From Candidatus Woesearchaeota archaeon (lineage in GTDB: Archaea > Nanobdellota > Nanobdellia > Woesearchaeales > UBA119), in the NCBI GenBank assembly GCA_035363095.1, contig DAOSEK010000001.1:17233-81232 (forward strand): 64,000 nucleotides of DNA, in the 5' to 3' direction. The translations under genes and the position numbers were made by a program. Position 1 is the first letter of the stretch. The number at the start of each line of letters is the position of its first letter. Below, piece by piece: positions 1 to 64,000 of this stretch. The notes beneath the pieces are model-generated. The model was not told the origin of the DNA and ran no database searches. It saw only the letters and a list, made by a program, of their open reading frames with translations.

Positions 1-44
1 TTTGGTTGATAATTAAGTTAGTATTTCTTTTGAGTAAAAATGTT

Positions 45-419
45 TTATTTTTTGGTTAGCTCTTTTTTTTGGGTATAGGTTAAAAGTGATGTTTTCTCCT
101 GAGGATTTGAAAGTTTTAATTTAACTATCCAAGCCTCATAAGGAGATTTATTAATTAGACTTGGTTCCTCAAAAACTTTTTGGTTTATCTCAATTACTTC
201 ACCAGACAATGGACTTTGAAGGTGTCCAGACCATTTTACAGCTTCTAGTGATACATAGACCTCCCCTTTTTTTATGACTTGAGAGATTTTTGGAAGGTTT
301 ATAAATATAAATTCTTTTACCTTGTTTGCGGATTCTTTGGTGATTCCTATTGTTGCAATACCAGAGTCAAGATTTATCCAAGATTCGTTTTCATCAAAGA
401 AAAGTTCTTTTTCATCCAT
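45..419 (-). CDS. gcvH: Glycine cleavage system H protein (lipoyl carrier)
   Basis: The 124 aa ORF carries the lipoyl-lysine motif LEAVKWSGHLQSPLSGEVIEINQKV...PYEAWIVKLKL, matching the GcvH consensus ESVKAxSDxxxPxSGEVxExN...PY..GW. The N-terminal GIT..ESANK...INLP region also fits. Confidence 0.75.
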   Translation of the reverse strand: MDEKELFFDENESWINLDSGIATIGITKESANKVKEFIFINLPKISQVIKKGEVYVSLEAVKWSGHLQSPLSGEVIEINQKVFEEPSLINKSPYEAWIVKLKLSNPQEKTSLLTYTQKKELTKK

Positions 420-1002
420 TTTTACACCTCTTATTTTGTATTTTGATTGGAGTTTTTTTGATTGATTGGGATGTTTGTTGATATTTATTATTTTAAAAAA
501 TGTTTAATTGGTATTTAATATTATCTTTTTGTTTGGTAAGTTATTGTTAAATTTATCAATGTGTTGATGTTTATATGAATTTTTAGGAGATTAAATTTTT
601 TAAGTGTAAATTTCAAGTGTATATTCTAGGAGTCTATTTTTTTTAATTTATTTTGTGATTATTGGATTTTGGTTTGAAAGAACTTATAAATGTTTTTTTC
701 ATTTTATGAAAAACTATGTTGGGTTGTAAATGGGTTTTCAGTGGTTTGTTGATGAATTGGGTGATTGTAACTGTAAACTGTTTCTTAGATTAAAGTTTAA
801 TGGATTAGATGATTTGAGAATCATTTTGAGACTGTTTATATGATAACTTTAATAGAGCTATTTTCAAATGAGTGAATTGTTATTGACCAGAATGATAAAA
901 AGTGAAGAATAAAAAAAATGAAAAAGTTTAGATAAAATAACGCTATTTGTTTTTTATTTTGTTAGATAAATTATTAAGCGTTTAGTGATTTTATCTAAGT
1001 TT

Positions 1003-1620
1003 TTATTCAGCAATTCCTGTGCATCTGTAGTTTATTTCTGCTTCGTTTGTGTTTATGTTAATTACGCAAGCAGGAGAGCAACCTTGCATTTCAATTGCAA
1101 CATCTATCCACCATGTTCCGGTGATAGGATTACACTGTTGAGTTCCCTCTATTATTTGAGCTATTGTTCCTTCATGAATGCATTTTTCAGAGGCTATTTG
1201 TTTTGCTTCATCTAAAGGCATAATATTTCTTGTTTCATCGCTTTGGCAATATTCTCCAAAGAGTTCGTATAATTCTTCGGGAGTATTTTCTTTTTCAGGT
1301 TGTGTTGGCTCATCAGATTCTTCTGGAGTTTCTTCTGGAATTTCTAAATCGGGTGTTTCTGGTTCAATTGTTTCTTCTTTTTCTTCAATCTCAGATTCTT
1401 CGGTTATAGGTTCGTCTGATTCATTATCAATAATTTCAATGGGAGTTTGGGACTCATCTGTGTTTGGAGTTGAATCTAACTCTGAAATAGTGTCCTTGTT
1501 GGCTCCATCGCCATTATTTGCGTCTTGGCTTATACATCCCTGGAATGTAATTAGGGATATGCAAACTAACAGTACTACAAAAAATTTATTCAATGTTTTT
1601 CTCATTTCTAATTCCTCCAT
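1003..1620 (-). CDS. Secreted or lipoprotein-like hypothetical protein
   Basis: An N-terminal signal peptide (LLVCISLITFQGC) is followed by a long acidic E/P/T-rich linker and a C-terminal Cys-containing domain. No catalytic motif was recognised. Confidence 0.5.
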   Translation of the reverse strand: MEELEMRKTLNKFFVVLLVCISLITFQGCISQDANNGDGANKDTISELDSTPNTDESQTPIEIIDNESDEPITEESEIEEKEETIEPETPDLEIPEETPEESDEPTQPEKENTPEELYELFGEYCQSDETRNIMPLDEAKQIASEKCIHEGTIAQIIEGTQQCNPITGTWWIDVAIEMQGCSPACVININTNEAEINYRCTGIAE

Positions 1621-2043
1621 ATTTGTGGTGCAACCTAATGAACACTTATTTGTTTGTATATTACACCTCTTTTTTGGTTATTATTTAACTACCTATTTAT
1701 AAAAATTACTTTTATACTAGATAGATTGTAATTGATTTTAGAAATAAATATTTTAAAAGAGATTGTTTTAAGAAAGAAAGTTATATTTAAGTGATTTTAT
1801 TTTTCTTTATGTTATTATAGAGGGTTTTTTATTAGATGGGTTTTTTAAGGGTATCAATTGAAAAAAATTGTAGTAAGTTGATTTTGTGAGATTCTCACTC
1901 ATTTTGAATGGTCTGATCTTTTGGTCTTAAGTGAGAAGAAAGCTTTTGATTTAAGGATTAAAAATGATATTTCAGACAAAAATTACTTTTACTATTTGCA
2001 AGATGCCCCATGGTATTTATCTTTTAAGGGTTGTTCTTTTATT

Positions 2044-3105
2044 TTAGAATGATTCATTGTAGGTTTTTTTTAATTGAAGGATGAAATCAGCTAAGTCTTG
2101 TTCTTTTATGTGAGCACCACAGGCATGTTCATGACCACCACTATTGCTTCCTTGGAAGTTCTTGAGTGTTTTTTCTAAAATTGATGGAAGTACTGCTATT
2201 GAAGAACGAACACTCATTTTTACAAAACCATTTGTTCTTCTTCCTACGACAATCAGTTTTTGAGGGTATAAATAGAGTAACTCATTTGATAGTTCTTTTG
2301 TGAAACTTGTTTTTGTGCCATCGTAAATGTAGAATAAGAATTTTTCATCATTTGATTTTTTTGTGTTTGATGATAGGTTTTTTGCTTGAGTTAAGTGTTC
2401 TATATATTCTTCGTTTAGTTTTGAGTAATGCCTATGTATTAATTTTCCTTTTGAGGTAGTTTGATGAAGTATTTCGTATGGTGAGTCTATCTTTATTAGA
2501 ACTTTAATTGCTCTGTTGACATCTTGACTTTTACCTTTTAAGACAAATGATATTATTTTTATTAGATTACCAAGTTCTGTTGAGAAAAGTGCTTTTGCAG
2601 GGTCAGTTATGCTTGCGTCCAAAAGATCTGGGTATTTGTCAGAGAATTCTTTTGAGAACTTTGGAAGTGTCCAGTCTCCTACTGAACCTATCATTGCAAT
2701 CCAAAGGTTTTCTTTAAATATTTCATAAGATATTTCGGATACAGATTTTGTTATTGAAGGCTCATTAATTCTTGGGTTTAGATATGTTAGAGTCTCTTTT
2801 GTAATTTTACTTGGCTCATGGTGGTCTATCCAAATGATAGGTACTTGACATTCTTCTATAAACTGTTTTGAAACCATTGGTTTGTCAAGTATGAATACCT
2901 TGTCAGCGTTGTATTCTTCAACTTTTCTTAGGAAAGAGTATTTTAATTCTGGACTACTTTTAACTACCAAACCTTTTCCTTCTTTTTTGAATTTGTAAAA
3001 CTGTAGGAATGATGAGAGACCATCTGGATCATCATCAAAGAAATATATTGGACGTTTTGATTCAATTAATTCTTGTTTTGCTTTTTGTATATCCAATTTG
3101 ACCAA
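2044..3105 (-). CDS. DHH/DHHA1 family phosphoesterase (NrnA or RecJ-like nuclease or nanoRNase)
   Basis: A DHH motif (IIWIDHHEP) lies in the N-terminal half. A DHHA1-type GGH motif (GSNSGGHEHACGAH) lies near the C-terminus. The protein is 353 aa. Confidence 0.7.
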   Translation of the reverse strand: MVKLDIQKAKQELIESKRPIYFFDDDPDGLSSFLQFYKFKKEGKGLVVKSSPELKYSFLRKVEEYNADKVFILDKPMVSKQFIEECQVPIIWIDHHEPSKITKETLTYLNPRINEPSITKSVSEISYEIFKENLWIAMIGSVGDWTLPKFSKEFSDKYPDLLDASITDPAKALFSTELGNLIKIISFVLKGKSQDVNRAIKVLIKIDSPYEILHQTTSKGKLIHRHYSKLNEEYIEHLTQAKNLSSNTKKSNDEKFLFYIYDGTKTSFTKELSNELLYLYPQKLIVVGRRTNGFVKMSVRSSIAVLPSILEKTLKNFQGSNSGGHEHACGAHIKEQDLADFILQLKKTYNESF

Positions 3106-3388
3106 CTCATTATCGGTAAAAGAAGTTAGTTTTTAAAGGTTTTCATATCGGACTCAGAGGGCACTTTTATTCAATTTCAAGTTCAATCAAATATATAAAA
3201 GCAGGTTATATGTCTTTTTGATTGCATTATTCTTATTTATCTGAATTTTTTTATTAAAATTATTCGTGAGTACTACAAGATGTGATAAATTAACCAAAGT
3301 ATGCACATGACGGATTCATTAAATCAAAGTGTTTTATCAAATAAGTAAACTATTTTATGGGATTAATACTGTTTTGTGTTATTAGAAG

Positions 3389-4201
3389 TTACCAGATTTT
3401 ATAGCAGTAAAGCTCTTCGTAAAAAACAGCTTTTTTGTTTATTAATAAAAAATTAATTTTATGTTTAGAAAGTAGAACTAAGAATTTATCTAGTATTATA
3501 CTTGATACAATGATTAGTGCCTTACCATTTGGTTTTAGGTATTCTTTGAATGATTTCAAAAATTTTTCTATTATTTCGGTTCCTATTTTACCACCATTTA
3601 AAGCGATATCATTTAGTGTTAAATCAGATTCATCAGGAAGGTACGGCGGATTAAATATGATATAATCAAATATCTTTTTGGTTTTTCCTTTTCTAAGCCA
3701 CATACGATTCATAAAAATATCAATTGAGAAGTTCTCAAGAAAAGAGAATAGGTTACTTTGGAAGAACCAAAGGTTTCCTTTTGATTCTATTCGTGAGTAG
3801 GATTCTGAGGCTTTGATTGCTAAAGGATTGATATCTAAACCTATCCCAAATTCTATTTGAGGAGATAGGGAACAAAGGACATAACCACTGCCACAGCCCA
3901 TTTCAAGGACTATTCCTTTTACAATGCTTTTGGAAGATTCTTTTAATAGGGTGCTATCTTCTCTTGGAAAATATACTTCACTAAACAACTTGGGTTCTTG
4001 ATTTTTGTTATATTGATTTTTGTTGTTATCTTTATTGACCTTGTTGTTATTAATATATCTCTTAGAACCTTTCAGAGTTGATTTTTTAAAAGATTTTTTT
4101 TGAGAAATTTTTGCGAAAGGACCCCGTATTGAAAGAATTTTTTTGTCTTTTGATTTTTTTTTGTTGGAAGTTTGTTTTTTTCCTTTTTGGGTCAAATCCA
4201 T
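3389..4201 (-). CDS. HemK/Mtq2-like class I SAM methyltransferase (N5-glutamine or N6-adenine type)
   Basis: A SAM-binding motif (VLEMGCGSG) and the NPPY motif (IIFNPPYLPDE) are present. The VYFPREDSTLL segment resembles the Mtq2/HemK N-terminal part. An unusual ~70 aa K/N-rich N-terminal extension precedes it. Confidence 0.6.
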   Translation of the reverse strand: MDLTQKGKKQTSNKKKSKDKKILSIRGPFAKISQKKSFKKSTLKGSKRYINNNKVNKDNNKNQYNKNQEPKLFSEVYFPREDSTLLKESSKSIVKGIVLEMGCGSGYVLCSLSPQIEFGIGLDINPLAIKASESYSRIESKGNLWFFQSNLFSFLENFSIDIFMNRMWLRKGKTKKIFDYIIFNPPYLPDESDLTLNDIALNGGKIGTEIIEKFLKSFKEYLKPNGKALIIVSSIILDKFLVLLSKHKINFLLINKKAVFYEELYCYKIW

Positions 4202-4544
4202 TTTCCCTCGTTTTTTTCTTAAACAAGTAATATTTAGGGGTAATTTAATCCATTTATAAAAATTTCTATAAAAAATATTGAAATTATAATATAAATTTTA
4301 AATTTATAGAGGAGAAAGCGTAGGGATTAAAGATATTTTTGTTTTGGGATTATATTTTTTAATAGGTTTAATAATTATTCCAATAAATTATTCCCATATT
4401 ATAAGGTATAAGGTTTTTCTATAAGGTATAAGGTTTTTCAATGGGATTAGAATTTATTAGGATATCAAAGTATAAATAAAATAAAAAAAAGAAGAAACCA
4501 ATGCATAGGAAGGAAACGTGTTTTTAAGATTAAATCCAGAATAG

Positions 4545-7500
4545 ACTATTGGTGGTCGCATGCTGAATGTCTCGCGTGAGCTTGACACTTACACACCGAC
4601 TCCATCAAACGGGTCTTCTTCCCGTGTCCTAAGTCTCTTTTCTAGGTGGGCTTCGTACTTAGATGCTTTCAGTACTTATCCCTTAAGGCGTAGCTGCCCG
4701 GCGTGCCTTGTCAGACAACCGGTAGACCAGAGGCCTCGGTTCCCCGTTCCTTTCGTACTAGAGGATCCTTCCTATCAGACTATTTCGCACTTCCAGTAGA
4801 TATTAAACCAACTGCCTCACAGCGTTGTGAACCCAGCTAACGATCCCTTTTAATGGGTGAACACCCCCACCCTTGGTCGCTTCTGCACGACCAGGATAGG
4901 AAGAGCCGACAGCGATGTAGCAAGCCTAGCCGTCGATATGAACTCTCGGGCTAGACAACTCTGTTATCCCCGGAGTAACTTTTCGGTCATCTCTATCCCC
5001 CATCAAGGAGATATAGAGGTTCGCTAGACCAGACTTTCGTCTCTGGATCCGTTCATGTTCGGGATCCAGTCAAGCTGGCTTATGCTCTTGCACTCAACTT
5101 CGGATTTCCAACCCGAATGAGCCAACCTTTGGGCTCCACTGATACCTTTTCAGCGGAGGACCACCCCAGTCAAACTGTCTATCAATGGGTGTCTTAGATT
5201 TCTCTAGTTAGTGGGGTAAGCTCTGAAGGGTGGTTTCTCAACTTTTGTCTACACTTGACCTAGCGACCAAGCTTTAGCAACTCCCACCTAGCCTGCACAT
5301 CAAAACTCACTCCACAGCCACAGACTACAGTAAAGTTTCACGGGGTCTTCACGTCCCACTGGAAGACACTGGCCTTTACACCAGTAAAGAGAGTTCAGGG
5401 GATTCTAACCGGGGACAGTGGGGGCCTCGTTACGCCATTCATGCAAGTCGCCATTTAAACGACAAGGTATTACGCTACCTTAAGAGAGTTATAGTTACTC
5501 CCGCCGTTTACCAGCTCTTAGCTCCGTTGAACCGAAGTTTGAAGTACTGGCACTGGGCAGACTTCACCAACTATACAAATCCTTTCGAATTAGCAGTTAG
5601 CTATGTTTTTGTTAAACAGTCGGACCCCCCTAGTCACTGAGCCCTGAAATCGCATTCTTAAGAAAACAATCACAGGGACCCCTTATCCCTAAGTTACGGG
5701 GCCAATTTGCCGAATTCCCTCGATTAGATTATATCCCTCACGCCTTGGGCTACTCACCCAGGGGCACCTGTGTCGGTTCTCGGTATGGTTACTTAGAATC
5801 TATGTAAATTCCCTTTTCACTGTCTCCTGGGCTCAGCCTAACAACCATAAGCTGCTCATCGAACATTTAGTTTTTTTCTCATCGTTACGATACTCGAAAA
5901 ACATGTTGTTCTTGAATCAAGCGACGGCTTGACTAGACCTACCCTGAAGAGTCAGAAATTTACCTTTCGTTACCGCAAATATCTAAGTAGTACAGGAATA
6001 TTAACCTGTTTCCCTTTCCCGGGATTGCCAGTTAGGCATCCGGTTAGGACCAACTAACCCTTGACTGATTTGCATTGTCAAGGAACCCTAGCCCTTTCGG
6101 CGACAGGGACTCTCACCCTGCTTAGATCCTACTACCGCCAAGATTCTCATTTAAACAAGGTCCACACCCTCTTACAAAGATGCTTCTGCCCTTGCAAAAC
6201 GCCAGTCTACAACGAAGCTTTTGGCTTGTCTATGGTATCGGTAACTGATTTAGCCCCGTCCATCTTCAGGGCTTATTGCCTCGAAGGGTAAGCTGTTACG
6301 CACTTTTTAAAGGATGGCTGCTTCTAAGCCAACCTCCTCTTTGTCTTAGGCAATAAACACCTTTCACCCTTTAACACTTAACCAGTATTTAGGGACCTTA
6401 ACCATAGTCTGGGTTGTTCCCCTCTCGCAATACAAGCTTATCCCGTATTGCCTTCTCTTGGAATCTAAGGCTCATGGCACATTCGGAGTTTGACAGAAAA
6501 CCGAGGGATTTCTCCCCCTAAATCCCCTATCAGTATCTCTACAGCGCCTGACACCTCCTCCAAGGCTTGACTACCGCCAATTTCGACTGGAACCAGCTAT
6601 TCCCGCACTCGATTGGCTTTTTACCCCTACACCCAGGTCAGAAGAACGCTTGTACACAGAACCTCTGCAGGCCTCCACGAGGTTTTACCCCCGCTTCACC
6701 TTGCCCAGGCGTAGATCGTGCGGCTTCGGGTCAAACCCTTGTGACTTCGGGCACATTAATACCCAGTCCCTTACTTTATCAGCTGCGGACTTTTCGGTTT
6801 CCCTACGAGTGCTCTGTGAAAACAGATTACTCTCGCCACAAAAGTATACTCCTTGGCACGTTATTCGAAACGGACGACAGAACACATTACGTGCCCTGTC
6901 GAGGTATAACCATCAGGTTTCAGGTTCTTTTAACTCCCTATCAAGGGTTCTTTTCAACGTTCCCTCACGGTACTATTCGCTATCGGTCTTGAAATGTGTT
7001 TAGGGTTGGAGGTTGATGCCCCCCGTCTTAACGCCTAATTTCCAATAGACGCTACTCTTGGACTCACTAGATTCTTGTTCAGTTACTCATACGGGACTTT
7101 CACCCTCTATGGTATCCCTTTTCCAGAAAATTTCTGATTCCCAAATATCAAGAATACGAAAGTGGCCAACACCACATCTCTGATATATTGCTATACCAGA
7201 TTCAGTTTGCCCTTAAACCGTTTTCGGTCGCCCCTAATAACGGCATCCCAATTGGTTTCTTTTCCTGCGGGTACTAAGATGTTTCAATTCCCCGCGTTCC
7301 CCCTTCTTTCGAAGTATCCTTAAAGGATATGAAGTCACATTAGGAAATCTCCGGTTCAATGTTTGCATGCAACTCGCCGGAGCATATCGCAGCTTGCCAC
7401 GTCCTTCTTCAGCATTTCAAGCCTAGTCATCCACCTGATGGCGTAGTAGGATTAATCTCTACGCTTCCTTCCTATGCACGGCCTCATCAACATGACTTAA

Positions 7501-7560
7501 GTGATATTTAAGCCAAAGCCAAATTTGGGTAATTTGGCATCTTAGCCCTTGATCCGGCAT
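4545..7560 (-). rRNA. rrl: 23S (large subunit) ribosomal RNA, boundaries approximate
   Basis: On the reverse complement there is a GC-rich, stop-codon-dense stretch of ~3 kb with conserved LSU segments. The 3' region reads ...GATGGAGTCGGTGTGTAAGTG... (compare E. coli GATAGGCCGGGTGTGTAAGCG). It lies downstream of tRNA-Ala in the archaeal 16S-tRNAAla-23S arrangement. The ORFs the track lists inside it are spurious. Confidence 0.85.
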
Positions 7561-7667
7561 AATAGATATGCCGAACTGCATTTTCAAATAAGCATCATCC
7601 AAAGTAATTCTGGACGATACCATATGATACATTGAAAACATAATTTGTTGAAAACATTAACTTTAAA

Positions 7668-7740
7668 TGGACCCGTCGGGATTCGAACCCGAGGCCTCCG
7701 CCTTGCAAGGGCGGCGCTCTACCAGCTGAGCTACAGGCCC
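7668..7740 (-). tRNA. tRNA-Ala (anticodon TGC) in the 16S-23S spacer
   Basis: The reverse complement reads GGGCCTGTAGCTCAGCTGGTAGAGCGCCGCCCTTGCAAGGCGGAGGCCTCGGGTTCGAATCCCGACGGGTCCA. It has a 7-bp acceptor stem with a G3-U70 pair, anticodon loop CTTGCAA and T-loop TTCGAAT. CCA is not encoded. Confidence 0.9.
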
Positions 7741-7920
7741 GTCTTTGCTTAGCGTATCAGCCTAATTGCTTAGTCCAAATCGCTAGGTAATTTGATTATG
7801 ATTTTTGTAAAATTTCTAAAAATATGAATAAAGGCTGCTTTAAGATTAATTTTATCATATTTTTCATCTAACTGATGATTGTATGAATTTTTTATTTTGC
7901 AAATTTAATTTTGAAAATAA

Positions 7921-9394
<1,474 letters not shown>

Positions 9395-9636
9395 AAGTTT
9401 TTTAGTCGCAAAGCTAATTTATTAGAAATCTTAAAGCAGCCTGATTCATACTTAACGAAAAAAGTTAAGCATACATAGACCCCGAACAAAAATATTTGCT
9501 ATGAAACTTGGTGGCGATAATTGTCGAGTAATTGTAGGGGAATCTTGTCCCATTTATAAACGTTTCGATTGGAAGATGTTTTATTTTAAAAGCTAATTTA
9601 ATGAAATTTTTTAAAATTGGAGTTTAATTTATTAAT

Positions 9637-9896
9637 GAAAAACCTCAGCATAAATGCCTGGGTATCTCGTGAATATTCGAGATTAATCCTTGCATGAATC
9701 AGTCTATTCTTACTTTAGCTTGAAAAATCAATAACCTTACCCTAACAGGCGAGGTATGTTGGTAATATGAAAGCATGCGCTGTATTAAAGCGAGGTTGTT
9801 GATTACAAAAAAGCGTACCAAGCCCTCTTATTGAAACACGAGGTATGCTTTTCTATTGACCAATGTATGCGAATGAACTGGATTTAATGAAATCAG
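9637..9896. repeat. Composite structured intergenic repeat, arranged A1(+)-B(+)-C(+)-A2(+)
   Basis: The first half of module A (gaaaaacctcagcataaatg...gcatgaatcagtctattc) is followed by module B (a ~75-bp element with 12-bp terminal inverted repeats, aaccttaccc...gcgaggttgttgat). Module C follows (acaaaaaagcgtaccaagccctc...acgaggtatgcttttctatt), then the 3' part of module A (caatgtatgcgaatgaactggatttaatgaaat). The same arrangement occurs in reverse at 14944-15207. Confidence 0.8.
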
Positions 9897-9996
9897 AATA
9901 TAGATTTAATTATTTTGAGATTTTTATTTCTCGACTTAAATAATGGATATTTTATTCTAGAAACTTGTTAATCTCATAATTCACAGATAAGTGATA

Positions 9997-10066
9997 AGTT
10001 ATTTCATACTAAGTTATTTCATACTAGGTTATTTCATACTAGGTTATTTCATACTAAGTGATTTCA
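9997..10066. repeat. Tandem direct repeat, 4 x 17 bp (gttatttcatactaRgt), followed by degenerate gatttca-containing copies
   Basis: The array can be read directly between 9998 and 10065. Related half-units (gtgatttcacaaaatgatttcagaataagcgatttcaaat) follow to ~10100. An AT-rich degenerate repeat zone (ttaatgatattt...) lies at 10120-10200. Confidence 0.8.
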
Positions 10067-10315
10067 CAAAATGATTTCAGAATAAGCGATTTCAAATAAT
10101 TCGAACCAATTTATGCTATATATATATTAATGTTATTAATGATATTTGTATTAATGATATTTATGTTAACAATATTTATGTTAATAATTCTTAATAAATA
10201 CGGATTGATTTAGAATGGGAGGGCTTTTTAAATAGGAGATTTGTCTGATTAGTTCTTTTGTTGGGTTGTTTTGATGAGTTGTTTTGATTAATTCCTTGTT
10301 AAATAAATTCTTATG

Positions 10316-12040
10316 TTAGTAGGTTCTTTTGTAATATTTAGTATGGAGTAGGTTATGAGCAATTTCACTTCCAGGCTTTTTTAGATATTCAGAATATAGT
10401 TTTTTTATCTGTGGATTTTCATGGCATTTTCTGATTGGGTTTTTTGAGTCATTTTGATATATTGCTTTTGCTCTGGCTAAAATTATTTCTTCGCTAGAAG
10501 GTATAGGCTGACCTCCACCACCTATACAACCGTGAGGGCAGGCCATTATTTCTACAAAATCAAGCTCGATTTTTTTTGATAAAATCATTTCAATTAGTTC
10601 TTTTGCTTTTGAGAGTGTATTTATGCTTGCAAATCTTAACAATTTTTCGTTAAGGTTTATTTCACCGTATTTTGATTGGGTGAATTGACGTAATTCTTTG
10701 AATTCTATTTTTTCTAAGGGTTTTCCTGTTGCAGATTCGTAAGCTGTCCTTAATGATGCTTCCATTACTCCTCCACTTGAGCCAAAGAGAGTTCCAGCCC
10801 CAGAAGATCTGCCTAATGGATTGTCAAATAGAGAGTCTAAAAGTATTGGAAAGTTTATTCCAGCACCTCTTATCATTCTTCCAAGTTCTCTAGTTGTTAG
10901 AGAATAGTCTACCTGCCCTTTAACTTCAGGTCTTGCGATATCAAATTTTTTTGATAGGCAAGGCATTATTGAAACTAAAACTATATTTTTAGAATCTATC
11001 CCTATTACTTCTGAGAAATAAGTTTTAACGATACTTCCAAGCATTTGATGTGGGCTTTTACAGGTTGAAAGATTTGGTATTAGGAAATGATATGAGTCTT
11101 CAACCATCTTTACCCAAGATGGACAGCAAGATGTAAACATTGGAAGGGGATTGTTTGATTTATTAGATAACCGTTCTAATAATTCGTTTGCCTCTTCGAT
11201 TATTGTTAAATCAGCCCCAAGTTCGGTATCAAATATATAATCAAATCCAAGCATCTTAAGAGCGGTTGGGATTTTTCCAGTCACTATAGTTCCAAAAGGC
11301 ATGCCAAATTCTTCGCCTAATGAAACTCTTATTGATGGTGCAACCTGTGCAATCACTATTTTCTTTTTGTCGTTTATTGCTTTTAATACGTTATCAATAT
11401 CGCTTTTTTCTTCAAGAGCACAAGTTGGGCAGTTTATTACACACTGGCCACAATGGGTACAATTGGTCTGGATTATAGTTTTGTTAAATGCTGGACCAAC
11501 TTCAAAATTTCCGCCTTTGTTTCGATAATCAATACAATCAATATCCTGCAACTGATCACATACCTGAACACAAAGTCCACACTTTATACAACGTGAAGGA
11601 TTTTTGATAAAGGCGGGTGATGAGTCATCTATTTTTGTAAATGAATAAGAAGTTTTTTCGTCAGGAACATTGTAATAAGGGGTGATTGATAGGTTTAGTT
11701 CATTTGCATAGGCTAAAAGTTTGCAATCTATCATCTTATTGCAAAGTAAACAATCAGATTGGTGATCAGATATCAAGAGTGCAAGATTTGTTTTTCTTGC
11801 TTGAATAACTTTTTGGGAGTTAGTGTTAATAACCATTCCTTCTTGGATATATGTAGAGCAGGCGGTTAGGAGATTTTCTCTGCCAACTACCTCTACAACA
11901 CAAAGTCTGCATGCTGCTCTAGGTTCTAATTTTTCATGATAACAAAATGTTGGGATTTCAATTCCCACTTTTTTAGCAGCATCAAGTATTGTAAGTTTTT
12001 CATTAAATTCATAATCCAGTTCATTTATTATTACTCGCAA
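10316..12040 (-). CDS. hydA: [FeFe]-hydrogenase catalytic subunit (H-cluster domain with N-terminal 2Fe-2S and multiple 4Fe-4S ferredoxin domains)
   Basis: The H-cluster motifs are present: L1 (FTSCCPSW), L2 (IMPCLSKKFD) and L3 (EIMACPHGCIGGGGQP). There is an N-terminal plant-type 2Fe-2S Cys pattern (CYHEKLEPRAACRLC). Two CxxCxxCxxxCP motifs are present (CIKCGLCVQVCD and CTHCGQCVINCP). Confidence 0.85.
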   Translation of the reverse strand: MRVIINELDYEFNEKLTILDAAKKVGIEIPTFCYHEKLEPRAACRLCVVEVVGRENLLTACSTYIQEGMVINTNSQKVIQARKTNLALLISDHQSDCLLCNKMIDCKLLAYANELNLSITPYYNVPDEKTSYSFTKIDDSSPAFIKNPSRCIKCGLCVQVCDQLQDIDCIDYRNKGGNFEVGPAFNKTIIQTNCTHCGQCVINCPTCALEEKSDIDNVLKAINDKKKIVIAQVAPSIRVSLGEEFGMPFGTIVTGKIPTALKMLGFDYIFDTELGADLTIIEEANELLERLSNKSNNPLPMFTSCCPSWVKMVEDSYHFLIPNLSTCKSPHQMLGSIVKTYFSEVIGIDSKNIVLVSIMPCLSKKFDIARPEVKGQVDYSLTTRELGRMIRGAGINFPILLDSLFDNPLGRSSGAGTLFGSSGGVMEASLRTAYESATGKPLEKIEFKELRQFTQSKYGEINLNEKLLRFASINTLSKAKELIEMILSKKIELDFVEIMACPHGCIGGGGQPIPSSEEIILARAKAIYQNDSKNPIRKCHENPQIKKLYSEYLKKPGSEIAHNLLHTKYYKRTY

Positions 12041-12168
12041 ATAAACACCTTTTTTTGATTGAATATCTTATTTTTTGAATTTTTATTTCGTTTTTTCTCT
12101 ATTTCTTACTATATTATTTTTTTATATTATTATACTTCATATCGTTATTTTTTATAATATTATTTTTT

Positions 12169-14328
12169 TTAATTAACTTCTTTTCCGGTCATATCTACTT
12201 TTATTATTGAATTTATAGGACATGATTGAACGCATTTTCCGCAATGAATGCATTTGTCTTGGAGTATTATGTGTTTTTTTCCTGTTTGACCATAGATAGC
12301 GTTCACAGGACAAACTGAATAACAATTATGGCAACCTATACAGCTATCAATTATTTTGTATGTGATTTTTGATTTGGCTACTTTTGATAGATATTCATCT
12401 TTAAAATATTTTAATGAGGACAGTATTGGGTTTGGAGCGGTTTGACCTAAACCGCAAAGGGAGTTTTCCTTTACATAATGTGCGAGTTTCTCTATTTTTT
12501 GGATATCCTGAATTGAACCATCTTTTGATATGATTCTTTCAAGCATATATTTCATTTGCCTAGTTCCTTCTCTACAAGGGGTACATTGGCCACAGCTTTC
12601 TTTTGATGTAAAATCCAAGAAATAATGGGCGAGTTCTAATATGGAGTTTGTTTCATCAAGCACTATCATTCCACCACTTCCAACTATTGAACCGGCTTCT
12701 TTTAATGATTCATATCCTATTTTGAGATTTTTAAGTGAATAGGGGATACAACCTCCAGAAGGACCTCCCGTCTGTATTGCTTTTATGTGACTGCCGTTAA
12801 GAGAACCACCACCTATTTTTTCGATAATTACTGATAATTTTTCACCGAAATTTACTTCGATGAGACCTGTGTTTTTTATGTTGCCACTTAGTGCTAAGAC
12901 TAGGGTGCCACCTGAATTTTCATCTCCTAATTCTGAAAACCATTCTGCACCATTTTTTAGGATTAGAGTTACGCAACAATATGTTTTTACATTGTTTATG
13001 TTTGTTGGCATTGAATATATTCCTTGACTTGCAGGATAAGGTGGTCTTGGTCTTGGATTGCCTCTATTTCCCTCAATTGAATGGATTAGTGCAGTTTCTT
13101 CACCGCATACAAATGCACCTGCGCCACTCATAAGTTGAAGATCAAAATCAAAACCTAAGTTTAATACGTTTTCTCCAAGAAATCCTCTTTCATACATGGT
13201 TTGAATGGCTTTTTTAAGGGTTGACTCTGCTAAAGGGTATTCTTTTCTTAGGTAGATGAAGCCTTTTTTCGCGCCTGTTACGAAAGCACAGATTAGCATA
13301 CCCTCAAGTAGTAAGTAAGGGTTACTTTCAAGAATGCCTCTATCCATGAATGCACCAGGGTCGCCTTCATCGGCATTACATACGATGTATTTTAAGGGTA
13401 TTATGCGATTGTTATCAATTTTATTTGGATTTGTTTTTGAAGTGTTATCTGGTGTGTTGTTTAAATCGTTATTTGAAGGAAGTTTTGCATCTTTTAGTAA
13501 CCTCCATTTTTTTGCTGTTGGGAATCCAGCGCCTCCTCTTCCTCTCAGTTTTGATTTTTCTAGGTTTAATAGAGTTTTTTCGCTTCCTTCAAATACTGCG
13601 TTTTTAAGGCCTATAAAACCACCTAGATGAATATATTCTTCAAGGTTTAAGGGATTGATAAAGCCACAATCTTTTAGTATCACCCTGTTTTGATGTTTGA
13701 AAAAAGGTATATCGGCAAAGTAGGGATATGATTTTTTTTCATCTGAGAATGTTTTTTCTGAGAGTATTTTGTTGTCTATGATCGAAGCGATAATAGAACT
13801 TGCATCACTTGGTTTGAGATGACAGTAGAATATGTTTTGTGGTTGTATTATTGCCGTTGGACCTACTTGACAAAAGCCATGACACCCAGTCTGTTTGATT
13901 TGGATGGAAATTTTTTTTGAGTTTAGAAGGGATTTGTTTTCAATTATTGTTTTTTTTATTGCAGAAATTATGTCTAATGAATCGCGGGATTTGCAACCCG
14001 TTGCCCCACAAACACAGATGGTGTATTCGCTTATGGTATGTTTTTTTGTTATATTCTTTTTTGATGTATTTTCTTTTGAACTAGGTTTTTTTATATGAGA
14101 TTTTTTTATATGAGGGCTTTTTGTTCTTTTGATTTTTTTTGTTGTGTTTTTAATCGCAAGGGTATCAGTGACAAGGGTATTAGTGATTGGGTTATTATTA
14201 GGATTATTAGGATTAGTATTATTAGCATTATTATTATTAGGAGTAGTATTATTAGTTACTGGATCACTAGTTAAAGTTTTTAATTTTGTTGTTTTCTTTT
14301 TTTGATTTTTGTTTTTTGGGTTTTTCAT
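12169..14328 (-). CDS. hydB: NuoF-like flavoprotein subunit of a bifurcating-type hydrogenase (HydB), with an N-terminal low-complexity extension
   Basis: A thioredoxin-like 2Fe-2S domain is present (ICVCGATGC...CHGFCQVGP). An NADH/FMN-binding 51-kDa-type core follows (GRGGAGFP, GAGAFVCGEETALIHSIEG). A 4Fe-4S site (ESCGQCTPCREG) and two C-terminal ferredoxin motifs (CIGCHNCYSVCP and CIHCGKCVQSCP) are present. The first ~100 aa are N/T/P/K-rich low complexity. The start codon overlaps the hydC stop by 4 bp (ATGA). Confidence 0.8.
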   Translation of the reverse strand: MKNPKNKNQKKKTTKLKTLTSDPVTNNTTPNNNNANNTNPNNPNNNPITNTLVTDTLAIKNTTKKIKRTKSPHIKKSHIKKPSSKENTSKKNITKKHTISEYTICVCGATGCKSRDSLDIISAIKKTIIENKSLLNSKKISIQIKQTGCHGFCQVGPTAIIQPQNIFYCHLKPSDASSIIASIIDNKILSEKTFSDEKKSYPYFADIPFFKHQNRVILKDCGFINPLNLEEYIHLGGFIGLKNAVFEGSEKTLLNLEKSKLRGRGGAGFPTAKKWRLLKDAKLPSNNDLNNTPDNTSKTNPNKIDNNRIIPLKYIVCNADEGDPGAFMDRGILESNPYLLLEGMLICAFVTGAKKGFIYLRKEYPLAESTLKKAIQTMYERGFLGENVLNLGFDFDLQLMSGAGAFVCGEETALIHSIEGNRGNPRPRPPYPASQGIYSMPTNINNVKTYCCVTLILKNGAEWFSELGDENSGGTLVLALSGNIKNTGLIEVNFGEKLSVIIEKIGGGSLNGSHIKAIQTGGPSGGCIPYSLKNLKIGYESLKEAGSIVGSGGMIVLDETNSILELAHYFLDFTSKESCGQCTPCREGTRQMKYMLERIISKDGSIQDIQKIEKLAHYVKENSLCGLGQTAPNPILSSLKYFKDEYLSKVAKSKITYKIIDSCIGCHNCYSVCPVNAIYGQTGKKHIILQDKCIHCGKCVQSCPINSIIKVDMTGKEVN

Positions 14329-14810
14329 TTTTTATTTAGAGAATGTTTTTTTAGTATATCTTTTATTTTCTCTTTGTTTAGGTTTCCATATATTTTTCCA
14401 TTTATCATTGCAACGGGTGCAAGTGCACAAGCTCCAAGGCATCTTACTTCCTGAAGAGAAAATGCTAAGTCTTTTGTGGTTTCTCCAAGTTTTATTCCAA
14501 GTTCGGTTTCAAATATTTTTATTATTTCAAGACTGCCTTTCACTCTACAAGCAGTCCCATCACAGACTTGAATTGATATTTTTCCGTTTTTTTGAAAACT
14601 AAAGTAGCTGTAAAATGATAGTATGCTAAATATTCTTGATAGGGGAATTTTTAATTCTGTTGAGATGAAGTCTGCATCATCTGGGGATACAAATCCCTGT
14701 TTTTCTTGAATTTCTATTAGTAAAGATAATAGGTTTAGCCTTTTTTGTTTAGTGTGATTGTGTACTATTGTTTTAACCTCATTTGAGATGTTTGTGTTTA
14801 AATTTGTCAT
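14325..14810 (-). CDS. hydC: NuoE-like thioredoxin-fold [2Fe-2S] subunit (HydC)
   Basis: The 161 aa ORF has the NuoE/HoxE Cys pattern (CDGTACRVKGS...CLGACALAPVAMINGKIYG). It is translationally coupled to hydB. Confidence 0.75.
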   Translation of the reverse strand: MTNLNTNISNEVKTIVHNHTKQKRLNLLSLLIEIQEKQGFVSPDDADFISTELKIPLSRIFSILSFYSYFSFQKNGKISIQVCDGTACRVKGSLEIIKIFETELGIKLGETTKDLAFSLQEVRCLGACALAPVAMINGKIYGNLNKEKIKDILKKHSLNKK

Positions 14811-14943
14811 GATGTATCCTTCTTTGGGTGCTGATTTTTTATTTTTGTTAATTTATTGTAAAAAGGTTTTTTATGAATTTTTCAAAGATTTTAAATAGAT
14901 TTGAAATTCAATTGTGAATTAGTTTGAAACTCTAAATTAGTTT

Positions 14944-15207
14944 GATTTCATGAAATCCTAGTTCATTTTGTATACTTTGGTTAATAGAAAAGCATACCGC
15001 GTGTTTCAATAAGAGGGTTTGGTACGCTTTTTTGTAATCAACAACCTAGCTTTAATACAGTGCATGTTTTTATATTACCTATATGCCTCGCCCTTTAGGG
15101 GGAGGTTGTTGATTTTTCAAGCAAAAAGGTTGAATGAACGGATTCACATAACCTTTAACCTCAATTATTCGCGGGATACCTCGATATGTATGCCAATTTT
15201 TTTCATT
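14944..15207. repeat. Composite structured intergenic repeat, arranged A2(-)-C(-)-B(-)-A1(-)
   Basis: This is the reverse-complement arrangement of the 9637-9896 locus. It reads gatttcatgaaatcc...catactttgg (A 3' part), aaaagcataccgcgtgtttcaataagagggtttggtacgctttttt (C), atcaacaacct...ggaggttgttgat (B, with perfect 11-bp terminal inverted repeats) and ttttcaagc...gaatgaacggattcacat...acctcgatatgtatgcc...ttttcatt (A 5' part). Confidence 0.8.
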
Positions 15208-15525
15208 ATGATTTTGTACTAATGTTTATTTTCCTTTTAATGTTACCTAAATTTGACTGTGTTGATATTTAGTTGAGTGTATAATTTGATTGTAAAGATA
15301 CTATTAAATGAAGTAATGTATAGACCACTACGTTTTATCCTGAAAACAAGATTATTTAAAGCTTTTTATTTTAAAATCTAATAAAAAAGTGCACTAAAAG
15401 AGTGTTTTTTCTATTTTGTTTAGTTTCATTTGTTCTTTTGGATATTGTTCTTGAATATTTTGTTTTAATGTGAGCATAACCAGTTTGTCGAGTAGAGCAT
15501 ATTAGATAAAAAAATGAGGAAAATA

Positions 15526-15860
15526 TATGTTGAGAAGAGAAAGGTAGGGTAAATGAAAAGGTGTTGAGGAAAGAAATATAAGTTGAGTTAAGAGATGTTG
15601 AGAAAAGAAAGATAGGGTAAATGAAGAGATGTTAAAGATAGAGATATAAGTTGAGTTAAGAGATGTTGAGAAAAGAAGTATAGGGTAAATGAAGAGATGT
15701 TAAAGATTGAGATATAAGTTGAGTTAAGAGATGTTGAGAAAAGAAGTATAGGGTAAATGAAGAGATGTTAAAGATTGAGATATAAGTTGAGTTAAGAGAT
15801 GTTGAGAAAAGAAAGATAGGGTAAATGAAGAGATGTTGAGGTAAGAAATGTAAAGTAAGG
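15526..15860. repeat. Tandem direct repeat (minisatellite-like), ~4.5 copies of a 67-69-bp unit built from two ~34-bp half-units sharing aagagatgtt
   Basis: Units start at ~15580, 15649, 15717 and 15784 (aagttgagttaagagatgttgagaaaagaaRKatagggtaaatgaagagatgttaaagatWgagatat). A partial copy lies upstream and another downstream. Stop codons occur in all frames. There are no interspersed unique spacers, so this is not CRISPR. Confidence 0.85.
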
Positions 15861-16003
15861 AAATTTATACACCTTCAAAAAACATATAGCTTCAAAAGGA
15901 ATAGATTAAGACAAGTATGAAATAATGTTTTTGTTGTGCGCAAAGTTAGGGATACTTGCAAATAGAAAGAGATAAATATTATTAGAAAAAATGCTTTGGT
16001 AAT

Positions 16004-17203
16004 ATGTTGATAGGCATTGTAGGAAAACCAAATGTTGGGAAATCGACTTTTTTTAAGGCTTCGACTTTAGCGGATGTTTATATTGCGAATTTTCCGTTTG
16101 CAACAATTAAGCCCAATCATGGGGTAGGCTTTGTCAAGGTTAAATGTGTTGATGAGTTTTTTAATGTGCAATGCATGCCTAAACATGGATATTGTATTAA
16201 TCATAACAGGTTTGTTCCGATTGATATGATTGATGTTGCTGGTCTTGTTCCCGGAGCTTTTGAAGGTAAGGGAATGGGTAATCAATTCTTGGATGATTTA
16301 AGGCAAGCGGATGCTTTAGTTCATATTATTGATGCTTCAGGAAGCACTAATGAGAAAGGAGAGAGTGTAGAAATTAATTCTTATGACCCTGCAAATGATA
16401 TTCGATTTTTGGATACAGAGATTGATATGTGGTTTTTAGGGATTTTTAAGAAGGTTTGGAGTAGGTTTTCAAGGCAGGTTATGCAGGAACATGAGGAGAT
16501 TTCTAAGGCCATTGCAAAACAGTTTACTGGGCTTGGTGCTGATGAGGATATGATTAAAGATATTGCTAATTCTTTGTCTTTGAAAGAGAAGGCTATTACT
16601 TCTTGGAGTGATGAGGATCTTAGCAGATTTGTTAAAGAAATTAGAAGGAGAACTAAGCCGATGGTAATTGCTGCAAATAAGGCAGATACACCTTGTGCAA
16701 TGGAGAATATTGAGAGGCTTAGAAAAGAGTTTTCGGATTATAAGATCATTCCATGCTCAAGTGAGGCTGAACTTGCTTTAAGAGAGGCAGGGAAAAAAGG
16801 GCTTATTGAGTATATTCCCGGAGAATCAGATTTCAGGATTTTAAAAGAGGATAGTCTTGATGAAAAACAAAAGAGGGCTTTAGAGTTTATTAGAAATTCT
16901 GTTTTGAAAAGGCTTGGCTCTACAGGGGTTCAAGAGATATTAAATACTTGCGTTTTTGATGTTTTAAGATATGTTTATGTTTTTCCAGGGGGAGTTAGTA
17001 AACTTGAGGATCAATACGGAAATGTGCTTCCGGATTGCTTTTTAATGAAACCCGGCTCTACAGCTTTAGATTTTGCATATAAGGTTCATAGTGATATTGG
17101 AGATAATTTTGTAAAGGCGATTGATGTGAAAAAGAAGATGCCTGTTGGAAGAGATTTTGTGCTTTCAAATGGGGATGTTATTGAGATTATGACAAGGAAA
17201 TGA
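16004..17203 (+). CDS. YchF/OLA1-family P-loop GTPase/ATPase (archaeal Ygr210-type with C-terminal TGS-like domain)
   Basis: The N-terminus IGIVGKPNVGKSTFFKASTLADVYIANFPFATIKPNHGV matches the YchF G1 region (GIVGLPNVGKSTLFNALT...ANFPFCTIEPN). A C-terminal TGS-like beta-grasp is present (GDVIEIM). Confidence 0.75.
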   Translation: MLIGIVGKPNVGKSTFFKASTLADVYIANFPFATIKPNHGVGFVKVKCVDEFFNVQCMPKHGYCINHNRFVPIDMIDVAGLVPGAFEGKGMGNQFLDDLRQADALVHIIDASGSTNEKGESVEINSYDPANDIRFLDTEIDMWFLGIFKKVWSRFSRQVMQEHEEISKAIAKQFTGLGADEDMIKDIANSLSLKEKAITSWSDEDLSRFVKEIRRRTKPMVIAANKADTPCAMENIERLRKEFSDYKIIPCSSEAELALREAGKKGLIEYIPGESDFRILKEDSLDEKQKRALEFIRNSVLKRLGSTGVQEILNTCVFDVLRYVYVFPGGVSKLEDQYGNVLPDCFLMKPGSTALDFAYKVHSDIGDNFVKAIDVKKKMPVGRDFVLSNGDVIEIMTRK

Positions 17204-17352
17204 AACAGTATGAGATGGCTTTAAGGTTTATTAGATTTAATAAAAAAATTATCATAATCTTTCGTGCTTTGCCTTTTTAATTTTTGAAATTTTGCGTTTT
17301 AGAGTATCTTAGAGGTTGCCATTTAAAAACTCAACTGTACTACTATTCAAAT

Positions 17353-17482
17353 GAAAAATCTCGGCGTAAATTCCCCAAGTATCTCAGGGATAGTCGAGGT
17401 TAAACGTTATGTTAATCAGTCTAGTCAAACTTTCAGCTTTAAAAATTAACCAAAGTATGGGAATTACAGATTCATATAATTA
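17353..17482 (+). repeat. Degenerate solo copy of repeat module A
   Basis: The copy reads gaaaaatctcggcgtaaat...gatagtcgaggttaaacg...aaccaaagtatgggaattacagattcatataat. It is collinear with module A (gaaaaacctcggcataaatg...gatagtcgaggttaatcc...accaaagtatgcgaatgacggattcatgaaat). It lies in the convergent 3' region between the GTPase and the flaJ-like gene. Confidence 0.65.
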
Positions 17483-19648
17483 AGCCATAAACTGACTTAT
17501 CCCTACTGTTATCAGGCTAAACATTATTGAGACTACTGTTGAAACTAAGAAATAAAGAATTATTCCTCGGGATAGGCTTTTTCCTAGGGTGTATTTTCTA
17601 TATACTGAATCCTCACCTTTTTCTATGGTTGATGCAAGGTAAGACATGATGATTATGACTTCTACTACATAAATACCTACTACTATTTGGAAGAAATATG
17701 TTGGAATGCCAATACTGAATATACTTTGGAACTGTCCTGCAGCACCTGGAACACTTTCGCCTCCAAGCCCTGCAGAGTTTATTGCGTTGCTTTTTTCATT
17801 TACTAGGTTGATTATGTTTGATAAAAGCCCGGTAATACCTACGACTACTCCGCCGATTACAGGTGTCAAAAAGTTCATTTGGGATTTTATGCTTGTTATG
17901 ATATCGGATAATAGATCCCTAAGTCTTTCGTTGACTCTATGGATTTGTTTTAGGTATTCTGAAACGTTAAGCATTGCAATTGATGCGATTAGTGGTCCTT
18001 TGGTCACGCTTTGGGATAATACTTTCATTGAGCTTTCTATCATGTTTGAAGGGTAATACATAATAGCACCGTGTTTCCTATCAAAGATAGCTTCGTTTAT
18101 CCCCATTCCAAGCCTTTTTATGTTGTCAGCTATTATTCTGAAAAATCTTCCGATTAGGTTATCGCCACCAATTGTTGCTACATTTTCTATTGCTAGTTCT
18201 GCAGGGATTCCATCTGCAAGCCTATTTCCTAATTGAAATAATGCTGAGCTAAATTGTTTTTCTAGAAGTGCTGCTTCTTCTCTTTGCTTGTTGATTGCTG
18301 AGTATTTTATGTTAAAGTAGATTGCAATTGAGAGTCCAAATGCTAGTGATATGAAAAGAGATAGTATTACTGCACCTATGCCAAAGGGACCTATGTATTG
18401 CTCAGTTTGCTGATTTAAGGTATATCCTAAAAAGTTCATTACTGAAGGGATTATTTCAATATCAAATGTTGGATCCATTGCGTGCATTATGAGCGGGCTT
18501 AAACCTATTAAGAAAAGAACCAAGAATACGCTTATGGCTGCAAGGATAGGGGATATTGAAAATTTAAGGCCTGCAAAGTTAATCTGCTTTTTTGGAGGTG
18601 CAGAGATTAAAAGCTCTTCTTCTATTCCTCCACCACCATAACCTGTGGGTCTTGTTGAAAGGATTTGGATAGCCATGTAAAATACTGCAAATGGCAAAAG
18701 AACATCATATAGCAATAGTATGTGATACCATTTTACTCCTTCCATTAGTCCGGCAACTAAAGGAAGCATTATCAGACTTAGTATGGGAAGCACAATCCCA
18801 ATCATGTTTAAAGAGTCTATTGGACCTTTAAGGTCTTGGGCAAAATGAAGCATTTTTTCATATGTTTCATCAAGTATGAATGATAGGGCTCTGTTTAGGA
18901 TTTCTATTCTTCGGGTTTCAGAGCCTTCGTAAAGGGAGCTTTCAATTATCCTGAATACTTCTATGAATTCATCATTATATCCTTTCCATCTCATTAAATA
19001 GTTGTTTAGGGAATCTTTTAGGGTTCTGAATTTTCCGGATTCTACGTCCCAAAGGATTTTTTTAAAATCTATTGATAATGGCGGGATTAGATGGTTTGCT
19101 GCAAATCTTATTGCAAGCTCAAGATTTGAGGTGTGTCTCATGTAGGTTACAATATAAAATATTGAGAGAACCATTTGGTTTGATGATTTCATTCTCCAGC
19201 GTGTTGCAAGGATTGAAGGGATTTTTTGCAAGGGGATCATTGCAAACATCCCTAATGCTAAAAAGAAAAATATCATGAAAAAATCATAATTTTCATTTAG
19301 AAAACCGACTAGGGCAATTGTGAATATTGCTAAAAGCATCCCGATAAGTGGGAAGAATACTGAAAAGCTTGTGGCACCTTCAGGTGTAATGTTTAGGTGA
19401 CATGTTTCTATATCGTATTCAAGTTGATTTCTTGTTTTTTTGTCAGGAGCTACTTTTAAAAGATTTTCAGATAGACTGCAAAGTTTTTCATAAAATGATA
19501 GCTTTGGTTTTTCCATCTCTTTTTTAAATTCTTTGTAATCTGCGGAGATTATGTTTTCTGCATTGTCTTCAGGGCTGTTTGAGATAAGAGAGGCAATTCT
19601 CTTTTTGTATTTGGCTGCTATCTCTTTTGTGTATTCATCTTGGTTCAT
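17480..19648 (-). CDS. Polytopic membrane protein, putative FlaJ/TadC-like type IV pilus or archaellum assembly platform
   Basis: The 722 aa protein has many predicted TM helices separated by cytoplasmic domains. It lies immediately downstream of, and co-oriented with, the FlaI-like ATPase. The family assignment rests on context and topology and not on a motif. Confidence 0.5.
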   Translation of the reverse strand: MNQDEYTKEIAAKYKKRIASLISNSPEDNAENIISADYKEFKKEMEKPKLSFYEKLCSLSENLLKVAPDKKTRNQLEYDIETCHLNITPEGATSFSVFFPLIGMLLAIFTIALVGFLNENYDFFMIFFFLALGMFAMIPLQKIPSILATRWRMKSSNQMVLSIFYIVTYMRHTSNLELAIRFAANHLIPPLSIDFKKILWDVESGKFRTLKDSLNNYLMRWKGYNDEFIEVFRIIESSLYEGSETRRIEILNRALSFILDETYEKMLHFAQDLKGPIDSLNMIGIVLPILSLIMLPLVAGLMEGVKWYHILLLYDVLLPFAVFYMAIQILSTRPTGYGGGGIEEELLISAPPKKQINFAGLKFSISPILAAISVFLVLFLIGLSPLIMHAMDPTFDIEIIPSVMNFLGYTLNQQTEQYIGPFGIGAVILSLFISLAFGLSIAIYFNIKYSAINKQREEAALLEKQFSSALFQLGNRLADGIPAELAIENVATIGGDNLIGRFFRIIADNIKRLGMGINEAIFDRKHGAIMYYPSNMIESSMKVLSQSVTKGPLIASIAMLNVSEYLKQIHRVNERLRDLLSDIITSIKSQMNFLTPVIGGVVVGITGLLSNIINLVNEKSNAINSAGLGGESVPGAAGQFQSIFSIGIPTYFFQIVVGIYVVEVIIIMSYLASTIEKGEDSVYRKYTLGKSLSRGIILYFLVSTVVSIMFSLITVGISQFMA

Positions 19649-19781
19649 TGTAAAAGCCCTTTTTTAAGTCAGTATGAGTCTTTTTATGCCTTAGCGATGT
19701 GCAAAGATCTAAAGTGAAAATATTTTAAGACCAATTTGAAATTAAGTTTTTATTTTGAAAAAAACTAATGTTAAAAATCTG

Positions 19782-22079
19782 TTAGGATAAGATTTTTTTC
19801 TTCCATTTGCTTTTTTTAACTTCTTCGATTAGCCAATCAGACCATCTTTGAAATATTTTGTCGCTATCAAGTTTTCCGTGTTTTGAGAGCACGTAATCAG
19901 AGGATCTGTGAAATTCATCGTTTGCAAGGATTACAAAGTCGGCTTCTAAGAGATCGGGGTTATTTAATTTGTCTGAGATTTTTACAATTTCTTCTTTGAT
20001 TTTGGCTCTAAGTATTATGTTGCTCCATAGAGCGTCCCAGTTTCCAGCCCATTCTTTTACATTGGATGCGATGGATTTGAGTATTTCAGAGTCTCCATGG
20101 ATTAGGTCATCTGAAGGCACTAATTCATCTCTTTTTGAGTCATATTTCATTATGTCTACAAATCCGTTTTCTGCTAAAGGGTCTTGCTCCCAGTTTTTTC
20201 TTACTTCAGTTATTTGGGTAATTCTTCTCCATTTGTGAAGCCCATCAGCAGATTTTATTGGGTTTGCGACAATAATTATATCTGTTGCCTTAAATGAGGT
20301 TTTTGGAACTTGAAGGTCGTTTACAACTCTATCAAAAACTCCGTAAGGACTATCTCCGTGAATTGTTCCTGCTACTACGTTTGCAAGTGCTCCTACTCTC
20401 ATTGCTTCATAAAGTGCTTTTGCTTCTGTGCTTCTTACTTCGCCTACTATAAGGCAGGAGTCTCCAAGACGAAGCGTTGTTCTTATTCCTTCGTCTGCTG
20501 GAACTTCAGAAGAGTTTTTTGTTAGAGCCGCTGCAACTTTCATTGATTGTATGTTATAGTTTAAATCCCTTAGGGAATCTGTGGGAAGCTCTAGTGTATC
20601 TTCTATTGTGATTATTCTTAGTGTGCGCATTATTTCAGTCATCATGGAGCCTAAAAATGAGGATTTTCCAGCACTCCTTGTTCCAGCTACAAGTATTGTT
20701 CTTGCACCATCAATTAGGAAGCTAATTATGCCTGCAGCTAAAGGGTTTATCATCCTTGCTTTGATGAATAATGGAAGTGTCCATGGTTTGTCCCTATGCC
20801 TTCTAAATGCGTATGCTAAGCCTGTTGGATTTAGAGGTGCAGAAATCACGGCTACTCTTGCTCTTGAGGATTCTAATGCGATATCAGTATCTAAAATGGG
20901 GTTTGCTTCATCAAGGGGTCTTCCTGAAATCATTCTTAGTTTTGAAGCCCAAGATTCTGTTTCGTTTATTGTGGGTATTATGTTAGTAGTGCATTCATGG
21001 TATTGCTCATGAATTAGAAATATTGGTGTTCGTCCTTGCGGACTATTTACTACTAGATCTTGGATTTTAATATCTCCCATTACTACTTCTATTAGTCCGA
21101 AACCTACTGTGTATCTTACTAGAATTTTTGCGATTTCGTTAATTTCTTCTTCTGTGAAGTTTAGATGTTTGTATTCTGATAGTTCTTCTATTAGACCTCT
21201 TCCTATCTGAAAGAATATTTCTCTCATTCTTTTTGGATCAACAAATTCAGATTTTTTAGGTTTGTGTTCAGAGATTATGTTTCTTGCGGTTTCAAGGATT
21301 GAGTATTTTTCTTCTGAAAGCCTGAATTCAGGCGGGATTATATGATACATTTTTTGGATTGAACTAGGTTCTTCAAAGACTGTTACTTCGGTGCCATCTG
21401 GGAGTTCATAAGAATCAATTGCTAAGGCATCTTTTGGATATGATGCCATTAGCTTTGTGTACATAAAATCAGGCTTGACACTTGGGTTTAGGATATTTCT
21501 ATAGATTGTTCTATCTCCAATTTCAATTCCTGCAAGATATGGGTTTGCTGAGATTATTAGTCTTGTTTTTTTTAGTTCGCCAATTACTAAGTCAAATTTT
21601 TGGATTAATTCTTGAAGGTATATTTTTTTGTTTTCGTCTTCAGAGTTTTTTTGAAGGATTTTTAGTTCTCTTGATTGACGAAGGAGTCTTACATAAGCAC
21701 CTATTGGGTCTTCTAAGAGATATTCTTGGATTATCTTTTTGAATTCTACAAAATTATCACTTATTTCTCTATAGGGGTTAGATAAATCATTTGAGATTGA
21801 AATAAATGATGTTAGTTTTTTATTTTTTTGAAATTTGATATAGAGTTTTACTAGTTCAACAAGCATTATTGTTTGATGGAAATCGTATTCGTAGTCCCTG
21901 TGCTTGTTCATTATTATTTTTGTAGAAAGTTCTGTTTCCCCTAAGGCTCTTAGTACATTTTTCATGCAGGATTTGTTGTCTTCAATTGAGGGAGAATAAG
22001 GACAATTTCGGCAATCAAATTTAAGGACTGTTTCTTCTCCTTCTCTTATTGATTCAAAGGGGCATATGTTTTCTTCCAT
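19782..22079 (-). CDS. FlaI/VirB11/TadA-family secretion ATPase (archaeal type IV pilus or archaellum assembly ATPase) with a long N-terminal extension
   Basis: Walker A (LVAGTRSAGKSSFLGSMM) and the Walker B/Asp box (CLIVGEVRSTEA) are present, followed by a His box region (GTIHGDSP). The N-terminal ~60 aa carry four Cys residues (CPFESIREGEETVLKFDCRNCPYSPSIEDNKSC). Confidence 0.75.
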   Translation of the reverse strand: MEENICPFESIREGEETVLKFDCRNCPYSPSIEDNKSCMKNVLRALGETELSTKIIMNKHRDYEYDFHQTIMLVELVKLYIKFQKNKKLTSFISISNDLSNPYREISDNFVEFKKIIQEYLLEDPIGAYVRLLRQSRELKILQKNSEDENKKIYLQELIQKFDLVIGELKKTRLIISANPYLAGIEIGDRTIYRNILNPSVKPDFMYTKLMASYPKDALAIDSYELPDGTEVTVFEEPSSIQKMYHIIPPEFRLSEEKYSILETARNIISEHKPKKSEFVDPKRMREIFFQIGRGLIEELSEYKHLNFTEEEINEIAKILVRYTVGFGLIEVVMGDIKIQDLVVNSPQGRTPIFLIHEQYHECTTNIIPTINETESWASKLRMISGRPLDEANPILDTDIALESSRARVAVISAPLNPTGLAYAFRRHRDKPWTLPLFIKARMINPLAAGIISFLIDGARTILVAGTRSAGKSSFLGSMMTEIMRTLRIITIEDTLELPTDSLRDLNYNIQSMKVAAALTKNSSEVPADEGIRTTLRLGDSCLIVGEVRSTEAKALYEAMRVGALANVVAGTIHGDSPYGVFDRVVNDLQVPKTSFKATDIIIVANPIKSADGLHKWRRITQITEVRKNWEQDPLAENGFVDIMKYDSKRDELVPSDDLIHGDSEILKSIASNVKEWAGNWDALWSNIILRAKIKEEIVKISDKLNNPDLLEADFVILANDEFHRSSDYVLSKHGKLDSDKIFQRWSDWLIEEVKKSKWKKKILS

Positions 22080-22308
22080 TTTTTTTCAAATCATTTGTAC
22101 TTTTTTGTAGATAGCTTTTTTAGTAGTTTTGTTATTGTGAAAAATTTGATAGTTATTTTGTATAATCTATTTTAATTTAAGACCACTTGTGTTTTTAATT
22201 AATTGATTTGTTTTTAAATTTTGTTTTTTTTAAAGAGAATATTAGGGATATTATGACTATTTTGCAATGGTTACAAAATATTATTATATGAAAGGTATAA
22301 TTTTTTGA

Positions 22309-22776
22309 ATGATGGAACAAGGAAGACAGTATAATCAGGTTTCAGGTCAGCCTGCTCAACAGGGTCAAGATAGGGATTTGTTTAAGAGTCCAGATTCAAA
22401 GGTTGCAATTTCACAGTTTTCTAAATATTCTGAAAGGCTTGATGATATTGAGAATAAAACAAGACTTATTGAGGATAGACTTAGTGTTTCATCAAAGAAG
22501 GTTGAGCTTTTAGAGCAGAACCTTATTAAGCTTGCTAAGGAAACTAATTCAAATTTAAATGAGATAAATATTAAGATTAAGGAGATTGATAATTCAATTA
22601 AGGAGCTTAATCAAAGATTTTTGCAACTTGCCGGAGAGGCTATTGGTTTTGCTAAAAAAGAGGATGTTGAAGCGATTAAGAAGTATTTAGAATTTTGGAA
22701 TCCTGTTGAGTTTGTTACAAGGGAAAGTGTTGATAAGATTTTGAATTCAAGGTTAAAGGGAAAGGATATGCGGTGA
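22309..22776 (+). CDS. Hypothetical coiled-coil protein
   Basis: The 155 aa protein has a Q-rich N-terminus followed by heptad-like coiled coil. It is divergent from the flaI-like gene. Confidence 0.45.
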   Translation: MMEQGRQYNQVSGQPAQQGQDRDLFKSPDSKVAISQFSKYSERLDDIENKTRLIEDRLSVSSKKVELLEQNLIKLAKETNSNLNEINIKIKEIDNSIKELNQRFLQLAGEAIGFAKKEDVEAIKKYLEFWNPVEFVTRESVDKILNSRLKGKDMR

Positions 22777-22829
22777 AAAAGGTTAAGTTTATATATTTAT
22801 TTTGTTTGAAAAGGATGGTGGTCTTTTAA

Positions 22830-23489
22830 ATGGAGAATACAGTGCCAGTTGATTTTGTGCTTAAGTTAAGGAATTTGGGATATTCAAATCAGCAGATAAT
22901 AGAGGCTTTGCAAGCTCAAGGGTTTAAATCACACCAAATTTATGATGCTTTAAGCCAAGCGGATATGAATGATTCTAGGGTAAGAGAGGTGCCTTTTGAG
23001 AATGGTAATTTAGATGAAAGCCCAAAACAAGCATCTATTGAGTACCCACAACAACAAGAGACTGGGTATGCTAATTATCCCCAAGGACAAGCAGGGCTTG
23101 ATACGGATATGGTAGATAAAATTCAGCAGATCTCTGAACAGATTATTGAGGAGAGATGGACTGATATTGTTAATAATATGAGAAAGGTTGCGGAGTGGAA
23201 GGAACGAACTGAGGATAGAATTAAGAATGTTGAGTTGAAACTTGGAGTTTTAACAGAGCAGGTGAAATCTATTGAGGAATCGGTTCTTGATAGGATGAAA
23301 CAATATGATACACATGTTGTGCAGTTTTCAAGTGATTTTAAGGCGATGGAGATGGTTTTTAAGGATGTTATACCAAAATTCACTCAAGGGATTCAAGAAC
23401 TATCAAGGCTTGTTGATGATTTTAAAGAGAAAGTTAGCCCTAATTCCGTAAAGGGCAAAGCTGATGGAAATTCTATTGTAAGAAAGTAA
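22830..23489 (+). CDS. Hypothetical protein with a UBA-like N-terminal helix bundle and a coiled-coil C-terminal half
   Basis: The N-terminus DFVLKLRNLGYSNQQIIEALQAQGF resembles a UBA/CUE-type fold. The remainder is charged coiled coil. Confidence 0.45.
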   Translation: MENTVPVDFVLKLRNLGYSNQQIIEALQAQGFKSHQIYDALSQADMNDSRVREVPFENGNLDESPKQASIEYPQQQETGYANYPQGQAGLDTDMVDKIQQISEQIIEERWTDIVNNMRKVAEWKERTEDRIKNVELKLGVLTEQVKSIEESVLDRMKQYDTHVVQFSSDFKAMEMVFKDVIPKFTQGIQELSRLVDDFKEKVSPNSVKGKADGNSIVRK

Positions 23490-23521
23490 AAAAATATTAA
23501 AAATACTTTTACAATGTTCTA

Positions 23522-24487
23522 CTATTTGTTTTGTTTGTGTTCGTATATTTGACTAAGAACATAAGCGGTGCTAGGCAACATTGCAAAATTGTTTATCAAT
23601 CTAGGAATAGAATTAAAATCGGCGGAAAGTATGACAGGATGTTCTTTTATACTTTCTAAATTGCCATAACATCTTTGAGCGATTTCTTTGAGACTAAGTG
23701 GTGTTATAATCTCAACTGATAAAAATGGAATTGTATCTCTATCATCAGTAAAATAAGATGACCCTATGTTAATTTCATTGGCGTTCAATTTATATTCTTC
23801 AACCATTTCAGTGAGTATTATATTTTTAAAATAATCAGTGATATTAAAGTCTTCTTTGTTATGATCTTTTGGGAATTCAGGGGTTCCTCCTGAAAAAGCA
23901 ATGCAATCTGCAGAAATACCTAATCCTTTTGCTCTTTTTACTAAACTTATCTTTTCTCCATTCTCTGGAAGCAACACAAATGCAAATGCAAAATATCTAG
24001 CTAAATCATCCAAACACAGATTATAAATAGGTAGTAGCTCTTTTATTGTTTTTCCAATAGGATACTCATCGGGCAATAATTCAGCAGGGATTGCCTTGGG
24101 TGTTGTTGCCTTGAAATCAAAGTATCCTCCTTTTTTTGTTGTCAACGGTAAACTTACACCGCCAGCGACCACCATTATTGAACCATTAAACATTCCTTTT
24201 TTTGATAAGGTTTCTTCTAATGCTTCTCGGTAAGGTTTTAAAGGATTGGGAACTTCATATTCGTTATCAAATACTTCTATTAAAAGCTCTTCAATATTCT
24301 TGAACACAGCAATTTTTTTCAGTGTCTCTTCGAGTTTAGAAATATTTAATCCATTAATTGCCCCATCTATAGAAGAACACATCTGCGATAGATCATTTGA
24401 GGAAATCTCAGGATCCAATGAACATAAATGAAGGGGAGAACTTCCATCACCTAAATCATAATTGAACTCAATAGTAGTATTTTTCAT
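23522..24487 (-). CDS. Hypothetical protein (321 aa)
   Basis: The ORF has sustained coding potential. No motif could be assigned confidently. Confidence 0.4.
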   Translation of the reverse strand: MKNTTIEFNYDLGDGSSPLHLCSLDPEISSNDLSQMCSSIDGAINGLNISKLEETLKKIAVFKNIEELLIEVFDNEYEVPNPLKPYREALEETLSKKGMFNGSIMVVAGGVSLPLTTKKGGYFDFKATTPKAIPAELLPDEYPIGKTIKELLPIYNLCLDDLARYFAFAFVLLPENGEKISLVKRAKGLGISADCIAFSGGTPEFPKDHNKEDFNITDYFKNIILTEMVEEYKLNANEINIGSSYFTDDRDTIPFLSVEIITPLSLKEIAQRCYGNLESIKEHPVILSADFNSIPRLINNFAMLPSTAYVLSQIYEHKQNK

Positions 24488-24623
24488 GTTTCGAGATAAT
24501 ATCTGCTTGTTTAATAATTTATAGCTACTTTAGGGTAGAAAATGTTAAAAAGGATTTTTCATTTTAGTATTATGTTTTTGATACATGATGTTTAATAGGT
24601 TTCTCATACTAAAATTAATATTT

Positions 24624-24753
24624 GATTTCGTGAAATCCAGCATCATTTCGCATACTTTGGTCTGGAGGCCAAAAGTTTGAATAGACGGATTCACATAACG
24701 TTTAACCTCGACTATTCTAAAGATACCTCGCCATTTATGCAAAGGTTTTTCAT
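24624..24753 (-). repeat. Solo full-length copy of repeat module A (reverse orientation)
   Basis: The copy reads gatttcgtgaaatccagcatcatttcgcatactttggtctggaggccaaaagtttgaatagacggattcacataacgtttaacctcgactattctaaagatacctcgccatttatgcaaaggtttttcat. It is the reverse complement of the module A consensus. Confidence 0.85.
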
Positions 24754-24933
24754 TTATTGGTGTTTTGAATATTTAAATATTTCACCATGCTTAATGCAAT
24801 AACAAAAAGATTTATAAATTCACCATTAATTCCAAGTGATAACGTGTGTTATTGAGATTAGAATGTTTATTTAAACATGATATGTTTTAATTAGAATAGA
24901 TGATTTAGAGATTATAAAATTAAGGTTTTGAAA

Positions 24934-25626
24934 ATGGCAAAAGTCAGCAATAAGACGATTAGTAAGGTTGTTAAGAAAAAATGGTTTAAGATTTATGCTC
25001 CTCAGATGCTTGGAAATGCTTTTGTTGGAGAAAGTTTTGTGGATAGTCAAGAAAAGCTTTTGGGAAAGACTATAACGGCAAATCTTGGAACACTTACTAA
25101 TAAGTCTAAGAATTCTTATGTTAATGTTAAACTGCTTTGTGATAAGTTGATTGGAAAAGATGGAGCAGGAACAAATATAATTGATTATAATATGTCTTCC
25201 TCAGCAATTAAGAGAATGGTAAGACTTAGAAGAGATAGACTTGATGCTTCTTTTGTTTGTGAAACTAAAGATAATAAATTTGTAAGGGTTAAATATATGA
25301 TTATTACTGTTAGTAATGCTTCAACTACTAAAAAGACACTTCTAAGAAATGCAGCAAGGGCTCTTATTGCTAAATATGTTATGAGTATGCCTTATGAGGA
25401 TTTTGCTAATAGCGTTATAGGTTTTGGAATGCAAGGAGATATGAGAAAAGCATTATCAAAGATTTATCCTGTTAAAAGTGTGGATATTAGACAGTTTACT
25501 TTGGTTGAGAAAAAGACTTTTACTTTTATAGAGAAAGGAGAAGGCTTTGATATTTCTAAGTTACAAAGCCAAAAGAAGCCAGTTAAGGAAAAGGAAGAAG
25601 AGGATACAACAGGACAGGAGAGCTAA
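24934..25626 (+). CDS. rps3ae: 30S ribosomal protein S3Ae (eS1)
   Basis: The N-terminus MAKVSNKTISKVVKKKWFKIYAPQMLGNAFVGES matches eS1 (KKKWYxIxAPxxFG). The track start at 24928 is a TTG. The first ATG is at 24934. Confidence 0.8.
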   Translation: MAKVSNKTISKVVKKKWFKIYAPQMLGNAFVGESFVDSQEKLLGKTITANLGTLTNKSKNSYVNVKLLCDKLIGKDGAGTNIIDYNMSSSAIKRMVRLRRDRLDASFVCETKDNKFVRVKYMIITVSNASTTKKTLLRNAARALIAKYVMSMPYEDFANSVIGFGMQGDMRKALSKIYPVKSVDIRQFTLVEKKTFTFIEKGEGFDISKLQSQKKPVKEKEEEDTTGQES

Positions 25627-26826
25627 ATGTCTTGCAAAAAGTTTTTTACAGATATTAAATTTTTTGATGACCACTCAGTTTTGATGGATAATTTTTCTTT
25701 TCCAGTTTCTAAAGAAGATTTGTTGGATGCCGGCGCAATAGATGTGGGTTTTGATTTTTTGGAGTTTGAGGATGACACTGCTCTGAATAGTATTCTAAAT
25801 GTAATTGAGAAAGGGTTATCAAATCTTAAAAGCAATTTTACGAATAAATCCGCAACATATCTTCATAAGGGACTTAGTATACCATTAATTGGACATGTTG
25901 GGTTTGGAATTATTGATAGAGGGACTAATGCAATTGAGCTTAAACCTGTTAGTGGATGCAATTTGAAGTGTTTGTTTTGCTCAGTTGACCAAGACCTAAG
26001 AAGCAGGGATTTTGTTATTGAAGAGGAGTTTTTGATAAGCGAGCTTGAGAAGTTATTAAATCTTAAGAAAAATAAATGTTATGTGTTTATTAATGCGCAT
26101 GGCGAACCTTTGTTTTATTCACCACTAAATAGACTATTTAGAGATTTGAAATCCAATAATAAGGTTAAAGGAATTATACTTATTACTAATGGAAGCGTTT
26201 TGTCTAAGAGAAAGATTGATGAGTTTTTTGAATGTGGTCTTAACCAAATAAATATTTCTATACATTCTCTTGACCAAAAGAAGGCTAGGGTGCTGTCAGG
26301 GGTTAGTGGATATGACTTGAATAAGATTTTAGATAATATTATTTATGCACAAAAAAAAGGGATAAGAATAGTTGTTGCTCCGGTTGTTTTGTTTAATTCA
26401 AAAAGACTTGAGAAAATGAAAATCCCTTTTAATGAATCAGATATGTTTGAAATAGCCAAGTTTTGTAAGAAGCATAATTTTTTGTTTTCTGCTCAAAATT
26501 ATTTAAGTTATAAGCTTGGAAAAAGAATTTCTAAGGAAAAAGATTTTGATGAGTTTTATGTTTTTTTGGATGAGATTAAAGAAAGGTTTGGTAAAGATAT
26601 TTTTGATTTGGGAATGGAAATAATAAAGGATAATGTACTAAAAAACCCATTTAGAAAGGGCGAGATTGTGAGATTAAAAAAGGGTTTTACGGGGTTTTTT
26701 AATGATGAATCCATTTGTGTTTTAAGAGACCGGCTTGTGAGTGTTGTAGGTTCAAATAATAGAAACGAATTTAATGTAAAAATAATTAGAACTAAGGATA
26801 ATATTATTAAGGCTATCACTTTGTAA
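25627..26826 (+). CDS. Radical SAM domain protein with a C-terminal TRAM-like domain
   Basis: A CX3CX2C motif is present (GCNLKCLFCSVD). The C-terminus (KGEIVRLKKGFTGFF...SVVG) has the character of a TRAM-like beta-barrel. The start codon abuts the S3Ae stop (TAAATG). Confidence 0.65.
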   Translation: MSCKKFFTDIKFFDDHSVLMDNFSFPVSKEDLLDAGAIDVGFDFLEFEDDTALNSILNVIEKGLSNLKSNFTNKSATYLHKGLSIPLIGHVGFGIIDRGTNAIELKPVSGCNLKCLFCSVDQDLRSRDFVIEEEFLISELEKLLNLKKNKCYVFINAHGEPLFYSPLNRLFRDLKSNNKVKGIILITNGSVLSKRKIDEFFECGLNQINISIHSLDQKKARVLSGVSGYDLNKILDNIIYAQKKGIRIVVAPVVLFNSKRLEKMKIPFNESDMFEIAKFCKKHNFLFSAQNYLSYKLGKRISKEKDFDEFYVFLDEIKERFGKDIFDLGMEIIKDNVLKNPFRKGEIVRLKKGFTGFFNDESICVLRDRLVSVVGSNNRNEFNVKIIRTKDNIIKAITL

Positions 26827-26908
26827 GAGTTTCTAAGGGTATTTTTAGAGTTGATAAAATTTTTTGAGAATTATTAGAAAAAGAAAAAAAAAGAAAAAAA
26901 GGTTATTT

Positions 26909-29080
26909 TTAACCTGTTATTTCTACGTCGCTTAGTTTTGTGCCTTTGACTTTCACTTCTGTCTTGCCTTCAAATTTCGTTGCATAGGTTGCATATGAAC
27001 CTAGAACTTTGGTAGCCAAAAGTGTGTCTTGTCCTTCAGCGCCTGCGACAAGCAATTGGTACTTATCACCGTTTGTGAAGAGTCTAATCATAGCTTCACC
27101 AGGGGTAAATCCATCACCACAGTTGTCTCCACCAACACCTAGTAAGGCAGCAGCTGCACTATTTGCGCAAGGTCCACCAACTACGATATAGTGGTCATTT
27201 TTCACTGCATCAGCTGAAGAGAGGTCACTATCGAGTATTGCTAATCCTACTGGAAGTGGGCTTGCGCCTACTCTCTTGACAGTTCCTGAAACTGCTTGCT
27301 CTCCAACACCAACGGTTAGCTCGTTGCCTGATGAGCTAACGGATTTGCCCGCATAGACTTGGTATCTTACTGCGTCTTCTACAATCTCAAATCCTGCTGA
27401 CTTTCCAGAGTTTGAGTAAGAAGTTACCTTTGTTCCATAGTCTGTCTTTGAACCTACCCTTACTGCAATGTCATCTCCATCTAGAACGTTTACGTTGGTC
27501 CAACCTGCAGTTTCATCGATTCCTGCTATTATCAGTTCGGTGTATCCTGCAAGCTCTGGCTCAGTAATTACTAGATCGCTTCCATCGAATTCTACTGTGT
27601 ATACCTTATCAGAGTCATCATCTATCCAGAAGTCTGCAGCCTCGCCTGCATCATTCGTGTTGAGATTAAATGTAGGTAAGTCATCATCTTTCACATTTGT
27701 AATCTTGATTAAGTCCCATGTGTCTATGTCAAAGGTAAATGTTCTTCCTGCATACTCTTCTCCAACATCCATGTAAACGTTACTTCCTGTCCTTATTTCA
27801 AGATTTCCATCACTATTAATTTTTACATCAAAGGTGCCTGTGACTGGACTTGAAAGTTCAGTAAATCCAAGTTCTAAGTAATCAAGCATACCAAGAGATT
27901 GACCTTTGTACAAATACTGGTTGTCATCAAAGATACATTCCCAATCATCCTCATTTTCACCAGGTGCATTTACACTGATTTCTATTAGCAATTCAGGTGA
28001 TGTATAGGTTCCACCAAGCTCTAGTGTATCAAGGCTCCAAATCTCATCAGCATCTAGATAGTCTCCAACTGATTTTTCACCACTTGTGAAACTAATCTTA
28101 CCAAAGTATTCACTTGTGGATGCATCGTAGCTAACTTCATCTACAACTACATCAATTGACATATCATCATCGTCATCATATAATACATCTCCATTGGTTC
28201 CTTCATCAATTGTAGCTTGGTCTACTTCAACACCATCGTTTAGCAAGGCAACTGTAATTCTTCCTGTATCGCTTCCAACATTCTCAGAGATTCTTACAAC
28301 CTTTAATGTGTATCCTGGATAACCAAAGGCATCTAGCTGTATCTCATCTCCCCTGATAACATATGCATCGGAGTTGGTCCTCTTAAGCATCAAATCTTCG
28401 CCGGTTAATGAAGTATACTTATCCGATTTTGAAGCTGCACTCACATCTACACCTGTTGCTACTACTTGATACTTTACTCCAAACAAATCGATGTTGTATT
28501 TGAATTCTTCACTATCACCAGATCTTCTCAAGATTCTATCCACTGCACTTTTTAATTCTGAAGTTTTATCTTCATAACTATAGTCAAAAGTGTCTACGCT
28601 AATAGCTTCTTGTGGTTCACAATCGGAATCTCCATCTCCAGCAGTTATTTCTATTACTAAATCTTCAGTAATTTTATCATTTCCAAATCCCTTCATAAAT
28701 GACCACTCGGAATCCCGGTATCTAAACTTTAGAGATCTGTCCTCTCCTTTCATTGGCATCTCATCAACAGTTGTTACTCCATCAGCTTCTAGTTGATCAA
28801 AAGCAACTGCGTTTGCAACACTACCTATAGCAGTTTCAATTACAACTTGTCCTTGTCCAGAAGCACCTGTAAATGATGCTGCTACATTAACAGAACCAAC
28901 GATATCAATTGCTAAAGCTTTTGAGCCTACAACAATCTTGCCGTTATATCCTGTTGAGCCTGCAAATGGTGATGGATAATCTCCTAAATCTACAGCCATT
29001 GCACTGCCTATTGTTGCGCCAAGCATTAATACGCCTGCACTAAGCGCAACTATCTTCCTCATTACTTTCATTCCTTTCAT
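26909..29080 (-). CDS. Secreted surface (S-layer-like) protein
   Basis: The signal peptide is MKGMKVMRKIVALSAGVLMLGATIGSAMA. The 723 aa mature protein is acidic and Thr/Gly/Asp/Val-rich. The gene body appears GC-richer than its neighbours, suggesting codon bias of a highly expressed gene. Confidence 0.6.
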   Translation of the reverse strand: MKGMKVMRKIVALSAGVLMLGATIGSAMAVDLGDYPSPFAGSTGYNGKIVVGSKALAIDIVGSVNVAASFTGASGQGQVVIETAIGSVANAVAFDQLEADGVTTVDEMPMKGEDRSLKFRYRDSEWSFMKGFGNDKITEDLVIEITAGDGDSDCEPQEAISVDTFDYSYEDKTSELKSAVDRILRRSGDSEEFKYNIDLFGVKYQVVATGVDVSAASKSDKYTSLTGEDLMLKRTNSDAYVIRGDEIQLDAFGYPGYTLKVVRISENVGSDTGRITVALLNDGVEVDQATIDEGTNGDVLYDDDDDMSIDVVVDEVSYDASTSEYFGKISFTSGEKSVGDYLDADEIWSLDTLELGGTYTSPELLIEISVNAPGENEDDWECIFDDNQYLYKGQSLGMLDYLELGFTELSSPVTGTFDVKINSDGNLEIRTGSNVYMDVGEEYAGRTFTFDIDTWDLIKITNVKDDDLPTFNLNTNDAGEAADFWIDDDSDKVYTVEFDGSDLVITEPELAGYTELIIAGIDETAGWTNVNVLDGDDIAVRVGSKTDYGTKVTSYSNSGKSAGFEIVEDAVRYQVYAGKSVSSSGNELTVGVGEQAVSGTVKRVGASPLPVGLAILDSDLSSADAVKNDHYIVVGGPCANSAAAALLGVGGDNCGDGFTPGEAMIRLFTNGDKYQLLVAGAEGQDTLLATKVLGSYATYATKFEGKTEVKVKGTKLSDVEITG

Positions 29081-29401
29081 TTAAAAAAACACCTCCGTGT
29101 TAAAAAACTCTCTTCTACTTTTGTGCGTTTGGTTTGCTAGAAATCCTTGTCCATCCGGTTGCCCATTGATGAACACTAGGTAATAGGATGAAAAAACTAC
29201 TATATAAATCTTTCTGATTTCTTGACGGAAAAATCTGTTTTTTTATTCACTTGACAGTGGTGTTTACGTATTTTTGAGAAGATTTGAAGAGTATATTATT
29301 GGATTTTTTTATTGGATATTTTCGAATAATTACTTTAGTAATAATATCACTTTAGTAATAATATCCAACAAATTTAAAGAATACAAGCAAAAGTTAATAT
29401 A

Positions 29402-29659
29402 ATCAACAACCTCACCCTAAAGAGCGAGGTATGTTGGTAATATAAAATCATACGCTACGTTCAAGCGAGGTTGTAGATTTCATGAAATCCAGCATCACTT
29501 CGCATACTTTGGTCTTTCAAGCCAAAGTGAGAATAGACGGATTCATCCAAGGATTAACCTCGACTATCCTAAAGATACCTCGACATTTATGCCGAGGTTT
29601 TTCATTACAAAAAAGCGTACCAAGTCCTCGTGTTTAAACACGAGGTATGCTTTTCTATT
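29402..29659. repeat. Composite structured intergenic repeat, arranged B(+)-A(-)-C(+)
   Basis: Module B reads atcaacaacctcaccctaaagagcgaggtatgttggtaatat...gcgaggttgtagat. A full module A copy follows in reverse orientation (atttcatgaaatccagc...ccgaggtttttcat). Module C follows, with a perfect central palindrome (acaaaaaagcgtaccaagtcctcgtgtttaaacacgaggtatgcttttctatt). Confidence 0.85.
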
Positions 29660-29726
29660 AATGAAAAACTAGTATGCAGTACAATTGTTCAGAAAAAGAT
29701 TGTGTATAAGCTACAATAACAAAATA

Positions 29727-29810
29727 TGTGGGGGCAAGGATTTGAACCCTGGTAGGCACTAAGCCAACAGGTCCTAAGCCTGTCCCGTTTGACCGCTCCG
29801 GCACCCCCAC
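29727..29810 (-). tRNA. tRNA-Leu (anticodon TAG), class II with long variable arm
   Basis: The reverse complement reads GTGGGGGTGCCGGAGCGGTCAAACGGGACAGGCTTAGGACCTGTTGGCTTAGTGCCTACCAGGGTTCAAATCCTTGCCCCCACA. The acceptor stem is perfect, the anticodon loop is CTTAGGA and the extra arm is ~15 nt. Confidence 0.85.
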
Positions 29811-30097
29811 TTTGAGAAAAAAGAAAAACTAATACTTTAAATATTTATCTAATTCAAATATGAGTGTTTAGATTATTATTTGTTTTTTTGGAGAGTTAGT
29901 TATCTTTGTGCTAAGGATTTTTTACTGTTGCTTTTAGAGACATACTATGGCAGATTTTTAGTTTTAATGAAGAAAAGACATAGGCAATGATATTATATGT
30001 CCGAAGATATTTAAATAGTTATTAGATATAGTTGTATTATATTAACGAAATTATTAGGAGAATTAAATTGATGAGAAAGTAATAAAGGGTGAAAAGT

Positions 30098-30604
30098 ATG
30101 AAGGTAGGAATTATTTCAGATACTCATTCAAACATTGCTTCTATTAAAAAATCATGTAAGATATTTAATGAACAGAATATAAATGTAATATTGCACTGTG
30201 GTGATATTACATCAGAGGATGCATTAAGGGAGTTTAGAGATTTTAAGTTGTATTTTGTATTTGGAAATATTGATGCTAACAAGGATGAGCTTGAGAGAAC
30301 ATCAAATGAATTGGGCTTTTATTGTCTAAAAGAAGAGGGTGCGATTATTTTGGACAAAAGAAGAATAGCATTAATACATGGCGATAATAAAAAGAGGCTT
30401 TTGGAAATAATTGAACAACAAGAATTTGATATTATTTTGACGGGACACACTCATAAGAAAGAAGCGTATTTTTTTGGGAAAACACTTGTAATTAATCCCG
30501 GCGCACATAATCCTATAAACACTCTTCGAGAGAATAGAACTATTGCAGTGTTAGATTTGGATAAAGCACTAACCGCTGAAAATGTCAGCTTTTTTTCAAT
30601 ATAG
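30098..30604 (+). CDS. MJ0936/YfcE-family metallophosphoesterase
   Basis: The motifs are GIISDTHSN, HCGDITS, GNIDAN, LIHGDN and TGHTHKKE, in the canonical calcineurin-like order. The track start at 30089 is a GTG. The first ATG is at 30098. Confidence 0.75.
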   Translation: MKVGIISDTHSNIASIKKSCKIFNEQNINVILHCGDITSEDALREFRDFKLYFVFGNIDANKDELERTSNELGFYCLKEEGAIILDKRRIALIHGDNKKRLLEIIEQQEFDIILTGHTHKKEAYFFGKTLVINPGAHNPINTLRENRTIAVLDLDKALTAENVSFFSI

Positions 30605-30675
30605 TAGTCTATTTAGTGGTTGGAGAATGTTTACAAGGAAAAAAATAGGAACAAAAGATAAGAAAAAAAGAAAGA

Positions 30676-31947
30676 TTAGCCCCACTTTTTTATTGCCAGA
30701 GCTAATTCAGGGTGATTTTGGGCATATTTTTTTAAGGAAATTTTTGATAGGCTTGCGTCAAGTGCCTGTCTTATTGCTTTAGCTCCTTGAGTCGTTCCTT
30801 TAGGATGGCCATGACATCCACCACCAAATTGAAATACTGTGTGAACGCCAAAGATTTTGCATAGTGCGGGGATATGCCCTGGATGAAGTCCGCCTGAACT
30901 TACCGCAAGCGTGGGTTTTATTTTGCTCCAGTCTTCTGTTAGAGATTCCATTTCAATCTTATCGGCCTCAATTTCATTAAATATTATTTTAACTTCGCTT
31001 TCTGAACCTTGCATTTTGCCAACGGCTGTTCCAATATGAACTAAGTCTACTCCTGCAAGTCTTGATATTTTTGCGATTACAAGCATTGAAACACCATGAT
31101 GGGGATTTCTTGTGATTGCGGCATGCATTGCTCTGTGAGCATGGATTATTAGCCCTTTTGAGTTGTTTCTAAGGGTTTGAAGTGCTCCAAAACCAGTTGT
31201 TAGAATATCTACCATAATGGTTTCTCCACCTAAAGATTTTACATAATCAAGACGTTTTAGCATCTCTAAAGATTCTGCAGTAACGTTTGCAAGGTATAGC
31301 TTTTTTTCGCCTGTTTTTTGCTCTGCTTTTCTTTTTTGTTCAAGGGTTTTTTTAATTCTTTCTCTGAATTTGTTAAATGTCATGTTTGTGAGATTTTCAT
31401 CATCTTTTACTATGTCTATTCCACCAACCCACGCGTCGTAGGCTACTTTTGCATGTTCGGTTGCGCTTAGACCCACTTTTGGTTTTATTATTGTTCCTAC
31501 AAATGGACGATTGTATACACCTGTTATTTTTCTAATCCCTTCGATACCATGCAAGGGACCTTTGAATGATTCTATGTACTTTTTTGGGAAGTATATGTTT
31601 TCAAGTCTTAGTGTGTTTAATAATTTCATTCCAAATATGTTTCCGGCAATTGCTGATAGGAGTTGAGGAAGATTGCCTAGTTCGAAAAGCTCAATTGGAT
31701 ATGCAATTTTTATTTTGTATAAATTTTTGGAGATTTTTGTTATTGAATAAACGTGAGGGGATAGTCTTTTTTGTATTGAGCTTGTTAGGGTGTATATGTC
31801 TGTCCATGTGCCTATTGAACTTTCTGCAGCAATTTGTGAGGAAACAGATTCTATTGAGTTTGATTTTGCTTTAGAAACTAAGTAATAACAGATTAGTTCT
31901 TCTTTTTTTGGAATATACTCTAAATCAACGTATTCGAATTTTTTCAT
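30676..31947 (-). CDS. rbcL: Ribulose-1,5-bisphosphate carboxylase/oxygenase large subunit, archaeal form III-like
   Basis: The lysine-carbamate and catalytic loop region is GTIIKPKVGLSATEHAKVAYDAWVGGIDIVKDDENLT. The C-terminus has GGLHPGH and FQFGGGCHGHP. The protein is 423 aa, typical of form III. Confidence 0.85.
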   Translation of the reverse strand: MKKFEYVDLEYIPKKEELICYYLVSKAKSNSIESVSSQIAAESSIGTWTDIYTLTSSIQKRLSPHVYSITKISKNLYKIKIAYPIELFELGNLPQLLSAIAGNIFGMKLLNTLRLENIYFPKKYIESFKGPLHGIEGIRKITGVYNRPFVGTIIKPKVGLSATEHAKVAYDAWVGGIDIVKDDENLTNMTFNKFRERIKKTLEQKRKAEQKTGEKKLYLANVTAESLEMLKRLDYVKSLGGETIMVDILTTGFGALQTLRNNSKGLIIHAHRAMHAAITRNPHHGVSMLVIAKISRLAGVDLVHIGTAVGKMQGSESEVKIIFNEIEADKIEMESLTEDWSKIKPTLAVSSGGLHPGHIPALCKIFGVHTVFQFGGGCHGHPKGTTQGAKAIRQALDASLSKISLKKYAQNHPELALAIKKWG

Positions 31948-32191
31948 TTAATACCACCTTTTTGTTTTTTGTATTCAAGATTAAATCTTTTAAGATAGTT
32001 TTGTATGTCTCGAAAGTAGCGTCTCTTAACTATAGCACGCCTTGATTATATATGGTGTGTCTGGGCAATAGTATATCTTGACTACCTTTGTTATTTAAGG
32101 GCTTTTGTTTATATATTTTGTGATGGATTTTCTTAATTGAAGATTTTTGGAAAAAAATATAAAGCAAAGGCTTTTCCAGCTTGAAATGGAT

Positions 32192-32264
32192 GGGCTCGTT
32201 GTCTAGTGGCTATGATGTCGCCCTTACAAGGCGAAGGTCGCCAGTTCGAATCTGGTCGGGCCCA
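32192..32264 (+). tRNA. tRNA-Val (anticodon TAC)
   Basis: The sequence is GGGCTCGTTGTCTAGTGGCTATGATGTCGCCCTTACAAGGCGAAGGTCGCCAGTTCGAATCTGGTCGGGCCCA. The anticodon stem TCGCC/GGCGA encloses loop CTTACAA. The T-loop is TTCGAAT. A T-tract follows. Confidence 0.8.
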
Positions 32265-32340
32265 TTTTTTAATTTTTGCTTTTGTTTTTGTCGTCTTTAA
32301 TGACATTATTTAACAATAAAGGATTAAGGGTGATCTTTTT

Positions 32341-33420
32341 ATGATGAAGGTAAATAATCTTAAACAATATGTTTCTAGAAAGATTTTGTCAAGTGATGAT
32401 GCTATGAAAAAAATTTCTTTTTTTAAGGAACAGGGAAACAAAGTTGGATTATGCCATGGGGGTTTTGATTTGATCCACCCAGGACATTTCAAGCATTTTG
32501 AATCAGCAAAAAATAAATGCGATGTTTTGTTTGTTTCTATTACAGCTGATAATTTTGTGACAGATAGGAAAGGTTTTGGAAGACCAATTTATACAGAAAA
32601 TTTAAGGGCTTACATGACTGCTTGTTGTGAGTTTGTGGATTTTGTTGTGATATCAAATTATAAGCTAGGGGTTGATGTTATTAATTTGTTAAAACCTAAT
32701 CTTTATATTAAAGGACCTGATTTTATAAATAAAAATACCCCCGGGATTACTGCTGAGAGAGAGGCAATTTTAGGTGTTAATGGGGAAATGGCGTATACTA
32801 CTGAGGATGCGATGTCTACTACGGGAATCATTGAGTACATAAAGAATGTGGTTGATAGAAAGGAAGTTCTTTTGGTAATAGATAGGGATGGTACAATAAT
32901 TGAGAATAATGACTTTTTTGGAAAAAATGATAACTGGAAAGAGGAACTTAAATATAATTTAGGGGTTGTTAATGCGCTATCTACACTTCAGACTAAATAC
33001 AATACTACCAATGTTGTTGTTACAAATCAAGGGGGTGTAGCTAGGAAACTATTTGATTGCAAAAGAGTGGAAGAGATTAACAAACAGATTGATTTGGATT
33101 TGAAAGGCTTGGGTATTAGGATAGATAACTGGCAGTATTGTCCTGATATTGATTCTAAGTATGCATCACTTCACCCTGAGTTTGATTTGGATAAAAGGTT
33201 TGTAAAAGATGTTACTAAAAGAAAGCCAAACACTCAGATGGTTTTGGATTCTCTAAAAGAGCTGGGAAAGGGTATTGAAAGCTTTTCAAAGGTTATAGTT
33301 TTAGGAGATAGAGAGGAAGATGGGAATCTTTCTAAAAACCTTGGTGCTAACTTTATTGATGTTAATGAAAAAGGTTATGATGAGATAATATCTCAAGCCA
33401 AGACATTTTTAGATGAATGA
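32341..33420 (+). CDS. Fusion protein: N-terminal HxGH nucleotidyltransferase (RfaE-II/HldE-C, RibL/TagD-like) plus C-terminal HAD-IIIA phosphatase (GmhB-like)
   Basis: The N-terminal half has GLCHGGFDLIHPGHFKHF, the HxGH cytidylyl/adenylyltransferase signature. The C-terminal half has HAD motif I (LLVIDRDGTIIEN), motif II (VVVTNQGGV) and motif IV (VLGDREEDG). Confidence 0.65.
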   Translation: MMKVNNLKQYVSRKILSSDDAMKKISFFKEQGNKVGLCHGGFDLIHPGHFKHFESAKNKCDVLFVSITADNFVTDRKGFGRPIYTENLRAYMTACCEFVDFVVISNYKLGVDVINLLKPNLYIKGPDFINKNTPGITAEREAILGVNGEMAYTTEDAMSTTGIIEYIKNVVDRKEVLLVIDRDGTIIENNDFFGKNDNWKEELKYNLGVVNALSTLQTKYNTTNVVVTNQGGVARKLFDCKRVEEINKQIDLDLKGLGIRIDNWQYCPDIDSKYASLHPEFDLDKRFVKDVTKRKPNTQMVLDSLKELGKGIESFSKVIVLGDREEDGNLSKNLGANFIDVNEKGYDEIISQAKTFLDE

Positions 33421-33630
33421 TTTTTCTATATATTTTTTAATTTTAGGTTTGAGAGAAGTTCCTTTAAGGAACATTGATACTTGTTTTTGCAATGAACTTC
33501 ATTTATAATATGTGAAATACATTAATAGCCATTAAATATGAAGTGATAATGTATATTATGCAATGTTGTGCTTTAAGACAATAAATTTTTTTATTAATTA
33601 AATTCTTTCTTATCAACAAATTGTATAAGG

Positions 33631-34635
33631 GTGATTATTTTGAATAATTCAGAAGAATATGCAAAATCCAAGTTGGGATTCTTAAATGATGCATTAAAAA
33701 ATCAAATGTTAGTGGATGAGAATGATATCGAAGAGATTCTAACCCCTCGCAGTTTTTCTGTATATCGGGCTGCAAAACCTTATTATCTTAAAGCTGCAGG
33801 AAAGGATTATGGATTTGATCTAAGACATATTTATGTGTCCTTAAAAATAGCCATAGCATTATCAGACTCTATCGATGCGAATAGTAACGTTATTGTACCT
33901 GCAATTTTGGTTCATGATGCAGGCAGATACAAGACCCCAGTAGGAGTAGACAAGATTAATCATTCTTCTTTTGCTCAAAGACTTATTCATATGCTTGAAG
34001 GTTCTTTACTTGCAAGAGAGCAACTTCCTTTGAAAGAAAATGGTTATAGCACATCACAAATCAATGATATTAGTGATATTATAGCAGTTCATGATTGGTC
34101 TTATCTCAGAAATTTTGATATTCCAAGTGAACTTGCCAACAAAGAAAATTCAGAGTTAGTTGTAGAATTTGGCGATACTAAAAGATCAATTGAATCAATT
34201 TTTGAGGAGTTGAGTAGAATTAAAGAAAAAGGGATTATGAATACTGAAGAGTTTAAGATTGTTGAGGATGCTGATAGATTAAATGTACCTGCTACCGCAA
34301 GCTTTTTGAAGGATTATTGGAAAACAAATTACTCTAATTTCACGCCACTTGAGTTTTTCTTTTTGAGACAAAGTTATTTTGGGATTTTTGACGAAGATAA
34401 TGCAAGGCAAGAAGGGCTTAGTAGGGAGCGAATAGAATACATTCTTAAAAAAACTAAGCACCAAAAAATCAATTTTGAAGAAGCTCGCGAAATTGTCAGT
34501 CGCATAATACTCGAAAAAAAGCCAATTGTAAAACAAGGCGTTTTAGATCTTCAAGAGTTTAATACGGAGGATTTTCCAAGATTGTTGGAATCTGAACTTG
34601 CTTCGGAGAATTATTTATTAGGACATGTTCTTTAG
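33631..34635 (+). CDS. HD-domain phosphohydrolase-like protein
   Basis: The spaced H...HD...D pattern is present (PAILVHDAGRYKT ... IAVHDWSYL). The start is uncertain: GTG at 33631, or TTG at 33640 after an aagggtga Shine-Dalgarno-like site. Confidence 0.5.
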   Translation: MIILNNSEEYAKSKLGFLNDALKNQMLVDENDIEEILTPRSFSVYRAAKPYYLKAAGKDYGFDLRHIYVSLKIAIALSDSIDANSNVIVPAILVHDAGRYKTPVGVDKINHSSFAQRLIHMLEGSLLAREQLPLKENGYSTSQINDISDIIAVHDWSYLRNFDIPSELANKENSELVVEFGDTKRSIESIFEELSRIKEKGIMNTEEFKIVEDADRLNVPATASFLKDYWKTNYSNFTPLEFFFLRQSYFGIFDEDNARQEGLSRERIEYILKKTKHQKINFEEAREIVSRIILEKKPIVKQGVLDLQEFNTEDFPRLLESELASENYLLGHVL

Positions 34636-34647
34636 ATTATTTTTTTG

Positions 34648-35026
34648 ATTTAATGAAATCCTCGCTCATTTGCATACTTTGGTTAATAGAAAAGCATACC
34701 TTGTATTTCAACAAGAGGACTCGGTACGCTTTTTTGTAATGAAAAACCTCGGCATAAATGTCGAGGTATCTTTAGGATAGTCGAGGTTAATCCTTGCATG
34801 AATCCGTCTATTCTAATTTTGGCTTGAAAGACCAAAGTATGCGAATGACGGATTCATGAAATCTACAACCTCTCTGAACGTAGCGTATGCTTTTATATTA
34901 CCAACATACTCGTCCTTTAGGACAAGGTTGTTGATTTTTCAAGCCGAAGTAAGAAAGGAAGCGTGTATGGAGCAAAAGACCTTAACTTCTTGTGAGATAT
35001 CTTGATAGTTATGCCAATGTTTTTAA
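34648..35026. repeat. Composite structured intergenic repeat, triple-nested: A2(-)-C(-)-[A(+) full]-B(-)-A1(-, degenerate)
   Basis: It reads gatttaatgaaatcctcgctcatttgcatactttggttaat (A 3' part, reverse), then aaaagcataccttgtatttcaacaagaggactcggtacgctttttt (C, reverse). A full module A follows in forward orientation (gaaaaacctcggcataaatgtcgaggtatctttaggatagtcgaggttaatccttgcatgaatccgtctattctaattttggcttgaaagaccaaagtatgcgaatgacggattcatgaaat). Then comes B in reverse (atctacaacctc...aaggttgttgat), then ttttcaagccgaag... (A 5' part, reverse, degenerate). Confidence 0.8.
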
Positions 35027-35155
35027 CTTATTTTTGTAGTTGGTTAATAGAGAAGTAAGTATTATGATAATGGCTTTTAATTTTTTTTGGATTAGTTTCG
35101 TAGTGGGTTTTGAAAATGGTTAATTATTTAAACAGATTGTTTTTTTGAACCGTAT

Positions 35156-36985
35156 ATGTCTCACATAAATAACAAGCAAAAATATTTAGATGAGAAATAT
35201 AGTTGGGATATTAGCGATATAATTAAAAGCGAGGAGGAATTTTTTGCGCTTTGTGAAGAGCTTAAATCAGATTTAGCAGTTATTGAAGGGTTTAAGAAAG
35301 ATCTTTCTCCTAATATGAGTCAAGAGGAGTTTTCAAAGATTGTGAGTTTTAATGAAGTGGTTTCTAAAAAAGGAGCAAGGCTTTTGGGGTATGTTGGATT
35401 GATGTCTTCTATGGATATAAAATCACAAGAGGTGATGAAATATTCAAGGGTGTTGGAAAGGCTTGAACTTGCAATGGGAGATAAGGCAAGATTTTTTTCT
35501 CATTGGATTATGGGACTTAAGGTTGAAGGAATTGATGTTTTAGATGATGAGAATGCAAAAAGGCTTTTTAGGAGCAACCCTTTTTTAGAGAGTAGTTTTT
35601 TACATAAAAGGGAAGCCGCTAAGCATGCTTTGTCTGAAAGAGAAGAACAAATTATTCATCGAAAAGAGATGTATGGTATTGATGTTGTTGGAGAGTTATA
35701 CGATCATATTGTAAATGATTTTTCTTTTGAAATAAGGGTTAAAGAAAGGAAGAAAAAGATTTCAAATTTAAGTGAACTTACTAAATATTTTTATAGCAGA
35801 AATCGAGAGGAGAGGGTGTCTGCTTATAAGAGTCTTTTGGATACTTATTCAAAACATAAGGAAAAGTTTTTTTCTATTTATTCAGCAATTATTAAGGATT
35901 TGAATGTTGATGTGTCTTTAAGAAATTTTAAAAGTCCTATTTCAGCAGTAAATTTTTCTAATGAACTTTCTGAAGAAGCGGTTAATGCTCTTATTAGTTC
36001 TTGTGAGGATAATGAGGAGATTTTTAGGGAATTTTTCAGACTTAAAAAAAGAATATTAGGTATAAGCGATTTTGGAAGAGAGGATGTTTATGCTCCTTTA
36101 GGTTTAGAAAGAAATCAAAAAAGGTTTAGTTATGCTCAGTCAAAAAAGATTATTATGGATAGTTTTGAGGGATTTTGTAAGGATTTTAAGAGAAAGGCAA
36201 CAGAGATTATTGATTCAAGGCATGTTGATGTTTACCCAAAAGAGAATAAACGTTCAGGTGCTTTTTGTGCGCCTATTTCTCCAGATATAAGGCCTTATGT
36301 TCTAATGAATTTTACAGGTACAAGAAATGATGTTTCAACACTTGCGCATGAGTTAGGTCATGGGATACATGCTATCTACTCGTCTAAGTTGCCTATGAGT
36401 GTATATAACGCTTCTATTCCCCTTTGTGAGACTGCTTCTGTCCTTTGCGAAACAATTGTTGCTCAAAGGTTGTTTGATAGTCTTACAGATGTTGAGAAGA
36501 TCTCGTTTTTAGGGGAAAGGATTATGAATAGTTATGCAACTATTTGCAGACAAAATAGGTTTATTATTTTTGAGATTAAGGCACATGATCTTATTACAAA
36601 TAACAATGTTGGAGAAGAGGAGTTATCAGAGCTTTATTACTCAAATATTTCTAAGCTTTTTGGTGATTCTTTGAAGGTTTCAAAAGATTTTAGATGGGAA
36701 TGGTGCTATATCCCACATATTATCCACTCCCCGTTTTATTGTTATTCTTATAGTTTTGGGAATCTTTTGTCTTTGTCAATTTATAATCGATATAAGAAAG
36801 AAGGGTCAAGGATTGTTGATGATGTTTTGAGGATTCTATCCAGTGGCTCAAGTGAGAATCCTGAAAAACTTTTGATGTCTTGTGGATATGATGTTACTAA
36901 AAAGGAGTTTTGGGATAATGGATTTAGTACAATTAATGAGTGGGTTTCAAAGTTAAGATTGCTTGCTCAAAAGAGTGGATTATGA
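35156..36985 (+). CDS. pepF: Oligoendopeptidase F (M3B family zinc metallopeptidase)
   Basis: The HEXXH zinc site is TLAHELGHGIHAIYS. The 609 aa protein has the conserved M3-type C-terminal half. Confidence 0.8.
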   Translation: MSHINNKQKYLDEKYSWDISDIIKSEEEFFALCEELKSDLAVIEGFKKDLSPNMSQEEFSKIVSFNEVVSKKGARLLGYVGLMSSMDIKSQEVMKYSRVLERLELAMGDKARFFSHWIMGLKVEGIDVLDDENAKRLFRSNPFLESSFLHKREAAKHALSEREEQIIHRKEMYGIDVVGELYDHIVNDFSFEIRVKERKKKISNLSELTKYFYSRNREERVSAYKSLLDTYSKHKEKFFSIYSAIIKDLNVDVSLRNFKSPISAVNFSNELSEEAVNALISSCEDNEEIFREFFRLKKRILGISDFGREDVYAPLGLERNQKRFSYAQSKKIIMDSFEGFCKDFKRKATEIIDSRHVDVYPKENKRSGAFCAPISPDIRPYVLMNFTGTRNDVSTLAHELGHGIHAIYSSKLPMSVYNASIPLCETASVLCETIVAQRLFDSLTDVEKISFLGERIMNSYATICRQNRFIIFEIKAHDLITNNNVGEEELSELYYSNISKLFGDSLKVSKDFRWEWCYIPHIIHSPFYCYSYSFGNLLSLSIYNRYKKEGSRIVDDVLRILSSGSSENPEKLLMSCGYDVTKKEFWDNGFSTINEWVSKLRLLAQKSGL

Positions 36986-37096
36986 TTTTTATAATTTTAG
37001 TTTTGTTTATTGTATGAGGAATTTTTTTTAATAAAAGTGTGTTTAGCTTATGTTTTTTTTAGATTTTTTTATGTGGTATGTGTTCTTGTGTGAATT

Positions 37097-37220
37097 GATT
37101 TCGTGAATCCGACATTTGTATAATTTGCTTTTGAAACCAAAAGTTTGAAGATACGGATTTGTTAAACGATTAACCTCAACTGTCCTAAAGATACCTCCGA
37201 ATTTATGCTGAGGTTTTTCA
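37097..37220 (-). repeat. Solo copy of repeat module A (reverse orientation)
   Basis: It reads gatttcgtgaatccgacatttgtataatttgcttttgaaaccaaaagtttgaagatacggatttgttaaacgattaacctcaactgtcctaaagatacctccgaatttatgctgaggtttttca. Like the 24624 copy, it is followed by ttattgg. Confidence 0.8.
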
Positions 37221-37346
37221 GTTATTGGTTATTTGTTTTTTGTTAATGTGATTATTTTTAAGGGTTTAACAACTTTAAAGTCACAAAGAAAGATTTATTA
37301 AAAGGTTTCTAAAAGGTTCTAGTTATATATTTGAAAGGGTTCTAAA

Positions 37347-38705
37347 ATGAAGCAATCATCAGATAAGGGTTTTAGTAATAAAATTAACAAGCTTGGAATT
37401 GGTAAGAAAAAGAAGCTCAATAAGGATCTTTCTTTGGTTGAACTTGTGATGTATGGAGTAGGGGTTATGATTGGAGCTGGGATTTATGTTTTGATAGGTA
37501 AGGCTTCTGGGATTGCAGGATATAGTGTTTGGCTTTCTTTTATACTTGCCTCAGTGATTGCAGGGCTTAGTGGGCTTAGTTATGCTGAGATGAGTTCTAT
37601 GTTTTCTTCAAGCTCTGCGGAGTATGAGTATTGTGAAAATAGTTTTAATAAGAAGTGGATTGCAAAGACAATTGGTGTTCTTAAGCTTGCAACTTTGATT
37701 ATAGGAATGAGTGCTGTAAGCCTTGGTTTTGGGGGGTATATGAGCAGGCTTTTAGGTCTTTCTTCGGTGATCTGGGGATTTGTTCTTTTGACAGGAGTAT
37801 TTTTGCTTAATTTGTTTAGGATTAGGTTTTTAAGTAAGCTTAATAATTGGATTGTTTTAGTTACTATTCTGGGTCTTTTTGCGATTATTGTTTCAGGGGT
37901 TTTTCATATTCAATCAACTGAGCATTTTTTTGAGTTTAAGGAAGGATTTACTCCGGTGTTTGCTGGTGCAGCGCTTATTTTCTTTGCATTTTTAGGTTTT
38001 GAAGATCTAGTGAGTTTGGGAGAGGAATCTAAGTCTGCTAAGAAAAACATGCCTAAGGCTTTGGTGCTATCACTTGTGATTGTAGCGATAATTTATATGC
38101 TTGTTTCCTTTGTTTCTGTTGGAGTTTTAGAACCAAAAGAGCTTGCAAGTTCTGATTCTCCAATGAGTGAGGTTGCAAATGTTACTATGGGAAAAATGGG
38201 TGGGTTTGTTACAAGTATTATTGCTCTGATTACTACTTCTTCTACAGTTTTGATTATGTTTTTGTCTTTTACAAGAATGGCTTATGGGATTTCAAAAAAG
38301 AAGGTTATTCCAAAGATTTTTCAGGTTTTAAATAATAATAGTGTACCTGTTTTTGCAGCGGTTTTAGGTTATATTCTTTGCGTTTTGATTGTTTTTACAG
38401 GAGATATATCCAGTGTTGCAGGGATTACTGATTTTGGCGCACTTTCGATTTTTGCAAGTGTTAATCTTGCAAATATATTCTTGAGGTATAAAAAACCAAA
38501 TCTCAAGAGAGGTTTTAAGACACCTCTTAATGTGGGAAAATTCCCAGTAGTGAGTGCGCTTGGGTTAGTAAGTGCTGTTTGGATGATTTTACATTTGGAA
38601 GTTATTGTGATTTTTGCAGGAATGGGAATTGTTTTGGGAATAATTTTTTTATTTGTGATTATTGACAAGATTTTGAAAATGAAGGTTTTAAATTCCAAGA
38701 GTTAG
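37347..38705 (+). CDS. APC-superfamily amino acid/polyamine permease
   Basis: The 452 aa protein has ~12 TM segments. Its N-terminal region is characteristic of APC transporters (ELVMYGVGVMIGAGIYVLIGKASG). Confidence 0.7.
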   Translation: MKQSSDKGFSNKINKLGIGKKKKLNKDLSLVELVMYGVGVMIGAGIYVLIGKASGIAGYSVWLSFILASVIAGLSGLSYAEMSSMFSSSSAEYEYCENSFNKKWIAKTIGVLKLATLIIGMSAVSLGFGGYMSRLLGLSSVIWGFVLLTGVFLLNLFRIRFLSKLNNWIVLVTILGLFAIIVSGVFHIQSTEHFFEFKEGFTPVFAGAALIFFAFLGFEDLVSLGEESKSAKKNMPKALVLSLVIVAIIYMLVSFVSVGVLEPKELASSDSPMSEVANVTMGKMGGFVTSIIALITTSSTVLIMFLSFTRMAYGISKKKVIPKIFQVLNNNSVPVFAAVLGYILCVLIVFTGDISSVAGITDFGALSIFASVNLANIFLRYKKPNLKRGFKTPLNVGKFPVVSALGLVSAVWMILHLEVIVIFAGMGIVLGIIFLFVIIDKILKMKVLNSKS

Positions 38706-39066
38706 GGGTTTGTGTATGAATTTAATGGGCGTAAAGTGAGAATTGAATGGGAATCTTTAGGTAAGAAAAAAGAGTTTTTGATAAGTGCTTTTTTTAGTTT
38801 AATTTTTCGGGGTTGAGATTGGTTATTGATATTATTACTATTTTATTGTTATCATTGTTATTATTAATTATTATCAATTTGTTTTTGGCGAGTGCTATTT
38901 GAGTTAATGAATTGGTGTTTTTGCATGTTTTTTTATTGATAGGATTTTTAGGTATAAGTAATAAGGAAAGGATTTAGAATAAGATTCACAACTAGAATTC
39001 TTGAATTAATAAATTCAATCGTTCACAACAGATTTTATGGTGTTTATGCCTTAAAAAGTCATTTAT

Positions 39067-41058
39067 TTAGTTTTGCATCTTTTTTAGGTTTGAGAGGATT
39101 TTTTCATTGGAGTCCCATTCCAGAGCTTGTTCTAATACTTCAACAATGTTTGTTACAGGTATTAGTTTTACTTTTGATAGTCTTTCTTTTGGAACAACAA
39201 TATCTTGAATGTTTGATTTTGGAACTATTATGTTTTTAACCCCTGTATCAATTGCAGCGTCTACTTTTGCTGATACCCCACCTACTGGGAGAACTTCTCC
39301 TCTCACTGAGAGGCTTCCCGTCATTGCGAAGTTTTGTTTTACTGGGATTTTTTTAAGGGCTGAGATTATTGCTGTTGCTACTGCTACACTTGCAGAATCG
39401 CCTTCTACTCCTTCGTAGGTTTGAAGGAACTGGATATAGACATCATATTTATCGTTTATGTCTTCGCCAAAGAATTTTTTTATGATTGCAGATACATTTT
39501 TTACTGCTTCTTTGGCTATTTCGCCTAATTTTCCAGTTGCGATAAACTCGTTCTTTTTTCCACCAGGTGTTATCTCTGCTTCGATTGGTAAGAGTATCCC
39601 TGAGAAAACTGGGGATGAACCCATTACTGCAAGACCATTTACCCTTCCTATTCTTATTCCGTTTGTTACTATTACTTCGTATTCTTTTTTTCTTAAGACA
39701 TAACTATCAGCTATTTGTTGTTCAAGGGTTCTTGCGATTTGTTTTGCTCTGACTACGTGGTCCCTATCTACTAGGTTAGCTTTGTTTTCAAGGGCTAAGT
39801 CGCCTGCTGCGCGGACTATTCCACCAAGGTCTCTAAGTAAGAGACTTAGATGTCCTTTTCGATTTGAACGTCTTTTTGCTTCAAGGATTATTTCTTCTAC
39901 TGCTTCTTTTGTGAAGTGTGGTATTTTTCCATCTCTTGATACTTCTTGGGCGATGAATTGAGCGATTTTAAATCTATTCTCTGGAGTGTCTTGGAAGGTA
40001 TCTTTCATGTATACTTCATATCCATATCCTCTTATTCTAGATCTTAGGGCGGGATGCATGTTCTTTATGGTATCTATGTTTCCTGCAGCGAGAAGAATAA
40101 ATTTGCAGGGTACTGGTTCGGTCCTAACCATAGCTCCTGCACTTCTTTCGCTTTGACCTGTTATTGGAAATTGCCCCTCCTGAAGCGCTGTTAAAAGGTC
40201 TTGTTGGGTATGTGCTTTTAGTGTTGCAATTTCATCTATGAATAATACGCCCATGTTGGCTTTGTGTATCATTCCTGCTACTACTCTCATGTGTGCAGGG
40301 GTTCCTAATCCCCCACTTTGGAAGGGGTCATGTAATACGTCGCCAAGCAAGGCTCCTGCATGAGCACCAGTTGCATCGTAAAATTGGCTTTTGTCTTTGT
40401 TGAAGTTATCAACTATTATGTAGGGTGTGTTTTGGGATGCTGTTTTTCTTTGACCTAGATTGATAAAAAGCATGAATGCGCCTAATAAAAACCATGAGCC
40501 GATAAGAGTTGCAGCGCCCATTATATCACCGTAATGAGCCCTGATTAACCAAGGGGCTATTATTGAGACTATTAGAAGAATTATTATGATAAAACCACTG
40601 TTTTTGAGGCTATTTTGGATTGAAAGGTTTGCTACTGATATTAGTTCTCTTCCTTTGCCTGCTGGAACAGATCTTATTAGAGGCTGGTTTTCATCGTGTG
40701 GATTTGGATAAGACAGCACATCAACAAGGTTTTCTTTTGGCAAAAGCTTTGCTAAAGCCATTCCAAGCATGCTTTTTCCTGTTCCAGGTTCTCCGATTAA
40801 AAGTACATGTCTTCTTTGTGTTGCTGCTTTTTTGATTATTTCAACTGCACCTTCCTGACCGATTACTTGGTCTATTAGGTCAGTTGGTACTTTTATTTCT
40901 GAGGTGTTGTTGTAGTTAAAAGTAGAAGGTTCTTTATTTGTTTGAATATTAGTTGTTTGAGTGGACTCTATTTTAATCTGTTGAGAAGCATTTTCTTTTT
41001 TGGACTCTTCTTTTTTAGGCTCTTCTTTTTTAGGTTTTTGATTTTTTGTAGTAGGCAT
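39067..41058 (-). CDS. lonB: Archaeal-type membrane-bound Lon protease (LonB)
   Basis: The AAA+ Walker A is [16 protein letters not shown] helices are inserted in the ATPase domain. The C-terminal protease domain has the catalytic Ser ([16 protein letters not shown]) and a downstream Lys. Confidence 0.85.
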
Positions 41059-41439
41059 GGGATTATAAGCATTACAAGGTAATATAAAAGTTTTTCCTAA
41101 TGGATTTTTATTGATGGATTTTGGAGGATTTTTTGTATTTTTTAGGAAGTATGTTAATTATCATAAAATTCTTTAATGTTCTTTTTTTGTGATTTAGCAA
41201 TTGAGATTTAGCACCACGAGTTTTGTTTTCCAAGTTAGTAATACCATCTTTATTGAACTTCTTTTACCATTGATATAAAGTTTTTATTTATATTTTGTCT
41301 TCTATTGATTTGAGCCATAGTAGGTACACCTAATTTCATTTTCTTAGCGCACTAAATTTTTACTATTATCTAATATCTAACTTTTAACTTTTTGCCAGTT
41401 TTTTGCAAGTTATAAAATAATATGGAGAATGTATTTTTC

Positions 41440-42490
41440 GTTATTATAGTATAAGACATAAATAACGCATACTTTATATAGTAATTGTACCATTATGTTC
41501 TTATGATAAACTTACAAACTCGTGAACTCTTTCTTAAGTGGAAAAAAGAAGGTAAAACGCAACAAAACATCGCTGAATTAGTGGGTTGTAATCAATCTGC
41601 GGTTAGTCGTTTATTAGTAAAGCACAAAAAGATGAGAAGTGTCAAGAACATTCCTCGTAGTGGTCGACCAACACCGCTAACAAAGGAAACACTTACTAAA
41701 CTCAAAAAAGAGTTTAAAAAACAGACAAGAGCGGCAAATAAAAAATTTTGTTCAATCGACACAAAACTATTTTCTCAATTAATTGAAAAAGAGGCGAATA
41801 AAAAATACACCACAAGACATATTGAAAGAATTATGCACAAATAGGGGGTTTTTTAATAACTAATCGTTCACAGCATATCAAAAATGATCCGAAAAAAATG
41901 CAGAATTTCGTGAAGATTTTAAAAAAAACAAAAAACAATATATTTGGGTCCTGAAATTATAGCAATAGACGAAGCAAGTTTTCAATTAACAACAACCTAC
42001 AAAAAAATTTTGTTTTCTCGTGGAGAAACACCGCTAGGTGCATTTTTTTGGAGCAACAAAAAACTTATAACTTTTGGTGCTTTAACAAGCGAACACAAAT
42101 TCTACTACGATTTTTATTACTTACAAAATAGTTTAACATTCAAACACTTTTTAAGAACCTTGTTTGAAAAATTAGACAAGAAAAAGAAATACTTTTTGAT
42201 CTTAGACAACGTAGGATTTCATAAAACGATATGCCTAAAAAATTTACTCTAAGAATACTCCCATCAAATAAGTGTCGAGCATATTCCACCTTTCTCTCCC
42301 GAACTAAATCCAATAGAAACATGCTGGAAAGTAACAAAAAATTATATGACACTATCCTAACATTTCAAAGACCTATACGAAATGCAAGAAAAGTTAGAAA
42401 ATTTTTGGTCAGAACAGATTTTTATGCAAGATTTTATGCGTTACTTATGTCGCCAACTACTATAATATTACTAAATAGAACAAATGTATT
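41440..42490 (+). mobile_element. Decayed IS630/Tc1-mariner-family insertion sequence, boundaries approximate
   Basis: ORF 41485-41844 is the HTH N-terminal part of an IS630 transposase (QQNIAELVGCNQSAVSRLL...RSGRPTPL). ORF 41944-42252 carries the DDE core (IDEASF...LDNVGFHKT). After an in-frame TAA at 42250 the same frame continues with the third acidic residue region (SVEHIPPFSPELNPIETCWKVTKNY), ending at 42357. The HTH and DDE parts lie in different frames. Confidence 0.75.
41944..42357 (+). pseudogene. IS630-family DDE transposase catalytic domain interrupted by an in-frame stop
   Basis: See the mobile_element entry. The D, D and E motifs are present but are split by a TAA at 42250-42252. 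The catalytic domain is separated by a frame change from the upstream HTH ORF. Confidence 0.65.
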
Positions 42491-42536
42491 TTACGATAAC
42501 GAAAAATTATTAAGCATAAAGGGCAAAGAAAAATAC

Positions 42537-43820
42537 ATGAAACGAACCTTGACAGTAGATGTTGCTGATAGAATTGGCGAGAAAGTTAAGATATGTGGCA
42601 GGGTATCTAATATAAGGATTTTCAAGGAAGTTGAATTTTACATTATTAGAGACAGGACAGGAGAGATTCAGGCTGTTTTTGAATCACAAAATGCTTTTAA
42701 AAAAGACGTTAAGAAGAATGCCATTGTTGAAGCCTATGGAGAGATAATTAGTGAAAATAGAGCTCCAGGGGGTTTTGAGCTAATAGTTGAAAGAATTGAT
42801 ATTTCATCTGAACCTCTGATTTCGCAACCTATTTCAACAGAGTCATGGTCAAAAACTAACATTGATTTAGAATTGGACAACAGAGCAATTTCACTTAGAA
42901 ATCCTGCAAATATAGATATTTTTGAACTTCAAAGTGCCATAGCAAAATACTTTAGAGATTTCTTTAGCAATCAAGATTTTGTAGAAGTATTTACACCAAA
43001 AATCGTAAGTAAAGGAGTCGAATCAGGTTCAAAAACGTTTAAATTAAATTATTTTGGACATCAAGTAGAACTAGCACAAAGTCCACAACTTTATAAGCAA
43101 ATCTTAGTAGGTACACAACTTGAAAGAGTGTTTGAAATTGGACATGCTTACAGAGCAGAATTGCATGATACTCCAAGGCATTTAAATGAGTTTATTAGCA
43201 TGGATGTGGAGATGTCTTACATTGATTGTTTAGACGATCTTTTAAAACTTGAAGAATCGTTTTTACATCAGCTCTTTTCAGAAATTAATATAAATTTCAA
43301 GGATATGTTAAATAGGAGAAAAATTGAACAACTGCCAGAAATAAAGAATATTCCAAGGGTGGCTTATGAAGAACTAAAAAAAATGTACAAAAAAATTAGG
43401 AAACATGAAGTTTCGATAAAGGATAGCAATTTAGAAAAATTTGCCTGTGACTATTTTATGGAAACAGAAAAGCTACCACTTGTGTTTATTACACATTTTC
43501 CATTAGTACAAAGACCATTTTACACAAAGCCGTCAGATGATGGAGTTTGTTCCGAGTCTTTTGATTTAATATATAGTGGATTAGAAATTACATCAGGTAG
43601 CATGAGAATTCATCAATATGACTTACTTAAAGAAAGCTTAAGAAAGTATAAGATTGATGAGGGAGGGATTAAATCTTATTTACAAGCATTTGAAGGTGGA
43701 ATGCCAAAACACGGTGGGTTTGCCATTGGACTTGAAAGATTGACATCACAAATTCTCAATCTGGATAATGTAAAACTAGCATCGCTATTTCCAAGAGATC
43801 GAAAGAGATACGTTCCCTGA
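42537..43820 (+). CDS. Class IIb aminoacyl-tRNA synthetase of the AspRS/AsnRS type (paralog 1)
   Basis: An N-terminal OB-fold anticodon-binding domain is present (VKICGRVSNIRIF...IIRDRTGEIQAVFE). Class II motifs are present (QSPQLYKQ, FEIGHAYRAELHDTPRHLNEFISMDVEM, GGFAIGLERL). The C-terminus is LFPRDRKRYVP. The track ORF start at 42231 reads through IS630 remnant sequence. The likely start is the ATG at 42537 (MKRTLTV). Confidence 0.7.
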   Translation: MKRTLTVDVADRIGEKVKICGRVSNIRIFKEVEFYIIRDRTGEIQAVFESQNAFKKDVKKNAIVEAYGEIISENRAPGGFELIVERIDISSEPLISQPISTESWSKTNIDLELDNRAISLRNPANIDIFELQSAIAKYFRDFFSNQDFVEVFTPKIVSKGVESGSKTFKLNYFGHQVELAQSPQLYKQILVGTQLERVFEIGHAYRAELHDTPRHLNEFISMDVEMSYIDCLDDLLKLEESFLHQLFSEININFKDMLNRRKIEQLPEIKNIPRVAYEELKKMYKKIRKHEVSIKDSNLEKFACDYFMETEKLPLVFITHFPLVQRPFYTKPSDDGVCSESFDLIYSGLEITSGSMRIHQYDLLKESLRKYKIDEGGIKSYLQAFEGGMPKHGGFAIGLERLTSQILNLDNVKLASLFPRDRKRYVP

Positions 43821-43826
43821 AAAATG

Positions 43827-43926
43827 AAAAATCTCAATATAAATATTCAATGTATTTCGCAAATAGTTGAGGTTAATTTTTTGTGAGTCCATCTCTTCTC
43901 ACGTTGGTATTAGGACCAAAGTATAT
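43827..43926 (+). repeat. Degenerate partial copy of repeat module A
   Basis: The copy reads gaaaaatctcaatataaatattcaatgtatttcgcaaatagttgaggttaatttt...ggaccaaagtatat. It is collinear with the module A 5' part and the accaaagtat segment. Confidence 0.5.
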
Positions 43927-43983
43927 AAAATAATTGATCCACAAAATCAAAATTAGATAAAGTAACTTGTGAGGTGTAACAGG

Positions 43984-45018
43984 ATGTATGGTAAAAAAAA
44001 GTCAGTGTTGATATTGAAAACAGGCGGTACTATTGCGATGGAGAAAAATAGTCTAGGGGTTTTAGCACCAACATCAAATGGTTTTATTGATAAAATACCT
44101 GGTATCGGAGATATAGCTAAAATTGATACGATAGACCTCATGAATATAGACAGCACTAATATGACTACAGAATATAGAACAAAAATAGCAAGTGAGATTT
44201 ATAAGAAATATTTTCACTACGATGGCTTTGTGATTACGCATGGAACGGATACAATGGTAGATACTGCTGCCGCGTTGAATTACATGTTGCAAGACATTGG
44301 CAAACCAATAGTTCTAACAGGTTCCCAAATTCCTATTTCTGCGGGTGCCAGTAGCGATGCAATGAGAAATATATATCTTGCAGTAAAGACAGCAACATCT
44401 GATTTTAGAGAAGTAGTTATTAGTTTTGGTAACTATGTTCTTAGAGGAAATCGAGCAATTAAAAAAAGTGAATGGGAATTTGATGCATTTGATACACCTC
44501 GGGCAGGATACCTTGCAGAAGCTGGAATTGAGTTTATATTATCTGACTCGCGAATACCTAGAAACAAAAAAACACCAAAACTATATGCCAATTTTGATTC
44601 TAAAGTAAATTATATATCTCAAACTTCAGGAGGCCAAAATTCTCCAATAAAGTATTATGCTGATAACCCCAGAGATATAAGTGGCTTAGTTATTGAGGGT
44701 TATGGTGCAGGAAATATTCAAACACACCTACTACCAAGCCTTCAGAGGATGACCAAAATGGGAAAAATAATAGTAGTTACAACAAATTGTCTAAATGGCA
44801 GAGCAGATTTAAACCTTTATGAAGTAGGAGATTTGGCGATGAAAAGTGGTATTTTATCTGGGAAAGACATGACATCACACACTGCAGTACAAAAGCTTAT
44901 GTGGGCGTTAGGAATTTCAAAAAACATAACAGACAAGTATCATAAAATACAAAAAGTCAAAGAACTCTTTTACAAACCTATTGGTAGAGACATAGAATTG
45001 TCGTATAGCCTACGCTAA
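43984..45018 (+). CDS. Type I L-asparaginase
   Basis: The N-terminal TGGTIAM threonine motif is present (VLILKTGGTIAMEKN). GTDTM and a second Thr/Lys region are present. The protein is ~345 aa. The GTG track start at 43969 was replaced by the ATG at 43984, which lies 8 nt after a gaggtg Shine-Dalgarno-like site. Confidence 0.75.
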   Translation: MYGKKKSVLILKTGGTIAMEKNSLGVLAPTSNGFIDKIPGIGDIAKIDTIDLMNIDSTNMTTEYRTKIASEIYKKYFHYDGFVITHGTDTMVDTAAALNYMLQDIGKPIVLTGSQIPISAGASSDAMRNIYLAVKTATSDFREVVISFGNYVLRGNRAIKKSEWEFDAFDTPRAGYLAEAGIEFILSDSRIPRNKKTPKLYANFDSKVNYISQTSGGQNSPIKYYADNPRDISGLVIEGYGAGNIQTHLLPSLQRMTKMGKIIVVTTNCLNGRADLNLYEVGDLAMKSGILSGKDMTSHTAVQKLMWALGISKNITDKYHKIQKVKELFYKPIGRDIELSYSLR

Positions 45019-45317
45019 AATTTGTCCAAAAATAGTAAAAAAAAGACTACTCAGAGAAGATTAAGCATGGCAAAAAAGAAATTATTATATTGTCATCACT
45101 TTGAAAATTGTTGATAGCAAATTTGAACCAACGGAAAATTTAAAATGTTTTTATGTGTGGCAATTAAGAAATATCTTTTATGTGAAGTATATTGCATATA
45201 GAGTTTTGTTTGGAGATCATAAATTGTTAATTATACCAAATAATTACATGTTACTTTTGAAAAGAATTTAACATTTTTTCAAAGGATAATTATTTAAATA
45301 GAATACGGGGATTTGCA

Positions 45318-46664
45318 ATGATTAAAACAAGATTTATTGAAGAGATTATTAAGGACAACAAAGAAGGTAATGAACAGGTTCACGGATGGATAATTGGAAA
45401 AAGAAAATCAAAAAACTATATTTTTTTAGATATTAAAGATAGTACTGGGGTTATTCAAGTTGTACTAAACAAAAAAAAAAATGTTAACGAAGATATTGAT
45501 TATATCAAAAATCTTAAATTAAACTCTGCAGTGAGTGTAACTGGGGCGTATAATAATTCTAGAAATCAGCCTGAGATTATTGCATCATTTTACAAAATAG
45601 AAAAAGAAGCAACATTAAATTTACAGCCAAATCCAAGTAATCCACTCTTAAATCCTTTTAATGAAAATTTTATTAAGCATTTAACTAAACATCCCACATT
45701 TTACATTTCTAATAGGAAGTTAGCTACCGTTTTAAAAATAAAATCAAGATTTAGACATAATCTGGCGAGTTGGTTTTGGAGCAATAAATATGTCCAAATG
45801 GAACCCCCCGAGTTCACAAATCAAACTCTTTATGATGATAATGGTGCTTTTTGGATTAACTTAAATGGTCAAAAGATATCATTATCTAGATGTGCAACAT
45901 TTCATTTAGAACCTGGGATAATAGCTTACGAAAAAGTATTTTGCATAACTGAAACTCACGCAAACGAAATGAGTAGGTCTAAGAGACATTTAGCAGAATT
46001 TACACATCTTAAAGCAGAACTCGCGTGGGCAAATTTAGAAGATTTGATGAGTATTGCTGGAAAGATGCTTTATGAAACAGTCAGACAAACAGTTAGTGAT
46101 TGTCAGAAAGAAATTGAAATATTGGGTTTAGGTAATATTATTGAAGATAAAATAAATAGACTTAATCCCAAGAACTACAAAATTATATCCTATGATGATG
46201 CAATTGAATTGATAAAGAAAAAAGGAAAATCATTTGACTACGGAAAAAGTTTGTCTAATAAAGATGAAGAAATCCTTACCTTGGCACACAATAATTCTTT
46301 GTTATGGATTAAATTTATTCCTTGTACTGCAGAAGGGTTTCCTTTTAAGCGCAAAAATGATACTCCTCATTTAACAATGGTAAGTGATTTAATTGCTCCT
46401 GGAGGATTTGGTGAGATTTTGGGTATTGCTGAAAAAATAACAGACTATGATGAATTACTATCTAGGATGAAAGAAAAAGGAAAAGATACGCCTGAACAAC
46501 TAGAAAGGTACAAAGATTATTTAGATTTGAGAAAATGTGGTTTACCAGAACATGGTGGAATTGGTATGGGAATTGAACGTGTGGTAAGATTTTTGCTAGA
46601 TTTAAAACATGTGAGATATACAAGACCTTTTCCTGTAATCCATAAAACAAAAATTAATTTCTAA
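45318..46664 (+). CDS. Divergent AspRS/AsnRS-like class II aminoacyl-tRNA synthetase paralog (paralog 3)
   Basis: An OB-fold-like N-terminus is present (VHGWIIGKRKSKNYIFLDIKDSTGVIQVV). A motif-2-like segment (FHLEPGIIAYEKVFCITETHANEMSRSKRHLAEFTHLKAEL) and motif 3 (GLPEHGGIGMGIERVVRFL) are present. It lacks the canonical FPRDxxRLxP ending and ends PFPVIHKTKINF. Confidence 0.6.
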   Translation: MIKTRFIEEIIKDNKEGNEQVHGWIIGKRKSKNYIFLDIKDSTGVIQVVLNKKKNVNEDIDYIKNLKLNSAVSVTGAYNNSRNQPEIIASFYKIEKEATLNLQPNPSNPLLNPFNENFIKHLTKHPTFYISNRKLATVLKIKSRFRHNLASWFWSNKYVQMEPPEFTNQTLYDDNGAFWINLNGQKISLSRCATFHLEPGIIAYEKVFCITETHANEMSRSKRHLAEFTHLKAELAWANLEDLMSIAGKMLYETVRQTVSDCQKEIEILGLGNIIEDKINRLNPKNYKIISYDDAIELIKKKGKSFDYGKSLSNKDEEILTLAHNNSLLWIKFIPCTAEGFPFKRKNDTPHLTMVSDLIAPGGFGEILGIAEKITDYDELLSRMKEKGKDTPEQLERYKDYLDLRKCGLPEHGGIGMGIERVVRFLLDLKHVRYTRPFPVIHKTKINF

Positions 46665-46737
46665 AGTTAAATATAAGTTGTTCTCTTCAAAAGAACAAAT
46701 CTTACAGGTTTTTGGTGTTAATAATGAACCTCTCCCC

Positions 46738-47170
46738 CTAAAAGAAGGAGTATCTGTTAAGCGATTGTTGGTTAATAACAGCTCGATTTGATTGTGCGAT
46801 ATAATTTTTTATTACCTCTGCGGTTACATTACCAACACTTCGAAAAAAATTTCTAGGACTCCAAAGATGCCCCTTCCTGAAATAACCTCTCAACCACTTG
46901 TGCTTTTGGAAAAGCTTATAAGAGCTGTATCCCTTTAAGAGGTTGAACGCCTTTGAAACGCTCATTGTTGGTGGCACTTCAACAAAAAAATGAACGTATC
47001 AGTCATAACTTAAAGTTCGTATAATTGCATCCCATAACGTGATATGGCCTCTTTTAATATTACTTCACAGTCAGCCTTTACCCATGGGAATTTGAAACAA
47101 TCCCATGCATATTTTGGTTTCCATACCAGATGAAAACTGTTTTGTCCAACGCTGTGTGCGAAATTTGTTA
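46738..47170 (-). pseudogene. tnpA: IS200/IS605-family Y1 (HUH) transposase tnpA, disrupted by a stop plus frameshift
   Basis: Minus-strand translation gives the N-terminal part MEITNFAHSVGQNSFHLVWKPKY...PWVKADCEVILKEAISRYGMQLYEL*. After a one-base frame change it gives YVHFFVEVPPTMSVSKAFNLLKGYSSYKLF...WLRGYFRKGHLWSPRNFFRSVGNVTAEVIKNYIAQ. Together these match the IS200 TnpA consensus (HxH...PKY...DHVHLLV.IPP..SVS...LKG.SS...W...YF..SVG). Confidence 0.75.
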
Positions 47171-47290
47171 TTTCCATTTAGCTCATCTCCGAAGAGCAAA
47201 GCTCACGCTAACTTCGGGTGGTTAGTGCGTGGCGCAAAAAATTTTCGCTCGCCACGTATTTTTTTATTTTAGAAAAGAAAAAGATTTGTG
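47170..47290. mobile_element. GC-rich hairpin-bearing IS200/IS605 end region
   Basis: Two perfect palindromes are present: ccgaag...cttcgg and cgtggcgcaaaaaattttcgctcgccacg. They lie adjacent to the tnpA pseudogene. The local composition contrasts with the AT-rich surroundings. Confidence 0.5.
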
Positions 47291-47589
47291 TAAAAAAGAC
47301 AAGCCTTCAGTCTAAAGACTGAGGTATTTAATACGTTTAACTAGAGAATTATCTTATAGCTCAAATTTTTTTGAACTAAAATTATGAAACCCTATAGGAA
47401 TCCTTGTGCACTTTATCAAATGCCTCACAGGTCAGTTTTTTCATTTATTCAGTTGAAGTAACATATGAACCTGCCCAAAACTATTTTATTGCTTAAGAGA
47501 AATTTAAATTTTTAGAATCTCAACGTATCGAACTAATAGATAATTTTATAAATGAGTCTTTTTTTCTTTTTGGAAGTATTGATATTTTT

Positions 47590-47662
47590 GGCTCCGTAGC
47601 TCAGTAGGTGGAGCGCACGACTGTTAATCGTGAGGTCGGCAGTTCGAGGCTGCCCGGAGCCG
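47590..47662 (+). tRNA. tRNA-Asn (anticodon GTT)
   Basis: The sequence is GGCTCCGTAGCTCAGTAGGTGGAGCGCACGACTGTTAATCGTGAGGTCGGCAGTTCGAGGCTGCCCGGAGCCG. The anticodon stem CACGA/TCGTG encloses loop CTGTTAA. A T-tract follows. Confidence 0.85.
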
Positions 47663-47702
47663 CTTTTTTACTTGTCATGTGTAGATAAGGAGTGTTATAT
47701 GA

Positions 47703-48995
47703 ATGAAAATTTCCGAACTAAAAGAAGGAATGGAGAATATTGAAATTTATGCTTCAGTTCAAGATACAAAAGCAATTGGGAAGATAATTTTTTTAAAGTT
47801 AAGAGATGACAGCGGGCTTGTCCAACTCACTTGCATTGAAGGAAGTGATATACCTTTTGATGGCATTAAATCTATAAAAAAGGAGTTTTATGTAAGAGTA
47901 AAAGGGGATGTAAGAGCTTCTAAAAATGAAGGGAGTATTGAAATCATTCCAAAACATATTATAGTTGTTTCTGAAAGTTCAGGTGATTTACCATTCAAGA
48001 TAAATAATGAATTTGAGAAGGTTTCTCAGGATAAAAGGTTAGATTGGCGCTCTTTGGATTTGCGAAGCTTAAGATTACAATCTATTTTCAAGATACAATC
48101 AGCGATTGTGGAAGGTATTACACAAGAGTTATTTTCTAAAGGATTTCGAATTTCATTTACGCCTTGTTTACTGAATACTGCATCAGAATCAGGTTCTGAG
48201 GTGTTCCCAGTCATATATTTTGACAAAGAAGCATTTCTCAGACAAGACCCACAGCTACATAGGCAACTTACTATTGCTGGTGGAGCCAAAAAGATATTTG
48301 ATTTGGGTCCAGCTTGGAGAGCAGAAAAATCACATACAAAGTACCATCTATGTGAGCACAGGGTTTGTGCGGTAGAATGCGCAGATATTGAAGATGAACG
48401 TGACATTATGAGAGTCGAAGAGTCTTTGATAGTCTCAGCAATTAATAAAGTTAATCAAACTTGCAAAGATGAATTAGAAAGACTAAATACAAGCATTTGT
48501 GTTCCTAAAACACCCTTTCCAGAGTTGACTTTCCCTGAAATATTCTCGATTTTGAAAGAAAGTGGAAAGGAAACTTTCGACAGCGAAGATTTGGATAAAG
48601 AAGCAGAGCAAATTTTAGCTAAATATGTTAAGGATAAATATGACTCAGATTTTTATTTTGTTAACAGATTTGCTTTCTCGATAAAGCCATTTTATGTAAT
48701 GAGAATAGATGATAATCCTAAACGGGCAAGATCTGTGGATTTGTATTATAAGGATCTAGAGTTGAGTTCTGGTGGACAACGAGAGCACAGATATGAGTAT
48801 TTGATGAGAAACATTGAAGAAAAGGGTGTTAAAATCTCTGAGGTTGAATGGTTTGTGAAATTCTTTAAGTATGGCGTTGCGCCTCATGGGGGATTTGCTT
48901 TAGGAATAGAAAGATTAACACTCGCACTTACTAAAAGTGAAAATATTAGAGATTGTGTACTGTTTCCAAGAGATCCAGAGAGGTTAAATCCATGA
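47703..48995 (+). CDS. aspS: Aspartyl-tRNA synthetase, archaeal type (paralog 2; likely non-discriminating given the downstream gatCAB)
   Basis: An OB-fold N-terminus is present (IGKIIFLKLRDDSGLVQLTC). The class II core and the ending APHGGFALGIERLTLALT...VLFPRDPERLNP are present. The Shine-Dalgarno site aaggagtg lies 9 nt upstream. The stop overlaps the gatC start (ATGA). Confidence 0.8.
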   Translation: MKISELKEGMENIEIYASVQDTKAIGKIIFLKLRDDSGLVQLTCIEGSDIPFDGIKSIKKEFYVRVKGDVRASKNEGSIEIIPKHIIVVSESSGDLPFKINNEFEKVSQDKRLDWRSLDLRSLRLQSIFKIQSAIVEGITQELFSKGFRISFTPCLLNTASESGSEVFPVIYFDKEAFLRQDPQLHRQLTIAGGAKKIFDLGPAWRAEKSHTKYHLCEHRVCAVECADIEDERDIMRVEESLIVSAINKVNQTCKDELERLNTSICVPKTPFPELTFPEIFSILKESGKETFDSEDLDKEAEQILAKYVKDKYDSDFYFVNRFAFSIKPFYVMRIDDNPKRARSVDLYYKDLELSSGGQREHRYEYLMRNIEEKGVKISEVEWFVKFFKYGVAPHGGFALGIERLTLALTKSENIRDCVLFPRDPERLNP

Positions 48996-49273
48996 GAATA
49001 GATGAACAAACTATTGAAATTTTGTCCAATATTTCTAAATTGAAACTAAGTGCTGATGAACAGAATCATATGATAGTTGATCTTAAAGGCATTCTTAATG
49101 CTTTTATAGCAATACAAGAAATTGATGTTCATAATTTGGAAAGTGCCATATTGCCCATTCACTTTGAGAACTGTATTAGGAATGATGAAGCCAGGGTTTT
49201 TGAAGAAGATGCTACATCAACAGCAATATATATTATCGATAATTTTATAATCGGTCCGAGGACTTTAGAATGA
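48992..49273 (+). CDS. gatC: Asp/Glu-tRNA amidotransferase subunit C
   Basis: The ~93 aa ORF is coupled by ATGA overlaps to aspS upstream and gatA downstream. Its size and position are typical for GatC. The track start (48953) lies inside aspS. The ATG at 48992 (MRIDEQTIE) was chosen. Confidence 0.65.
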   Translation: MRIDEQTIEILSNISKLKLSADEQNHMIVDLKGILNAFIAIQEIDVHNLESAILPIHFENCIRNDEARVFEEDATSTAIYIIDNFIIGPRTLE

Positions 49274-50697
49274 TTATAGAACACATAAATAACGTGAATT
49301 GTGAGAAAATAGACTTAACATCGTTTGCTAAATCTGTTATTGATGAGATAAAGGATATAAACTCGAAGATTTACTGTTTCAATTGTGTTTGCGAGGATTC
49401 TGCACTAAAGGATGTCCAGATAGTGAGTAAACGCAAAAAACTGGAAAAAGGAACCCTTGCAGGGTTAATAATTTCTGTAAAAGATAACATTTGCGTTAAA
49501 GATGTTGAGACTACAGCAGGTTCAAAAATCCTTTCAGGATATAAGCCAGTATTCAATGCAACGGTTGTTGAAAAGCTCAAAATGGAAGGAGCGATAATAG
49601 TAGGAAAAACTTCTATGGACGAGTTTGGATTTGGTGGCTTTAATATTAATACAGGAGTAGATTTTAAGGTCCCTTTAAATCCAATAGACCTCAAAAGAAG
49701 TACAGGAGGTTCTAGTGGAGGAAGTGGAGCAGTAACAAAAGTAGTTGATTTTGCTCATGTTTCGATTGCTGAAAGCACAGGTGGTTCTATTGAATGTCCA
49801 GCATCATTTTGTGGGGATGTTGGTTTTTGTCCAACATATGGTAGGATAAGCAGGTTTGGTCTTATTTCATATGCCAATTCATTAGACAAAATTGGTATAT
49901 TGTCAAAAGATGTGGAGGATATAATCCCTGTTTTTAATGCAGTTGCAGGTAAGGACAATAAAGATCCTACTTGCATAACTGATACAATTAAACTAAAAAA
50001 AGCAATAGCAAAAAAAAAATTTAAAATTGGTATAATTAGTGAGTCATTTGATGACTATATTGCCGATTATATTAAAGAACATCTAAGGGTACTAATAAAT
50101 CTAATCAAGAAGAAGCATGAAATTTTTGAAGTTTCTTTACCTTTCACTTTTAAGTACGGAGTGCCAACATATTACATAATTGCTACAAGCGAAGCATCAA
50201 CAAATCTTTCCAAATTCTGTGGGTTAAGATATGGAATTCAGGCAGATCCAAAGACTAAGACATTTTCCAATTTTTTTTCAGAAATAAGGTCTGAGAATTT
50301 GGGAAAAGAAGCAAAACGTAGGATTTTACTTGGAACCTATGCTAGAATGGCAGGTTATAGAGATGAATATTATCTCAAAGCAACAAAAGTCAGGCGACTT
50401 ATAATAGATGAATATAAAGAGGCTTTCAAAAAGTATGATGTTTTAATTTCTCCAACCACCCCAATGTGTGCACCATTATTTTCAGAAATATCGAAGATGG
50501 ATGTTGTGGAACAATATTTGTTTGATCAATTAACAGTTGGTCCAAATCTCGCAGGTTTACCTCATGCATCAATCCCTTTTGCAAAATTCGGTGAAATGCC
50601 TTTAGGACTAATGGTTGTTTCAGATCACTATAAAGAACAGGAACTCATTGATTTTCTGTTTGAAATTGAGAAGGTTGGTAAGGAGAATGGAATTTAA
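49270..50697 (+). CDS. gatA: Asp/Glu-tRNA amidotransferase subunit A (amidase family)
   Basis: The amidase signature is GGSSGGSGAVTKVVDFAHVSIAESTGGSIECPASFCG (GGSSGG...TGGS(I/V)R-type). The protein is 475 aa. Confidence 0.85.
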   Translation: MIIEHINNVNCEKIDLTSFAKSVIDEIKDINSKIYCFNCVCEDSALKDVQIVSKRKKLEKGTLAGLIISVKDNICVKDVETTAGSKILSGYKPVFNATVVEKLKMEGAIIVGKTSMDEFGFGGFNINTGVDFKVPLNPIDLKRSTGGSSGGSGAVTKVVDFAHVSIAESTGGSIECPASFCGDVGFCPTYGRISRFGLISYANSLDKIGILSKDVEDIIPVFNAVAGKDNKDPTCITDTIKLKKAIAKKKFKIGIISESFDDYIADYIKEHLRVLINLIKKKHEIFEVSLPFTFKYGVPTYYIIATSEASTNLSKFCGLRYGIQADPKTKTFSNFFSEIRSENLGKEAKRRILLGTYARMAGYRDEYYLKATKVRRLIIDEYKEAFKKYDVLISPTTPMCAPLFSEISKMDVVEQYLFDQLTVGPNLAGLPHASIPFAKFGEMPLGLMVVSDHYKEQELIDFLFEIEKVGKENGI

Positions 50698-52105
50698 TCA
50701 AGAGGTAATTATAGGTTTGGAAACACATATTGAAGTAGATACATTATCTAAATTATTTTGCTGTTGCCCACGTACTGGGATAGACACTCCTAATTCCAGA
50801 GTATGTCCTATTTGTCTTGGTCATCCTGGAGCGAGACCTTTTTTAAATGGCAAAGTCTTGGCAGCTGCAGTCAAATTGGCTTTAGCGATTGATGGTCAGA
50901 TTACAGAAAAAGTTGTGTTTTCCAGAAAAAACTACTTTTATCCTGATATGGCAAAGAATTTTCAAATAACTCAATTTGAAAGTCCACTGTCACAGAAGGG
51001 GTCTGTGAAATTAAATTCCGGTAAGTTAGTTAAAATAAGAAGACTTCATATTGAGGAAGACCCTGCGTCTTTAGTCTATCCGAAAACTATGAGAGATTCT
51101 CAATATGTTTTAATTGACTATAACAGATCAGGTATCCCACTTATTGAGTTGGTAACTGAACCAAGTATTAATTCTCCAAGAGAAGCAAGAGAATATATGA
51201 ACAAGCTCATGTCCATTTTAAGTTACCTTAAGATTTTTGATGTGAATTCCTGTGTCATCAAAAGTGATGCTAATATATCTATAAGAGATAGTGATTATAC
51301 ACGTGTTGAAATCAAGAATATAAGCGGAATTAAGGAGATTGAAAAAGCCCTTTCTTACGAGCTGATGAGACAGCGATCTTTGATACGCAGAGGAATTAAG
51401 ATTGTTAAAGAAACTAGAGGCTGGAACAAAGTAGGAAAAACGACTTTTAGCCAGCGAACGAAGGAAAGCGAAGAAGATTATGGGTATATTTCAGAGCCTG
51501 ATCTTCCCGAAATAGTTATCACACCAGAATATATACGGAAGAATAAGGATGAAATTCCTGAATTACCAGCACAAAAGCAAGTAAGATTTGTTGAAAAGTA
51601 TAAACTTAATGAGGATGATTCATTCGTATTGACTAAGGAACCTGAGATTGCAGATTTATTTGAGAACGTCGCAAAGGTGATTGATTCAAATATCGCTGCT
51701 AACTGGATAAGAGGTGAGATTTTGCGCGTTCTGAATTATAACAAAAAAAGATTGAATGATTCTTACTTATCTGCTGAGAGAATAATAGATTTACTGAAGT
51801 TATTATGTGAAAATAAGATCTCTAAAAATATGGCTCAAAATTTTTTGGAAAGAATGATTACTGAGAATTTTTCTCTCAGAGATTACATTTTGAACAATAA
51901 TATTTCGCAGATTTCGGATGACAAAATATTGACAGATATTGCAAAAAAGGTGCTAAATGAGGAAAAAATTGCATTAGAAGATTATTTGAGTGGTAAGGAA
52001 AAAGCGCTTGATTATATCATTGGAAAATGTATGGCACTTTCAAAGAGTAAGGCCGACCCAATAAAGATCAACAAGATACTATTGACTCTAATAAGAACGC
52101 GTTAA
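50687..52105 (+). CDS. gatB: Asp/Glu-tRNA amidotransferase subunit B
   Basis: The motifs are GLETHIE, CPICLGHPGA, RKNYFYPD and HIEEDPAS. A C-terminal YqeY-like tail is present. The start was set at the ATG at 50687 (MEFNQEV), which overlaps the gatA stop. The track ORF begins upstream, inside gatA. Confidence 0.85.
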   Translation: MEFNQEVIIGLETHIEVDTLSKLFCCCPRTGIDTPNSRVCPICLGHPGARPFLNGKVLAAAVKLALAIDGQITEKVVFSRKNYFYPDMAKNFQITQFESPLSQKGSVKLNSGKLVKIRRLHIEEDPASLVYPKTMRDSQYVLIDYNRSGIPLIELVTEPSINSPREAREYMNKLMSILSYLKIFDVNSCVIKSDANISIRDSDYTRVEIKNISGIKEIEKALSYELMRQRSLIRRGIKIVKETRGWNKVGKTTFSQRTKESEEDYGYISEPDLPEIVITPEYIRKNKDEIPELPAQKQVRFVEKYKLNEDDSFVLTKEPEIADLFENVAKVIDSNIAANWIRGEILRVLNYNKKRLNDSYLSAERIIDLLKLLCENKISKNMAQNFLERMITENFSLRDYILNNNISQISDDKILTDIAKKVLNEEKIALEDYLSGKEKALDYIIGKCMALSKSKADPIKINKILLTLIRTR

Positions 52106-52210
52106 CTGCTAAGATTCTAATAGGACATATAATAAATACTCTATCTTGGATGAGTTAGTAAACAAATTTCTATTGTTGATTAATTGTATTTTGAGTGTTT
52201 TTTTAGTTCT

Positions 52211-53575
52211 CTATGCGAAAAGATAATTTTCTATTTCCCAATCAGTAACTATTAGCTGATTGTAGTTTTGCCATTCCTTTTCTTTTATATCAATGTATCG
52301 TTTAAAATAGCTTTCTCCAAGCATGTTTAACATTAGTTGACTTTGCTTAAAGTAGGTAATTGATTCAAATAGCGATGTTGGAAGAGTAGTTATTCCTTTT
52401 TTTGATAAATCTAATGCGTTTTCTTTGAAGACATTAGTGTTAGTATCTTTCATAATGTCTAGTTTTTTATCAATTCCTTCCAAACCTACATGCAAAAGAG
52501 CTGCAAAAGCAAGATAGGGAGAACATAAACCATCAGGACTTCTTATTTCAGCATGTGTATGATGATTAGCAACTATTGAAGATATTGGCACTCTGATTAA
52601 GGCGGAACGATTGCCTACGCCCCAACAAATATATACTGGTGCTTCGTGATCAGGAACAAGCCTTTTGTAAGAGTTGATACAAGGATTTAATATCAATGCC
52701 ATTTCTTTAGCAAAGAAAAGTTGAGCCTGAATAAAATTCCTTGCTAGATTCGAAAGATGTAATTGATCAATAGGATTGTAAAACAAAGAGTTTCCTGACA
52801 AATCTTCTAAACTGAAGTGTATATGCATTCCACTGCCTGCACATTTAGAGAATGGTTTTGGCATAAAAGTTGCCAACAGACTATGTTTTTGTGCTACAGT
52901 TCTAATAACTTCTTTCATTATCATTATTCTATCCGCAGTTATCAAAGGGTCACCATATTCTAAACCTATTTCATGTTGCCCCGTTCCTACCTCGTGGTGT
53001 GCCTTATCAACAGGCAGTCCAATAGATTTTAAATTATTTAGTATTTCCAAACGAATTTCATTTGACTTGTCTTTAACTTGATGATCTAAGTATGAACCAT
53101 TGTAATCGAAGGAAGGTGGAACAATCTTATCTCCCTTTTTTTCTACAAGAAAAAATTCAATTTCTGGTCCTACTTTCAAATTGAACCCTTTTACTCTTGC
53201 TTTATCTAGGGTTTGTTTAAGAATAGTTCGAGGTGAACAGCTATGAAGTAGGTTTTCTTTGCTATACACATCACAAAATACTCTCTTAACTAGAGCACCC
53301 GATTCATTTTGTAGAATAAAGTTGTTATTAAGGTTAGGTTTCAGGTACATGTCACTATCATATATCTCTTTAAATCCTTTCACTGAAGAACCATCAAACC
53401 ATATTCCTGAGTTTTTAGATTTTTCAAAGGAATCTTTTGTTAGTTGTATAACTTTAGGATTACCCAGAATATCACAAAATTCTAGTTCAACAAATTGAAA
53501 TCCATTATTAAATTCTTCATTAGTCTCATTGCCATAATTATTGATTAATTCTTCTTTATTGCTTATTTCATTCAT
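52211..53575 (-). CDS. glnA: Glutamine synthetase type I
   Basis: The ATP-binding signature is KPFSKCAGSGMHIHFSL (GSGMHxHxS). The protein is 454 aa. It is divergently adjacent to an Lrp-family regulator. Confidence 0.85.
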   Translation of the reverse strand: MNEISNKEELINNYGNETNEEFNNGFQFVELEFCDILGNPKVIQLTKDSFEKSKNSGIWFDGSSVKGFKEIYDSDMYLKPNLNNNFILQNESGALVKRVFCDVYSKENLLHSCSPRTILKQTLDKARVKGFNLKVGPEIEFFLVEKKGDKIVPPSFDYNGSYLDHQVKDKSNEIRLEILNNLKSIGLPVDKAHHEVGTGQHEIGLEYGDPLITADRIMIMKEVIRTVAQKHSLLATFMPKPFSKCAGSGMHIHFSLEDLSGNSLFYNPIDQLHLSNLARNFIQAQLFFAKEMALILNPCINSYKRLVPDHEAPVYICWGVGNRSALIRVPISSIVANHHTHAEIRSPDGLCSPYLAFAALLHVGLEGIDKKLDIMKDTNTNVFKENALDLSKKGITTLPTSLFESITYFKQSQLMLNMLGESYFKRYIDIKEKEWQNYNQLIVTDWEIENYLFA

Positions 53576-53710
53576 TTTTCACACCTTTGGTAACTTAAAA
53601 AGATAATAACCGATACTTTATTAATATTTTGTCTAAAAAAGTTAACAAATTACAGCTTATAACCGAAAAAAATATATATTTGATAGCTTAATCATATATT
53701 TTGAGTAATA

Positions 53711-54175
53711 ATGAAAGCAAATGAAAAGTGGGAACTAGATGAATTAGATCGGAAAATAATAAGATATCTTCTGCAAAATGCAAAGGCATCTTTTAGAAAG
53801 ATTTCAAGAGCTTTAAGGATAACCTCAGTTACAGCTCTTAATAGAATAAAAAAACTTGAAGAAAAAGGAATAATTATAGGCTATTCAGTTAAGCTTGATA
53901 TGGAAAAAGCAGGTTTTGATGTTAATGCAATAATAAAACTTCGCATTTCAAAAGGAAAGTTATTTGAAGTTGAAAAAAAGATTGCGATACATAAAAGAGT
54001 TGTTGCTGTATATGATGTCACTGGTGATTTTGATTGCATTATAATAGGTAAGTTTAAATCCAGAAAGGAACTGGATGTGTTTCTAAAAGATACTCAAACC
54101 TATGACTTTATCGAGAGAACTGAAACTATTCTCATTCTTAATGTAATAAAAGAGGATAATATTGCCGATATATAA
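53711..54175 (+). CDS. Lrp/AsnC-family transcriptional regulator
   Basis: An N-terminal HTH (LDELDRKIIRYLLQNAKASFRKISRALRITSVTALNRIKKLEEKGII) is followed by a RAM/ACT-like effector domain. Confidence 0.8.
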   Translation: MKANEKWELDELDRKIIRYLLQNAKASFRKISRALRITSVTALNRIKKLEEKGIIIGYSVKLDMEKAGFDVNAIIKLRISKGKLFEVEKKIAIHKRVVAVYDVTGDFDCIIIGKFKSRKELDVFLKDTQTYDFIERTETILILNVIKEDNIADI

Positions 54176-54377
54176 ACCTTACAAATGTTTGATAATCTGC
54201 TTGATTGGCTTGGTTCTCATATCAATGTAATGCCAGAATGATCTATGAATTTCTTATTAAAGAGTTGATTTTAAGATTGAAAACTTCTTACCGAACAGCA
54301 AGTTAATAAATGATTAGCAAAGTTTCTGAATACCTTTCAATAAGAAATATACGACTATTAAAAAAATAAAGAAAGAT

Positions 54378-54884
54378 TTACTTCTTTTCCATTTTGCCAT
54401 GGGCGTTATTGAAGAATTTTTCTACTGAAAAATCGTTTGGATTTAGACCTTCGCCATTTCCAGATATTGGTTTGTCTGCTGGTCTTTGATTGCTAGCTTG
54501 TATTTTTTTTTGTATTTCAGGCTTTAGGCTTTGGTTTTGTTCAAGACGTTTGAGCCGTTCATCAACCTCTTGCATGTTTTTGTCATTTTGCTCTGCGTAT
54601 TTTGTTAGAAAATCAGAGAATGTTTTTAGTGTTTTTTCAAGGGATTCTATTTTGTTTAATACCTCTTTATTGTCCCCATCACAACTGCATTCTTTGTGGT
54701 TGCAATTGCATTCTTGTTCTTTTTTCTTGGTTTCACCACAGACTACTGATACTTCGCCTTCTGTTTTTACCATGTTTTGCTCTTCAATCATTTTGTGGGC
54801 TTCTTCATAGTTTTTAGCAATACCCCTATCAACCAAATCTTTTGCGAGTTTTGTAGCGTCTTGTAATCTTGATACATCAAACAT
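54378..54884 (-). CDS. Hypothetical coiled-coil protein with a compact Cys/His cluster
   Basis: The 168 aa protein has the cluster QECNCNHKECSCDGD embedded in charged helical sequence. Confidence 0.45.
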   Translation of the reverse strand: MFDVSRLQDATKLAKDLVDRGIAKNYEEAHKMIEEQNMVKTEGEVSVVCGETKKKEQECNCNHKECSCDGDNKEVLNKIESLEKTLKTFSDFLTKYAEQNDKNMQEVDERLKRLEQNQSLKPEIQKKIQASNQRPADKPISGNGEGLNPNDFSVEKFFNNAHGKMEKK

Positions 54885-55274
54885 TTATACCACCTTATTT
54901 TGTGTTGGTTTGTTGTTATTTCTAATTATATAAATAACTTTTGCTTTGGTATGCACTCTTTTGGTTTAAACTAGACTGTTTTTTAAGGTTGAATTTTTTA
55001 ATGGTATTTTTTAGTGTATAATAATGAGTTTTTGTTTGTTGATGGGTGTTAGGAGTTAATTAGATGTTTTGGATATGTAAAAGGATTTTACAAAAGCAGT
55101 CGTTAATTCTGTAATAGTTACTTCTGTGGCCACTACTTCTACAGTCGTTACTTGTGAGTTTATAGAATTTGTTTTATGCTAAAGGCTTAATGAAGAAAGA
55201 AAGGTTTTTAGTTGAATTGTCTAATGGATTAATAAAGAGAGAACATAAATAAGAGAAAATGAAGGGATTATAGT

Positions 55275-56000
55275 ATGATTAATTCAAATGAGTTGTTGAG
55301 ATTGCTTTATAAAAGACTTGAATGTGAAAGAAGTGAGGAAAAAGCGTTGGTGTATCAACGATTTTTTAAGACGGGTAAAGGCGAATATGGGGAAGGGGAT
55401 GTTTTTTTAGGTTTGAGTGTTCCAAAACAAAGAGAGATTGCTAAGGAGTATAAGGATTTGGATTTTGAGTCTTTAGGTGTTTTGATGGATAGTAAGATTC
55501 ATGAGCATCGACTTTGTGCTCTTTTGATTTTGGTTGAGAATTTTGAGAGATGCTATAGATTAAAGGATGATTTTGGAAAGGAAAGGATTTGCCAATTTTA
55601 TCTTAATAAGGTTAAAGGGATTAATAATTGGGATTTGGTAGATTTGTCAGCACCAAAGATTTTAGGATGTTATTTTTATGAGTTGGATAGAAGGATTCTT
55701 TTTGAGTTTGCAAGGGATAGTAATCTCTGGCTTAGGAGGATTGCTGTTGTGTCAAGCTTTTATTTTATTAAAAAGGGAGATTATGGTTTTACTCTTGAGG
55801 TTTGTGAGATGCTTTTAGGGGATAAGCAGGATTTAATACATAAGGCTTGTGGGTGGATGCTTAGGGAGATTGGTAAGAGGGATGTTTTTGTTTTGAAGGG
55901 CTTTTTGGATAGGCATTTTAGGGTTATGCCAAGGACTATGCTTAGATATTCTATTGAAAGATTAAGTGATATAGAGAAGGGCTTTTATATGAAGAGGTAG
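55275..56000 (+). CDS. DNA alkylation repair protein (AlkD/AlkC-like HEAT-repeat glycosylase family)
   Basis: The segments KALVYQRFFKTGKGEYGEGDVFLGLSVPKQREIAKEY and WDLVDLSAPKILG...WLRRIAVVSS match the DNA_alkylation (AlkD-like) family pattern. Confidence 0.7.
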   Translation: MINSNELLRLLYKRLECERSEEKALVYQRFFKTGKGEYGEGDVFLGLSVPKQREIAKEYKDLDFESLGVLMDSKIHEHRLCALLILVENFERCYRLKDDFGKERICQFYLNKVKGINNWDLVDLSAPKILGCYFYELDRRILFEFARDSNLWLRRIAVVSSFYFIKKGDYGFTLEVCEMLLGDKQDLIHKACGWMLREIGKRDVFVLKGFLDRHFRVMPRTMLRYSIERLSDIEKGFYMKR

Positions 56001-56062
56001 ATGAACTTTAGATGTTTTTGCGAGGGTTATTAGGATTTAAGGTTTTTTTTGGAGTTAGTTAA

Positions 56063-56638
56063 TTATTCTTTAAAAATTTGCACTTGGAATTTATAGAATT
56101 CTATTTCTTTTGTGTTTTGCCATTCTAGTTTGGGTAGTCCTGCTTTTTTGCAGAGGTTTGATAGGAATTCTTCTTTTGAAAATCCCCACTCAGTTGCTAC
56201 TTGAGGAAGAAACAATGCCGAGCTAAGTCCCTTTTTAAGAAGTATTCCATCGATGCCAAGGGTTATTGATGATAATAGCTCTTCTTTTGTTTTGGCAATT
56301 ATTTTTTCAAATGGGGATAGATAGGAGATTTCGATTTTTATTTGGTCTAGTTCGCTTTTTGTGAGTGGAGGAAATCTTGGGTCGTTGAATGCTGCGGATA
56401 TGCTGGCTTTTTTTGTTGCGTCAATGATTGAGTAGATTGGCTCAATAAAGCCAATGCATCCTCTTAATTCATTGTTTTTTGAAAGGGTTACAAATAGACA
56501 TCCTTTTTCTTTTAGAAATTGGTTTTGTTCGGATTGAGAATCTATTGTTTGGGTTTTCCCAGTTAGTATTTTAGTTATCTGGAACCTAGCTATCTTTATA
56601 AGTTGCTCTCCTTGTTTGGTTGATAGCTTATTTAACAT
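56063..56638 (-). CDS. AMMECR1-domain protein
   Basis: The conserved LRGCIG motif is present (NELRGCIGFIEP). The protein is 191 aa. Confidence 0.7.
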   Translation of the reverse strand: MLNKLSTKQGEQLIKIARFQITKILTGKTQTIDSQSEQNQFLKEKGCLFVTLSKNNELRGCIGFIEPIYSIIDATKKASISAAFNDPRFPPLTKSELDQIKIEISYLSPFEKIIAKTKEELLSSITLGIDGILLKKGLSSALFLPQVATEWGFSKEEFLSNLCKKAGLPKLEWQNTKEIEFYKFQVQIFKE

Positions 56639-56900
56639 TTGAAAGTTCTTTTTTGAATTTTGAGAAATTATCTTTTATTTTTTCTGCAGCCATTTTTAGG
56701 GCTTCTTTAGGAGAGATATCTTTTGTTTTTAGTATAAATTCTGGTTTTCCTGTTAGTGGGTGATCAATTGAGTAGGTTGCTATTTCAACGCCTTGGATTG
56801 AGTAGAGGGTGTCTACTAAAATGTTTGAGAAAGTGTGATCCATTTCTGGTAGAACAAATCTCATTTTAGTTTTTGTTTCTTCGATTATGTCTATTTTCAT
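56628..56900 (-). CDS. rpoL: DNA-directed RNA polymerase subunit L (Rpo11)
   Basis: The ~90 aa protein has an RBP11-like dimerisation fold (HTFSNILVDTLYSIQGVEIATYSIDHPL). It lies adjacent to ribosomal protein L11. Confidence 0.6.
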   Translation of the reverse strand: MKIDIIEETKTKMRFVLPEMDHTFSNILVDTLYSIQGVEIATYSIDHPLTGKPEFILKTKDISPKEALKMAAEKIKDNFSKFKKELSNVK

Positions 56901-56912
56901 TTTTATCAGGTT

Positions 56913-57392
56913 TTATTTGATTTTATCGTCAAACTTGTTGTTGTTGATTTCTTGTATTGCTTTGTCAGCAATCATGCCCTCAACATAGACTCCCATGGAT
57001 CTACAGGTGCCTGCTACTTCTTTTACCTTTTCTTTTAAGGTTGTGCCTAAAAGGGCGTCGCTTTTCATTTTTGCGATTTTTGCTAATTGCTCTATTGTTA
57101 AATCGGCGACTTTATCTTTTATAGGATTGCCTGCACCTTTTGGTATCCCAGCTTCTTTTTTGATTAACTCTGCACAGGGAGGAGTTCCTACTGAGATTGT
57201 GTATGCTTTTGTTTGGTCATCTACTTCAACTTTTACAGGAACTTGCATTCCTTTAAATTCAGCAGTTTTTTTGTTTATATCTAAAACAACTTGACCTATA
57301 TTGACTCCAAGTGGACCTAAGGCCGGACCTAACGGAGGAGCGGCTGTTGCTTTTCCGCCTTCAATTAAAACTTCAACACTTTTTTTTGCCAT
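56913..57392 (-). CDS. rpl11: 50S ribosomal protein L11 (uL11)
   Basis: The segment VEVLIEGGKATAAPPLGPALGPLGVNIGQVVLDINKKTAEFKGMQVPVKV is strongly conserved in L11. Confidence 0.85.
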   Translation of the reverse strand: MAKKSVEVLIEGGKATAAPPLGPALGPLGVNIGQVVLDINKKTAEFKGMQVPVKVEVDDQTKAYTISVGTPPCAELIKKEAGIPKGAGNPIKDKVADLTIEQLAKIAKMKSDALLGTTLKEKVKEVAGTCRSMGVYVEGMIADKAIQEINNNKFDDKIK

Positions 57393-57472
57393 AATGAAAA
57401 CACCTTGATTATGAATGATAAATGGAATTTAGATTGATTTATAAATCTTTTTGTTATTGGTTTAAAAGACGT

Positions 57473-58513
57473 TTAGTAGTTTGGTTCTTCATCGTTAAAG
57501 AATTCATTTTCATCAACAAAGAATACATCGTTTCGTTCTTGGGATGGTGGTTTTATGGATTTTTTGTGAGGATGTTTGTTTTCATCAAGGGTTTCTTTTT
57601 GTTCTAAATTTGCTGTGTTTTGGGTGTTTTGATTTTTGTTTGTTTCTTTGTGTGAGGGTTGATTGGAAGGGATTGTTGTGGTTTTTTCTTTATTTGGGCT
57701 TTTTGTTTTTGCTTTTTTGTTTTGATTTGTTTTTATGGGTTTTAGTTGTTGAGTGTTTGTCTGTTTTTGTATTTTTGGTTCGAATTGGGTTATGTATTTT
57801 TGGTAATCTTCTCTTAGCTCTTCAAGGTCTGAGATATCTTTTTCTGATAGGTGGTTGTGGATTTTTTCGGCTATAGTTGTTGCTAACTGGTAAGCAAGTT
57901 TTGCTTTGTATATGTTCTTTTTTTCTAGCATGAGATAGAATATATCTATTGAGTTTTGGAGCTTTTTTTGTTGTGTTGTTATGATGAATTCTTTTTGTTT
58001 TTGTTCGTTTAGATTCCTTGTTATTATGAATGGGATTGCGAAGAAGAGGGCGTATAGTCCAAGTAGGATTATCCAAAAGTCTATGGGGTTTTTTTGGGCA
58101 AATGCTTTTAAGTTTGAGGTTTTTTCAGATTTATTTACGCATACTGATTTTAAGGGGTCGCATGCAAGGGTTTGGCAGTCTTTATCTGTTTTGCATTTTT
58201 GACCTAACTTGCAAGGCTCACATAATTCTCCTGCACAGTCAATGTCTGTTTCATCGTAGTCAAGGATTGAGTTTTGGCAGTGTGTTTGAAATTGGTGGTC
58301 ACAGTTGATTGTTTCTATTAGAATATATTCTGAACCACATTTATTTACGTCATAGCATAATCTTATTTTGGTACCGTTCTCAAAGCATTGTGAGTAGTTC
58401 ATGCAAACGCTTCTGTATCTGCAATCGGGAGTGGGAAGTGTTTGGGCAGATATTGAACTAACTAAAGCGAATGCTAGTGATAGTGCCAAAAATAATACAA
58501 ACCTTTTCCTCAT
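57473..58513 (-). CDS. Hypothetical secreted/membrane protein with a Cys-rich ectodomain and a K/Q-rich cytoplasmic tail
   Basis: A signal peptide is followed by ~20 Cys in ~110 aa, then one TM helix, then a charged low-complexity tail. Confidence 0.5.
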   Translation of the reverse strand: MRKRFVLFLALSLAFALVSSISAQTLPTPDCRYRSVCMNYSQCFENGTKIRLCYDVNKCGSEYILIETINCDHQFQTHCQNSILDYDETDIDCAGELCEPCKLGQKCKTDKDCQTLACDPLKSVCVNKSEKTSNLKAFAQKNPIDFWIILLGLYALFFAIPFIITRNLNEQKQKEFIITTQQKKLQNSIDIFYLMLEKKNIYKAKLAYQLATTIAEKIHNHLSEKDISDLEELREDYQKYITQFEPKIQKQTNTQQLKPIKTNQNKKAKTKSPNKEKTTTIPSNQPSHKETNKNQNTQNTANLEQKETLDENKHPHKKSIKPPSQERNDVFFVDENEFFNDEEPNY

Positions 58514-58607
58514 GAGAGCTTTATAGAATAAGATTCTTTAAAAAGCTTTTGATGTGGCAAGGGGCTTTAACAGATTCTCTTATAATTGTTTTGATTTCAT
58601 GATGGAC

Positions 58608-58662
58608 GAAAAATCTCGAATATGCACGAGATGCCCCGGCATTTAGGCTGAGGTTTTTCATT
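58608..58662. repeat. Palindromic fragment derived from the 5' end of repeat module A (hairpin)
   Basis: The sequence gaaaaatctcgaatatgcacgagatgccccggcatttaggctgaggtttttc has arms gaaaaatctcg and ctgaggtttttc that form a ~11-bp stem. The first arm is the module A 5' terminus. The element lies ~65 nt downstream of the L37e stop. Confidence 0.6.
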
Positions 58663-58725
58663 TGATAATCAAAATAGTGATAAAGAATATGTCTATTAAT
58701 TAAAATTAAATTAAATTAAAAAATA

Positions 58726-58893
58726 TTAATCCTTTTTTTGCCAAGAGAATGATCGTATCCTTGGACTATATCCATAGCCACAGCTTGAGCATATTCCTGT
58801 TTTTCTGTGATAAGAACGATTTCCGCAACGTCTGCATCTTATGTGAGATGCTTTTTTGTTTCTTCTTCCTTGTGAAGGGGTTCCTTTTGCCAT
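58726..58893 (-). CDS. rpl37e: 50S ribosomal protein L37e (eL37), a small ORF absent from the ORF track
   Basis: Minus-strand translation gives MAKGTPSQGRRNKKASHIRCRRCGNRSYHRKTGICSSCGYGYSPRIRSFSWQKKD (55 aa). This has the C4 zinc-ribbon pattern (CRRCG...CSSCG) typical of eL37. It lies directly downstream of the LSm gene, as in the conserved archaeal LSm-L37e operon. Confidence 0.8.
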   Translation of the reverse strand: MAKGTPSQGRRNKKASHIRCRRCGNRSYHRKTGICSSCGYGYSPRIRSFSWQKKD

Positions 58894-58924
58894 TATGTCA
58901 TCAGCTCAAAAATTAAAAGAAAAT

Positions 58925-59155
58925 CTATTTCTCAGCTAAGGATATTACAGTGATTGTATCTCCTCTTATGAAAACGTTTCCTATTTTTCTTTTTGTTTCT
59001 CCGTCCATTCTTTCTTCTGCATCAGTTAGAGAAACGTTAATGTGAATATCAAATGCGCTTAGCACACCAATGTATTGTCGATTGTTCTTTAAATCAACGA
59101 TTATTCTTTTGTTTCTTGCAGCATTTAAAGCATCTAGCGGTCTTGCTTGGTCCAT
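58925..59155 (-). CDS. Sm-like archaeal protein (LSm/SmAP)
   Basis: The 76 aa protein has Sm1/Sm2 motifs (RIIVDLKNNRQYIGVLSAFDIHINVSL...NVFIRGDTITVI). Confidence 0.8.
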   Translation of the reverse strand: MDQARPLDALNAARNKRIIVDLKNNRQYIGVLSAFDIHINVSLTDAEERMDGETKRKIGNVFIRGDTITVISLAEK

Positions 59156-59415
59156 ATTAAAAACACCCCAAATAAAATAAGTTAGTTTGGTGGTGTAAGT
59201 GTTTGTTTATAAATTTAACTGATGGTCTATTGTTTGAACAAAGAATGTTCTATCTGATTGGAGAGAGCCACGATTTTTACGAAAATTCTCAGTTTTTTGG
59301 AAAAATAGTTGTTAAAATGCAGGATAAATATTAAGATGTTGCTATTTTACAGGATTTGACTGGAAAACGCTTAAGTAGAGAGATAGGTTTATATGGTTAT
59401 AGGCGCGAATGCAAG

Positions 59416-61794
59416 ATGGTATTAAATGAGTTTGATGGTCTGGATTTTTTTGTGGATTCTCTTTTTGGTAGCGATAGCTTTGTTAGGCAATATAATGATC
59501 TGATATTTAGGGATGAGATTAAGGGAGTGATACCTAGGATTTTTGATGATTTGAGGGGGAATGTTAGTTTTAATGATTTGCTTTTTAATGCGTATTGCGA
59601 TTTTGGGAATGATGCTATTTTTGAGGAGGCACTTGAAAAGTTTGGGAGTGATTATTCTTTTGATGAAGAGGTTGTTGGGGAGTTAAAGGAAGATAAATTT
59701 GATTTTAAAGAACAGGATAGGATTACTAATAAGAGCCAGTTGATGAGGCCTAAAAGGCTTTTGGGTTTTTATGCTAATGCAAGGGAAACAAATAGGCTTT
59801 ATTCTGAGATTAAGGACTTTAGAGAGGAAGAGATTATTTCTACTTTGAAAGAGATAAGGGATAAAGGGTTAAGCAGACCTTATCAGCTAAATCTGGATAT
59901 GATTAGGAATATGTATGGGCAGTTTGAGAAGGCTAAGATTGTTCTTGATTATATTGGGAAATCAATGAGTGGGAATAGTAAAGATTTTAACGATCTTAGG
60001 AAGAAGGCAGATTTTATATCCGATGAACTTTTAAAAAGGGATAGGGATTTTATAACTAAGGATTCGTTTGATATTGAAGATTATCTTGATTCTAACGATG
60101 GGATTGAGAATGTTGAAGGGATTTTAAGATACAAAAAAGAAAATGCTAGTATTGATAATTCTTTTTATAATCCTAAGAGAATTAAGGGGCTTGATTTTTT
60201 AGAGTTTTCTGAAAAAGATGAATTAAGAGAAGGAGAAAATTTTGAAGTTTTAAGTGAAAAAGAAATTGAACAGCTTAGCGATTCCTCTAGTCTATTCTTT
60301 AGTGGATTATTATATAGTAGCCTTGTACTCAATCTCAAATTAAAAATAGAGACAAACATGGCAAAACGACTTCTTGATTTCCGTGATTTTCCGTATCTGA
60401 TTACTCTTGAGGAGGTTTATGATTCAACTAAATCTTTTGATGGTGAGATTGATACATTAAGAGATATTTTGCGCGATATTGAGAATCTAAAGAGAAAAAA
60501 GCTTTCTGGCGAGTATAGTAATCTTGATTTTGATGAGAAAAGAGTTGAGGAATTTTCTAAATTATTAGATGAGATTGACAAGTTTAAGGAAAAATTCACG
60601 ACAACAAGCGAGTATAAGGAGCTTGACCTAAAAGAAGCCCTTAGTAAAAGATATGGGGATGGAAAGGGCTACTTATATTCTGTTCTATCAGGTCTTACGA
60701 ATCAATATGGCGAATTTTATTCGGGGATACTACAAGAAGTGCATAATTTTGAGGGACATATAAAACGTAAAGATACTAAAAATCTAATTCCTTCCGATAT
60801 TGATGGTAAAACCACTAAGCTTTTTGAAGAGCTCAAGGGGCATATAACACAATTAGAACCAAGCATTGGAAAGGCTGGTGAGATCTTTTCAGAAAGTGGC
60901 GCTTTTGGAACGCTTTATCATGATGTTGATAGGATGAAAGAGAGGATTTTGGGAAGCGCTAAGGAGAGTGAGGGTAATATTTCTGGAGATGATGGGGAAA
61001 ATAAAATCGAAGAAGAGACTAATTTGAGAGTAGTTGATAAGGTTAAACTTGAAAGGGTTTATGACATTTCTAGATATAAATGTAGGGATATTGGACAATA
61101 TGTTAAGGATGTTAGTAAGGTTTTGAAGGAGAAGCTAGGGGATGAATTTCCTGACAAGATTTCGGATATTTTTGATGTGAAAATATATGCTAAGGATGAT
61201 GACCCTAATAAGATTTCTGGAGAGGATAGATTGAAATGTGTTGAGGATAGGCTTAATGTGATTTTTAATCAGTATTTTAGCTTCCCCAGAGAAGGAAAGA
61301 ATCCTGATTATGAGATTTTGCCTTTGATAGATGAGACATTTAGCCATTTTTCTGAGAATAATAAAAAGGACAGGCACTTTGTTAAGGAGCTAAACAAAGC
61401 GGTTAAGGCAAGGGATATTTCTGTTCTTTCTTATGAATCTTTATTAAAGATTCAAAATGAGTTTTTTGGAGAGTATAGGGTTCCTGCGTTTGGGGGGCAC
61501 GATTTTACTTTAAGCCTATTTATGAATAAAAATGAATTAGATAGAGCAAATAAGGAACTATCAGATGTTCTTAAAATAGATAAGAACGCTGATTATGAGG
61601 GGTTTTATAATGAAAGGGGAGATGTTGCAAAGAGGAAAATAGAAGGGCTTTTTTGTGGCGATTATTACAAGGGCACTAAGGGAAAAACTATGGAAGAAGA
61701 GGGTTTAGAAGCAAAAGCAAAGGAGATTGGCAGATTATTTACTGATCCTAAAGATTTTTATAATTTAGAAATTAAGATTAAATCTTTAATATAG
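59416..61794 (+). CDS. Large acidic hypothetical protein (~792 aa from the first in-frame ATG)
   Basis: The long ORF is rich in D/E/K/F/Y with coiled-coil-like stretches. No catalytic motif was recognised. The track start at 59356 is TTG. Confidence 0.5.
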   Translation: MVLNEFDGLDFFVDSLFGSDSFVRQYNDLIFRDEIKGVIPRIFDDLRGNVSFNDLLFNAYCDFGNDAIFEEALEKFGSDYSFDEEVVGELKEDKFDFKEQDRITNKSQLMRPKRLLGFYANARETNRLYSEIKDFREEEIISTLKEIRDKGLSRPYQLNLDMIRNMYGQFEKAKIVLDYIGKSMSGNSKDFNDLRKKADFISDELLKRDRDFITKDSFDIEDYLDSNDGIENVEGILRYKKENASIDNSFYNPKRIKGLDFLEFSEKDELREGENFEVLSEKEIEQLSDSSSLFFSGLLYSSLVLNLKLKIETNMAKRLLDFRDFPYLITLEEVYDSTKSFDGEIDTLRDILRDIENLKRKKLSGEYSNLDFDEKRVEEFSKLLDEIDKFKEKFTTTSEYKELDLKEALSKRYGDGKGYLYSVLSGLTNQYGEFYSGILQEVHNFEGHIKRKDTKNLIPSDIDGKTTKLFEELKGHITQLEPSIGKAGEIFSESGAFGTLYHDVDRMKERILGSAKESEGNISGDDGENKIEEETNLRVVDKVKLERVYDISRYKCRDIGQYVKDVSKVLKEKLGDEFPDKISDIFDVKIYAKDDDPNKISGEDRLKCVEDRLNVIFNQYFSFPREGKNPDYEILPLIDETFSHFSENNKKDRHFVKELNKAVKARDISVLSYESLLKIQNEFFGEYRVPAFGGHDFTLSLFMNKNELDRANKELSDVLKIDKNADYEGFYNERGDVAKRKIEGLFCGDYYKGTKGKTMEEEGLEAKAKEIGRLFTDPKDFYNLEIKIKSLI

Positions 61795-61890
61795 TTTGTT
61801 AAAAAAATGTAATTTTTTGGTAGATGTACAATCAATTTCCAAACGTAAGTTTTGCTATTTTTTTCAACTAAAGGAGGAGTTCAATGCAAA

Positions 61891-63303
61891 TCACGCGAAC
61901 GTGTTCTTTTTAAAACACTCATCGTATGCATTTTTAAGATCTAAAATTCTCTTAGAAATAATGGCATTATTGCCCGTCTCTTGAATATAAAAGGCACTAT
62001 ATTGTTGCACAAGCCCACTCAATCTTCTCATCAAATCGGTATCATTTTTTTCAAGTGATTCTAATTTGACAAGCAAATTACTACAAAAAGGTATAAATTT
62101 TTTAATTGCGTCTGGCGTTACCTTTTTGGTTAAAATTTCTTTGATATTTGTGATTATTGAATCAATCATATTGATTTCGTCATTTGTTGCTTTAGAACTT
62201 CTTAGGGTCAATTCTTTAGTTAATCTAGACAACTGTTCTTGGTTTTTGTCAAAGGAAGTGTCTTTATCAATCATCTCTTTTAATTCATTGATTACATCGC
62301 TAAATGACCTGTTTTTCAAGGTAGATATAGGTGTTTTCATAGCACTAGCAACGTTTAAATTAAGCGTTCCCGCCAGTTCTATTAAATACTTTTCGAAACC
62401 ATTAATATCTGCCTTATAATCTTCGATTAAGTCATTTATTTTTATTAAGCCAGTTAAAGTATTTGTAATATCGGCATCTATCATTTTTTCGTTTTGAAAA
62501 TAAGCTTTTAGTTCTTCGGCTCTTTTAAGCATAGCATCCAAGGCATCTCTCGTACGAAAACTATTGACACTTGAATTCCTTATCACTTCCGAAAGTAGTG
62601 ATCTTAGAATCTTAATTAATTCTTCTTCCTTATACCCTGTTCTTGCTTTGGTACCAAGGATATTGTTTATACTTTGCAGATAAATACCTTCGTTTGTGGT
62701 GTCACTCATCTCCTTACCCCAGTGCTTACGAAGTTTGGTTATTCCTGAACTTCCGATATGCCCAAGGCCTGCTGCGCCCGTTCTAAAGGGATCGCCAAAG
62801 GCGGATTCACCAAACAACCAATTTGTGCCCCATACGATTATTACTATTACAAGCATCCAAAACCAAAATATCCCTGCAGTTGTGCCAAAGGCAACAAGTT
62901 CAACTACTGAAGGAACTAAAGGGGTTACAAACATTGCAAGCAAGGTAAAACCTATTGTAAAAACGGTCTTTGAGGTTTCAACACCTGATAAACCTCTTTC
63001 ACGTGCCTTAGAAAATGGAGGGACTATTCCAAAAATAATATCAAGTATAGGATATACTATCATAAACACCAAAACCAAAAGCCACCAAGGTGCAAGGACT
63101 GTAGTAATCTTACCTTGTATATAAATTGGAAACGGAACCTGAACCTTGAATGCCGAAGCTAGTTGAGAATTGAATTTTTGGCTTCCAAAGCCAAAGGTTG
63201 TAGTAGTCTGAAGATTGTCCCAACCACTTGTTTGAGAAAGTGCAAAATAGGGTAGCATTAAAGCTAAAAGAACTAAAAGTATGCATAAATACCTAAACTT
63301 CAT
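61891..63303 (-). CDS. Hypothetical membrane protein with a signal peptide, a conserved PWWLL TM module and a long C-terminal coiled-coil domain
   Basis: The N-terminus reads MKFRYLCILLVLLALMLPYFALSQTSGW...VPFPIYIQG...APWWLLVLVFMIVYPILDIIFGIVPPFSK. It is paralogous to the 63362-63820 protein. Confidence 0.55.
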   Translation of the reverse strand: MKFRYLCILLVLLALMLPYFALSQTSGWDNLQTTTTFGFGSQKFNSQLASAFKVQVPFPIYIQGKITTVLAPWWLLVLVFMIVYPILDIIFGIVPPFSKARERGLSGVETSKTVFTIGFTLLAMFVTPLVPSVVELVAFGTTAGIFWFWMLVIVIIVWGTNWLFGESAFGDPFRTGAAGLGHIGSSGITKLRKHWGKEMSDTTNEGIYLQSINNILGTKARTGYKEEELIKILRSLLSEVIRNSSVNSFRTRDALDAMLKRAEELKAYFQNEKMIDADITNTLTGLIKINDLIEDYKADINGFEKYLIELAGTLNLNVASAMKTPISTLKNRSFSDVINELKEMIDKDTSFDKNQEQLSRLTKELTLRSSKATNDEINMIDSIITNIKEILTKKVTPDAIKKFIPFCSNLLVKLESLEKNDTDLMRRLSGLVQQYSAFYIQETGNNAIISKRILDLKNAYDECFKKNTFA

Positions 63304-63361
63304 TTGCTTTCCACCAAAACTAAATCAACACTTTGAAAATTGTATATAAATAACTTTCGTT

Positions 63362-63820
63362 TTAAAACCTATATCTATGTTCCCTTTTATCAAACATGGT
63401 CATCATAAGCCAAAGGAATATAACAACAATCAGTATATAAATCCACCATTTAACAATAAGCACACCTGTTGATATTGCATGCAAAAGATTTGGTATTAAA
63501 GGTGAAGCGAACATAGAAAGCAACGTAAGACCAAGTGAAAAAACAATCTTTGAATTATCATTTGGGCTTTTTGAAAAAGGCGGGACCATGCCAACTAAGA
63601 TTTCAAGCAAAGGAAAAACCACCATAAACACAAGTAACAACAGCCACCAAGGAGTTCCTAGTAAAACAAGCCTTCCAGAGCTATAAACTGGGAAGGGCAC
63701 TGACACAGAAATAAGGCCTTTAGAATCCGAAGAAATCCCATTAAAACCACCGGTTTGTGCTACACCTAAGGATATTACTACAATAAAAAAAATAGTAGCA
63801 AGGATTATTAACCTTTTCAT
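63362..63820 (-). CDS. Hypothetical small membrane protein, a paralog of the N-terminal module of the 61891-63303 protein
   Basis: It shares the ...QTGGF...VPFPVYSSG...TPWWLLLLVFMVVFPLLEILVGMVPPFSK block. An aaggagg Shine-Dalgarno site lies ~8 nt upstream. Confidence 0.55.
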   Translation of the reverse strand: MKRLIILATIFFIVVISLGVAQTGGFNGISSDSKGLISVSVPFPVYSSGRLVLLGTPWWLLLLVFMVVFPLLEILVGMVPPFSKSPNDNSKIVFSLGLTLLSMFASPLIPNLLHAISTGVLIVKWWIYILIVVIFLWLMMTMFDKREHRYRF

Positions 63821-64000
63821 TTACATATAACCTCCTTTATGGAGAAGACCATTGAGTATATTTGGAAGCTTTTTTGTGATAAACCAAACAGAAAGTATAA
63901 GTACAACTATTAGAAATACCCCGTACTCTAATTCTATTGCTGCGAAAAACAAAGCACTTAATACCATTAATAGTTTTGTCATCATCAAAACAAGCAAGCT
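63821..64000 (-). CDS. Partial ORF for a small hydrophobic protein (5' end outside window)
   Basis: Minus-strand translation gives ...MMTKLLMVLSALFFAAIELEYGVFLIVVLILSVWFITKKLPNILNGLLHKGGYM*. The stop abuts the start of the next gene. Confidence 0.4.
   Translation of the reverse strand, partial: SLLVLMMTKLLMVLSALFFAAIELEYGVFLIVVLILSVWFITKKLPNILNGLLHKGGYM

Follow-up and report, generated by a model that had tools for sequence, protein, structure and literature searches.

A 13-kb asparagine- and aspartate-tRNA supply locus of probable mixed ancestry, with a candidate rewired AsnRS paralogue, in a Woesearchaeota archaeon

AsnRS is known to occur together with GatCAB and a second AspRS in Thermus, Deinococcus and Clostridia (PMC2330236, PMC4206432). 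In Thermus thermophilus and Deinococcus radiodurans, the dual system for tRNA-dependent asparagine biosynthesis consists of a discriminating AspRS1, an archaeal-type ND-AspRS2, AsnRS and GatCAB, and in Clostridium acetobutylicum, as the work of Saad et al. (2012) is cited in PMC4206432, an ND-AspRS–GatCAB operon controlled by a T-box(Asn) exists alongside AsnRS. Among paralogues of the synthetases themselves, AS-A and AS-AR have no anticodon-binding domain, and HisZ, which has lost its catalytic residues wholesale, has no adenylation activity (PMC9437257).

We analysed a 64-kb stretch of DNA (64,000 nucleotides, hereafter the window) from a Candidatus Woesearchaeota MAG, in which 13 kb hold nearly all of the genes for loading asparagine and aspartate onto tRNA, in the order listed in Table 1. 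The gene content and order proposed in a first-pass annotation were borne out by Pfam/NCBIfam matches, ARAGORN, Rfam and ORF coordinates. As that annotation had also claimed, a complete indirect route (AspRS, GatCAB, tRNA-Asn and GS) is found in one locus, beside additional Asx-type synthetases and an asparaginase. The three synthetases are not assembly duplicates: AspRS-A and AspRS-B share 29% identity, the AsnRS-like protein is 21–22% identical to each of them, and the identical locus occurs on at least five independent metagenome contigs. Neither AsnA nor AsnB was found within the 64-kb window.

Table 1. Features of the locus, with positions counted from the first nucleotide of the window.
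Feature	Position	Strand	Basis
Decayed IS630-family element, HTH and DDE_3 fragments	41441..42465	+	Pfam/NCBIfam matches, three-frame translation, in-frame stops
AspRS-A, archaeal-type aspartyl-tRNA synthetase, bacterial ND-AspRS2 clade	42537..43820	+	NF003483, 457 bits (cutoff 353)
Cytosolic type I L-asparaginase	43984..45018	+	Pfam PF00710, PF17763
R-type AsnRS-like protein	45318..46664	+	asnS models, residue alignment to P. horikoshii AsnRS
IS200/IS605 tnpA (Y1 transposase) pseudogene	about 46738-47180	-	PF01797, NF033573 on C-terminal half
tRNA-Asn (GTT)	47590..47663	+	ARAGORN, Rfam
AspRS-B, native Woesearchaeota AspRS	47703..48995	+	NF003483, 438 bits; ATGA overlap with gatC
gatC	48992..49273	+	PF02686, TIGR00135; 43.2 bits, slightly under cutoff of 47.1
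gatA, amidase/glutaminase subunit	49270..50697	+	TIGR00132, 453.5 bits, slightly under cutoff of 481.1
gatB	50687..52105	+	NF004012, 528.9 bits, above cutoff of 338
Glutamine synthetase family protein (GS)	52211..53575	-	TIGR00653, 396.9 bits
Lrp/AsnC-family regulator	53711..54175	+	NF041396 and AsnC models

The genes for all three subunits of GatCAB form one operon of overlapping frames, and the trio also lies near aspS, at 0.8–5.4 kb, in three relatives. The ATGA overlaps, first thought to run throughout, were found between AspRS-B and gatC, which are translationally coupled, and between gatC and gatA, but gatA and gatB overlap by 11 nt. Archaeal GatCAB requires a 5-nt variable loop in its substrate tRNA-Asn (PMC2330236), and the tRNA-Asn of the window, with G1-C72, G73 and the 5-nt variable loop AGGUC at positions 44–48, satisfies this rule. 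GS is convergent with gatB, and the Lrp/AsnC gene is divergent from GS. By homology, an AspRS would put aspartate on tRNA-Asn, which GatCAB would amidate to Asn-tRNA(Asn), the glutamine for this step probably coming from the adjacent GS under the Lrp/AsnC regulator. The asparaginase of the window scores marginally under the TIGR00519 cutoff (257.8 against 260.5 bits); it has both domains and the catalytic TGGTIA and HGTDT motifs of a type I enzyme, and its best PDB matches are entries named L-asparaginase.

The two AspRS enzymes differ in ancestry. AspRS-A truly starts with the ATG at 42537; the ORF at 42231 begins with ~100 codons that are read-through of the IS630 relic. The enzyme has no GAD domain (PF02938), an archaeal-type architecture, and scores above the ND-AspRS model cutoff. 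Its best solved structure is that of T. thermophilus ND-AspRS2 (1N9W), its nearest named relatives are from Spirochaetes, Firmicutes and WOR-3, at 41–46% identity, and no archaeal relative is nearer than bacterial ND-AspRS2. AspRS-B, on the other hand, is 52–60% identical to many Woesearchaeota AspRS enzymes. Judged by these relationships, the block appears to be a mosaic rather than one foreign block, with AspRS-B–gatCAB native to Woesearchaeota and AspRS-A of the bacterial clade. The D/ND signature positions reportedly originate from mutagenesis work on T. kodakarensis, and we take the ND determinants in the anticodon-binding domain to be His at W26 or Pro at K85. At the aligned equivalents of W26 and K85, AspRS-A has Ser and Pro (RAPGG), whereas AspRS-B, whose loop is one residue shorter, has Gln and Glu and so neither signature; most of its Woesearchaeota relatives have His. 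The earlier proposal that the gatCAB-coupled AspRS-B is the ND enzyme thus finds no support at these two positions, the ND-like Pro being on AspRS-A. From the same two positions, the bacterial-type AspRS-A would be the better ND candidate, and the native AspRS-B, without the His or Pro signatures kept by its relatives, may be specialised on tRNA-Asp. The locus resembles the Thermus and Deinococcus systems in having two AspRS enzymes of different ancestry, one of them from the other domain, together with an AsnRS-type enzyme and GatCAB. It differs from them in that the direction of transfer is reversed, with the bacterial-clade copy here in an archaeon, in that all of its genes sit together with those for tRNA-Asn, asparaginase and GS within 13 kb, and in that its AsnRS-type enzyme has no motif-2 arginine.

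The first-pass annotation had suggested that one paralogue might be a true AsnRS and that one might be non-canonical, and both suspicions fit the third synthetase, which is AsnRS-like in its confidently predicted full fold and non-canonical in sequence; its presence would make the direct and indirect routes redundant. It has the AsnRS architecture, with an N-terminal OB anticodon-binding domain (PF01336) and PF00152, and its AF2 model (pLDDT 87.7) has P. horikoshii AsnRS (1X54) as its best structural match (TM 0.86/0.89). Both curated asnS models score it far below their cutoffs (NF003037, 246.7 against 414; TIGR00457, 219.7 against 342.6). Like AsnA and archaeal AS-AR, it is a class IIb catalytic-core paralogue tied to asparagine metabolism; unlike them, it keeps a conserved OB domain, in which R29, F36 and D41 are invariant throughout the R-type clade, and the NCBIfam asparagine synthetase A models give only 105–111 bits, far under their cutoffs of 309–368.

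The alterations are in the active site. In motif 2, HANE aligns with the FRAE of 1X54, so that Arg211 is replaced by Ala; LSQS has become LSRC, replacing Gln with Arg191, and FPR has become FPV. Motif 2 of class II synthetases is described as carrying an invariant arginine (PMC5919687), and this protein lacks that residue, the N-terminal ‘arginine tweezer’ in the fRxE signature of canonical AsnRS. All 54 sequences of the R-type clade possess Arg191 and lack both the motif-2 and the FPR arginine, whereas the 69 non-R-type sequences, without exception, have Gln, Arg and Arg at the three sites. In addition, the R-type pocket has AEK for the SQR, and C/T for the S/Q, of canonical AsnRS. The coordinated triple change at the Gln, Arg and Arg sites suggests altered chemistry and is one of the points in favour of a two-component enzyme, discussed below. 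HisZ is likewise a synthetase fold minus class-defining catalytic residues, but the R-type clade, unlike HisZ, keeps the other active-site residues that we checked and gains a nearby arginine: in an alignment of 52 clade sequences, E217, R223, D357, E366 and the motif-3 R421 are invariant and H224 is nearly so, and the arginine of GxGxGxER and the checked acidic residues are as in canonical AsnRS. In the AF2 model, positions 191 and 215 each follow just after the C-terminal end of a strand, the two strands belonging to one beta-alpha-beta unit, and Arg191, at the end of the adjacent strand, may have taken over the function of the lost motif-2 arginine.

The block had been called IS-flanked, compositionally distinct and acquired as a unit. 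The IS630 relic, with 31-nt terminal inverted repeats (41441-41471 and 42435-42465, 77% complementary), does mark its left edge, but the other relic is internal, a tnpA pseudogene with a frameshift and a stop codon that has lost its HUH motif, and at the right edge no IS, repeat or integrase was found. The flanks hold no direct repeats and the window no second IS copy, so the mobile genes or repeats at both ends that would mark a composite transposon are absent, and nothing indicates movement as one composite unit. As to composition, GC is uniform across the window at ~0.32, and the strand-symmetrised tetranucleotide distance of the block (0.0147) lies inside the range of 0.0098–0.0191 and is no outlier, so that in these respects the block is host-like. 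What stands of the claim is a strand asymmetry at synonymous sites, and the impression of an A-rich block between G/T-rich flanks proved real in this sense. At four-fold degenerate sites, the block has a GC skew of 0.004 and an AT skew of +0.03 (1192 sites), compared with 0.50 and −0.22 in the remaining window (4409 sites; Mann–Whitney p = 1.8e-5 and 0.006). The zero-skew block extends from the IS630 relic to the Lrp/AsnC gene, its last gene, and includes GS; an 11-gene sliding run of skew has its minimum exactly at 41485. The block lies between Lon and the ORF at 54378.

Because the strong strand skew of the host chromosome is still missing from the block, we believe it to have been relocated or imported recently, although an old in-place inversion, half ameliorated, could also give zero skew. 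The alternative without transfer is ordinary vertically inherited clustering, with the skew plateau an old local inversion or local replication feature and the IS relics incidental. Host-like GC and tetranucleotides, the missing flanking repeats and integrase, and the linkage of native AspRS-B and gatCAB in three relatives without any IS are all compatible with it. We nevertheless consider it improbable, given that the lowest skew falls exactly on the edges of the block, the IS630 relic included, that a zero-skew island of the same kind surrounds the asnS cluster of a relative (locus L083), that AspRS-A has its nearest relatives in bacteria and that the R-type clade has its members divided among a few Woesearchaeota and Firmicutes. 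The gene order is also wholly unlike that of the closest relatives, which have canonical AsnRS, R-type, PP-loop and HIT genes where the window has AspRS-A, asparaginase and R-type genes.

Our preferred interpretation, to which we assign a probability of roughly 0.55, is that the block is a consolidated, dual-route Asn/Asp-tRNA supply locus of mixed ancestry, recently relocated or imported, in which the R-type protein is a still-active, rewired AsnRS. The protein would still form an adenylate and bind tRNA-Asn, most probably as an AsnRS that salvages free asparagine, and the asparaginase would convert surplus asparagine to aspartate and ammonia, feeding the other branch. The combination of genes is not a one-off: in bacteria, an asparaginase-like gene follows the R-type gene in all 14 loci with downstream sequence, and AspRS and/or GatAB genes are present in about 10 bacterial R-type loci, which argues for a functional reason for the clustering and not IS activity alone. 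Eight bacterial R-type loci have a T-box with an AAC specifier; one locus has GS upstream (L093) and another a tRNA-Asn 137 nt upstream (L011). In the literature searched, no description of such a pairing of R-type AsnRS and asparaginase-like genes was found. As in C. acetobutylicum, the AAC T-box precedes AspRS/GatCAB and the AsnRS-type gene stands outside the regulon, so the gut and rumen Firmicutes loci, many of which continue from the R-type and asparaginase-like genes to Asn T-box AspRS/GatCAB, would appear to follow the same logic of a direct plus an inducible indirect route. In contrast with C. acetobutylicum, the window is archaeal, no T-box was found in it, and its AsnRS-type gene is R-type and paired with an asparaginase-like gene.

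A salvage AsnRS does not account for everything. The lost motif-2 arginine, the scores far under the asnS cutoffs and the altered pocket all speak against it. The closest archaeal relatives carry a canonical AsnRS gene no more than a few kb from the R-type gene and often directly next to it, which suggests that the R-type protein is not simply a housekeeping AsnRS; the canonical enzyme beside the R-type gene of L083 passes the asnS cutoffs (464.5 and 412 bits). Furthermore, an ordinary AsnRS should need no fixed partner gene beside it. In all 21 non-window loci, however, one is present within 400 nt downstream of the R-type gene, and none was found in the Q-type sister loci examined. In Archaea the partner, which our preferred model leaves unexplained, is a PP-loop gene that usually precedes a HIT gene.

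These neighbours allow a tentative second reading, that the R-type protein is not an AsnRS but the tRNA-Asn-binding, ATP-using subunit of an enzyme whose other subunit would be encoded by the adjacent gene (in bacteria an asparaginase/GatD-like amidohydrolase, in Archaea a PP-loop ATPase); one option is an alternative amidation or asparagine-forming machine fed by ammonia released by the partner. Both partner families handle amide nitrogen or adenylate carboxylates. The bacterial partners keep the TGGT and HGTDT motifs and score weakly and about equally against the GatD and type I asparaginase models (65–93 bits); they can be aligned over their whole length with the asparaginase domain of GatD (72–80 bits, cutoffs 310–324). 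As with GatDE, an asparaginase-superfamily gene stands beside a gene for a putative tRNA-binding, ATP-using partner, although that partner is AsnRS-like and not a GatB/GatE-family kinase. A conventional route, whether canonical AsnRS or AspRS/GatCAB, is encoded near many R-type loci, a further point in favour of this reading. The window genome would then be derived, having lost the PP-loop/HIT partner through an IS200 event and having an ordinary asparaginase next to the gene in its place: by gene-order comparison, the tnpA pseudogene occupies exactly the slot of the partner genes in relatives, and in L083 the HIT gene is directly followed by an IS200-like fragment. Against this, tRNA-dependent amidation in the same loci is already the task of GatCAB, which would make a second amidotransferase redundant, the window R-type gene is intact and conserved (99–100% identity across at least five contigs) with neither dedicated partner, and the bacterial T-box layout fits a direct AsnRS outside the starvation regulon.

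By analogy, the R-type protein might instead be an inhibitor-resistant AsnRS paralogue, its remodelled pocket protecting against a natural aminoacyl-adenylate mimic, which would be detoxified by the products of the neighbouring genes, a hydrolase of the HIT phosphoramidase type, a PP-loop enzyme or an amidohydrolase. Resistant duplicates of synthetases are known from the vicinity of resistance or biosynthesis genes; a HinT-like HIT gene (42.7 bits) is kept beside archaeal R-type genes, near canonical AsnRS, and the clade is spread patchily across domains and over dense anaerobic communities (digesters, gut and rumen). We regard this as very unlikely, since no biosynthetic, transporter or toxin-like genes were seen in any locus and the bacterial contexts are housekeeping ones, with a RelA/SpoT-family gene (L091) or an HD/TGS gene (L092) upstream and AspRS–GatCAB downstream.

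While we favour the rewired AsnRS, there is thus some chance, clearly the smaller one, that the R-type proteins constitute an undescribed cross-domain family of class II paralogues with rewired ‘arginine tweezers’ that acts only with a dedicated neighbour, which would be GatD/asparaginase-like in Firmicutes and a novel PP-loop ATPase, usually accompanied by a HIT hydrolase, in Woesearchaeota. The pair would make up a new kind of two-component enzyme, linked to tRNA-Asn, that forms or handles asparagine. If so, it would be a separate enzyme from AsnRS and from GatCAB and would occur alongside them.

The gene order proposed in the first-pass annotation was borne out by the ORF listing and by Pfam, NCBIfam, tRNA and Rfam scans (Table), and the genes of the block, which runs from the IS630 relic to the Lrp/AsnC gene, already carry routine names in public annotation. 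AspRS-B, the aspartyl-tRNA synthetase coupled to gatC, is linked with gatC and gatA through ATGA overlaps, and gatA and gatB overlap by 11 nt. The other aspartyl-tRNA synthetase, AspRS-A, has public gene calls of 529 or 499 amino acids; ORF 42231 is longer at its N-terminus by 100 codons (window 42231-42536), which are translated read-through of the IS630 relic. At least five independent metagenome contigs carry the identical locus. Assembly duplication of the three synthetases was ruled out, because their pairwise identity is only 21-29%, and the 64-kb window contains no second copy of any block gene and no further IS copies.

Table. Positions and characteristics of the block genes and the rRNA operon in the window.
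Feature	Position	Orientation	Characteristics	Accession
Archaeal rRNA operon	4528-9393	minus strand	complete; order 16S / tRNA-Ala(TGC) spacer / 23S	
IS630 relic	41441-42465		31-nt inverted termini, in-frame stops	
AspRS-A	42537-43820		ATG start at 42537, where homologues and alignment begin	
Type I L-asparaginase	43984-45018		two catalytic motifs, both intact	HOI18282
AsnRS-like (R-type) gene	45318-46664		annotated 'asparagine--tRNA ligase'	HOI18283.1
IS200/IS605 tnpA pseudogene		minus strand	frameshift, stop, HUH motif lost	
tRNA-Asn(GTT)	47590-47663			
AspRS-B	47703-48995			HOI18285
Glutamine synthetase (GS)		convergent		HOI18289
Lrp/AsnC regulator		divergent		

The AsnRS-like protein of the block possesses the whole AsnRS architecture and is confidently predicted to adopt the AsnRS fold (pLDDT 87.7; TM 0.86 to the Pyrococcus horikoshii AsnRS); its score lies far under the curated asnS cutoffs. 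Alignment to solved AsnRS structures revealed three changes: in motif 2, FRAE has become HANE, with Ala in place of the class II 'arginine tweezer' residue; upstream, LSQS has become LSRC, with Arg191 in place of Gln; and the C-terminal FPR has become FPV. Published work describes both tweezer arginines as invariant across class II synthetases (PMC5919687). The three changes show perfect covariation in a set of 123 AsnRS-type sequences: 54 of them, here termed R-type, have Arg191 and lack both the motif-2 and the FPR arginines, and the other 69 have Gln, Arg and Arg. The decapeptide LSRCATFHLE does not vary within the R-type clade, which is also invariant at E217, R223, D357, E366, the motif-3 residue R421 and OB-domain residues, and nearly so at H224; this clade-wide conservation indicates that the gene is not decaying. 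According to the structural model, residues 191 and 215 are each located 2-3 residues beyond the C-terminal end of a strand, within the same beta-alpha-beta unit, an arrangement compatible with Arg191 spatially replacing the lost motif-2 arginine. That the R-type protein might instead serve inhibitor resistance seems to us very improbable.

In a neighbour-joining tree the R-type clade is monophyletic, with archaeal and bacterial subclades, and sits inside a wider divergent AsnRS group, the 'AEK-type', with members in archaea, Firmicutes and CPR bacteria. Among AEK-type sequences, one sister group (P0071-P0087), made up of Firmicutes proteins annotated 'asparagine--tRNA ligase' (for example P0075, from Oscillospiraceae), has FRGA, FRGK or FRGM as motif 2; here the glutamate is gone and the arginine is retained, and, judged by sequence, the active site of AsnRS would have been remodelled a second time, independently.

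About 30 R-type loci were collected by genome and metagenome scans and exact-protein look-ups, and in all 21 non-window loci whose downstream sequence extends for 600 nt or more a partner gene is present no more than 400 nt downstream. R-type genes in MAGs of gut and rumen Firmicutes (14 loci and three partial ones) are paired with a gene for a divergent asparaginase/GatD-like protein, 333-377 amino acids long; its TGGT and HGTDT motifs are intact, and it reaches 65-93 bits against GatD and asparaginase I models alike, the same range as against any curated model. We encountered this subfamily only beside R-type genes, directly downstream of them (L006, L007, L008, L010, L011, L091-L093 and L098-L104). 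In Woesearchaeota (seven loci and three partial ones), the partner is an uncharacterised protein of 320 amino acids that carries a PP-loop motif, SGGKDS, and a C-terminal CxxC, and its gene usually has a gene for a HIT hydrolase behind it; the cassette occupies 3931-5389 of L083, the closest relative with usable context, and recurs in L005, L085, L086, L095, L096 and L110. The PP-loop protein belongs to no Pfam family above threshold, and searches of Pfam, NCBIfam and the PDB returned only sub-threshold P-loop matches of the QueC, NadE, LarE and TtuA type. A canonical AsnRS scoring above the asnS cutoffs usually lies within a few kb of the Woesearchaeota cassette, and often adjoins it. In two gut Firmicutes loci (L091:8498-9949 and L092:8454-9887) an HD/TGS-domain gene, in L091 with an additional RelA_SpoT domain, directly precedes the R-type gene, at a position that we take to be that of hisS-aspS in many Firmicutes.

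The bacterial pair is often followed by AspRS and GatCAB, and in eight loci a T-box leader with the specifier AAC (Asn) lies between the two sets of genes. No T-box was found directly upstream of a bacterial R-type gene; the T-boxes come after the asparaginase-like gene. GS is immediately upstream in one bacterial locus. A tRNA-Asn gene lies 137 nt upstream of the R-type gene in L011, but such adjacency is weak as a general trait, because only the window and L011 show it among about 23 loci. On a 50-kb metagenome contig (L111:1304-10895), two asparaginase/GatD-like matches, two GatB-family matches, AspRS and gatA adjoin an AEK-type AsnRS-like gene that keeps Gln and the motif-2 arginine, and the linkage of this AsnRS lineage to AspRS and Gat genes may therefore be older than the R-type change.

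The window genome is the sole exception to the downstream-partner rule. Its IS200 pseudogene occupies the site of the PP-loop and HIT genes of its relatives, and no PP-loop, HIT or canonical AsnRS homologue was found across the 64-kb window; in L083, an IS200-like fragment lies right behind the HIT gene. In place of a downstream partner, the window R-type gene has an asparaginase gene 300 nt upstream, and this encodes a standard type I enzyme, unlike the divergent bacterial partner proteins, of which it is not an orthologue (24-29% identity over partial lengths). Compared with the bacterial R-type loci, the window set of R-type, asparaginase, AspRS, GatCAB, GS and tRNA-Asn genes thus amounts to the same module in an archaeon, built from partly non-orthologous parts. 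No T-box or other Rfam leader was found in the block at E <= 1 besides the tRNA.

A new two-component, tRNA-Asn-linked enzyme, in which the R-type protein functions only with its neighbour, would fit three observations: the linkage in 21 of 21 loci, the conventional route to Asn-tRNA(Asn) that is frequently encoded nearby, and the identity of the partners as GatD-like or PP-loop proteins. Such an enzyme would, however, be redundant with GatCAB, and the window gene is well conserved yet partner-less, and we consider this explanation, the chief rival to the dual-route reading given below, rather unlikely.

The two AspRS paralogs appear, from their sequences, to differ in origin. AspRS-B is native to Woesearchaeota: it is 52-60% identical to many Woesearchaeota AspRS enzymes, and in three relatives aspS precedes gatCAB at a distance of 0.8-5.4 kb, amid other flanking genes and free of IS elements. 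AspRS-A is not native; besides itself, it most resembles archaeal-type 'aspartate--tRNA(Asn) ligases' of bacteria (Spirochaetes, Firmicutes and WOR-3; 41-46% identity), and its closest solved relative is the non-discriminating (ND) AspRS2 of Thermus thermophilus. At the equivalents of W26 and K85 of the T. kodakarensis AspRS, which we take to be the positions toggling discriminating and non-discriminating behaviour, AspRS-A has Ser and Pro (RAPGG, ND-like); in AspRS-B the residues are Gln and Glu and the loop is shortened, and an ND-like His occurs in most of its Woesearchaeota relatives. This suggests a possible division of labour like that in Thermus and Deinococcus (PMC2330236, PMC4206432), with the captured AspRS-A serving tRNA-Asn. 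The variable loop of the tRNA-Asn has 5 nt, as archaeal GatCAB requires.

We favour, with a probability of roughly 0.55, a dual-route Asn-tRNA locus with a still-active R-type AsnRS, and infer each of its steps from homology and context. In the indirect route, AspRS and then GatCAB, fed by GS, would convert aspartate to Asn-tRNA(Asn); the R-type enzyme, with its arginine relocated, would salvage free asparagine as an active AsnRS; and the asparaginase would convert excess asparagine to aspartate and ammonia. In Clostridium acetobutylicum, according to work cited in PMC4206432, the direct enzyme stands outside the Asn-starvation T-box regulon that turns on AspRS/GatCAB, and the arrangement of the bacterial R-type loci matches this model.

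The block had also been described as IS-flanked and compositionally distinct. The first description did not hold, as one relic is at the left edge, the other is internal and no mobile-element gene lies at the right edge, and a search for composite-transposon or att-type repeats flanking the block found none. The second survived for strand asymmetry only: GC content is uniform, ruling out a GC-content island, and the strand-symmetrised tetranucleotide distance of the block (0.0147) falls among those of other 12.8-kb segments (0.0098-0.0191), ruling out a foreign signature. The GC profile of the window, about 32% overall, is dominated by the rRNA operon, which has far higher GC (0.42-0.54). At third-codon and four-fold-degenerate sites of the window, the plus strand is strongly G>C and T>A whatever the gene orientation. 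The eleven genes at 41485-54175 have a pooled four-fold GC/AT skew of 0.004/+0.03 (1192 sites), compared with 0.50/-0.22 for the remaining genes (4409 sites; Mann-Whitney P = 1.8e-5 for GC skew and 0.006 for AT skew), and a sliding run of 11 genes reaches its minimum exactly at the block. L083 likewise has a zero-skew asnS cluster amid strongly skewed neighbours. These patterns are most simply read as a recent arrival of the block at, or its rearrangement into, its present position, from DNA of like oligonucleotide signature, for example that of another Woesearchaeote or of a different part of the genome. Purely vertical descent with an inversion only is, in our view, improbable; this and inhibitor resistance are less well supported than a dual-route locus or an enzyme acting with its neighbour. 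Near-zero or reversed skew also occurs in the genes at 23522-24487, 61891-63303 and 63362-63820, which may be further insertions or indicate that the skew switches close to the right end.

Redundancy of AsnRS, a second AspRS and GatCAB is already known in Thermus, Deinococcus and Clostridia, as is T-box control over the indirect route. A literature search found no description of an AsnRS-type clade without the motif-2 arginine, of a covarying Arg swap in AsnRS-type proteins, of an AsnRS-type gene paired obligatorily with asparaginase-like or PP-loop/HIT genes, or of an AsnRS-asparaginase-GatCAB operon, and a 2022 review of synthetase paralogs gives only AS-A/AS-AR and ErdS for the AsnRS family.

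Why direct and indirect routes to Asn-tRNA(Asn) coexist is an old puzzle about how the genetic code machinery evolved, and this locus packs the whole Asn-tRNA toolkit into one apparently recently moved DPANN block, with one component apparently captured from bacteria. The interest lies with the R-type family more than with the island hypothesis, and its chief significance is that a conserved AsnRS-like clade breaks the 'invariant' motif-2 arginine rule through a perfectly covarying swap. If the R-type enzyme is active, it would be a natural experiment in moving a catalytic residue within an active site of ancient origin; should it prove not to be an AsnRS, common bacteria of the human gut and the rumen would possess a new enzyme system derived from a synthetase.

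Follow-up and report, generated by a model that had tools for sequence, protein, structure and literature searches.

Asparaginyl-tRNA synthetase (AsnRS) is the family to which the protein considered here is closest, and several other synthetase paralogues and tRNA-dependent systems offer further points of comparison. In canonical AsnRS, such as the P. horikoshii enzyme (PDB 1x54), an N-terminal OB-fold is joined to a class IIb catalytic core with motif 3, a motif-2 loop of the form RHLxEF, Mg-binding Asp and Glu residues and a C-terminal FPR..R..P tail; we take Glu228 and Arg364 (P. horikoshii numbering), from the published structure, to be the residues that read the asparagine side chain, and Glu168, Ser188 and Gln190 are ligands of the alpha-amino group. 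The archaeal asparagine synthetase A (AS-AR) and AsnA reuse the class IIb core for Asp/Asn chemistry and provide a precedent for neofunctionalisation within the superfamily; both lack the OB-fold and keep the motif-2 Arg. HisZ is a regulatory subunit, and GluQRS (YadB) and EpmA/PoxA aminoacylate non-standard acceptors. All three are encoded beside their functional partners and have lost the anticodon-binding domain, and GluQRS and EpmA keep their catalytic residues; we know of none whose partner is an asparaginase or a QueC-like enzyme. The amino acid:[carrier protein] ligases have a SerRS-derived core without a tRNA-binding domain, and their genes lie beside that of the carrier protein. Finally, GatD/GatE combines an asparaginase-fold protein with a tRNA-binding protein, and the Asn-transamidosome assembles a non-discriminating (ND) AspRS, tRNAAsn and GatCAB.

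How does the present locus compare with these systems? In the window, that is, the whole 64-kb stretch of DNA that was analysed, positions 45318–46664 of the plus strand hold an undisrupted ORF of 448 aa that begins with ATG. Its product has a 99% identical twin in a Ca. Woesearchaeota archaeon (GenBank HOI18283.1, named 'asparagine--tRNA ligase'), and near-copies at 99% identity are present in several independent metagenomes. By Pfam and Foldseek the architecture is that of AsnRS, with an N-terminal OB-fold (PF01336, aa 21–93, E 1.1e-12) and a class IIb catalytic core (tRNA-synt_2, PF00152, aa 128–440, E 3.3e-47), and the top fold match of the AF2 model (pLDDT 85) is P. horikoshii AsnRS 1x54 (TM 0.83/0.86); the least confident part of that model (pLDDT <50 at residues 192–194 and 216–220) comprises the surroundings of Arg191 and motif 2. 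AsnRS is the best family for the protein despite scores below both equivalog cutoffs (246.7 bits against 414 for NF003037 and 219.7 against 342.6 for TIGR00457); a canonical AsnRS on a related contig reaches 441.5 bits against the cutoff of 414. The AsnA models also remain below their cutoffs (110.6 bits against 368 for NF005052 and 105.8 against 309 for NF005054). PDB 3p8t, which we take to be the P. abyssi 'AsnRS2', an AS-AR, is among the structure-database matches.

The surrounding genes deal with the same amino acids and the same tRNA. An archaeal-type AspRS of the QSPQ type (42567–43820, plus strand; 452 bits on NF003483 against a cutoff of 353) lies upstream; its called ORF extends back to 42231, and homology begins near 42567. 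The immediate upstream neighbour is a type I asparaginase (43984–45018, plus strand) in which the catalytic motifs TGGT, HGTDT and RAIK are all present, and which scores 209 bits on the GatD model; a gap of 300 nt, without translational coupling, separates it from the AsnRS-like gene. On the other side, a short, putatively transposase-like remnant on the minus strand (46738–46977; IS200/IS605 TnpA-like as judged from its translation) precedes a tRNA-Asn(GTT) gene (47590–47663, plus strand). The position of the AsnRS-like gene between an asparaginase and tRNA-Asn, which had been pointed out from the sequence, is thus confirmed. A second AspRS (47703–48995, plus strand; 438 bits against a cutoff of 353), annotated as an aspartate--tRNA(Asn) ligase (ND-type), then leads an operon with GatC (48992–49273), GatA (49270–50697) and GatB (50687–52105), which together form an Asp-tRNAAsn amidotransferase gene set at 48992–52105 on the plus strand; this assignment is based on the Pfam domains GatC, Amidase and GatB_N/GatB_Yqey on an identical contig (L143). 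The tRNA-Asn gene, the ND-type AspRS and GatCAB therefore give the window a separate route to Asn-tRNAAsn directly downstream of the AsnRS-like gene. We also considered whether the ND-type AspRS might be a second aberrant paralogue and rejected this idea: it belongs to a widespread archaeal 'QDPQ/CEHR' subtype, and its QDPQ and HLCEHRVCAVE motifs are found in 119 of the 120 best homologues, from many archaeal phyla. A search of the window for PP-loop, HIT and canonical AsnRS genes found none.

Residues were mapped by gap-free alignment with the P. horikoshii, T. thermophilus and Brugia AsnRSs, and the replacements from the P. horikoshii enzyme to the window protein are R211 to A215, E228 to K232, R364 to K373, E168 to Y172, S188 to C192, Q190 to T194 and K330 to E339. 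Both Asn readers have therefore become Lys, and all three alpha-amino ligands are exchanged, for Tyr, Cys and Thr. The alpha-amino-binding Glu (E168 in P. horikoshii and E279 in human AsnRS; PMC10831071) corresponds to Tyr172 in a QTLYDD loop (45822–45839, aa 169–174) that substitutes for the canonical 'EGG' loop. The sequence RCATFHLE (45888–45911, aa 191–198) stands in place of QS(A/G)QLYLE and brings in Arg191 at the position of Q187 of the canonical 'QSxQ'. In the motif-2 region (45954–46019; THANE...RHLAEFTHLKAE), SFRAE has become THANE, so that Ala215 occupies the place of the Arg in the class II fRxE core, which in human AsnRS (R322) binds the phosphate of Asn-AMP (PMC10831071). This Arg is invariant in all 37 canonical sequences compared. 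The same region retains Glu217, Arg223, His224, Glu227 and Phe228. Lys232 is encoded at 46011–46013, and Glu339, in place of a canonical Lys, at 46332–46334; the segment DLIAPGGFGEILGIAEK (46386–46436) keeps the Mg-binding Asp357 and Glu366 and carries Lys373 in place of the Asn-reading Arg. Motif 3 (HGGIGMGIER, 46551–46580) is intact, with its invariant Arg421. The C-terminal tail PFPVIHKTKINF (46626–46661) replaces the FPR..R..P tail of class IIb enzymes. All of these elements, and the OB-fold at 45378–45596, are on the plus strand.

The sequence-only reading had described a divergent, possibly neofunctionalised paralogue rather than a canonical AsnRS, and the alignment bears this out: it shows replacement of both Asn readers, of all alpha-amino ligands, of the motif-2 Arg and of the tail, and not a canonical AsnRS with its specificity residues intact. 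The OB-fold-like N-terminus corresponds to the Pfam domain, the unusual peptide FHLEPGIIAYEKVFCITETHANEMSRSKRHLAEFTHLKAEL is present as described, and the ending indeed differs from the tails of the two neighbouring paralogues (FPRDRKRYVP and FPRDPERLNP). The claim that motifs 2 and 3 are both retained holds for motif 3 (GIGMGIER), while motif 2 has lost its Arg. In addition, close orthologues share a gene cluster with a true AsnRS. The product of 45318–46664 is not a canonical AsnRS and is likely not the housekeeping one.

Are these features peculiar to one sequence? The window protein belongs to a small clade, here called Group A, of Woesearchaeota-type archaea and gut Firmicutes, the latter of which probably obtained it by transfer. 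Group A lies inside a larger Lys-type AsnRS-like clade, the remainder of which we call Group B, and in a neighbour-joining tree (a distance method, not maximum likelihood) the two together form a single clade in 200 of 200 bootstraps. Group B comprises sequences from CPR bacteria, DPANN archaea and Clostridia, which databases call 'hypothetical protein' or 'asparagine--tRNA ligase'; it spans dozens of 50%-identity clusters, whereas Group A essentially fits into one. Both groups have the derived residues Tyr172, Cys192, Lys232, Glu339 and Lys373. Lys occupies both Asn-reader positions in 100% of Groups A and B, whereas the canonical sequences have E and R in 100%; E228 to K and K330 to E likewise occur in 100% of the Lys-type clade, the one offsetting the other in all members, so that in net charge the pocket is still like that of AsnRS. 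We suppose that Lys232 and Glu339 would form a polarity-swapped pair in mutual contact. Group B retains the motif-2 Arg, Gln187 and the FPR..R..P tail. At the motif-2 position, Group A has Ala in 87% of sequences and Ser in the remainder, against 100% Arg in canonical AsnRS and in every Group B subgroup; Arg191 is confined to Group A, and the exchange of Q187 for R together with that of R211 for A/S is found paired only there, the closest outgroup (B1') having Q and R.

Within Group A, the replacements are invariant across 29–54 archaeal and bacterial sequences, including all eight successive residues of RCATFHLE, and orthologues of 79–81% identity retain all of the clade-invariant residues. 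Because the odd residues are invariant or nearly so in more than 50 homologue clusters, with identity down to 44%, they are not the product of chance or decay. The ATP/Mg ligands R223, H224, E227, F228, D357, E366 and R421 are retained and are invariant or near-invariant in the group. Within-clade identity of the catalytic core is 0.67–0.73 in Group A, compared with 0.65 in canonical AsnRS, and that of the OB-fold is 0.38, compared with 0.48. In its OB-fold, Group A has R29, F36 and D41 without exception and has lost both the Arg of the canonical 'LRD' and the RAPGG.E anticodon loop. The tail of Group A follows the consensus PF(P/A)V(I/V)(H/K)..(K/Q)IN(F/H), in which the canonical R, R and P have become V, S/T and H/F. 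Group A lacks seven Arg residues that are conserved in the canonical enzyme, and it does not conserve the canonical anticodon loop, so tRNA may be bound less tightly or in a different way. A ThrRS-like metal site formed by Cys192, His196 and His214 was considered and dropped, His214 being Phe in several members (e.g., P0007, P0008, P0030, P0053 and L151). We looked for Rosetta-stone fusions, and the longer homologues (P0134, P0151 and P0141) carry no recognisable extra domain. The idea that the Lys-type protein is the sole AsnRS of CPR bacteria was unsupported, as the AsnRS-carrying Patescibacteria loci in a GTDB scan have the canonical type; on one Falkowbacteria contig, the Lys-type gene is in tandem with an archaeal-type AspRS.

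The gene neighbourhoods of relatives are equally constant. In those examined, the Group A gene always lies beside another full route to Asn-tRNAAsn. For example, in a 74% relative (L145) a canonical AsnRS lies 20 nt upstream in the same gene cluster, and in relatives of 61–62% identity (L001, L082 and L087) the Group A gene cluster likewise contains the canonical AsnRS that scores 441.5 bits against 414; in another locus (L007), the Group A operon contains a second AspRS, GatCAB and tRNA-Asn, besides hisS-aspS. In three further loci (L083, L103 and L149), as in the majority of bacterial ones, GatCAB adjoins the family gene; ND-type AspRS genes, too, are usual neighbours. In three independent lineages, tRNA-Asn adjoins family members, a genomic linkage in which the family is like canonical AsnRS. 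The other partners differ between lineages. In a 79% relative (L152), an asparaginase 84% identical to that of the window lies directly upstream of the orthologue, and in all 15 bacterial loci an asparaginase-family gene, whose product has lost the catalytic Lys, begins 8–20 nt after the Group A gene. In other archaea, the partners are a rare QueC-like PP-loop ligase and a HIT protein. Only 13 homologues of the QueC-like partner were found among 5.8 billion proteins, and a Group A or B1 gene lies next to the QueC-like gene in every sampled locus where the latter is at least 39% identical to the query. The B1 subgroup of Group B has the same kinds of neighbours (QueC-like, HIT, asparaginase, AspRS and GatCAB), and because B1 keeps the motif-2 Arg yet shares these partners, this suggests that a common function survives without that Arg.

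We tentatively favour the view that Group A is a ligase linked to tRNAAsn that has taken on a new function, probably still depends on ATP and has an arginine moved to another position. The enzyme has probably been repurposed, because a complete separate route for charging tRNA-Asn is always alongside, and it is likely that it is neither the sole nor the housekeeping route to Asn-tRNAAsn. Retention of ATP-dependent catalysis is, to judge from the conserved ligands, similarly likely. According to this model, Group A would have split off from AsnRS by way of the larger Lys-type clade and would act as a class II ligase dependent on ATP and Mg, with the OB-fold as the docking site for tRNAAsn, although the chances that tRNAAsn is indeed the partner seem to us evenly balanced. 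The motif-2 Arg would have been given up (Ala215), and Arg191, which appears from the alignments to be the only candidate substitute for it, might take over its role towards the alpha-phosphate or carboxylate. The pocket would have been rebuilt, with Tyr172-Asp173 for Glu-Gly, Cys192 and Thr194 for Ser and Gln, the polarity of Lys232/Glu339 swapped and Lys373 for Arg, and may hold an Asx-type ligand, presumably Asn or Asp, in an altered geometry. Group A would thus be a second, accessory tRNAAsn/Asx-handling enzyme within a module for the supply of Asn-tRNAAsn, its partners being an asparaginase-family protein in the window lineage and in bacteria, or a QueC-like ATP-dependent carboxylate-amine ligase with a HIT hydrolase in other archaea. 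That the rewired site specifically aminoacylates tRNAAsn is conceivable but rather doubtful. Without the motif-2 Arg, adenylation is normally crippled, which counts against the rewired-catalysis model. Redundancy is a further point against it: for each specific reaction that we can name, there is at least one setting in which a nearby gene already provides it, with AsnRS activity duplicated in L145 and L082, transamidation where GatCAB is adjacent and aspartylation of tRNAAsn where the ND-type AspRS is.

Redundancy alone is compatible with a plain AsnRS, because dual-pathway organisms with AsnRS, AspRS and GatCAB are known (PMC4206432). The gene could then be an ordinary but divergent AsnRS, the third member of a Thermus/Deinococcus-like trio with a discriminating AspRS and a non-discriminating AspRS plus GatCAB, and its oddities would be specific to the lineage. 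Both family and fold match AsnRS best, the window carries just such a trio with tRNA-Asn, D. radiodurans, T. thermophilus and Bdellovibrio have both AsnRS and GatCAB (PMC4206432), and other Woesearchaeota (L008 and L069) have canonical AsnRS genes close to AspRS genes; the preserved net charge of the pocket and the GenBank label point the same way. Yet we regard this reading as unlikely in view of the absence of an otherwise invariant Arg and the scores far under both curated cutoffs. Moreover, the closest non-conspecific relatives have a canonical AsnRS in tandem with Group A in what are presumed to be small DPANN genomes, a dedicated and extremely rare QueC-like partner would be unexpected for a plain AsnRS, and the operon of L007 already holds the indirect route. 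Alternatively, ATP might activate the beta-carboxyl of Asp, either free, as in AsnA, or esterified to tRNAAsn, with ammonia supplied by the asparaginase-family partner as GatD does for GatE; such an amidoligase would amount either to an asparagine synthetase of two subunits or to a third kind of amidotransferase that depends on tRNA. The replacement of all three alpha-amino ligands and of the motif-2 Arg is what would be expected of a substrate bound in a different register, and the ATP/Mg site is retained. GatD is an asparaginase homologue, the window asparaginase scores with its model, the asparaginase-family gene is tightly coupled in every bacterial locus, the QueC family, to which the alternative partner is similar, converts a carboxylate to an amide, and the relaxed OB-fold would suit a weaker dependence on tRNA. 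Nevertheless, this activity would be redundant wherever GatCAB is a neighbour, as it is in the window, in most bacterial loci and in L083, L103 and L149, and free Asn is not needed where the indirect route alone operates; the ratio of AsnA to AsnRS scores (0.45, compared with 0.43 for canonical AsnRS) reveals no shift to the AsnA profiles, the bacterial asparaginase-like partners lack the catalytic Lys, and that of the window is distant and uncoupled. An amidoligase therefore seems to us rather improbable. The tRNA-independent AsnA-like form suggested by the sequence-only reading is not favoured either, since the OB-fold is kept, tRNA-Asn is adjacent in three lineages and the AsnA score is 111 against 368; Group A further differs from AS-AR and AsnA in lacking the motif-2 Arg. 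With GatD/GatE, the resemblance lies in the pairing at the level of genes and in the presence of genes of the same pathway; the fold is that of a class II synthetase, not that of GatB/GatE, and GatCAB is also present.

A different possibility, to which we assign a similarly low probability, is that Group A is a pseudo-synthetase, a non-catalytic subunit with Asn, Asp, ATP or tRNAAsn as its ligand that would regulate its partner (the asparaginase or the transamidosome), as HisZ regulates HisG, or serve as a scaffold for it. The loss of the catalytic Arg and of many other conserved Arg residues, the constant presence of another complete route, the tight coupling of partner genes and the fact that in bacteria Group A and its asparaginase-like partner each lack a canonical catalytic residue are all consistent with such a role. 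In contrast, the Mg-binding acids, the motif-3 Arg and the remaining ATP ligands are invariant in archaea and bacteria, and the pocket is the most conserved region, as is typical of catalysis or specific ligand binding, which argues against a pure scaffold and is still compatible with a sensor. The very strong constraint on the ATP/Mg ligands and the pocket makes a fully dead form of the pseudo-synthetase suggested from the sequence unlikely. Like HisZ, GluQRS and EpmA, Group A is a synthetase paralogue encoded near partners, and unlike them it keeps the anticodon-binding domain. The earlier suggestion of an amino-acid:carrier ligase is not favoured, because the called genes of about 30 contexts include no carrier-protein (PP-binding) gene and such ligases derive from SerRS; the core of Group A is class IIb with an OB-fold. 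Finally, IS-like remnants on both sides of the cluster (a DDE_3 remnant at 41485–42252 and that at 46738–46977) and the absence from the window of the QueC-like and HIT genes that accompany the family in sister lineages might suggest a decaying gene, or an annotation artefact, left by IS-mediated rearrangement. This explanation, by far the least probable, is effectively refuted by the conservation pattern: the ORF is intact, 99% copies occur in several independent metagenomes, orthologues at 79–81% identity keep the clade-invariant residues, and the pairing of asparaginase and Group A persists in a 79% relative.

Returning to the tRNAAsn-linked ligase that we favour, a full-text literature search found no description of the subfamily or of the pairing of an AsnRS-like protein with an asparaginase or a QueC-like protein. 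It is a conceivable but unlikely extension that Group A and B1, with their dedicated partners, constitute an undescribed tRNAAsn-linked system, either a third type of tRNA-dependent amidotransferase or an aminoacyl modification on tRNAAsn, and that this module passed from DPANN archaea to Firmicutes of the human and ruminant gut. The motif-2 Arg is treated as invariant in class II synthetases, and an entire clade has dropped it while its other ATP/Mg ligands are under strong selection; this loss represents either a natural relocation of a catalytic residue or a new use of the synthetase fold. If the proposed model is correct, Group A would be the first natural enzyme of class II synthetase fold to work without the motif-2 Arg, its function having been relocated. 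The labels 'asparagine--tRNA ligase' and 'hypothetical protein' borne by Group A in databases are probably an annotation error, and because of them reconstructions of DPANN archaea and small-genome gut Firmicutes may wrongly credit these organisms with direct charging of Asn. Group A and its asparaginase-family or QueC-like/HIT partners, beside tRNA-Asn, AspRS and GatCAB, form a compact, testable system that is relevant to the way in which reduced genomes organise the supply of Asn-tRNAAsn and the metabolism of Asx amides.

The AsnRS-like paralogue occupies an undisrupted ORF at 45318-46664 on the forward strand (448 aa), and a deposited protein, HOI18283.1, is 99% identical to it. Its order of neighbours, starting upstream, is AspRS (42567-43820), a catalytically complete type I asparaginase (43984-45018), the AsnRS-like gene itself, a short, putatively IS200/IS605-like transposase remnant on the reverse strand (46738-46977), tRNA-Asn(GTT) (47590-47663), a second AspRS (47703-48995) and GatC, GatA and GatB (48992-52105). 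The placement of the gene between asparaginase and tRNA-Asn was correctly described in the sequence-only reading. Glutamine synthetase (reverse strand) and an AsnC/Lrp-type regulator follow directly after GatB (52211-54175), so that the locus collects several genes of nitrogen and amide metabolism. The two neighbouring AspRS proteins score 452 and 438 with the aspartate--tRNA(Asn) ligase model and so exceed its cutoff of 353. The window carries a full indirect route, with AspRS after tRNA-Asn and then GatCAB. The window, of approximately 33% GC, is archaeal, and its rRNA operon matches the archaeal Rfam models. This operon is complete (16S, spacer tRNA-Ala and 23S; 4528-9393, reverse strand), with approximately 45% GC against approximately 33% in the genome.

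Transposase fragments lie on both sides of the Asx cluster, at 46738-46977 and at 41485-42252, where an ORF pair includes a DDE_3 (IS630-like) domain. As called, the ORF of the upstream AspRS (42231-43820) probably runs on too far into the latter fragment, and homology begins near 42567. We considered the second AspRS as a possible aberrant enzyme, with QDPQ for QSPQ, HLCEH for HLNEF and CAVE for MDVE, and rejected this: these motifs recur in 119 of the 120 best-matching homologues, across Woesearchaeota, Aenigmarchaeota, Bathyarchaeota and Methanomethylicia, and belong to an AspRS subtype that is widespread in archaea and carries the annotation non-discriminating. The Tyr of its 'KYH' motif is unique to this organism among the homologues with a printed motif, the others having Lys, Arg or Leu.

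What kind of protein does the paralogue encode? AsnRS is its best curated family, at scores well under the cutoffs (246.7 against 414 and 219.7 against 342.6), and its closest solved relative is the P. horikoshii AsnRS 1x54 (E 1.3e-54). An AlphaFold2 model built with 29 family members as input (pLDDT 85) superposes on 1x54 with TM scores of 0.83/0.86. Pfam places an OB-fold at residues 21-93, as had been suggested for the N-terminus, and a class II D/K/N core at residues 128-440. The peptides quoted earlier are present in the ORF, including the C-terminus PFPVIHKTKINF, which differs from the FPRDRKRYVP and FPRDPERLNP endings of the two adjoining paralogues; the Arg, Arg and Pro of the AsnRS tail are lost. 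The proposal that motifs 2 and 3 are kept holds for motif 3 (GIGMGIER, Arg421) and for the strand-loop-strand of motif 2, but not for the Arg that defines motif 2, which is Ala215 (P. horikoshii Arg211). Because motif 2 aligns without gaps (FRAEKSRTRRHLTEF against HANEMSRSKRHLAEF), the residue mapping there is unambiguous. In human AsnRS, the motif II Arg (R322) binds the phosphate of Asn-AMP, and a loop residue, E279, binds the Asn moiety (PMC10831071).

Comparison of the active sites revealed further replacements (P. horikoshii numbering first). Of the α-amino ligands, Glu168 in the "EGG" loop is Tyr172, Ser188 is Cys192 and Gln190 is Thr194; Ser188 contacts the α-amino group of the adenylate. 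Glu228 and Arg364, which read the Asn side chain in the published P. horikoshii and T. thermophilus structures, are both Lys (Lys232 and Lys373). Lys330, the likely partner of Glu228, is Glu339, and Gln187, the first residue of "QSxQ", is Arg191. The motif-2 loop residues Arg223, His224, Glu227 and Phe228 are kept, as are Glu217 and the Mg-binding Asp357 and Glu366.

These replacements are not confined to one protein. In a graded series of aligned homologues obtained from a search of 5.8 billion proteins, the window protein and 53 clusters at identities of at least 44% form a clade, Group A, with the signature LSRCATFHLEP, S-H-A-(N/D)-E replacing SFRAE, HLKAE, G(C/T/I)AEK and an altered tail. 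Several subgroups, drawn from DPANN archaea, CPR bacteria and Clostridia, make up the larger Group B. Tyr172, Cys192, Lys232, Glu339 and Lys373 are common to both groups, and Group B retains Gln187, the motif-2 Arg and the FPR..R..P tail. Next in the series, at approximately 30% identity, comes canonical AsnRS. The motif-2 Arg is missing throughout Group A, and Arg at position 191 is confined to it. When 29 members of Group A are aligned, the eight successive residues RCATFHLE are invariant, and the ATP/Mg ligands, whose conservation the sequence-only reading had proposed to check, are likewise invariant. Group A is therefore a conserved family and not a one-off.

Constraint within this family is uneven. 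Conservation of the catalytic core is 0.67-0.73, against 0.65 in canonical AsnRS, and that of the OB-fold is 0.38 against 0.48. Group A has lost seven of the Arg residues that canonical AsnRS conserves, together with the canonical RAPGG.E anticodon loop; R29, F36 and D41 of the OB-fold are invariant. The amino-acid pocket has been rebuilt and is also the best-conserved region of the protein. Clustering at 50% reduces Group A to one full-length representative and Group B to dozens. In a neighbour-joining tree (407 columns, 200 bootstraps), the whole clade marked by the shared Lys residues was recovered in 200/200 replicates, Group A with subgroups B1 and B1' in 200/200, and Group A in 186/200. 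The bacterial Group A members (200/200) are nested within the archaeal ones, which points to a transfer between domains, from archaea into gut Firmicutes.

The most informative evidence is the genomic context, for which we annotated twelve contigs and the results of one genome scan and one metagenome scan by local BLAST, Pfam/NCBIfam and ARAGORN. The bacterial Group A sequences come from MAGs of the gut and rumen that are Clostridia-like or labelled "Mycoplasma"; among the sources is a human gut contig from the Hadza. In all 15 distinct bacterial loci with downstream DNA, a gene of the asparaginase family lies 8-20 nt 3' of the Group A gene, and GatC-GatA-GatB and AspRS come next in most; in one (L007), the order is tRNA-Asn, Group A, asparaginase-like, AspRS and GatCAB, with a separate hisS-aspS pair further along. 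The archaeal relative at 79% identity keeps the pairing with asparaginase, its asparaginase being 84% identical to that of the window. The 74% relative has a canonical AsnRS (LSQSAQLYLE, PSFRAE, GGQRE, FPRTMNRAFP) 20 nt upstream of Group A, followed by a QueC-like gene and a HIT gene. The relatives at 61-63% share the order Group A, QueC-like, HIT; a canonical AsnRS (441.5 against 414) follows in three loci (L001, L082 and L087). A further archaeal locus, L151, reads Group A, QueC-like, HIT, HisRS. Genes of the QueC-like, HIT and canonical AsnRS types are all absent from the window.

Subgroup B1 has partner genes in common with Group A. Two loci (L083 and L103) read asparaginase, AspRS, B1, GatA, and in the former B1 is followed by a QueC-like gene; in L149, B1 and a QueC-like gene diverge from asparaginase-AspRS-GatC-GatA-GatB; and L102 reads HIT, B1, QueC-like, tRNA-Asn. 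In three independent lineages, a tRNA-Asn(GTT) gene adjoins a member of the family. Wherever a locus extends far enough to display flanking genes, it contains, besides the Group A or B1 gene, either an AspRS or another complete route to Asn-tRNAAsn; for Group A, this route is canonical AsnRS or AspRS plus GatCAB. Two other contexts were observed. In a Lachnospiraceae MAG (L084:6208-15827), a B2 member is clustered with HisRS-like and PurD-like ATP-grasp genes, a gene for a 293-aa fragment of a class IIa core (tRNA-synt_2b), genes for AAA and HD proteins, and an AspRS of the archaeal type; this context is unlike the DPANN one and may represent an island of aaRS paralogues. In Ca. Falkowbacteria (PFAR01000013.1; L140:8001-10654), a CPR Lys-type AsnRS-like gene (hypothetical protein COT99_00950 at NCBI) and an aspartate--tRNA(Asn) ligase gene of archaeal type form a tandem with 30 nt between them, and a HIT gene lies approximately 1.2 kb further downstream.

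The QueC-like PP-loop proteins (approximately 305-342 aa; L082:2575-3603, L145:3931-4893, L083:9364-10365, L149:7001-7996 and L151:2781-3698) have only 13 homologues in the 5.8-billion-protein collection, and wherever one at least 39% identical to the QueC-like query was sampled, a Group A or B1 gene adjoined it, with HIT usually 3' of the QueC-like gene. They carry SGGKDS and C...CxxCxxC motifs, and a model (pLDDT 88.8) superposes best on QueC 3bl5 (target-normalised TM 0.74) and on the QueC-like CBASS protein Cap9 9nto (0.70). The most distant homologue (28% identity; L150:3153-4163) lies in a phage-like region beside terminase/portal genes, with no synthetase gene near. The bacterial asparaginase-like partners (L079:11324-12448, L004:2747-3748 and those of 13 further loci) retain TGGT and HGTDT, have Gln/Glu at the catalytic Lys (RAxK) and YHSGT for GxGxGN, and reach only approximately 93 bits with the model for type I asparaginase, whose cutoff is 260, so that they may not be ordinary asparaginases.

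How might such a protein work? Because the Mg-binding acids would otherwise not have stayed conserved across domains, Group A probably still uses ATP catalytically. A pseudo-enzyme sensing a ligand or tRNA, to which the loss of the motif-2 Arg might be thought to point, appears quite unlikely. We speculate that Arg191 plausibly stands in for the lost Arg, since no other basic residue is a specific gain of Group A and, next to Cys192, the long side chain of Arg191 could reach the carboxylate or phosphate. Lys232 and Glu339 would be the Glu228/Lys330 pair with its polarity swapped, which would leave the net charge of the pocket AsnRS-like and allow an Asx-type ligand to be read in a geometry that is mirrored or shifted. 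The OB-fold and the recurrent linkage to tRNA-Asn genes make it an even prospect that tRNAAsn is the partner.

Since another complete route always accompanies the Group A gene, we consider it likely that the protein is an accessory, neofunctionalised enzyme and not the housekeeping AsnRS. An ordinary though divergent AsnRS, in a Thermus-like three-synthetase arrangement, would fit the shared fold and is unlikely. The protein departs from AsnRS in four defining features that were tested: profile cutoff, motif-2 Arg, Asn readers and C-terminal tail. The asparaginase pairing would suit an amidoligase, AsnA-like or transamidase-like, supplied by that partner; against this rather improbable reading stand the altered catalytic Lys and GxGxGN of the bacterial partners, and the asparaginase of the window, catalytically complete but 300 nt distant. 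No named reaction stands out, because each would duplicate that of a neighbour in one or more contexts; aminoacylation of tRNAAsn by the rewired site is our leading guess.

AsnRS, which has the same fold, is the ancestor of the Group A protein and the nearest to it in working. The sequence-only idea of a divergent, possibly neofunctionalised paralogue is partly supported in general, but not in the candidates it named: the protein differs from the tRNA-independent AsnA/AS-AR in having an OB-fold and low scores on AsnA profiles, and from amino-acid:carrier-protein ligases in its core, with no carrier gene nearby. The likeness to HisZ, GluQRS and EpmA is limited to a synthetase paralogue encoded next to partner genes, and that to GatD/GatE to an asparaginase fold paired with a tRNA-pathway protein. 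We did not find the clade or its pairings described in the full-text library searched, an absence that is no proof of novelty. Group A comprises synthetase paralogues whose active site has probably been repurposed; it stays highly constrained despite the loss of a residue considered universal among class II synthetases. Its partnerships are fixed, either with an asparaginase-family protein or with a very rare QueC-like ligase and HIT, and its probable passage between domains into gut Firmicutes adds to its interest.

Follow-up and report, generated by a model that had tools for sequence, protein, structure and literature searches.

A tRNA-Asn gene heads the aspS-gatCAB genes of a Woesearchaeota archaeon in an apparently unreported arrangement

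The indirect pathway to asparaginyl-tRNA is well known, its archaeal form being the combination of a non-discriminating AspRS with GatCAB in Methanothermobacter thermautotrophicus and Methanosarcina barkeri, while Thermus thermophilus and Deinococcus radiodurans hold AspRS1, AspRS2, AsnRS and GatCAB together; in these bacterial two-AspRS cases the tRNA gene is, to our knowledge, not linked. tRNA genes also share known operons with protein genes. In pylTSBCD, a cassette for the 22nd amino acid that is known to be transferred horizontally en bloc, the tRNA-Pyl gene lies directly upstream of its own synthetase and amino-acid biosynthesis genes; the thrU-tyrU-glyT-thrT-tufB operon of E. coli yields a tRNA-mRNA co-transcript that RNases process into tRNA and mRNA. 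The Asn-transamidosome is a ribonucleoprotein assembling only around tRNA-Asn (PMC9499178), a dependence that gives a reason to express this tRNA together with the proteins, and an aspS-gatCAB operon of Clostridium acetobutylicum is placed under a tRNA-Asn-specific T-box riboswitch (Saad et al., 2012, in the citation given by PMC4206432).

Here we describe an archaeal locus in which the indirect pathway and the tRNA it acts on appear, with fair likelihood, to form a single expression unit. The arrangement is real and apparently unreported: our literature search found no account with a tRNA-Asn gene as part of an aspS-gatCAB operon, and a search combining Woesearchaeota with GatCAB returned nothing. 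The window (the whole 64-kb stretch of DNA analyzed) is archaeal by its 16S/23S rRNA (Rfam), and its operon-encoded AspRS (AspRS-B) matches a protein from a Ca. Woesearchaeota MAG with 100% identity; the host is a Woesearchaeota (DPANN) archaeon and not a bacterium. Four separate metagenome assemblies carry the tRNA-Asn-aspS-gatCAB order with 100% identity; it is, thus, not an assembly artefact. The locus comprises the following features:

47535-47572, + strand: putative promoter block of tRNA-Asn and, presumably, of the whole unit (38 nt identical in the related locus L178)
47590-47662, + strand: tRNA-Asn, anticodon GTT (ARAGORN; Rfam, 65.3 bits)
47664-47669, + strand: T6 run, the usual tRNA trailer or oligo-T terminator signal (from the sequence)
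47687-47694, + strand: Shine-Dalgarno-like AAGGAGTG, 8 nt 5' of the aspS ATG
47703-48995, + strand: aspS-B, archaeal-type AspRS without GAD domain, 430 aa (NF003483, TIGR00458)
48992-49273, + strand: gatC, 93 aa, ATGA overlap with the aspS stop (Pfam GatC; TIGR00135 aligned over 1-93)
49270-50697, + strand: gatA, amidase subunit, 475 aa, ATGA overlap with the gatC stop (Amidase, TIGR00132)
50687-52105, + strand: gatB, 472 aa, 11-nt overlap with gatA (NF004012, 529 bits)

The identity of the tRNA as tRNA-Asn, as originally predicted, was upheld by both ARAGORN and Rfam, which call tRNA-Asn(GTT) at 47590-47662/3 on the + strand, and by a canonical cloverleaf fold with the discriminator G73 at 47662 and no encoded CCA. 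This tRNA has G1-C72, U12-A23 and a 5-nt variable loop (AGGUC) with G46 and U47, and, as read from its gene, it follows the archaeal GatCAB rule for tRNA-Asn, i.e., a 5-nt variable loop with G46 and U47 (PMC1635274, PMC2330236); the variable loop of tRNA-Asp in L063 has, as expected, 4 nt. A check of U1-A72 and D-loop elements had been suggested originally, but the window is archaeal and this bacterial rule is therefore inapplicable, which leaves the G1-C72 pair uninformative. The end of the tRNA is followed by a C and then by the T6 run; T-runs also occur 3' of the tRNA-Val and tRNA-Leu of the window, and T4-T6 runs 3' of tRNA-Asn in L172, L173 and L178. The T6 run resembles an archaeal terminator, and any co-transcription of aspS has to proceed past it. 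Comparison with L178, a relative with an 89% identical AspRS-B, revealed a tRNA-Asn of 100% the same sequence between diverged flanks, where 38 nt 5' of the tRNA are identical, the sequence farther upstream is unalignable and the tRNA-aspS spacer is ~60% identical. The conserved block holds a TATA-like box, TTTTATAAAT, at 47544-47553 (37-46 nt ahead of the mature tRNA-Asn 5' end), similarly placed TATA-like boxes precede the other free-standing tRNAs of the window, and we consider the block a putative promoter.

The aspS gene starts at an ATG at 47703, leaving a 40-nt spacer after tRNA-Asn. The AGGAG core of AAGGAGTG has its complement in GGATCACCTCCT, the 3' end of the 16S rRNA encoded in the window itself; the strong Shine-Dalgarno site noticed at first is present in the window, but it is not kept in L178. 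AspRS-B scores above the cutoffs of NF003483 (438 bits vs. 353) and TIGR00458 (374 bits), has AspRS of T. kodakarensis and AspRS2 of T. thermophilus as its closest solved structures, and is 57-60% identical to its orthologues in other Woesearchaeota. It is presumed to be non-discriminating, although at the sites of His26 and Pro85 (T. kodakarensis numbering), which the literature gives as markers for non-discriminating AspRS, it has Gln and no Pro; no alignment column splits gatCAB-linked from asnS-linked AspRS. The chaining of aspS, gatC, gatA and gatB by stop/start overlaps was borne out, with ATGA at the aspS/gatC junction (gatC ATG at 48992, aspS stop at 48993-48995), ATGA at the gatC/gatA junction (49270) and an 11-nt gatA/gatB overlap (gatB ATG at 50687, gatA stop at 50695-50697). 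Longer TTG starts of gatC and gatB in the ORF list were rejected, as the family models begin at the ATGs and independent gene calls concur. Truncation of gatCAB, named at the outset as a potential objection, was checked by model and structure alignments, and GatC, GatA and GatB, like AspRS-B, all proved full length. The GatC model score (43.8) is slightly below its cutoff (47.1), as is that of GatA for TIGR00132 (453 bits vs. 481), yet with a full-length alignment; GatA scores 374 bits for Amidase, aligns over its full length to the Aquifex and S. aureus GatA and keeps the KDN and GGSSGGS motifs. GatB is well above the NF004012 cutoff of 338, its residues 7-469 matching 5-479 of T. maritima GatB, and both GatA and GatB can be aligned over their whole length with solved GatCAB structures, the amidase signature being kept. 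A T7 run at 52198-52204 is a candidate 3' end of the unit.

Several neighboring genes also bear on aspartate and asparagine, with the second AspRS, the asparaginase and the AsnRS-like paralog, overlooked at first, all within 6 kb 5' of the locus:

42537-43820, + strand: aspS-A, second AspRS, 427 aa from the ATG at 42537 (NF003483, 457 bits)
43969-45018, + strand: type I L-asparaginase family protein (TIGR00519, 257.8 bits, cutoff 260.5; both Pfam asparaginase domains)
45318-46664, + strand: AsnRS-like paralog of class IIb, 448 aa; OB anticodon-binding domain present, active site altered (AsnRS models)
46738-47177, - strand: split pseudogene of an IS200-like (Y1) transposase, separating the AsnRS-like gene from tRNA-Asn (Pfam Y1_Tnp)
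52211-53575, - strand: glutamine synthetase gene glnA, convergent with gatB (TIGR00653, 397 bits)
53711-54175, + strand: Lrp/AsnC-family transcription regulator (NF041396, 111 bits; Pfam AsnC_trans_reg)

AspRS-A is only 29% identical to AspRS-B in a pairwise comparison and belongs to the bacterial clade of "archaeal-type" AspRS2, with T. thermophilus AspRS2 (1N9W) as the best solved match and Spirochaetia and Bacillota proteins (at most 47% identity) as the nearest relatives. An asparaginase orthologue (44% identical) lies directly upstream of tRNA-Asn-aspS-gatCAB in L173/L174. On the transposase pseudogene, Y1_Tnp matches two fragments (model positions 59-120 and 4-45). The product of glutamine synthetase is the amide donor for GatCAB.

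These neighbors qualify the original argument that the organism makes Asn-tRNA by transamidation: the route itself is plausible, and so is its exclusive use, but with AspRS-A, the asparaginase and the AsnRS-like paralog close by it need not be the sole one. A working AsnRS could be encoded elsewhere, or be the 45318-46664 protein itself, the unit then mainly making asparagine, as in Thermus and Deinococcus; we hold this to be possible, if rather improbable. Two AspRS genes of different type share one neighborhood, as in T. thermophilus and D. radiodurans (PMC4206432), the AsnRS-like and asparaginase genes adjoin the locus, and one MAG carries both aspS-gatAB (L001) and aspS-asnS (L026). Nevertheless, no canonical AsnRS, AsnA or AsnB was found among the ORFs of the 64-kb window, and the AsnRS-like protein scores far below the AsnRS cutoff (247 bits vs. 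414) and, with motif-2 FRAE changed to HANE and GGSQR to AEKIT, lacks both the motif-2 arginine and the Asn-binding arginine. In relatives it adjoins a canonical AsnRS, which suggests a different job for this paralog.

A survey of related genomes, proposed along with the original prediction, showed that the linkage recurs in two geometries. In seven related Woesearchaeota assemblies tRNA-Asn is upstream of aspS, with spacers of 15-40 nt in four (40 nt in L178; 15 nt in L172 and 19 nt in L173/L174, whose AspRS are ~59% identical) and of ~160-730 nt in three (L177, ~160 nt; L165, 337 nt; L166, 726 nt). The longer spacers arose after small insertions; L165 and L166 hold an insert of 150-190 nt bordered by the duplicated tRNA 3' end. 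The second geometry, with tRNA-Asn 6-54 nt past the gatB stop, is found in L003/L004, L023, L035, L063, L066 and L091, which belong to Aenigmatarchaeota, one Micrarchaeota MAG and unclassified archaea. In every linked locus the tRNA is on the operon strand. Among non-redundant loci, 8 of the 10 real tRNAs within 150 nt of these genes are tRNA-Asn (L023, a would-be ninth case, was left out by the score cut), compared to 7/71 of the tRNAs farther off; the linkage is beyond chance. An eleventh call, tRNA-Leu in L066, was rejected because it misreads the tRNA-Asn present there. The linkage is optional, since aspS-gatCAB lacks a nearby tRNA-Asn in some close relatives (L175/L176, L001, L025). The original view of it as unusual holds in general (0/3 bacterial aspS-gatAB loci have tRNA-Asn nearby, and among 80 mostly bacterial gatB loci it abuts gatB only in L091, that of L149 being 1.8 kb off inside a tRNA array), but not within this DPANN clade, where it is common.

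The best model is that tRNA-Asn and aspS-gatCAB are probably co-transcribed by read-through. A promoter ~40 nt upstream of tRNA-Asn would drive the primary transcript, part of which would continue past the T6 tract into aspS-gatC-gatA-gatB; tRNA-Asn would then be excised by RNase P and tRNase Z, leaving an mRNA with a 40-nt leader bearing the Shine-Dalgarno site, and the four proteins would be made by translational coupling via the overlapping stop and start codons. AspRS-B would load aspartate onto tRNA-Asn, which GatCAB would recognize through the 5-nt variable loop and amidate to Asn-tRNA(Asn). Read-through is assumed in this model, as the T6 is terminator-like and shared by the other tRNAs of the window. 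Spacing argues for it: the tRNA-aspS spacers are too short for an archaeal promoter. In window genes with a Shine-Dalgarno site and their own promoter, the TATA box lies between -47 and -52 relative to the ATG, a position that for aspS falls inside the G+C-rich tRNA-Asn, and the 15- and 19-nt spacers of L172 and L173 exclude an internal TATA. Two independent units, with tRNA-Asn ending at T6, an unusual aspS-gatCAB promoter in or overlapping the tRNA 3' end, and adjacency as inherited synteny of very compact genomes devoid of functional coupling, are unlikely. The T-run after tRNA-Asn is like those of other tRNAs of the window, leaderless genes with TATA ~25-30 nt from the ATG are common there, the aspS Shine-Dalgarno site is not conserved in L178, and some relatives have no tRNA upstream of aspS. 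However, no A/T-rich box is found at a workable distance, the -25 to -52 region from the aspS ATG being the T6 tract and tRNA, and in L172/L173 the promoter would lie wholly within the tRNA; passive synteny also leaves unexplained both the tRNA-Asn next to gatB in other phyla and the prevalence of Asn among the real adjacent tRNAs.

Least of all do we favor a by-product of mobility, in which the tRNA is an integration hot spot, the Asn-decoding genes travel as a cassette and adjacency records horizontal transfer or rearrangement rather than selection for co-expression; this is very improbable. It is true that the upstream Asp/Asn genes have IS630 and IS200 remnants on their flanks, the duplicated tRNA 3' ends of L165 and L166 are such as integration leaves, asnS replaces gatCAB after aspS in other DPANN genomes and AspRS-A is a bacterial-type enzyme. 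However, aspS-B-gatCAB has neither an integrase nor an att-flanked island around it, G+C content is uniform over the region, and the closest relatives of AspRS-B, GatA and GatB (50-60% identity) are encoded in an identical gene order within this Woesearchaeota clade, indicating vertical inheritance.

Overall, returning to the read-through unit, we infer that the components of a tRNA-dependent transamidosome are linked so as to be co-expressed, co-assembled or inherited jointly. As in T. thermophilus and D. radiodurans, two AspRS of different evolutionary type are present, one of them AspRS2-like; the roles look reversed here, with the native archaeal AspRS-B in the operon and the bacterial-clade AspRS-A as the extra one, and those bacteria have the AsnRS that, in its canonical form, is missing from the 64-kb window. 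With C. acetobutylicum, as far as the cited account of its operon goes, the locus shares aspS and gatCAB in one operon tied to tRNA-Asn; there an mRNA leader senses uncharged tRNA-Asn, whereas here the tRNA gene itself is in the leader position, and an Rfam scan of the window gave no T-box or other riboswitch. The tufB operon likewise has tRNA genes upstream of a translation-factor gene with no promoter between, but the protein encoded downstream does not act specifically on these tRNAs, and archaeal processing enzymes and terminator logic differ. The likeness to pylTSBCD is that of a self-contained decoding unit, in which a tRNA heads a same-strand cluster of charging and amino-acid-making enzymes; in contrast, the amino acid here belongs to the standard set and inheritance appears to be mainly vertical. 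Compared with the route of M. thermautotrophicus and M. barkeri, the tRNA-Asn of the window abuts the enzyme genes in a conserved placement, and DPANN is, by our literature search, a new lineage for tRNA-dependent asparagine formation.

One of the four tRNA genes detected by ARAGORN in the window is a tRNA-Asn with anticodon GTT, an assignment in which Rfam concurs (65.3 bits). It is located 40 nt upstream of the ATG of aspS-B, which encodes an archaeal-type aspartyl-tRNA synthetase (AspRS-B) and opens an operon continuing into gatC, gatA and gatB. The principal features of this unit are the following.

47544-47553, plus strand: TATA-like box TTTTATAAAT, upstream of tRNA-Asn
47590-47662/47663, plus strand: tRNA-Asn(GTT)
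47664-47669, plus strand: T6 run, following a C, 3' of tRNA-Asn
47687-47694, plus strand: Shine-Dalgarno site AAGGAGTG, before the aspS ATG
47703-48995, plus strand: aspS-B

The original prediction is thereby borne out with respect to the identity of the tRNA (Asn and not another isoacceptor), the length of the spacer, the Shine-Dalgarno site and the chain of overlapping stop and start codons. The AGGAG core of the Shine-Dalgarno site is a genuine match, since it pairs with the 3' end of the 16S rRNA encoded in the same window (GGATCACCTCCT); the stop of aspS and the start of gatC have a common ATGA at 48992, the stop of gatC and the start of gatA another at 49270, and the gatB ATG at 50687 lies 11 nt ahead of the gatA stop. 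Truncation of gatCAB, named in advance as a refuting observation, is not the case: all four ORFs match their families over full length, GatA and GatB can be aligned with solved GatCAB structures from one end to the other, and the catalytic motifs of GatCAB are present. AspRS-B (430 aa; NF003483 score 438 bits, cutoff 353) combines the Pfam tRNA_anti-codon and tRNA-synt_2 domains and has no GAD insertion, i.e., it shows the OB anticodon domain and class II core that characterize archaeal-type AspRS, and it aligns over its full length with 1B8A, 3NEL and 1N9W. The same 13-21 kb with identical genes were found in four separate JGI metagenome assemblies, archaeal 16S and 23S rRNA genes are present in the window, and its composition gives no sign of a foreign island; AspRS-B has a 100% identical counterpart in a MAG designated 'Candidatus Woesearchaeota archaeon', the next relatives being from other Woesearchaeota (57-60% identity). 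The window also encodes a NuoE-like, NuoF-like and [FeFe]-hydrogenase large-subunit trio of the electron-bifurcating type (trimeric hydrogenase; 10316-14810, minus strand), a form III-like RuBisCO large subunit (30676-31947, minus strand) and an S-layer protein, a gene set that fits a DPANN fermenter.

The tRNA-Asn folds into a canonical cloverleaf with an acceptor stem GGCUCCG/CGGAGCC (G1-C72), a D stem GCUC/GAGC (U12-A23), an anticodon loop CUGUUAA, a 5-nt variable loop AGGUC containing G46 and U47, and a discriminator G73 at 47662; CCA is not encoded. The check for U1-A72 and D-loop elements proposed originally thus returned G1-C72; it follows the bacterial identity rule (U1-A72; no extra D-loop U20A), which we dropped as inapplicable to an archaeal window. 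Archaeal tRNA-Asn has G1-C72, as does tRNA-Asp, and archaeal GatCAB uses the variable region (G46, U47) as its recognition key and not the U1-A72 pair (PMC1635274, Bailly et al.), so that G1-C72 carries no weight against the transamidation pathway. The archaeal enzyme accepts 5-nt variable loops and rejects the 4-nt loops of tRNA-Asp and tRNA-Gln (review, PMC2330236). This variable-loop rule holds for the window tRNA-Asn and for every surveyed tRNA-Asn, and the single tRNA-Asp met in the survey (locus L063) has a 4-nt loop; the window itself contains no tRNA-Asp.

The survey of related genomes for the same linkage covered three sets of loci, on all of which tRNAs and relevant genes were mapped: genome loci centred on AspRS homologues (80), metagenome loci centred on GatB homologues (80) and loci obtained by exact-protein look-up (20). 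The metagenome scan seeded by the GatB alignment yielded mostly bacterial loci (34-42% identity), making it a good negative background but a poor source of DPANN loci. Two same-strand geometries emerged: tRNA-Asn upstream of aspS in the window's own clade (where L175/L176 alone have no tRNA-Asn), and tRNA-Asn directly after the gatB stop in Aenigmatarchaeota, one Micrarchaeota MAG and unclassified archaea.

Table. Distance between tRNA-Asn and the aspS-gatCAB operon in surveyed loci.
tRNA-Asn upstream of aspS (AspRS identity; spacer)
Window: 100%; 40 nt
L178: 89%; 40 nt
L177: 91%; ~160 nt
L172: ~59%; 15 nt (52-nt intron in the tRNA)
L173/L174: ~59%; 19 nt
L165: 57%; 337 nt (small insertion, tRNA 3' end duplicated)
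L166: 57%; 726 nt (small insertion, tRNA 3' end duplicated)
tRNA-Asn after gatB (distance from gatB stop)
L003/L004: 6 nt
L063: 6 nt
L091: 7 nt
L066: 10 nt
L023: 22 nt
L035: 54 nt
L071: ~1 kb

Among non-redundant loci, ten real tRNA calls are separated from an aspS or gat gene by no more than 150 nt, and eight of these are tRNA-Asn. Not counted are a further call in L066, where the two-intron tRNA-Asn was misread as tRNA-Leu, and the tRNA-Asn of L023, a potential ninth case, which fell below the score cut. Beyond 150 nt the corresponding fraction is 7/71, and the share expected for ~46 tRNA species per genome is ~2%. A tRNA-Asn abuts gatB in only one of the 80 mostly bacterial gatB loci (L091; in L149 it is 1.8 kb away, within a tRNA array) and is near none of three bacterial aspS-gatAB loci. 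The earlier statement that such linkage is not usual therefore stands in general, but not for DPANN archaea, of which the tRNA-Asn linkage is a recurrent, position-specific feature.

Both longest spacers upstream of aspS contain an insertion: the last ~20 nt of tRNA-Asn together with CTTTT are repeated 150-190 nt downstream of the tRNA (L165, ~6664-6835; L166, ~6275-6470), and the insert between the two copies carries a conserved hairpin-like motif TTTTGTGGGTAAGCA...TGCGCATCCC; the whole resembles the trace left when a small element inserts at the 3' end of a tRNA. The duplicated 3' ends point to a compact spacer as the ancestral state; neither the duplication nor the hairpin was found upon searching the window.

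This pattern would stay hidden in automated annotation, as multi-intron tRNA-Asn genes are missed or misnamed by standard tRNA finders. The genes of these DPANN lineages contain either a single intron or two, some of them non-canonical introns of the D loop and one a 52-nt intron of the anticodon loop (L165, 6549-6663; L166, 6179-6274; L066, 8287-8397; L172, 6861-6985; L023, 14501-14592). Rfam at the gathering threshold missed the tRNA-Asn of L165 and L066 and gave only a partial match in L166, while ARAGORN without intron mode missed the former two, failed on L166 even with intron mode, and named the genes of L023 and (in intron mode) L066 as tRNA-Ser and tRNA-Leu, respectively. The tRNA-Asn genes of L165, L166, L066 and L023 were recovered by a combination of intron mode, regular-expression search and reading by eye.

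With respect to expression, every free-standing tRNA gene of the window is preceded by a TATA-like box, 30-45 nt from the mature 5' end, and followed by a T-run directly after the 3' end. A segment of 38 nt (47535-47572) is identical between the window and L178, the relative with an 89% identical AspRS, whereas the tRNA-aspS spacer is only ~60% identical and the sequence further upstream is unalignable; this contrast suggests the footprint of one promoter, upstream of tRNA-Asn. Protein genes of the window are of two kinds, either leaderless with a TATA box ~25-30 nt from the ATG or equipped with a Shine-Dalgarno site and a TATA box at -47 to -52. For aspS, which has a Shine-Dalgarno site, the latter positions coincide with the T arm and acceptor stem of tRNA-Asn, which are G+C-rich. 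The same-strand spacers of 40, 40, 19 and 15 nt (window, L178, L173 and L172, respectively) leave neither room nor a signal for a promoter in between, an argument that also holds for the tRNAs starting 6-10 nt after gatB. As judged from these sequence features, a tRNA-mRNA co-transcript is the simplest reading. Such a putative co-transcript would be cut by RNase P and tRNase Z, and the T4-T6 run may act as a leaky terminator, which would set tRNA output above mRNA output; the run could equally be an efficient terminator. No regulatory RNA was detected in the tRNA-aspS spacer by Rfam match or significant fold (z = -0.83), and no T-box leader was found upstream of aspS, the Rfam matches at gathering thresholds in the window being confined to rRNAs and tRNAs. 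The component types of an Asn-transamidosome of the T. thermophilus type (AspRS, tRNA-Asn and GatCAB) are all encoded together and might form a stable complex.

Comparison of DPANN genomes further revealed that the gene immediately after aspS is either gatCAB (L001, L003, L025, L063, L067, L165, L172, L173, L175) or canonical asnS (L026, L028, L031, L043, L044, L048, L061, L069, L074), i.e., the two routes to Asn-tRNA occupy one genomic slot. Both types of locus are found together in the MAG JBDRAZ01, each with an aspS of its own (L001 and L026; 58% identical). In a 737-kb Woesearchaeota chromosome (CP066683; L074, 8859-10267), tRNA-Asn is located between aspS and canonical asnS, 41 nt upstream of the latter; here, the tRNA accompanies the direct-route enzyme too.

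The operon lies in a wider same-strand Asp/Asn neighbourhood, not noticed in the original prediction, which includes a second AspRS gene; the flanking features are listed below.

41503-42340: frameshifted remnant of an IS630-type/DDE_3 transposase, upstream of aspS-A
42537-43820, plus strand: aspS-A, true start ATG 42537, canonical AspRS motifs QSPQLYKQ and FRAE..RHLNEF
43969-45018, plus strand: type I asparaginase
45318-46664, plus strand: AsnRS-like protein
46738-47177, minus strand: IS200-like Y1 transposase pseudogene, split in two fragments, with hairpin-rich flanks
52211-54175: glnA, convergent with gatB, then an Lrp/AsnC-family regulator

The mechanical ORF of aspS-A (529 aa from 42231) represents its fusion to the transposase remnant, and a large part of the 925 nt without ORFs that separate the AsnRS-like gene from tRNA-Asn is taken up by the IS200-like pseudogene. 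Lrp/AsnC genes flank aspS also in L026, L069, L172 and L173, and the placement of this regulator and glnA is perhaps a sign that the region is under nitrogen or amino-acid control. The product of aspS-A (AspRS-A) is only 29% identical to AspRS-B; among solved structures it matches T. thermophilus AspRS2 best, and its nearest relatives (at most 47% identity) are bacterial 'archaeal-type' AspRS2 of Spirochaetia, Bacillota and Latescibacteria. Probably, aspS-A, located directly 3' of the IS630-type remnant, was acquired horizontally.

Both enzymes pass the 'aspartate--tRNA(Asn) ligase' model. Where T. kodakarensis has W26 and K85, two positions that we take to be discrimination markers (the W26H/K85P rule for a non-discriminating AspRS, on which a search of the accessible literature yielded nothing), AspRS-B has Gln and Glu or no residue, respectively, and its clade does not have the Pro; with regard to these positions and to the length of the L1 loop, it displays neither the discriminating nor the non-discriminating signature. 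A comparison of 11 gatCAB-linked and 8 asnS-linked AspRS orthologues revealed no diagnostic alignment column, with asnS-linked Woesearchaeota enzymes tending to longer L1 loops. The sole positive argument is the operon context, which favours AspRS-B as the non-discriminating enzyme, i.e., one also charging tRNA-Asn. Invariant active-site motifs that depart from the canonical ones characterize the AspRS-B family (alignment A1, 36 relatives from DPANN, Methanomethylicia, Bathyarchaeia and others): LRQDPQLHRQ in place of LAQSPQLYKQ, FTPC in place of TPK, and WRAEKSHT.xHxCEHRxCAVE in place of FRAE..T.RHLNE...D.E. Several Cys residues are conserved in this family (C155, C217, C222 and C254), and Arg and Ala stand where classical AspRS has its Asp-binding Lys and Asp.

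Two AspRS of different origin are reminiscent of T. thermophilus and D. radiodurans, in which an extra AspRS and GatCAB make asparagine despite the presence of AsnRS (PMC4206432). A similar reading of the window, with the extra AspRS and GatCAB supplying asparagine although an AsnRS exists, may apply; no canonical AsnRS was found within the 64 kb, where the AsnRS-like paralog is divergent and devoid of key catalytic residues.

That the paralog serves as an ordinary AsnRS is unlikely, as argued by its score, its altered motifs and the neighbourhoods of its relatives. It falls far under AsnRS cutoffs (247 vs. 414 bits) and belongs to a class IIb family of DPANN archaea, CPR bacteria and Bacillota mostly annotated as 'hypothetical protein' (relatives P0121-P0206; L167, L169, L171, L179). 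This family retains the OB anticodon domain, Mg/ATP residues and motif 3, with the Asn-binding GGSQR changed to AEKIT and QSxQ to (S/T)(R/Q)C..F.LE; the subclade of the window is also devoid of the invariant class II motif-2 Arg (FRAE to HANE or HADE). Its genes always adjoin Asn-tRNA-forming genes, either canonical asnS or aspS-gatCAB. In the nearest archaeal relatives, L167 (2576-5389), L169 (10001-12812) and L171 (1287-4096), next after the AsnRS-like gene come a conserved PP-loop ATPase (320-342 aa, SGGKDS motif, weak QueC/NAD-synthase Pfam matches) and a HIT-family protein, with a canonical-type AsnRS next to it in L167 and L171. A Bacillota bacterium (L179, 5001-11320, and L180; GC 33%) has a tight same-strand operon of AsnRS-like, divergent asparaginase/GatD-like, GAD-type aspS and gatCAB genes, a bacterial counterpart to the gene set of the archaeal window.

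An asparaginase orthologue (44% identical; L173, 5767-6837; L174, 4202-5272) ends ~70 nt before the tRNA-Asn-aspS-gatCAB unit. Without AsnRS, free Asn would be unusable for translation unless turned into Asp first, which offers one rationale for this link; in cells unable to charge Asn directly, the enzyme may serve to recover Asp (and NH3) from free Asn. The gene order in L179 and the asparaginase preceding the unit in L173 underlie a broader reading, which we regard as speculative and rather improbable: tRNA-Asn, aspS and gatCAB would be the central part of a conserved, more extensive 'Asn-tRNA module' found in ultra-small prokaryotes. In that module, the tRNA would be indispensable as an element in cis, cutting it out would generate the mRNA 5' (or 3') end, the transamidosome would assemble on the nascent tRNA, and the AsnRS-derived protein without motif-2 Arg and an asparaginase/GatD-family amidohydrolase would be accessory or alternative components of tRNA-dependent asparagine formation not recognised before. 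Candidate roles of the latter pair would be an ammonia donor with a tRNA-Asn-binding subunit or an Asp-tRNA(Asn) editing factor. Of all the findings, this association leaves the widest scope for novelty.

Overall, the indirect route to Asn-tRNA is textbook knowledge, the components and chemistry are all known, and no new mechanism is involved. Apparently new is the embedding of tRNA-Asn in the aspS-gatCAB operon, in two geometries and conserved across DPANN lineages, of which no report was found in the searchable literature. This arrangement predicts a tRNA-mRNA co-transcript with an mRNA end made by tRNase Z or RNase P, and the asnS-or-gatCAB slot beside aspS provides a genomic marker of DPANN archaea using transamidation. 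In the system studied so far, tRNA, synthetase and amidotransferase form one ribonucleoprotein assembling only around the tRNA (PMC9499178). An operon including the tRNA gene amounts to a naturally occurring, minimal 'asparagine-decoding cassette' similar to pylTSBCD, where a tRNA is likewise found together with its own synthetase and amino-acid biosynthesis genes. Bacterial tRNA-tufB co-transcripts are a further close analogue of the tRNA-mRNA unit, while in the T-box-controlled aspS-gatCAB of Clostridium acetobutylicum the same genes are tied to tRNA-Asn by a different device.
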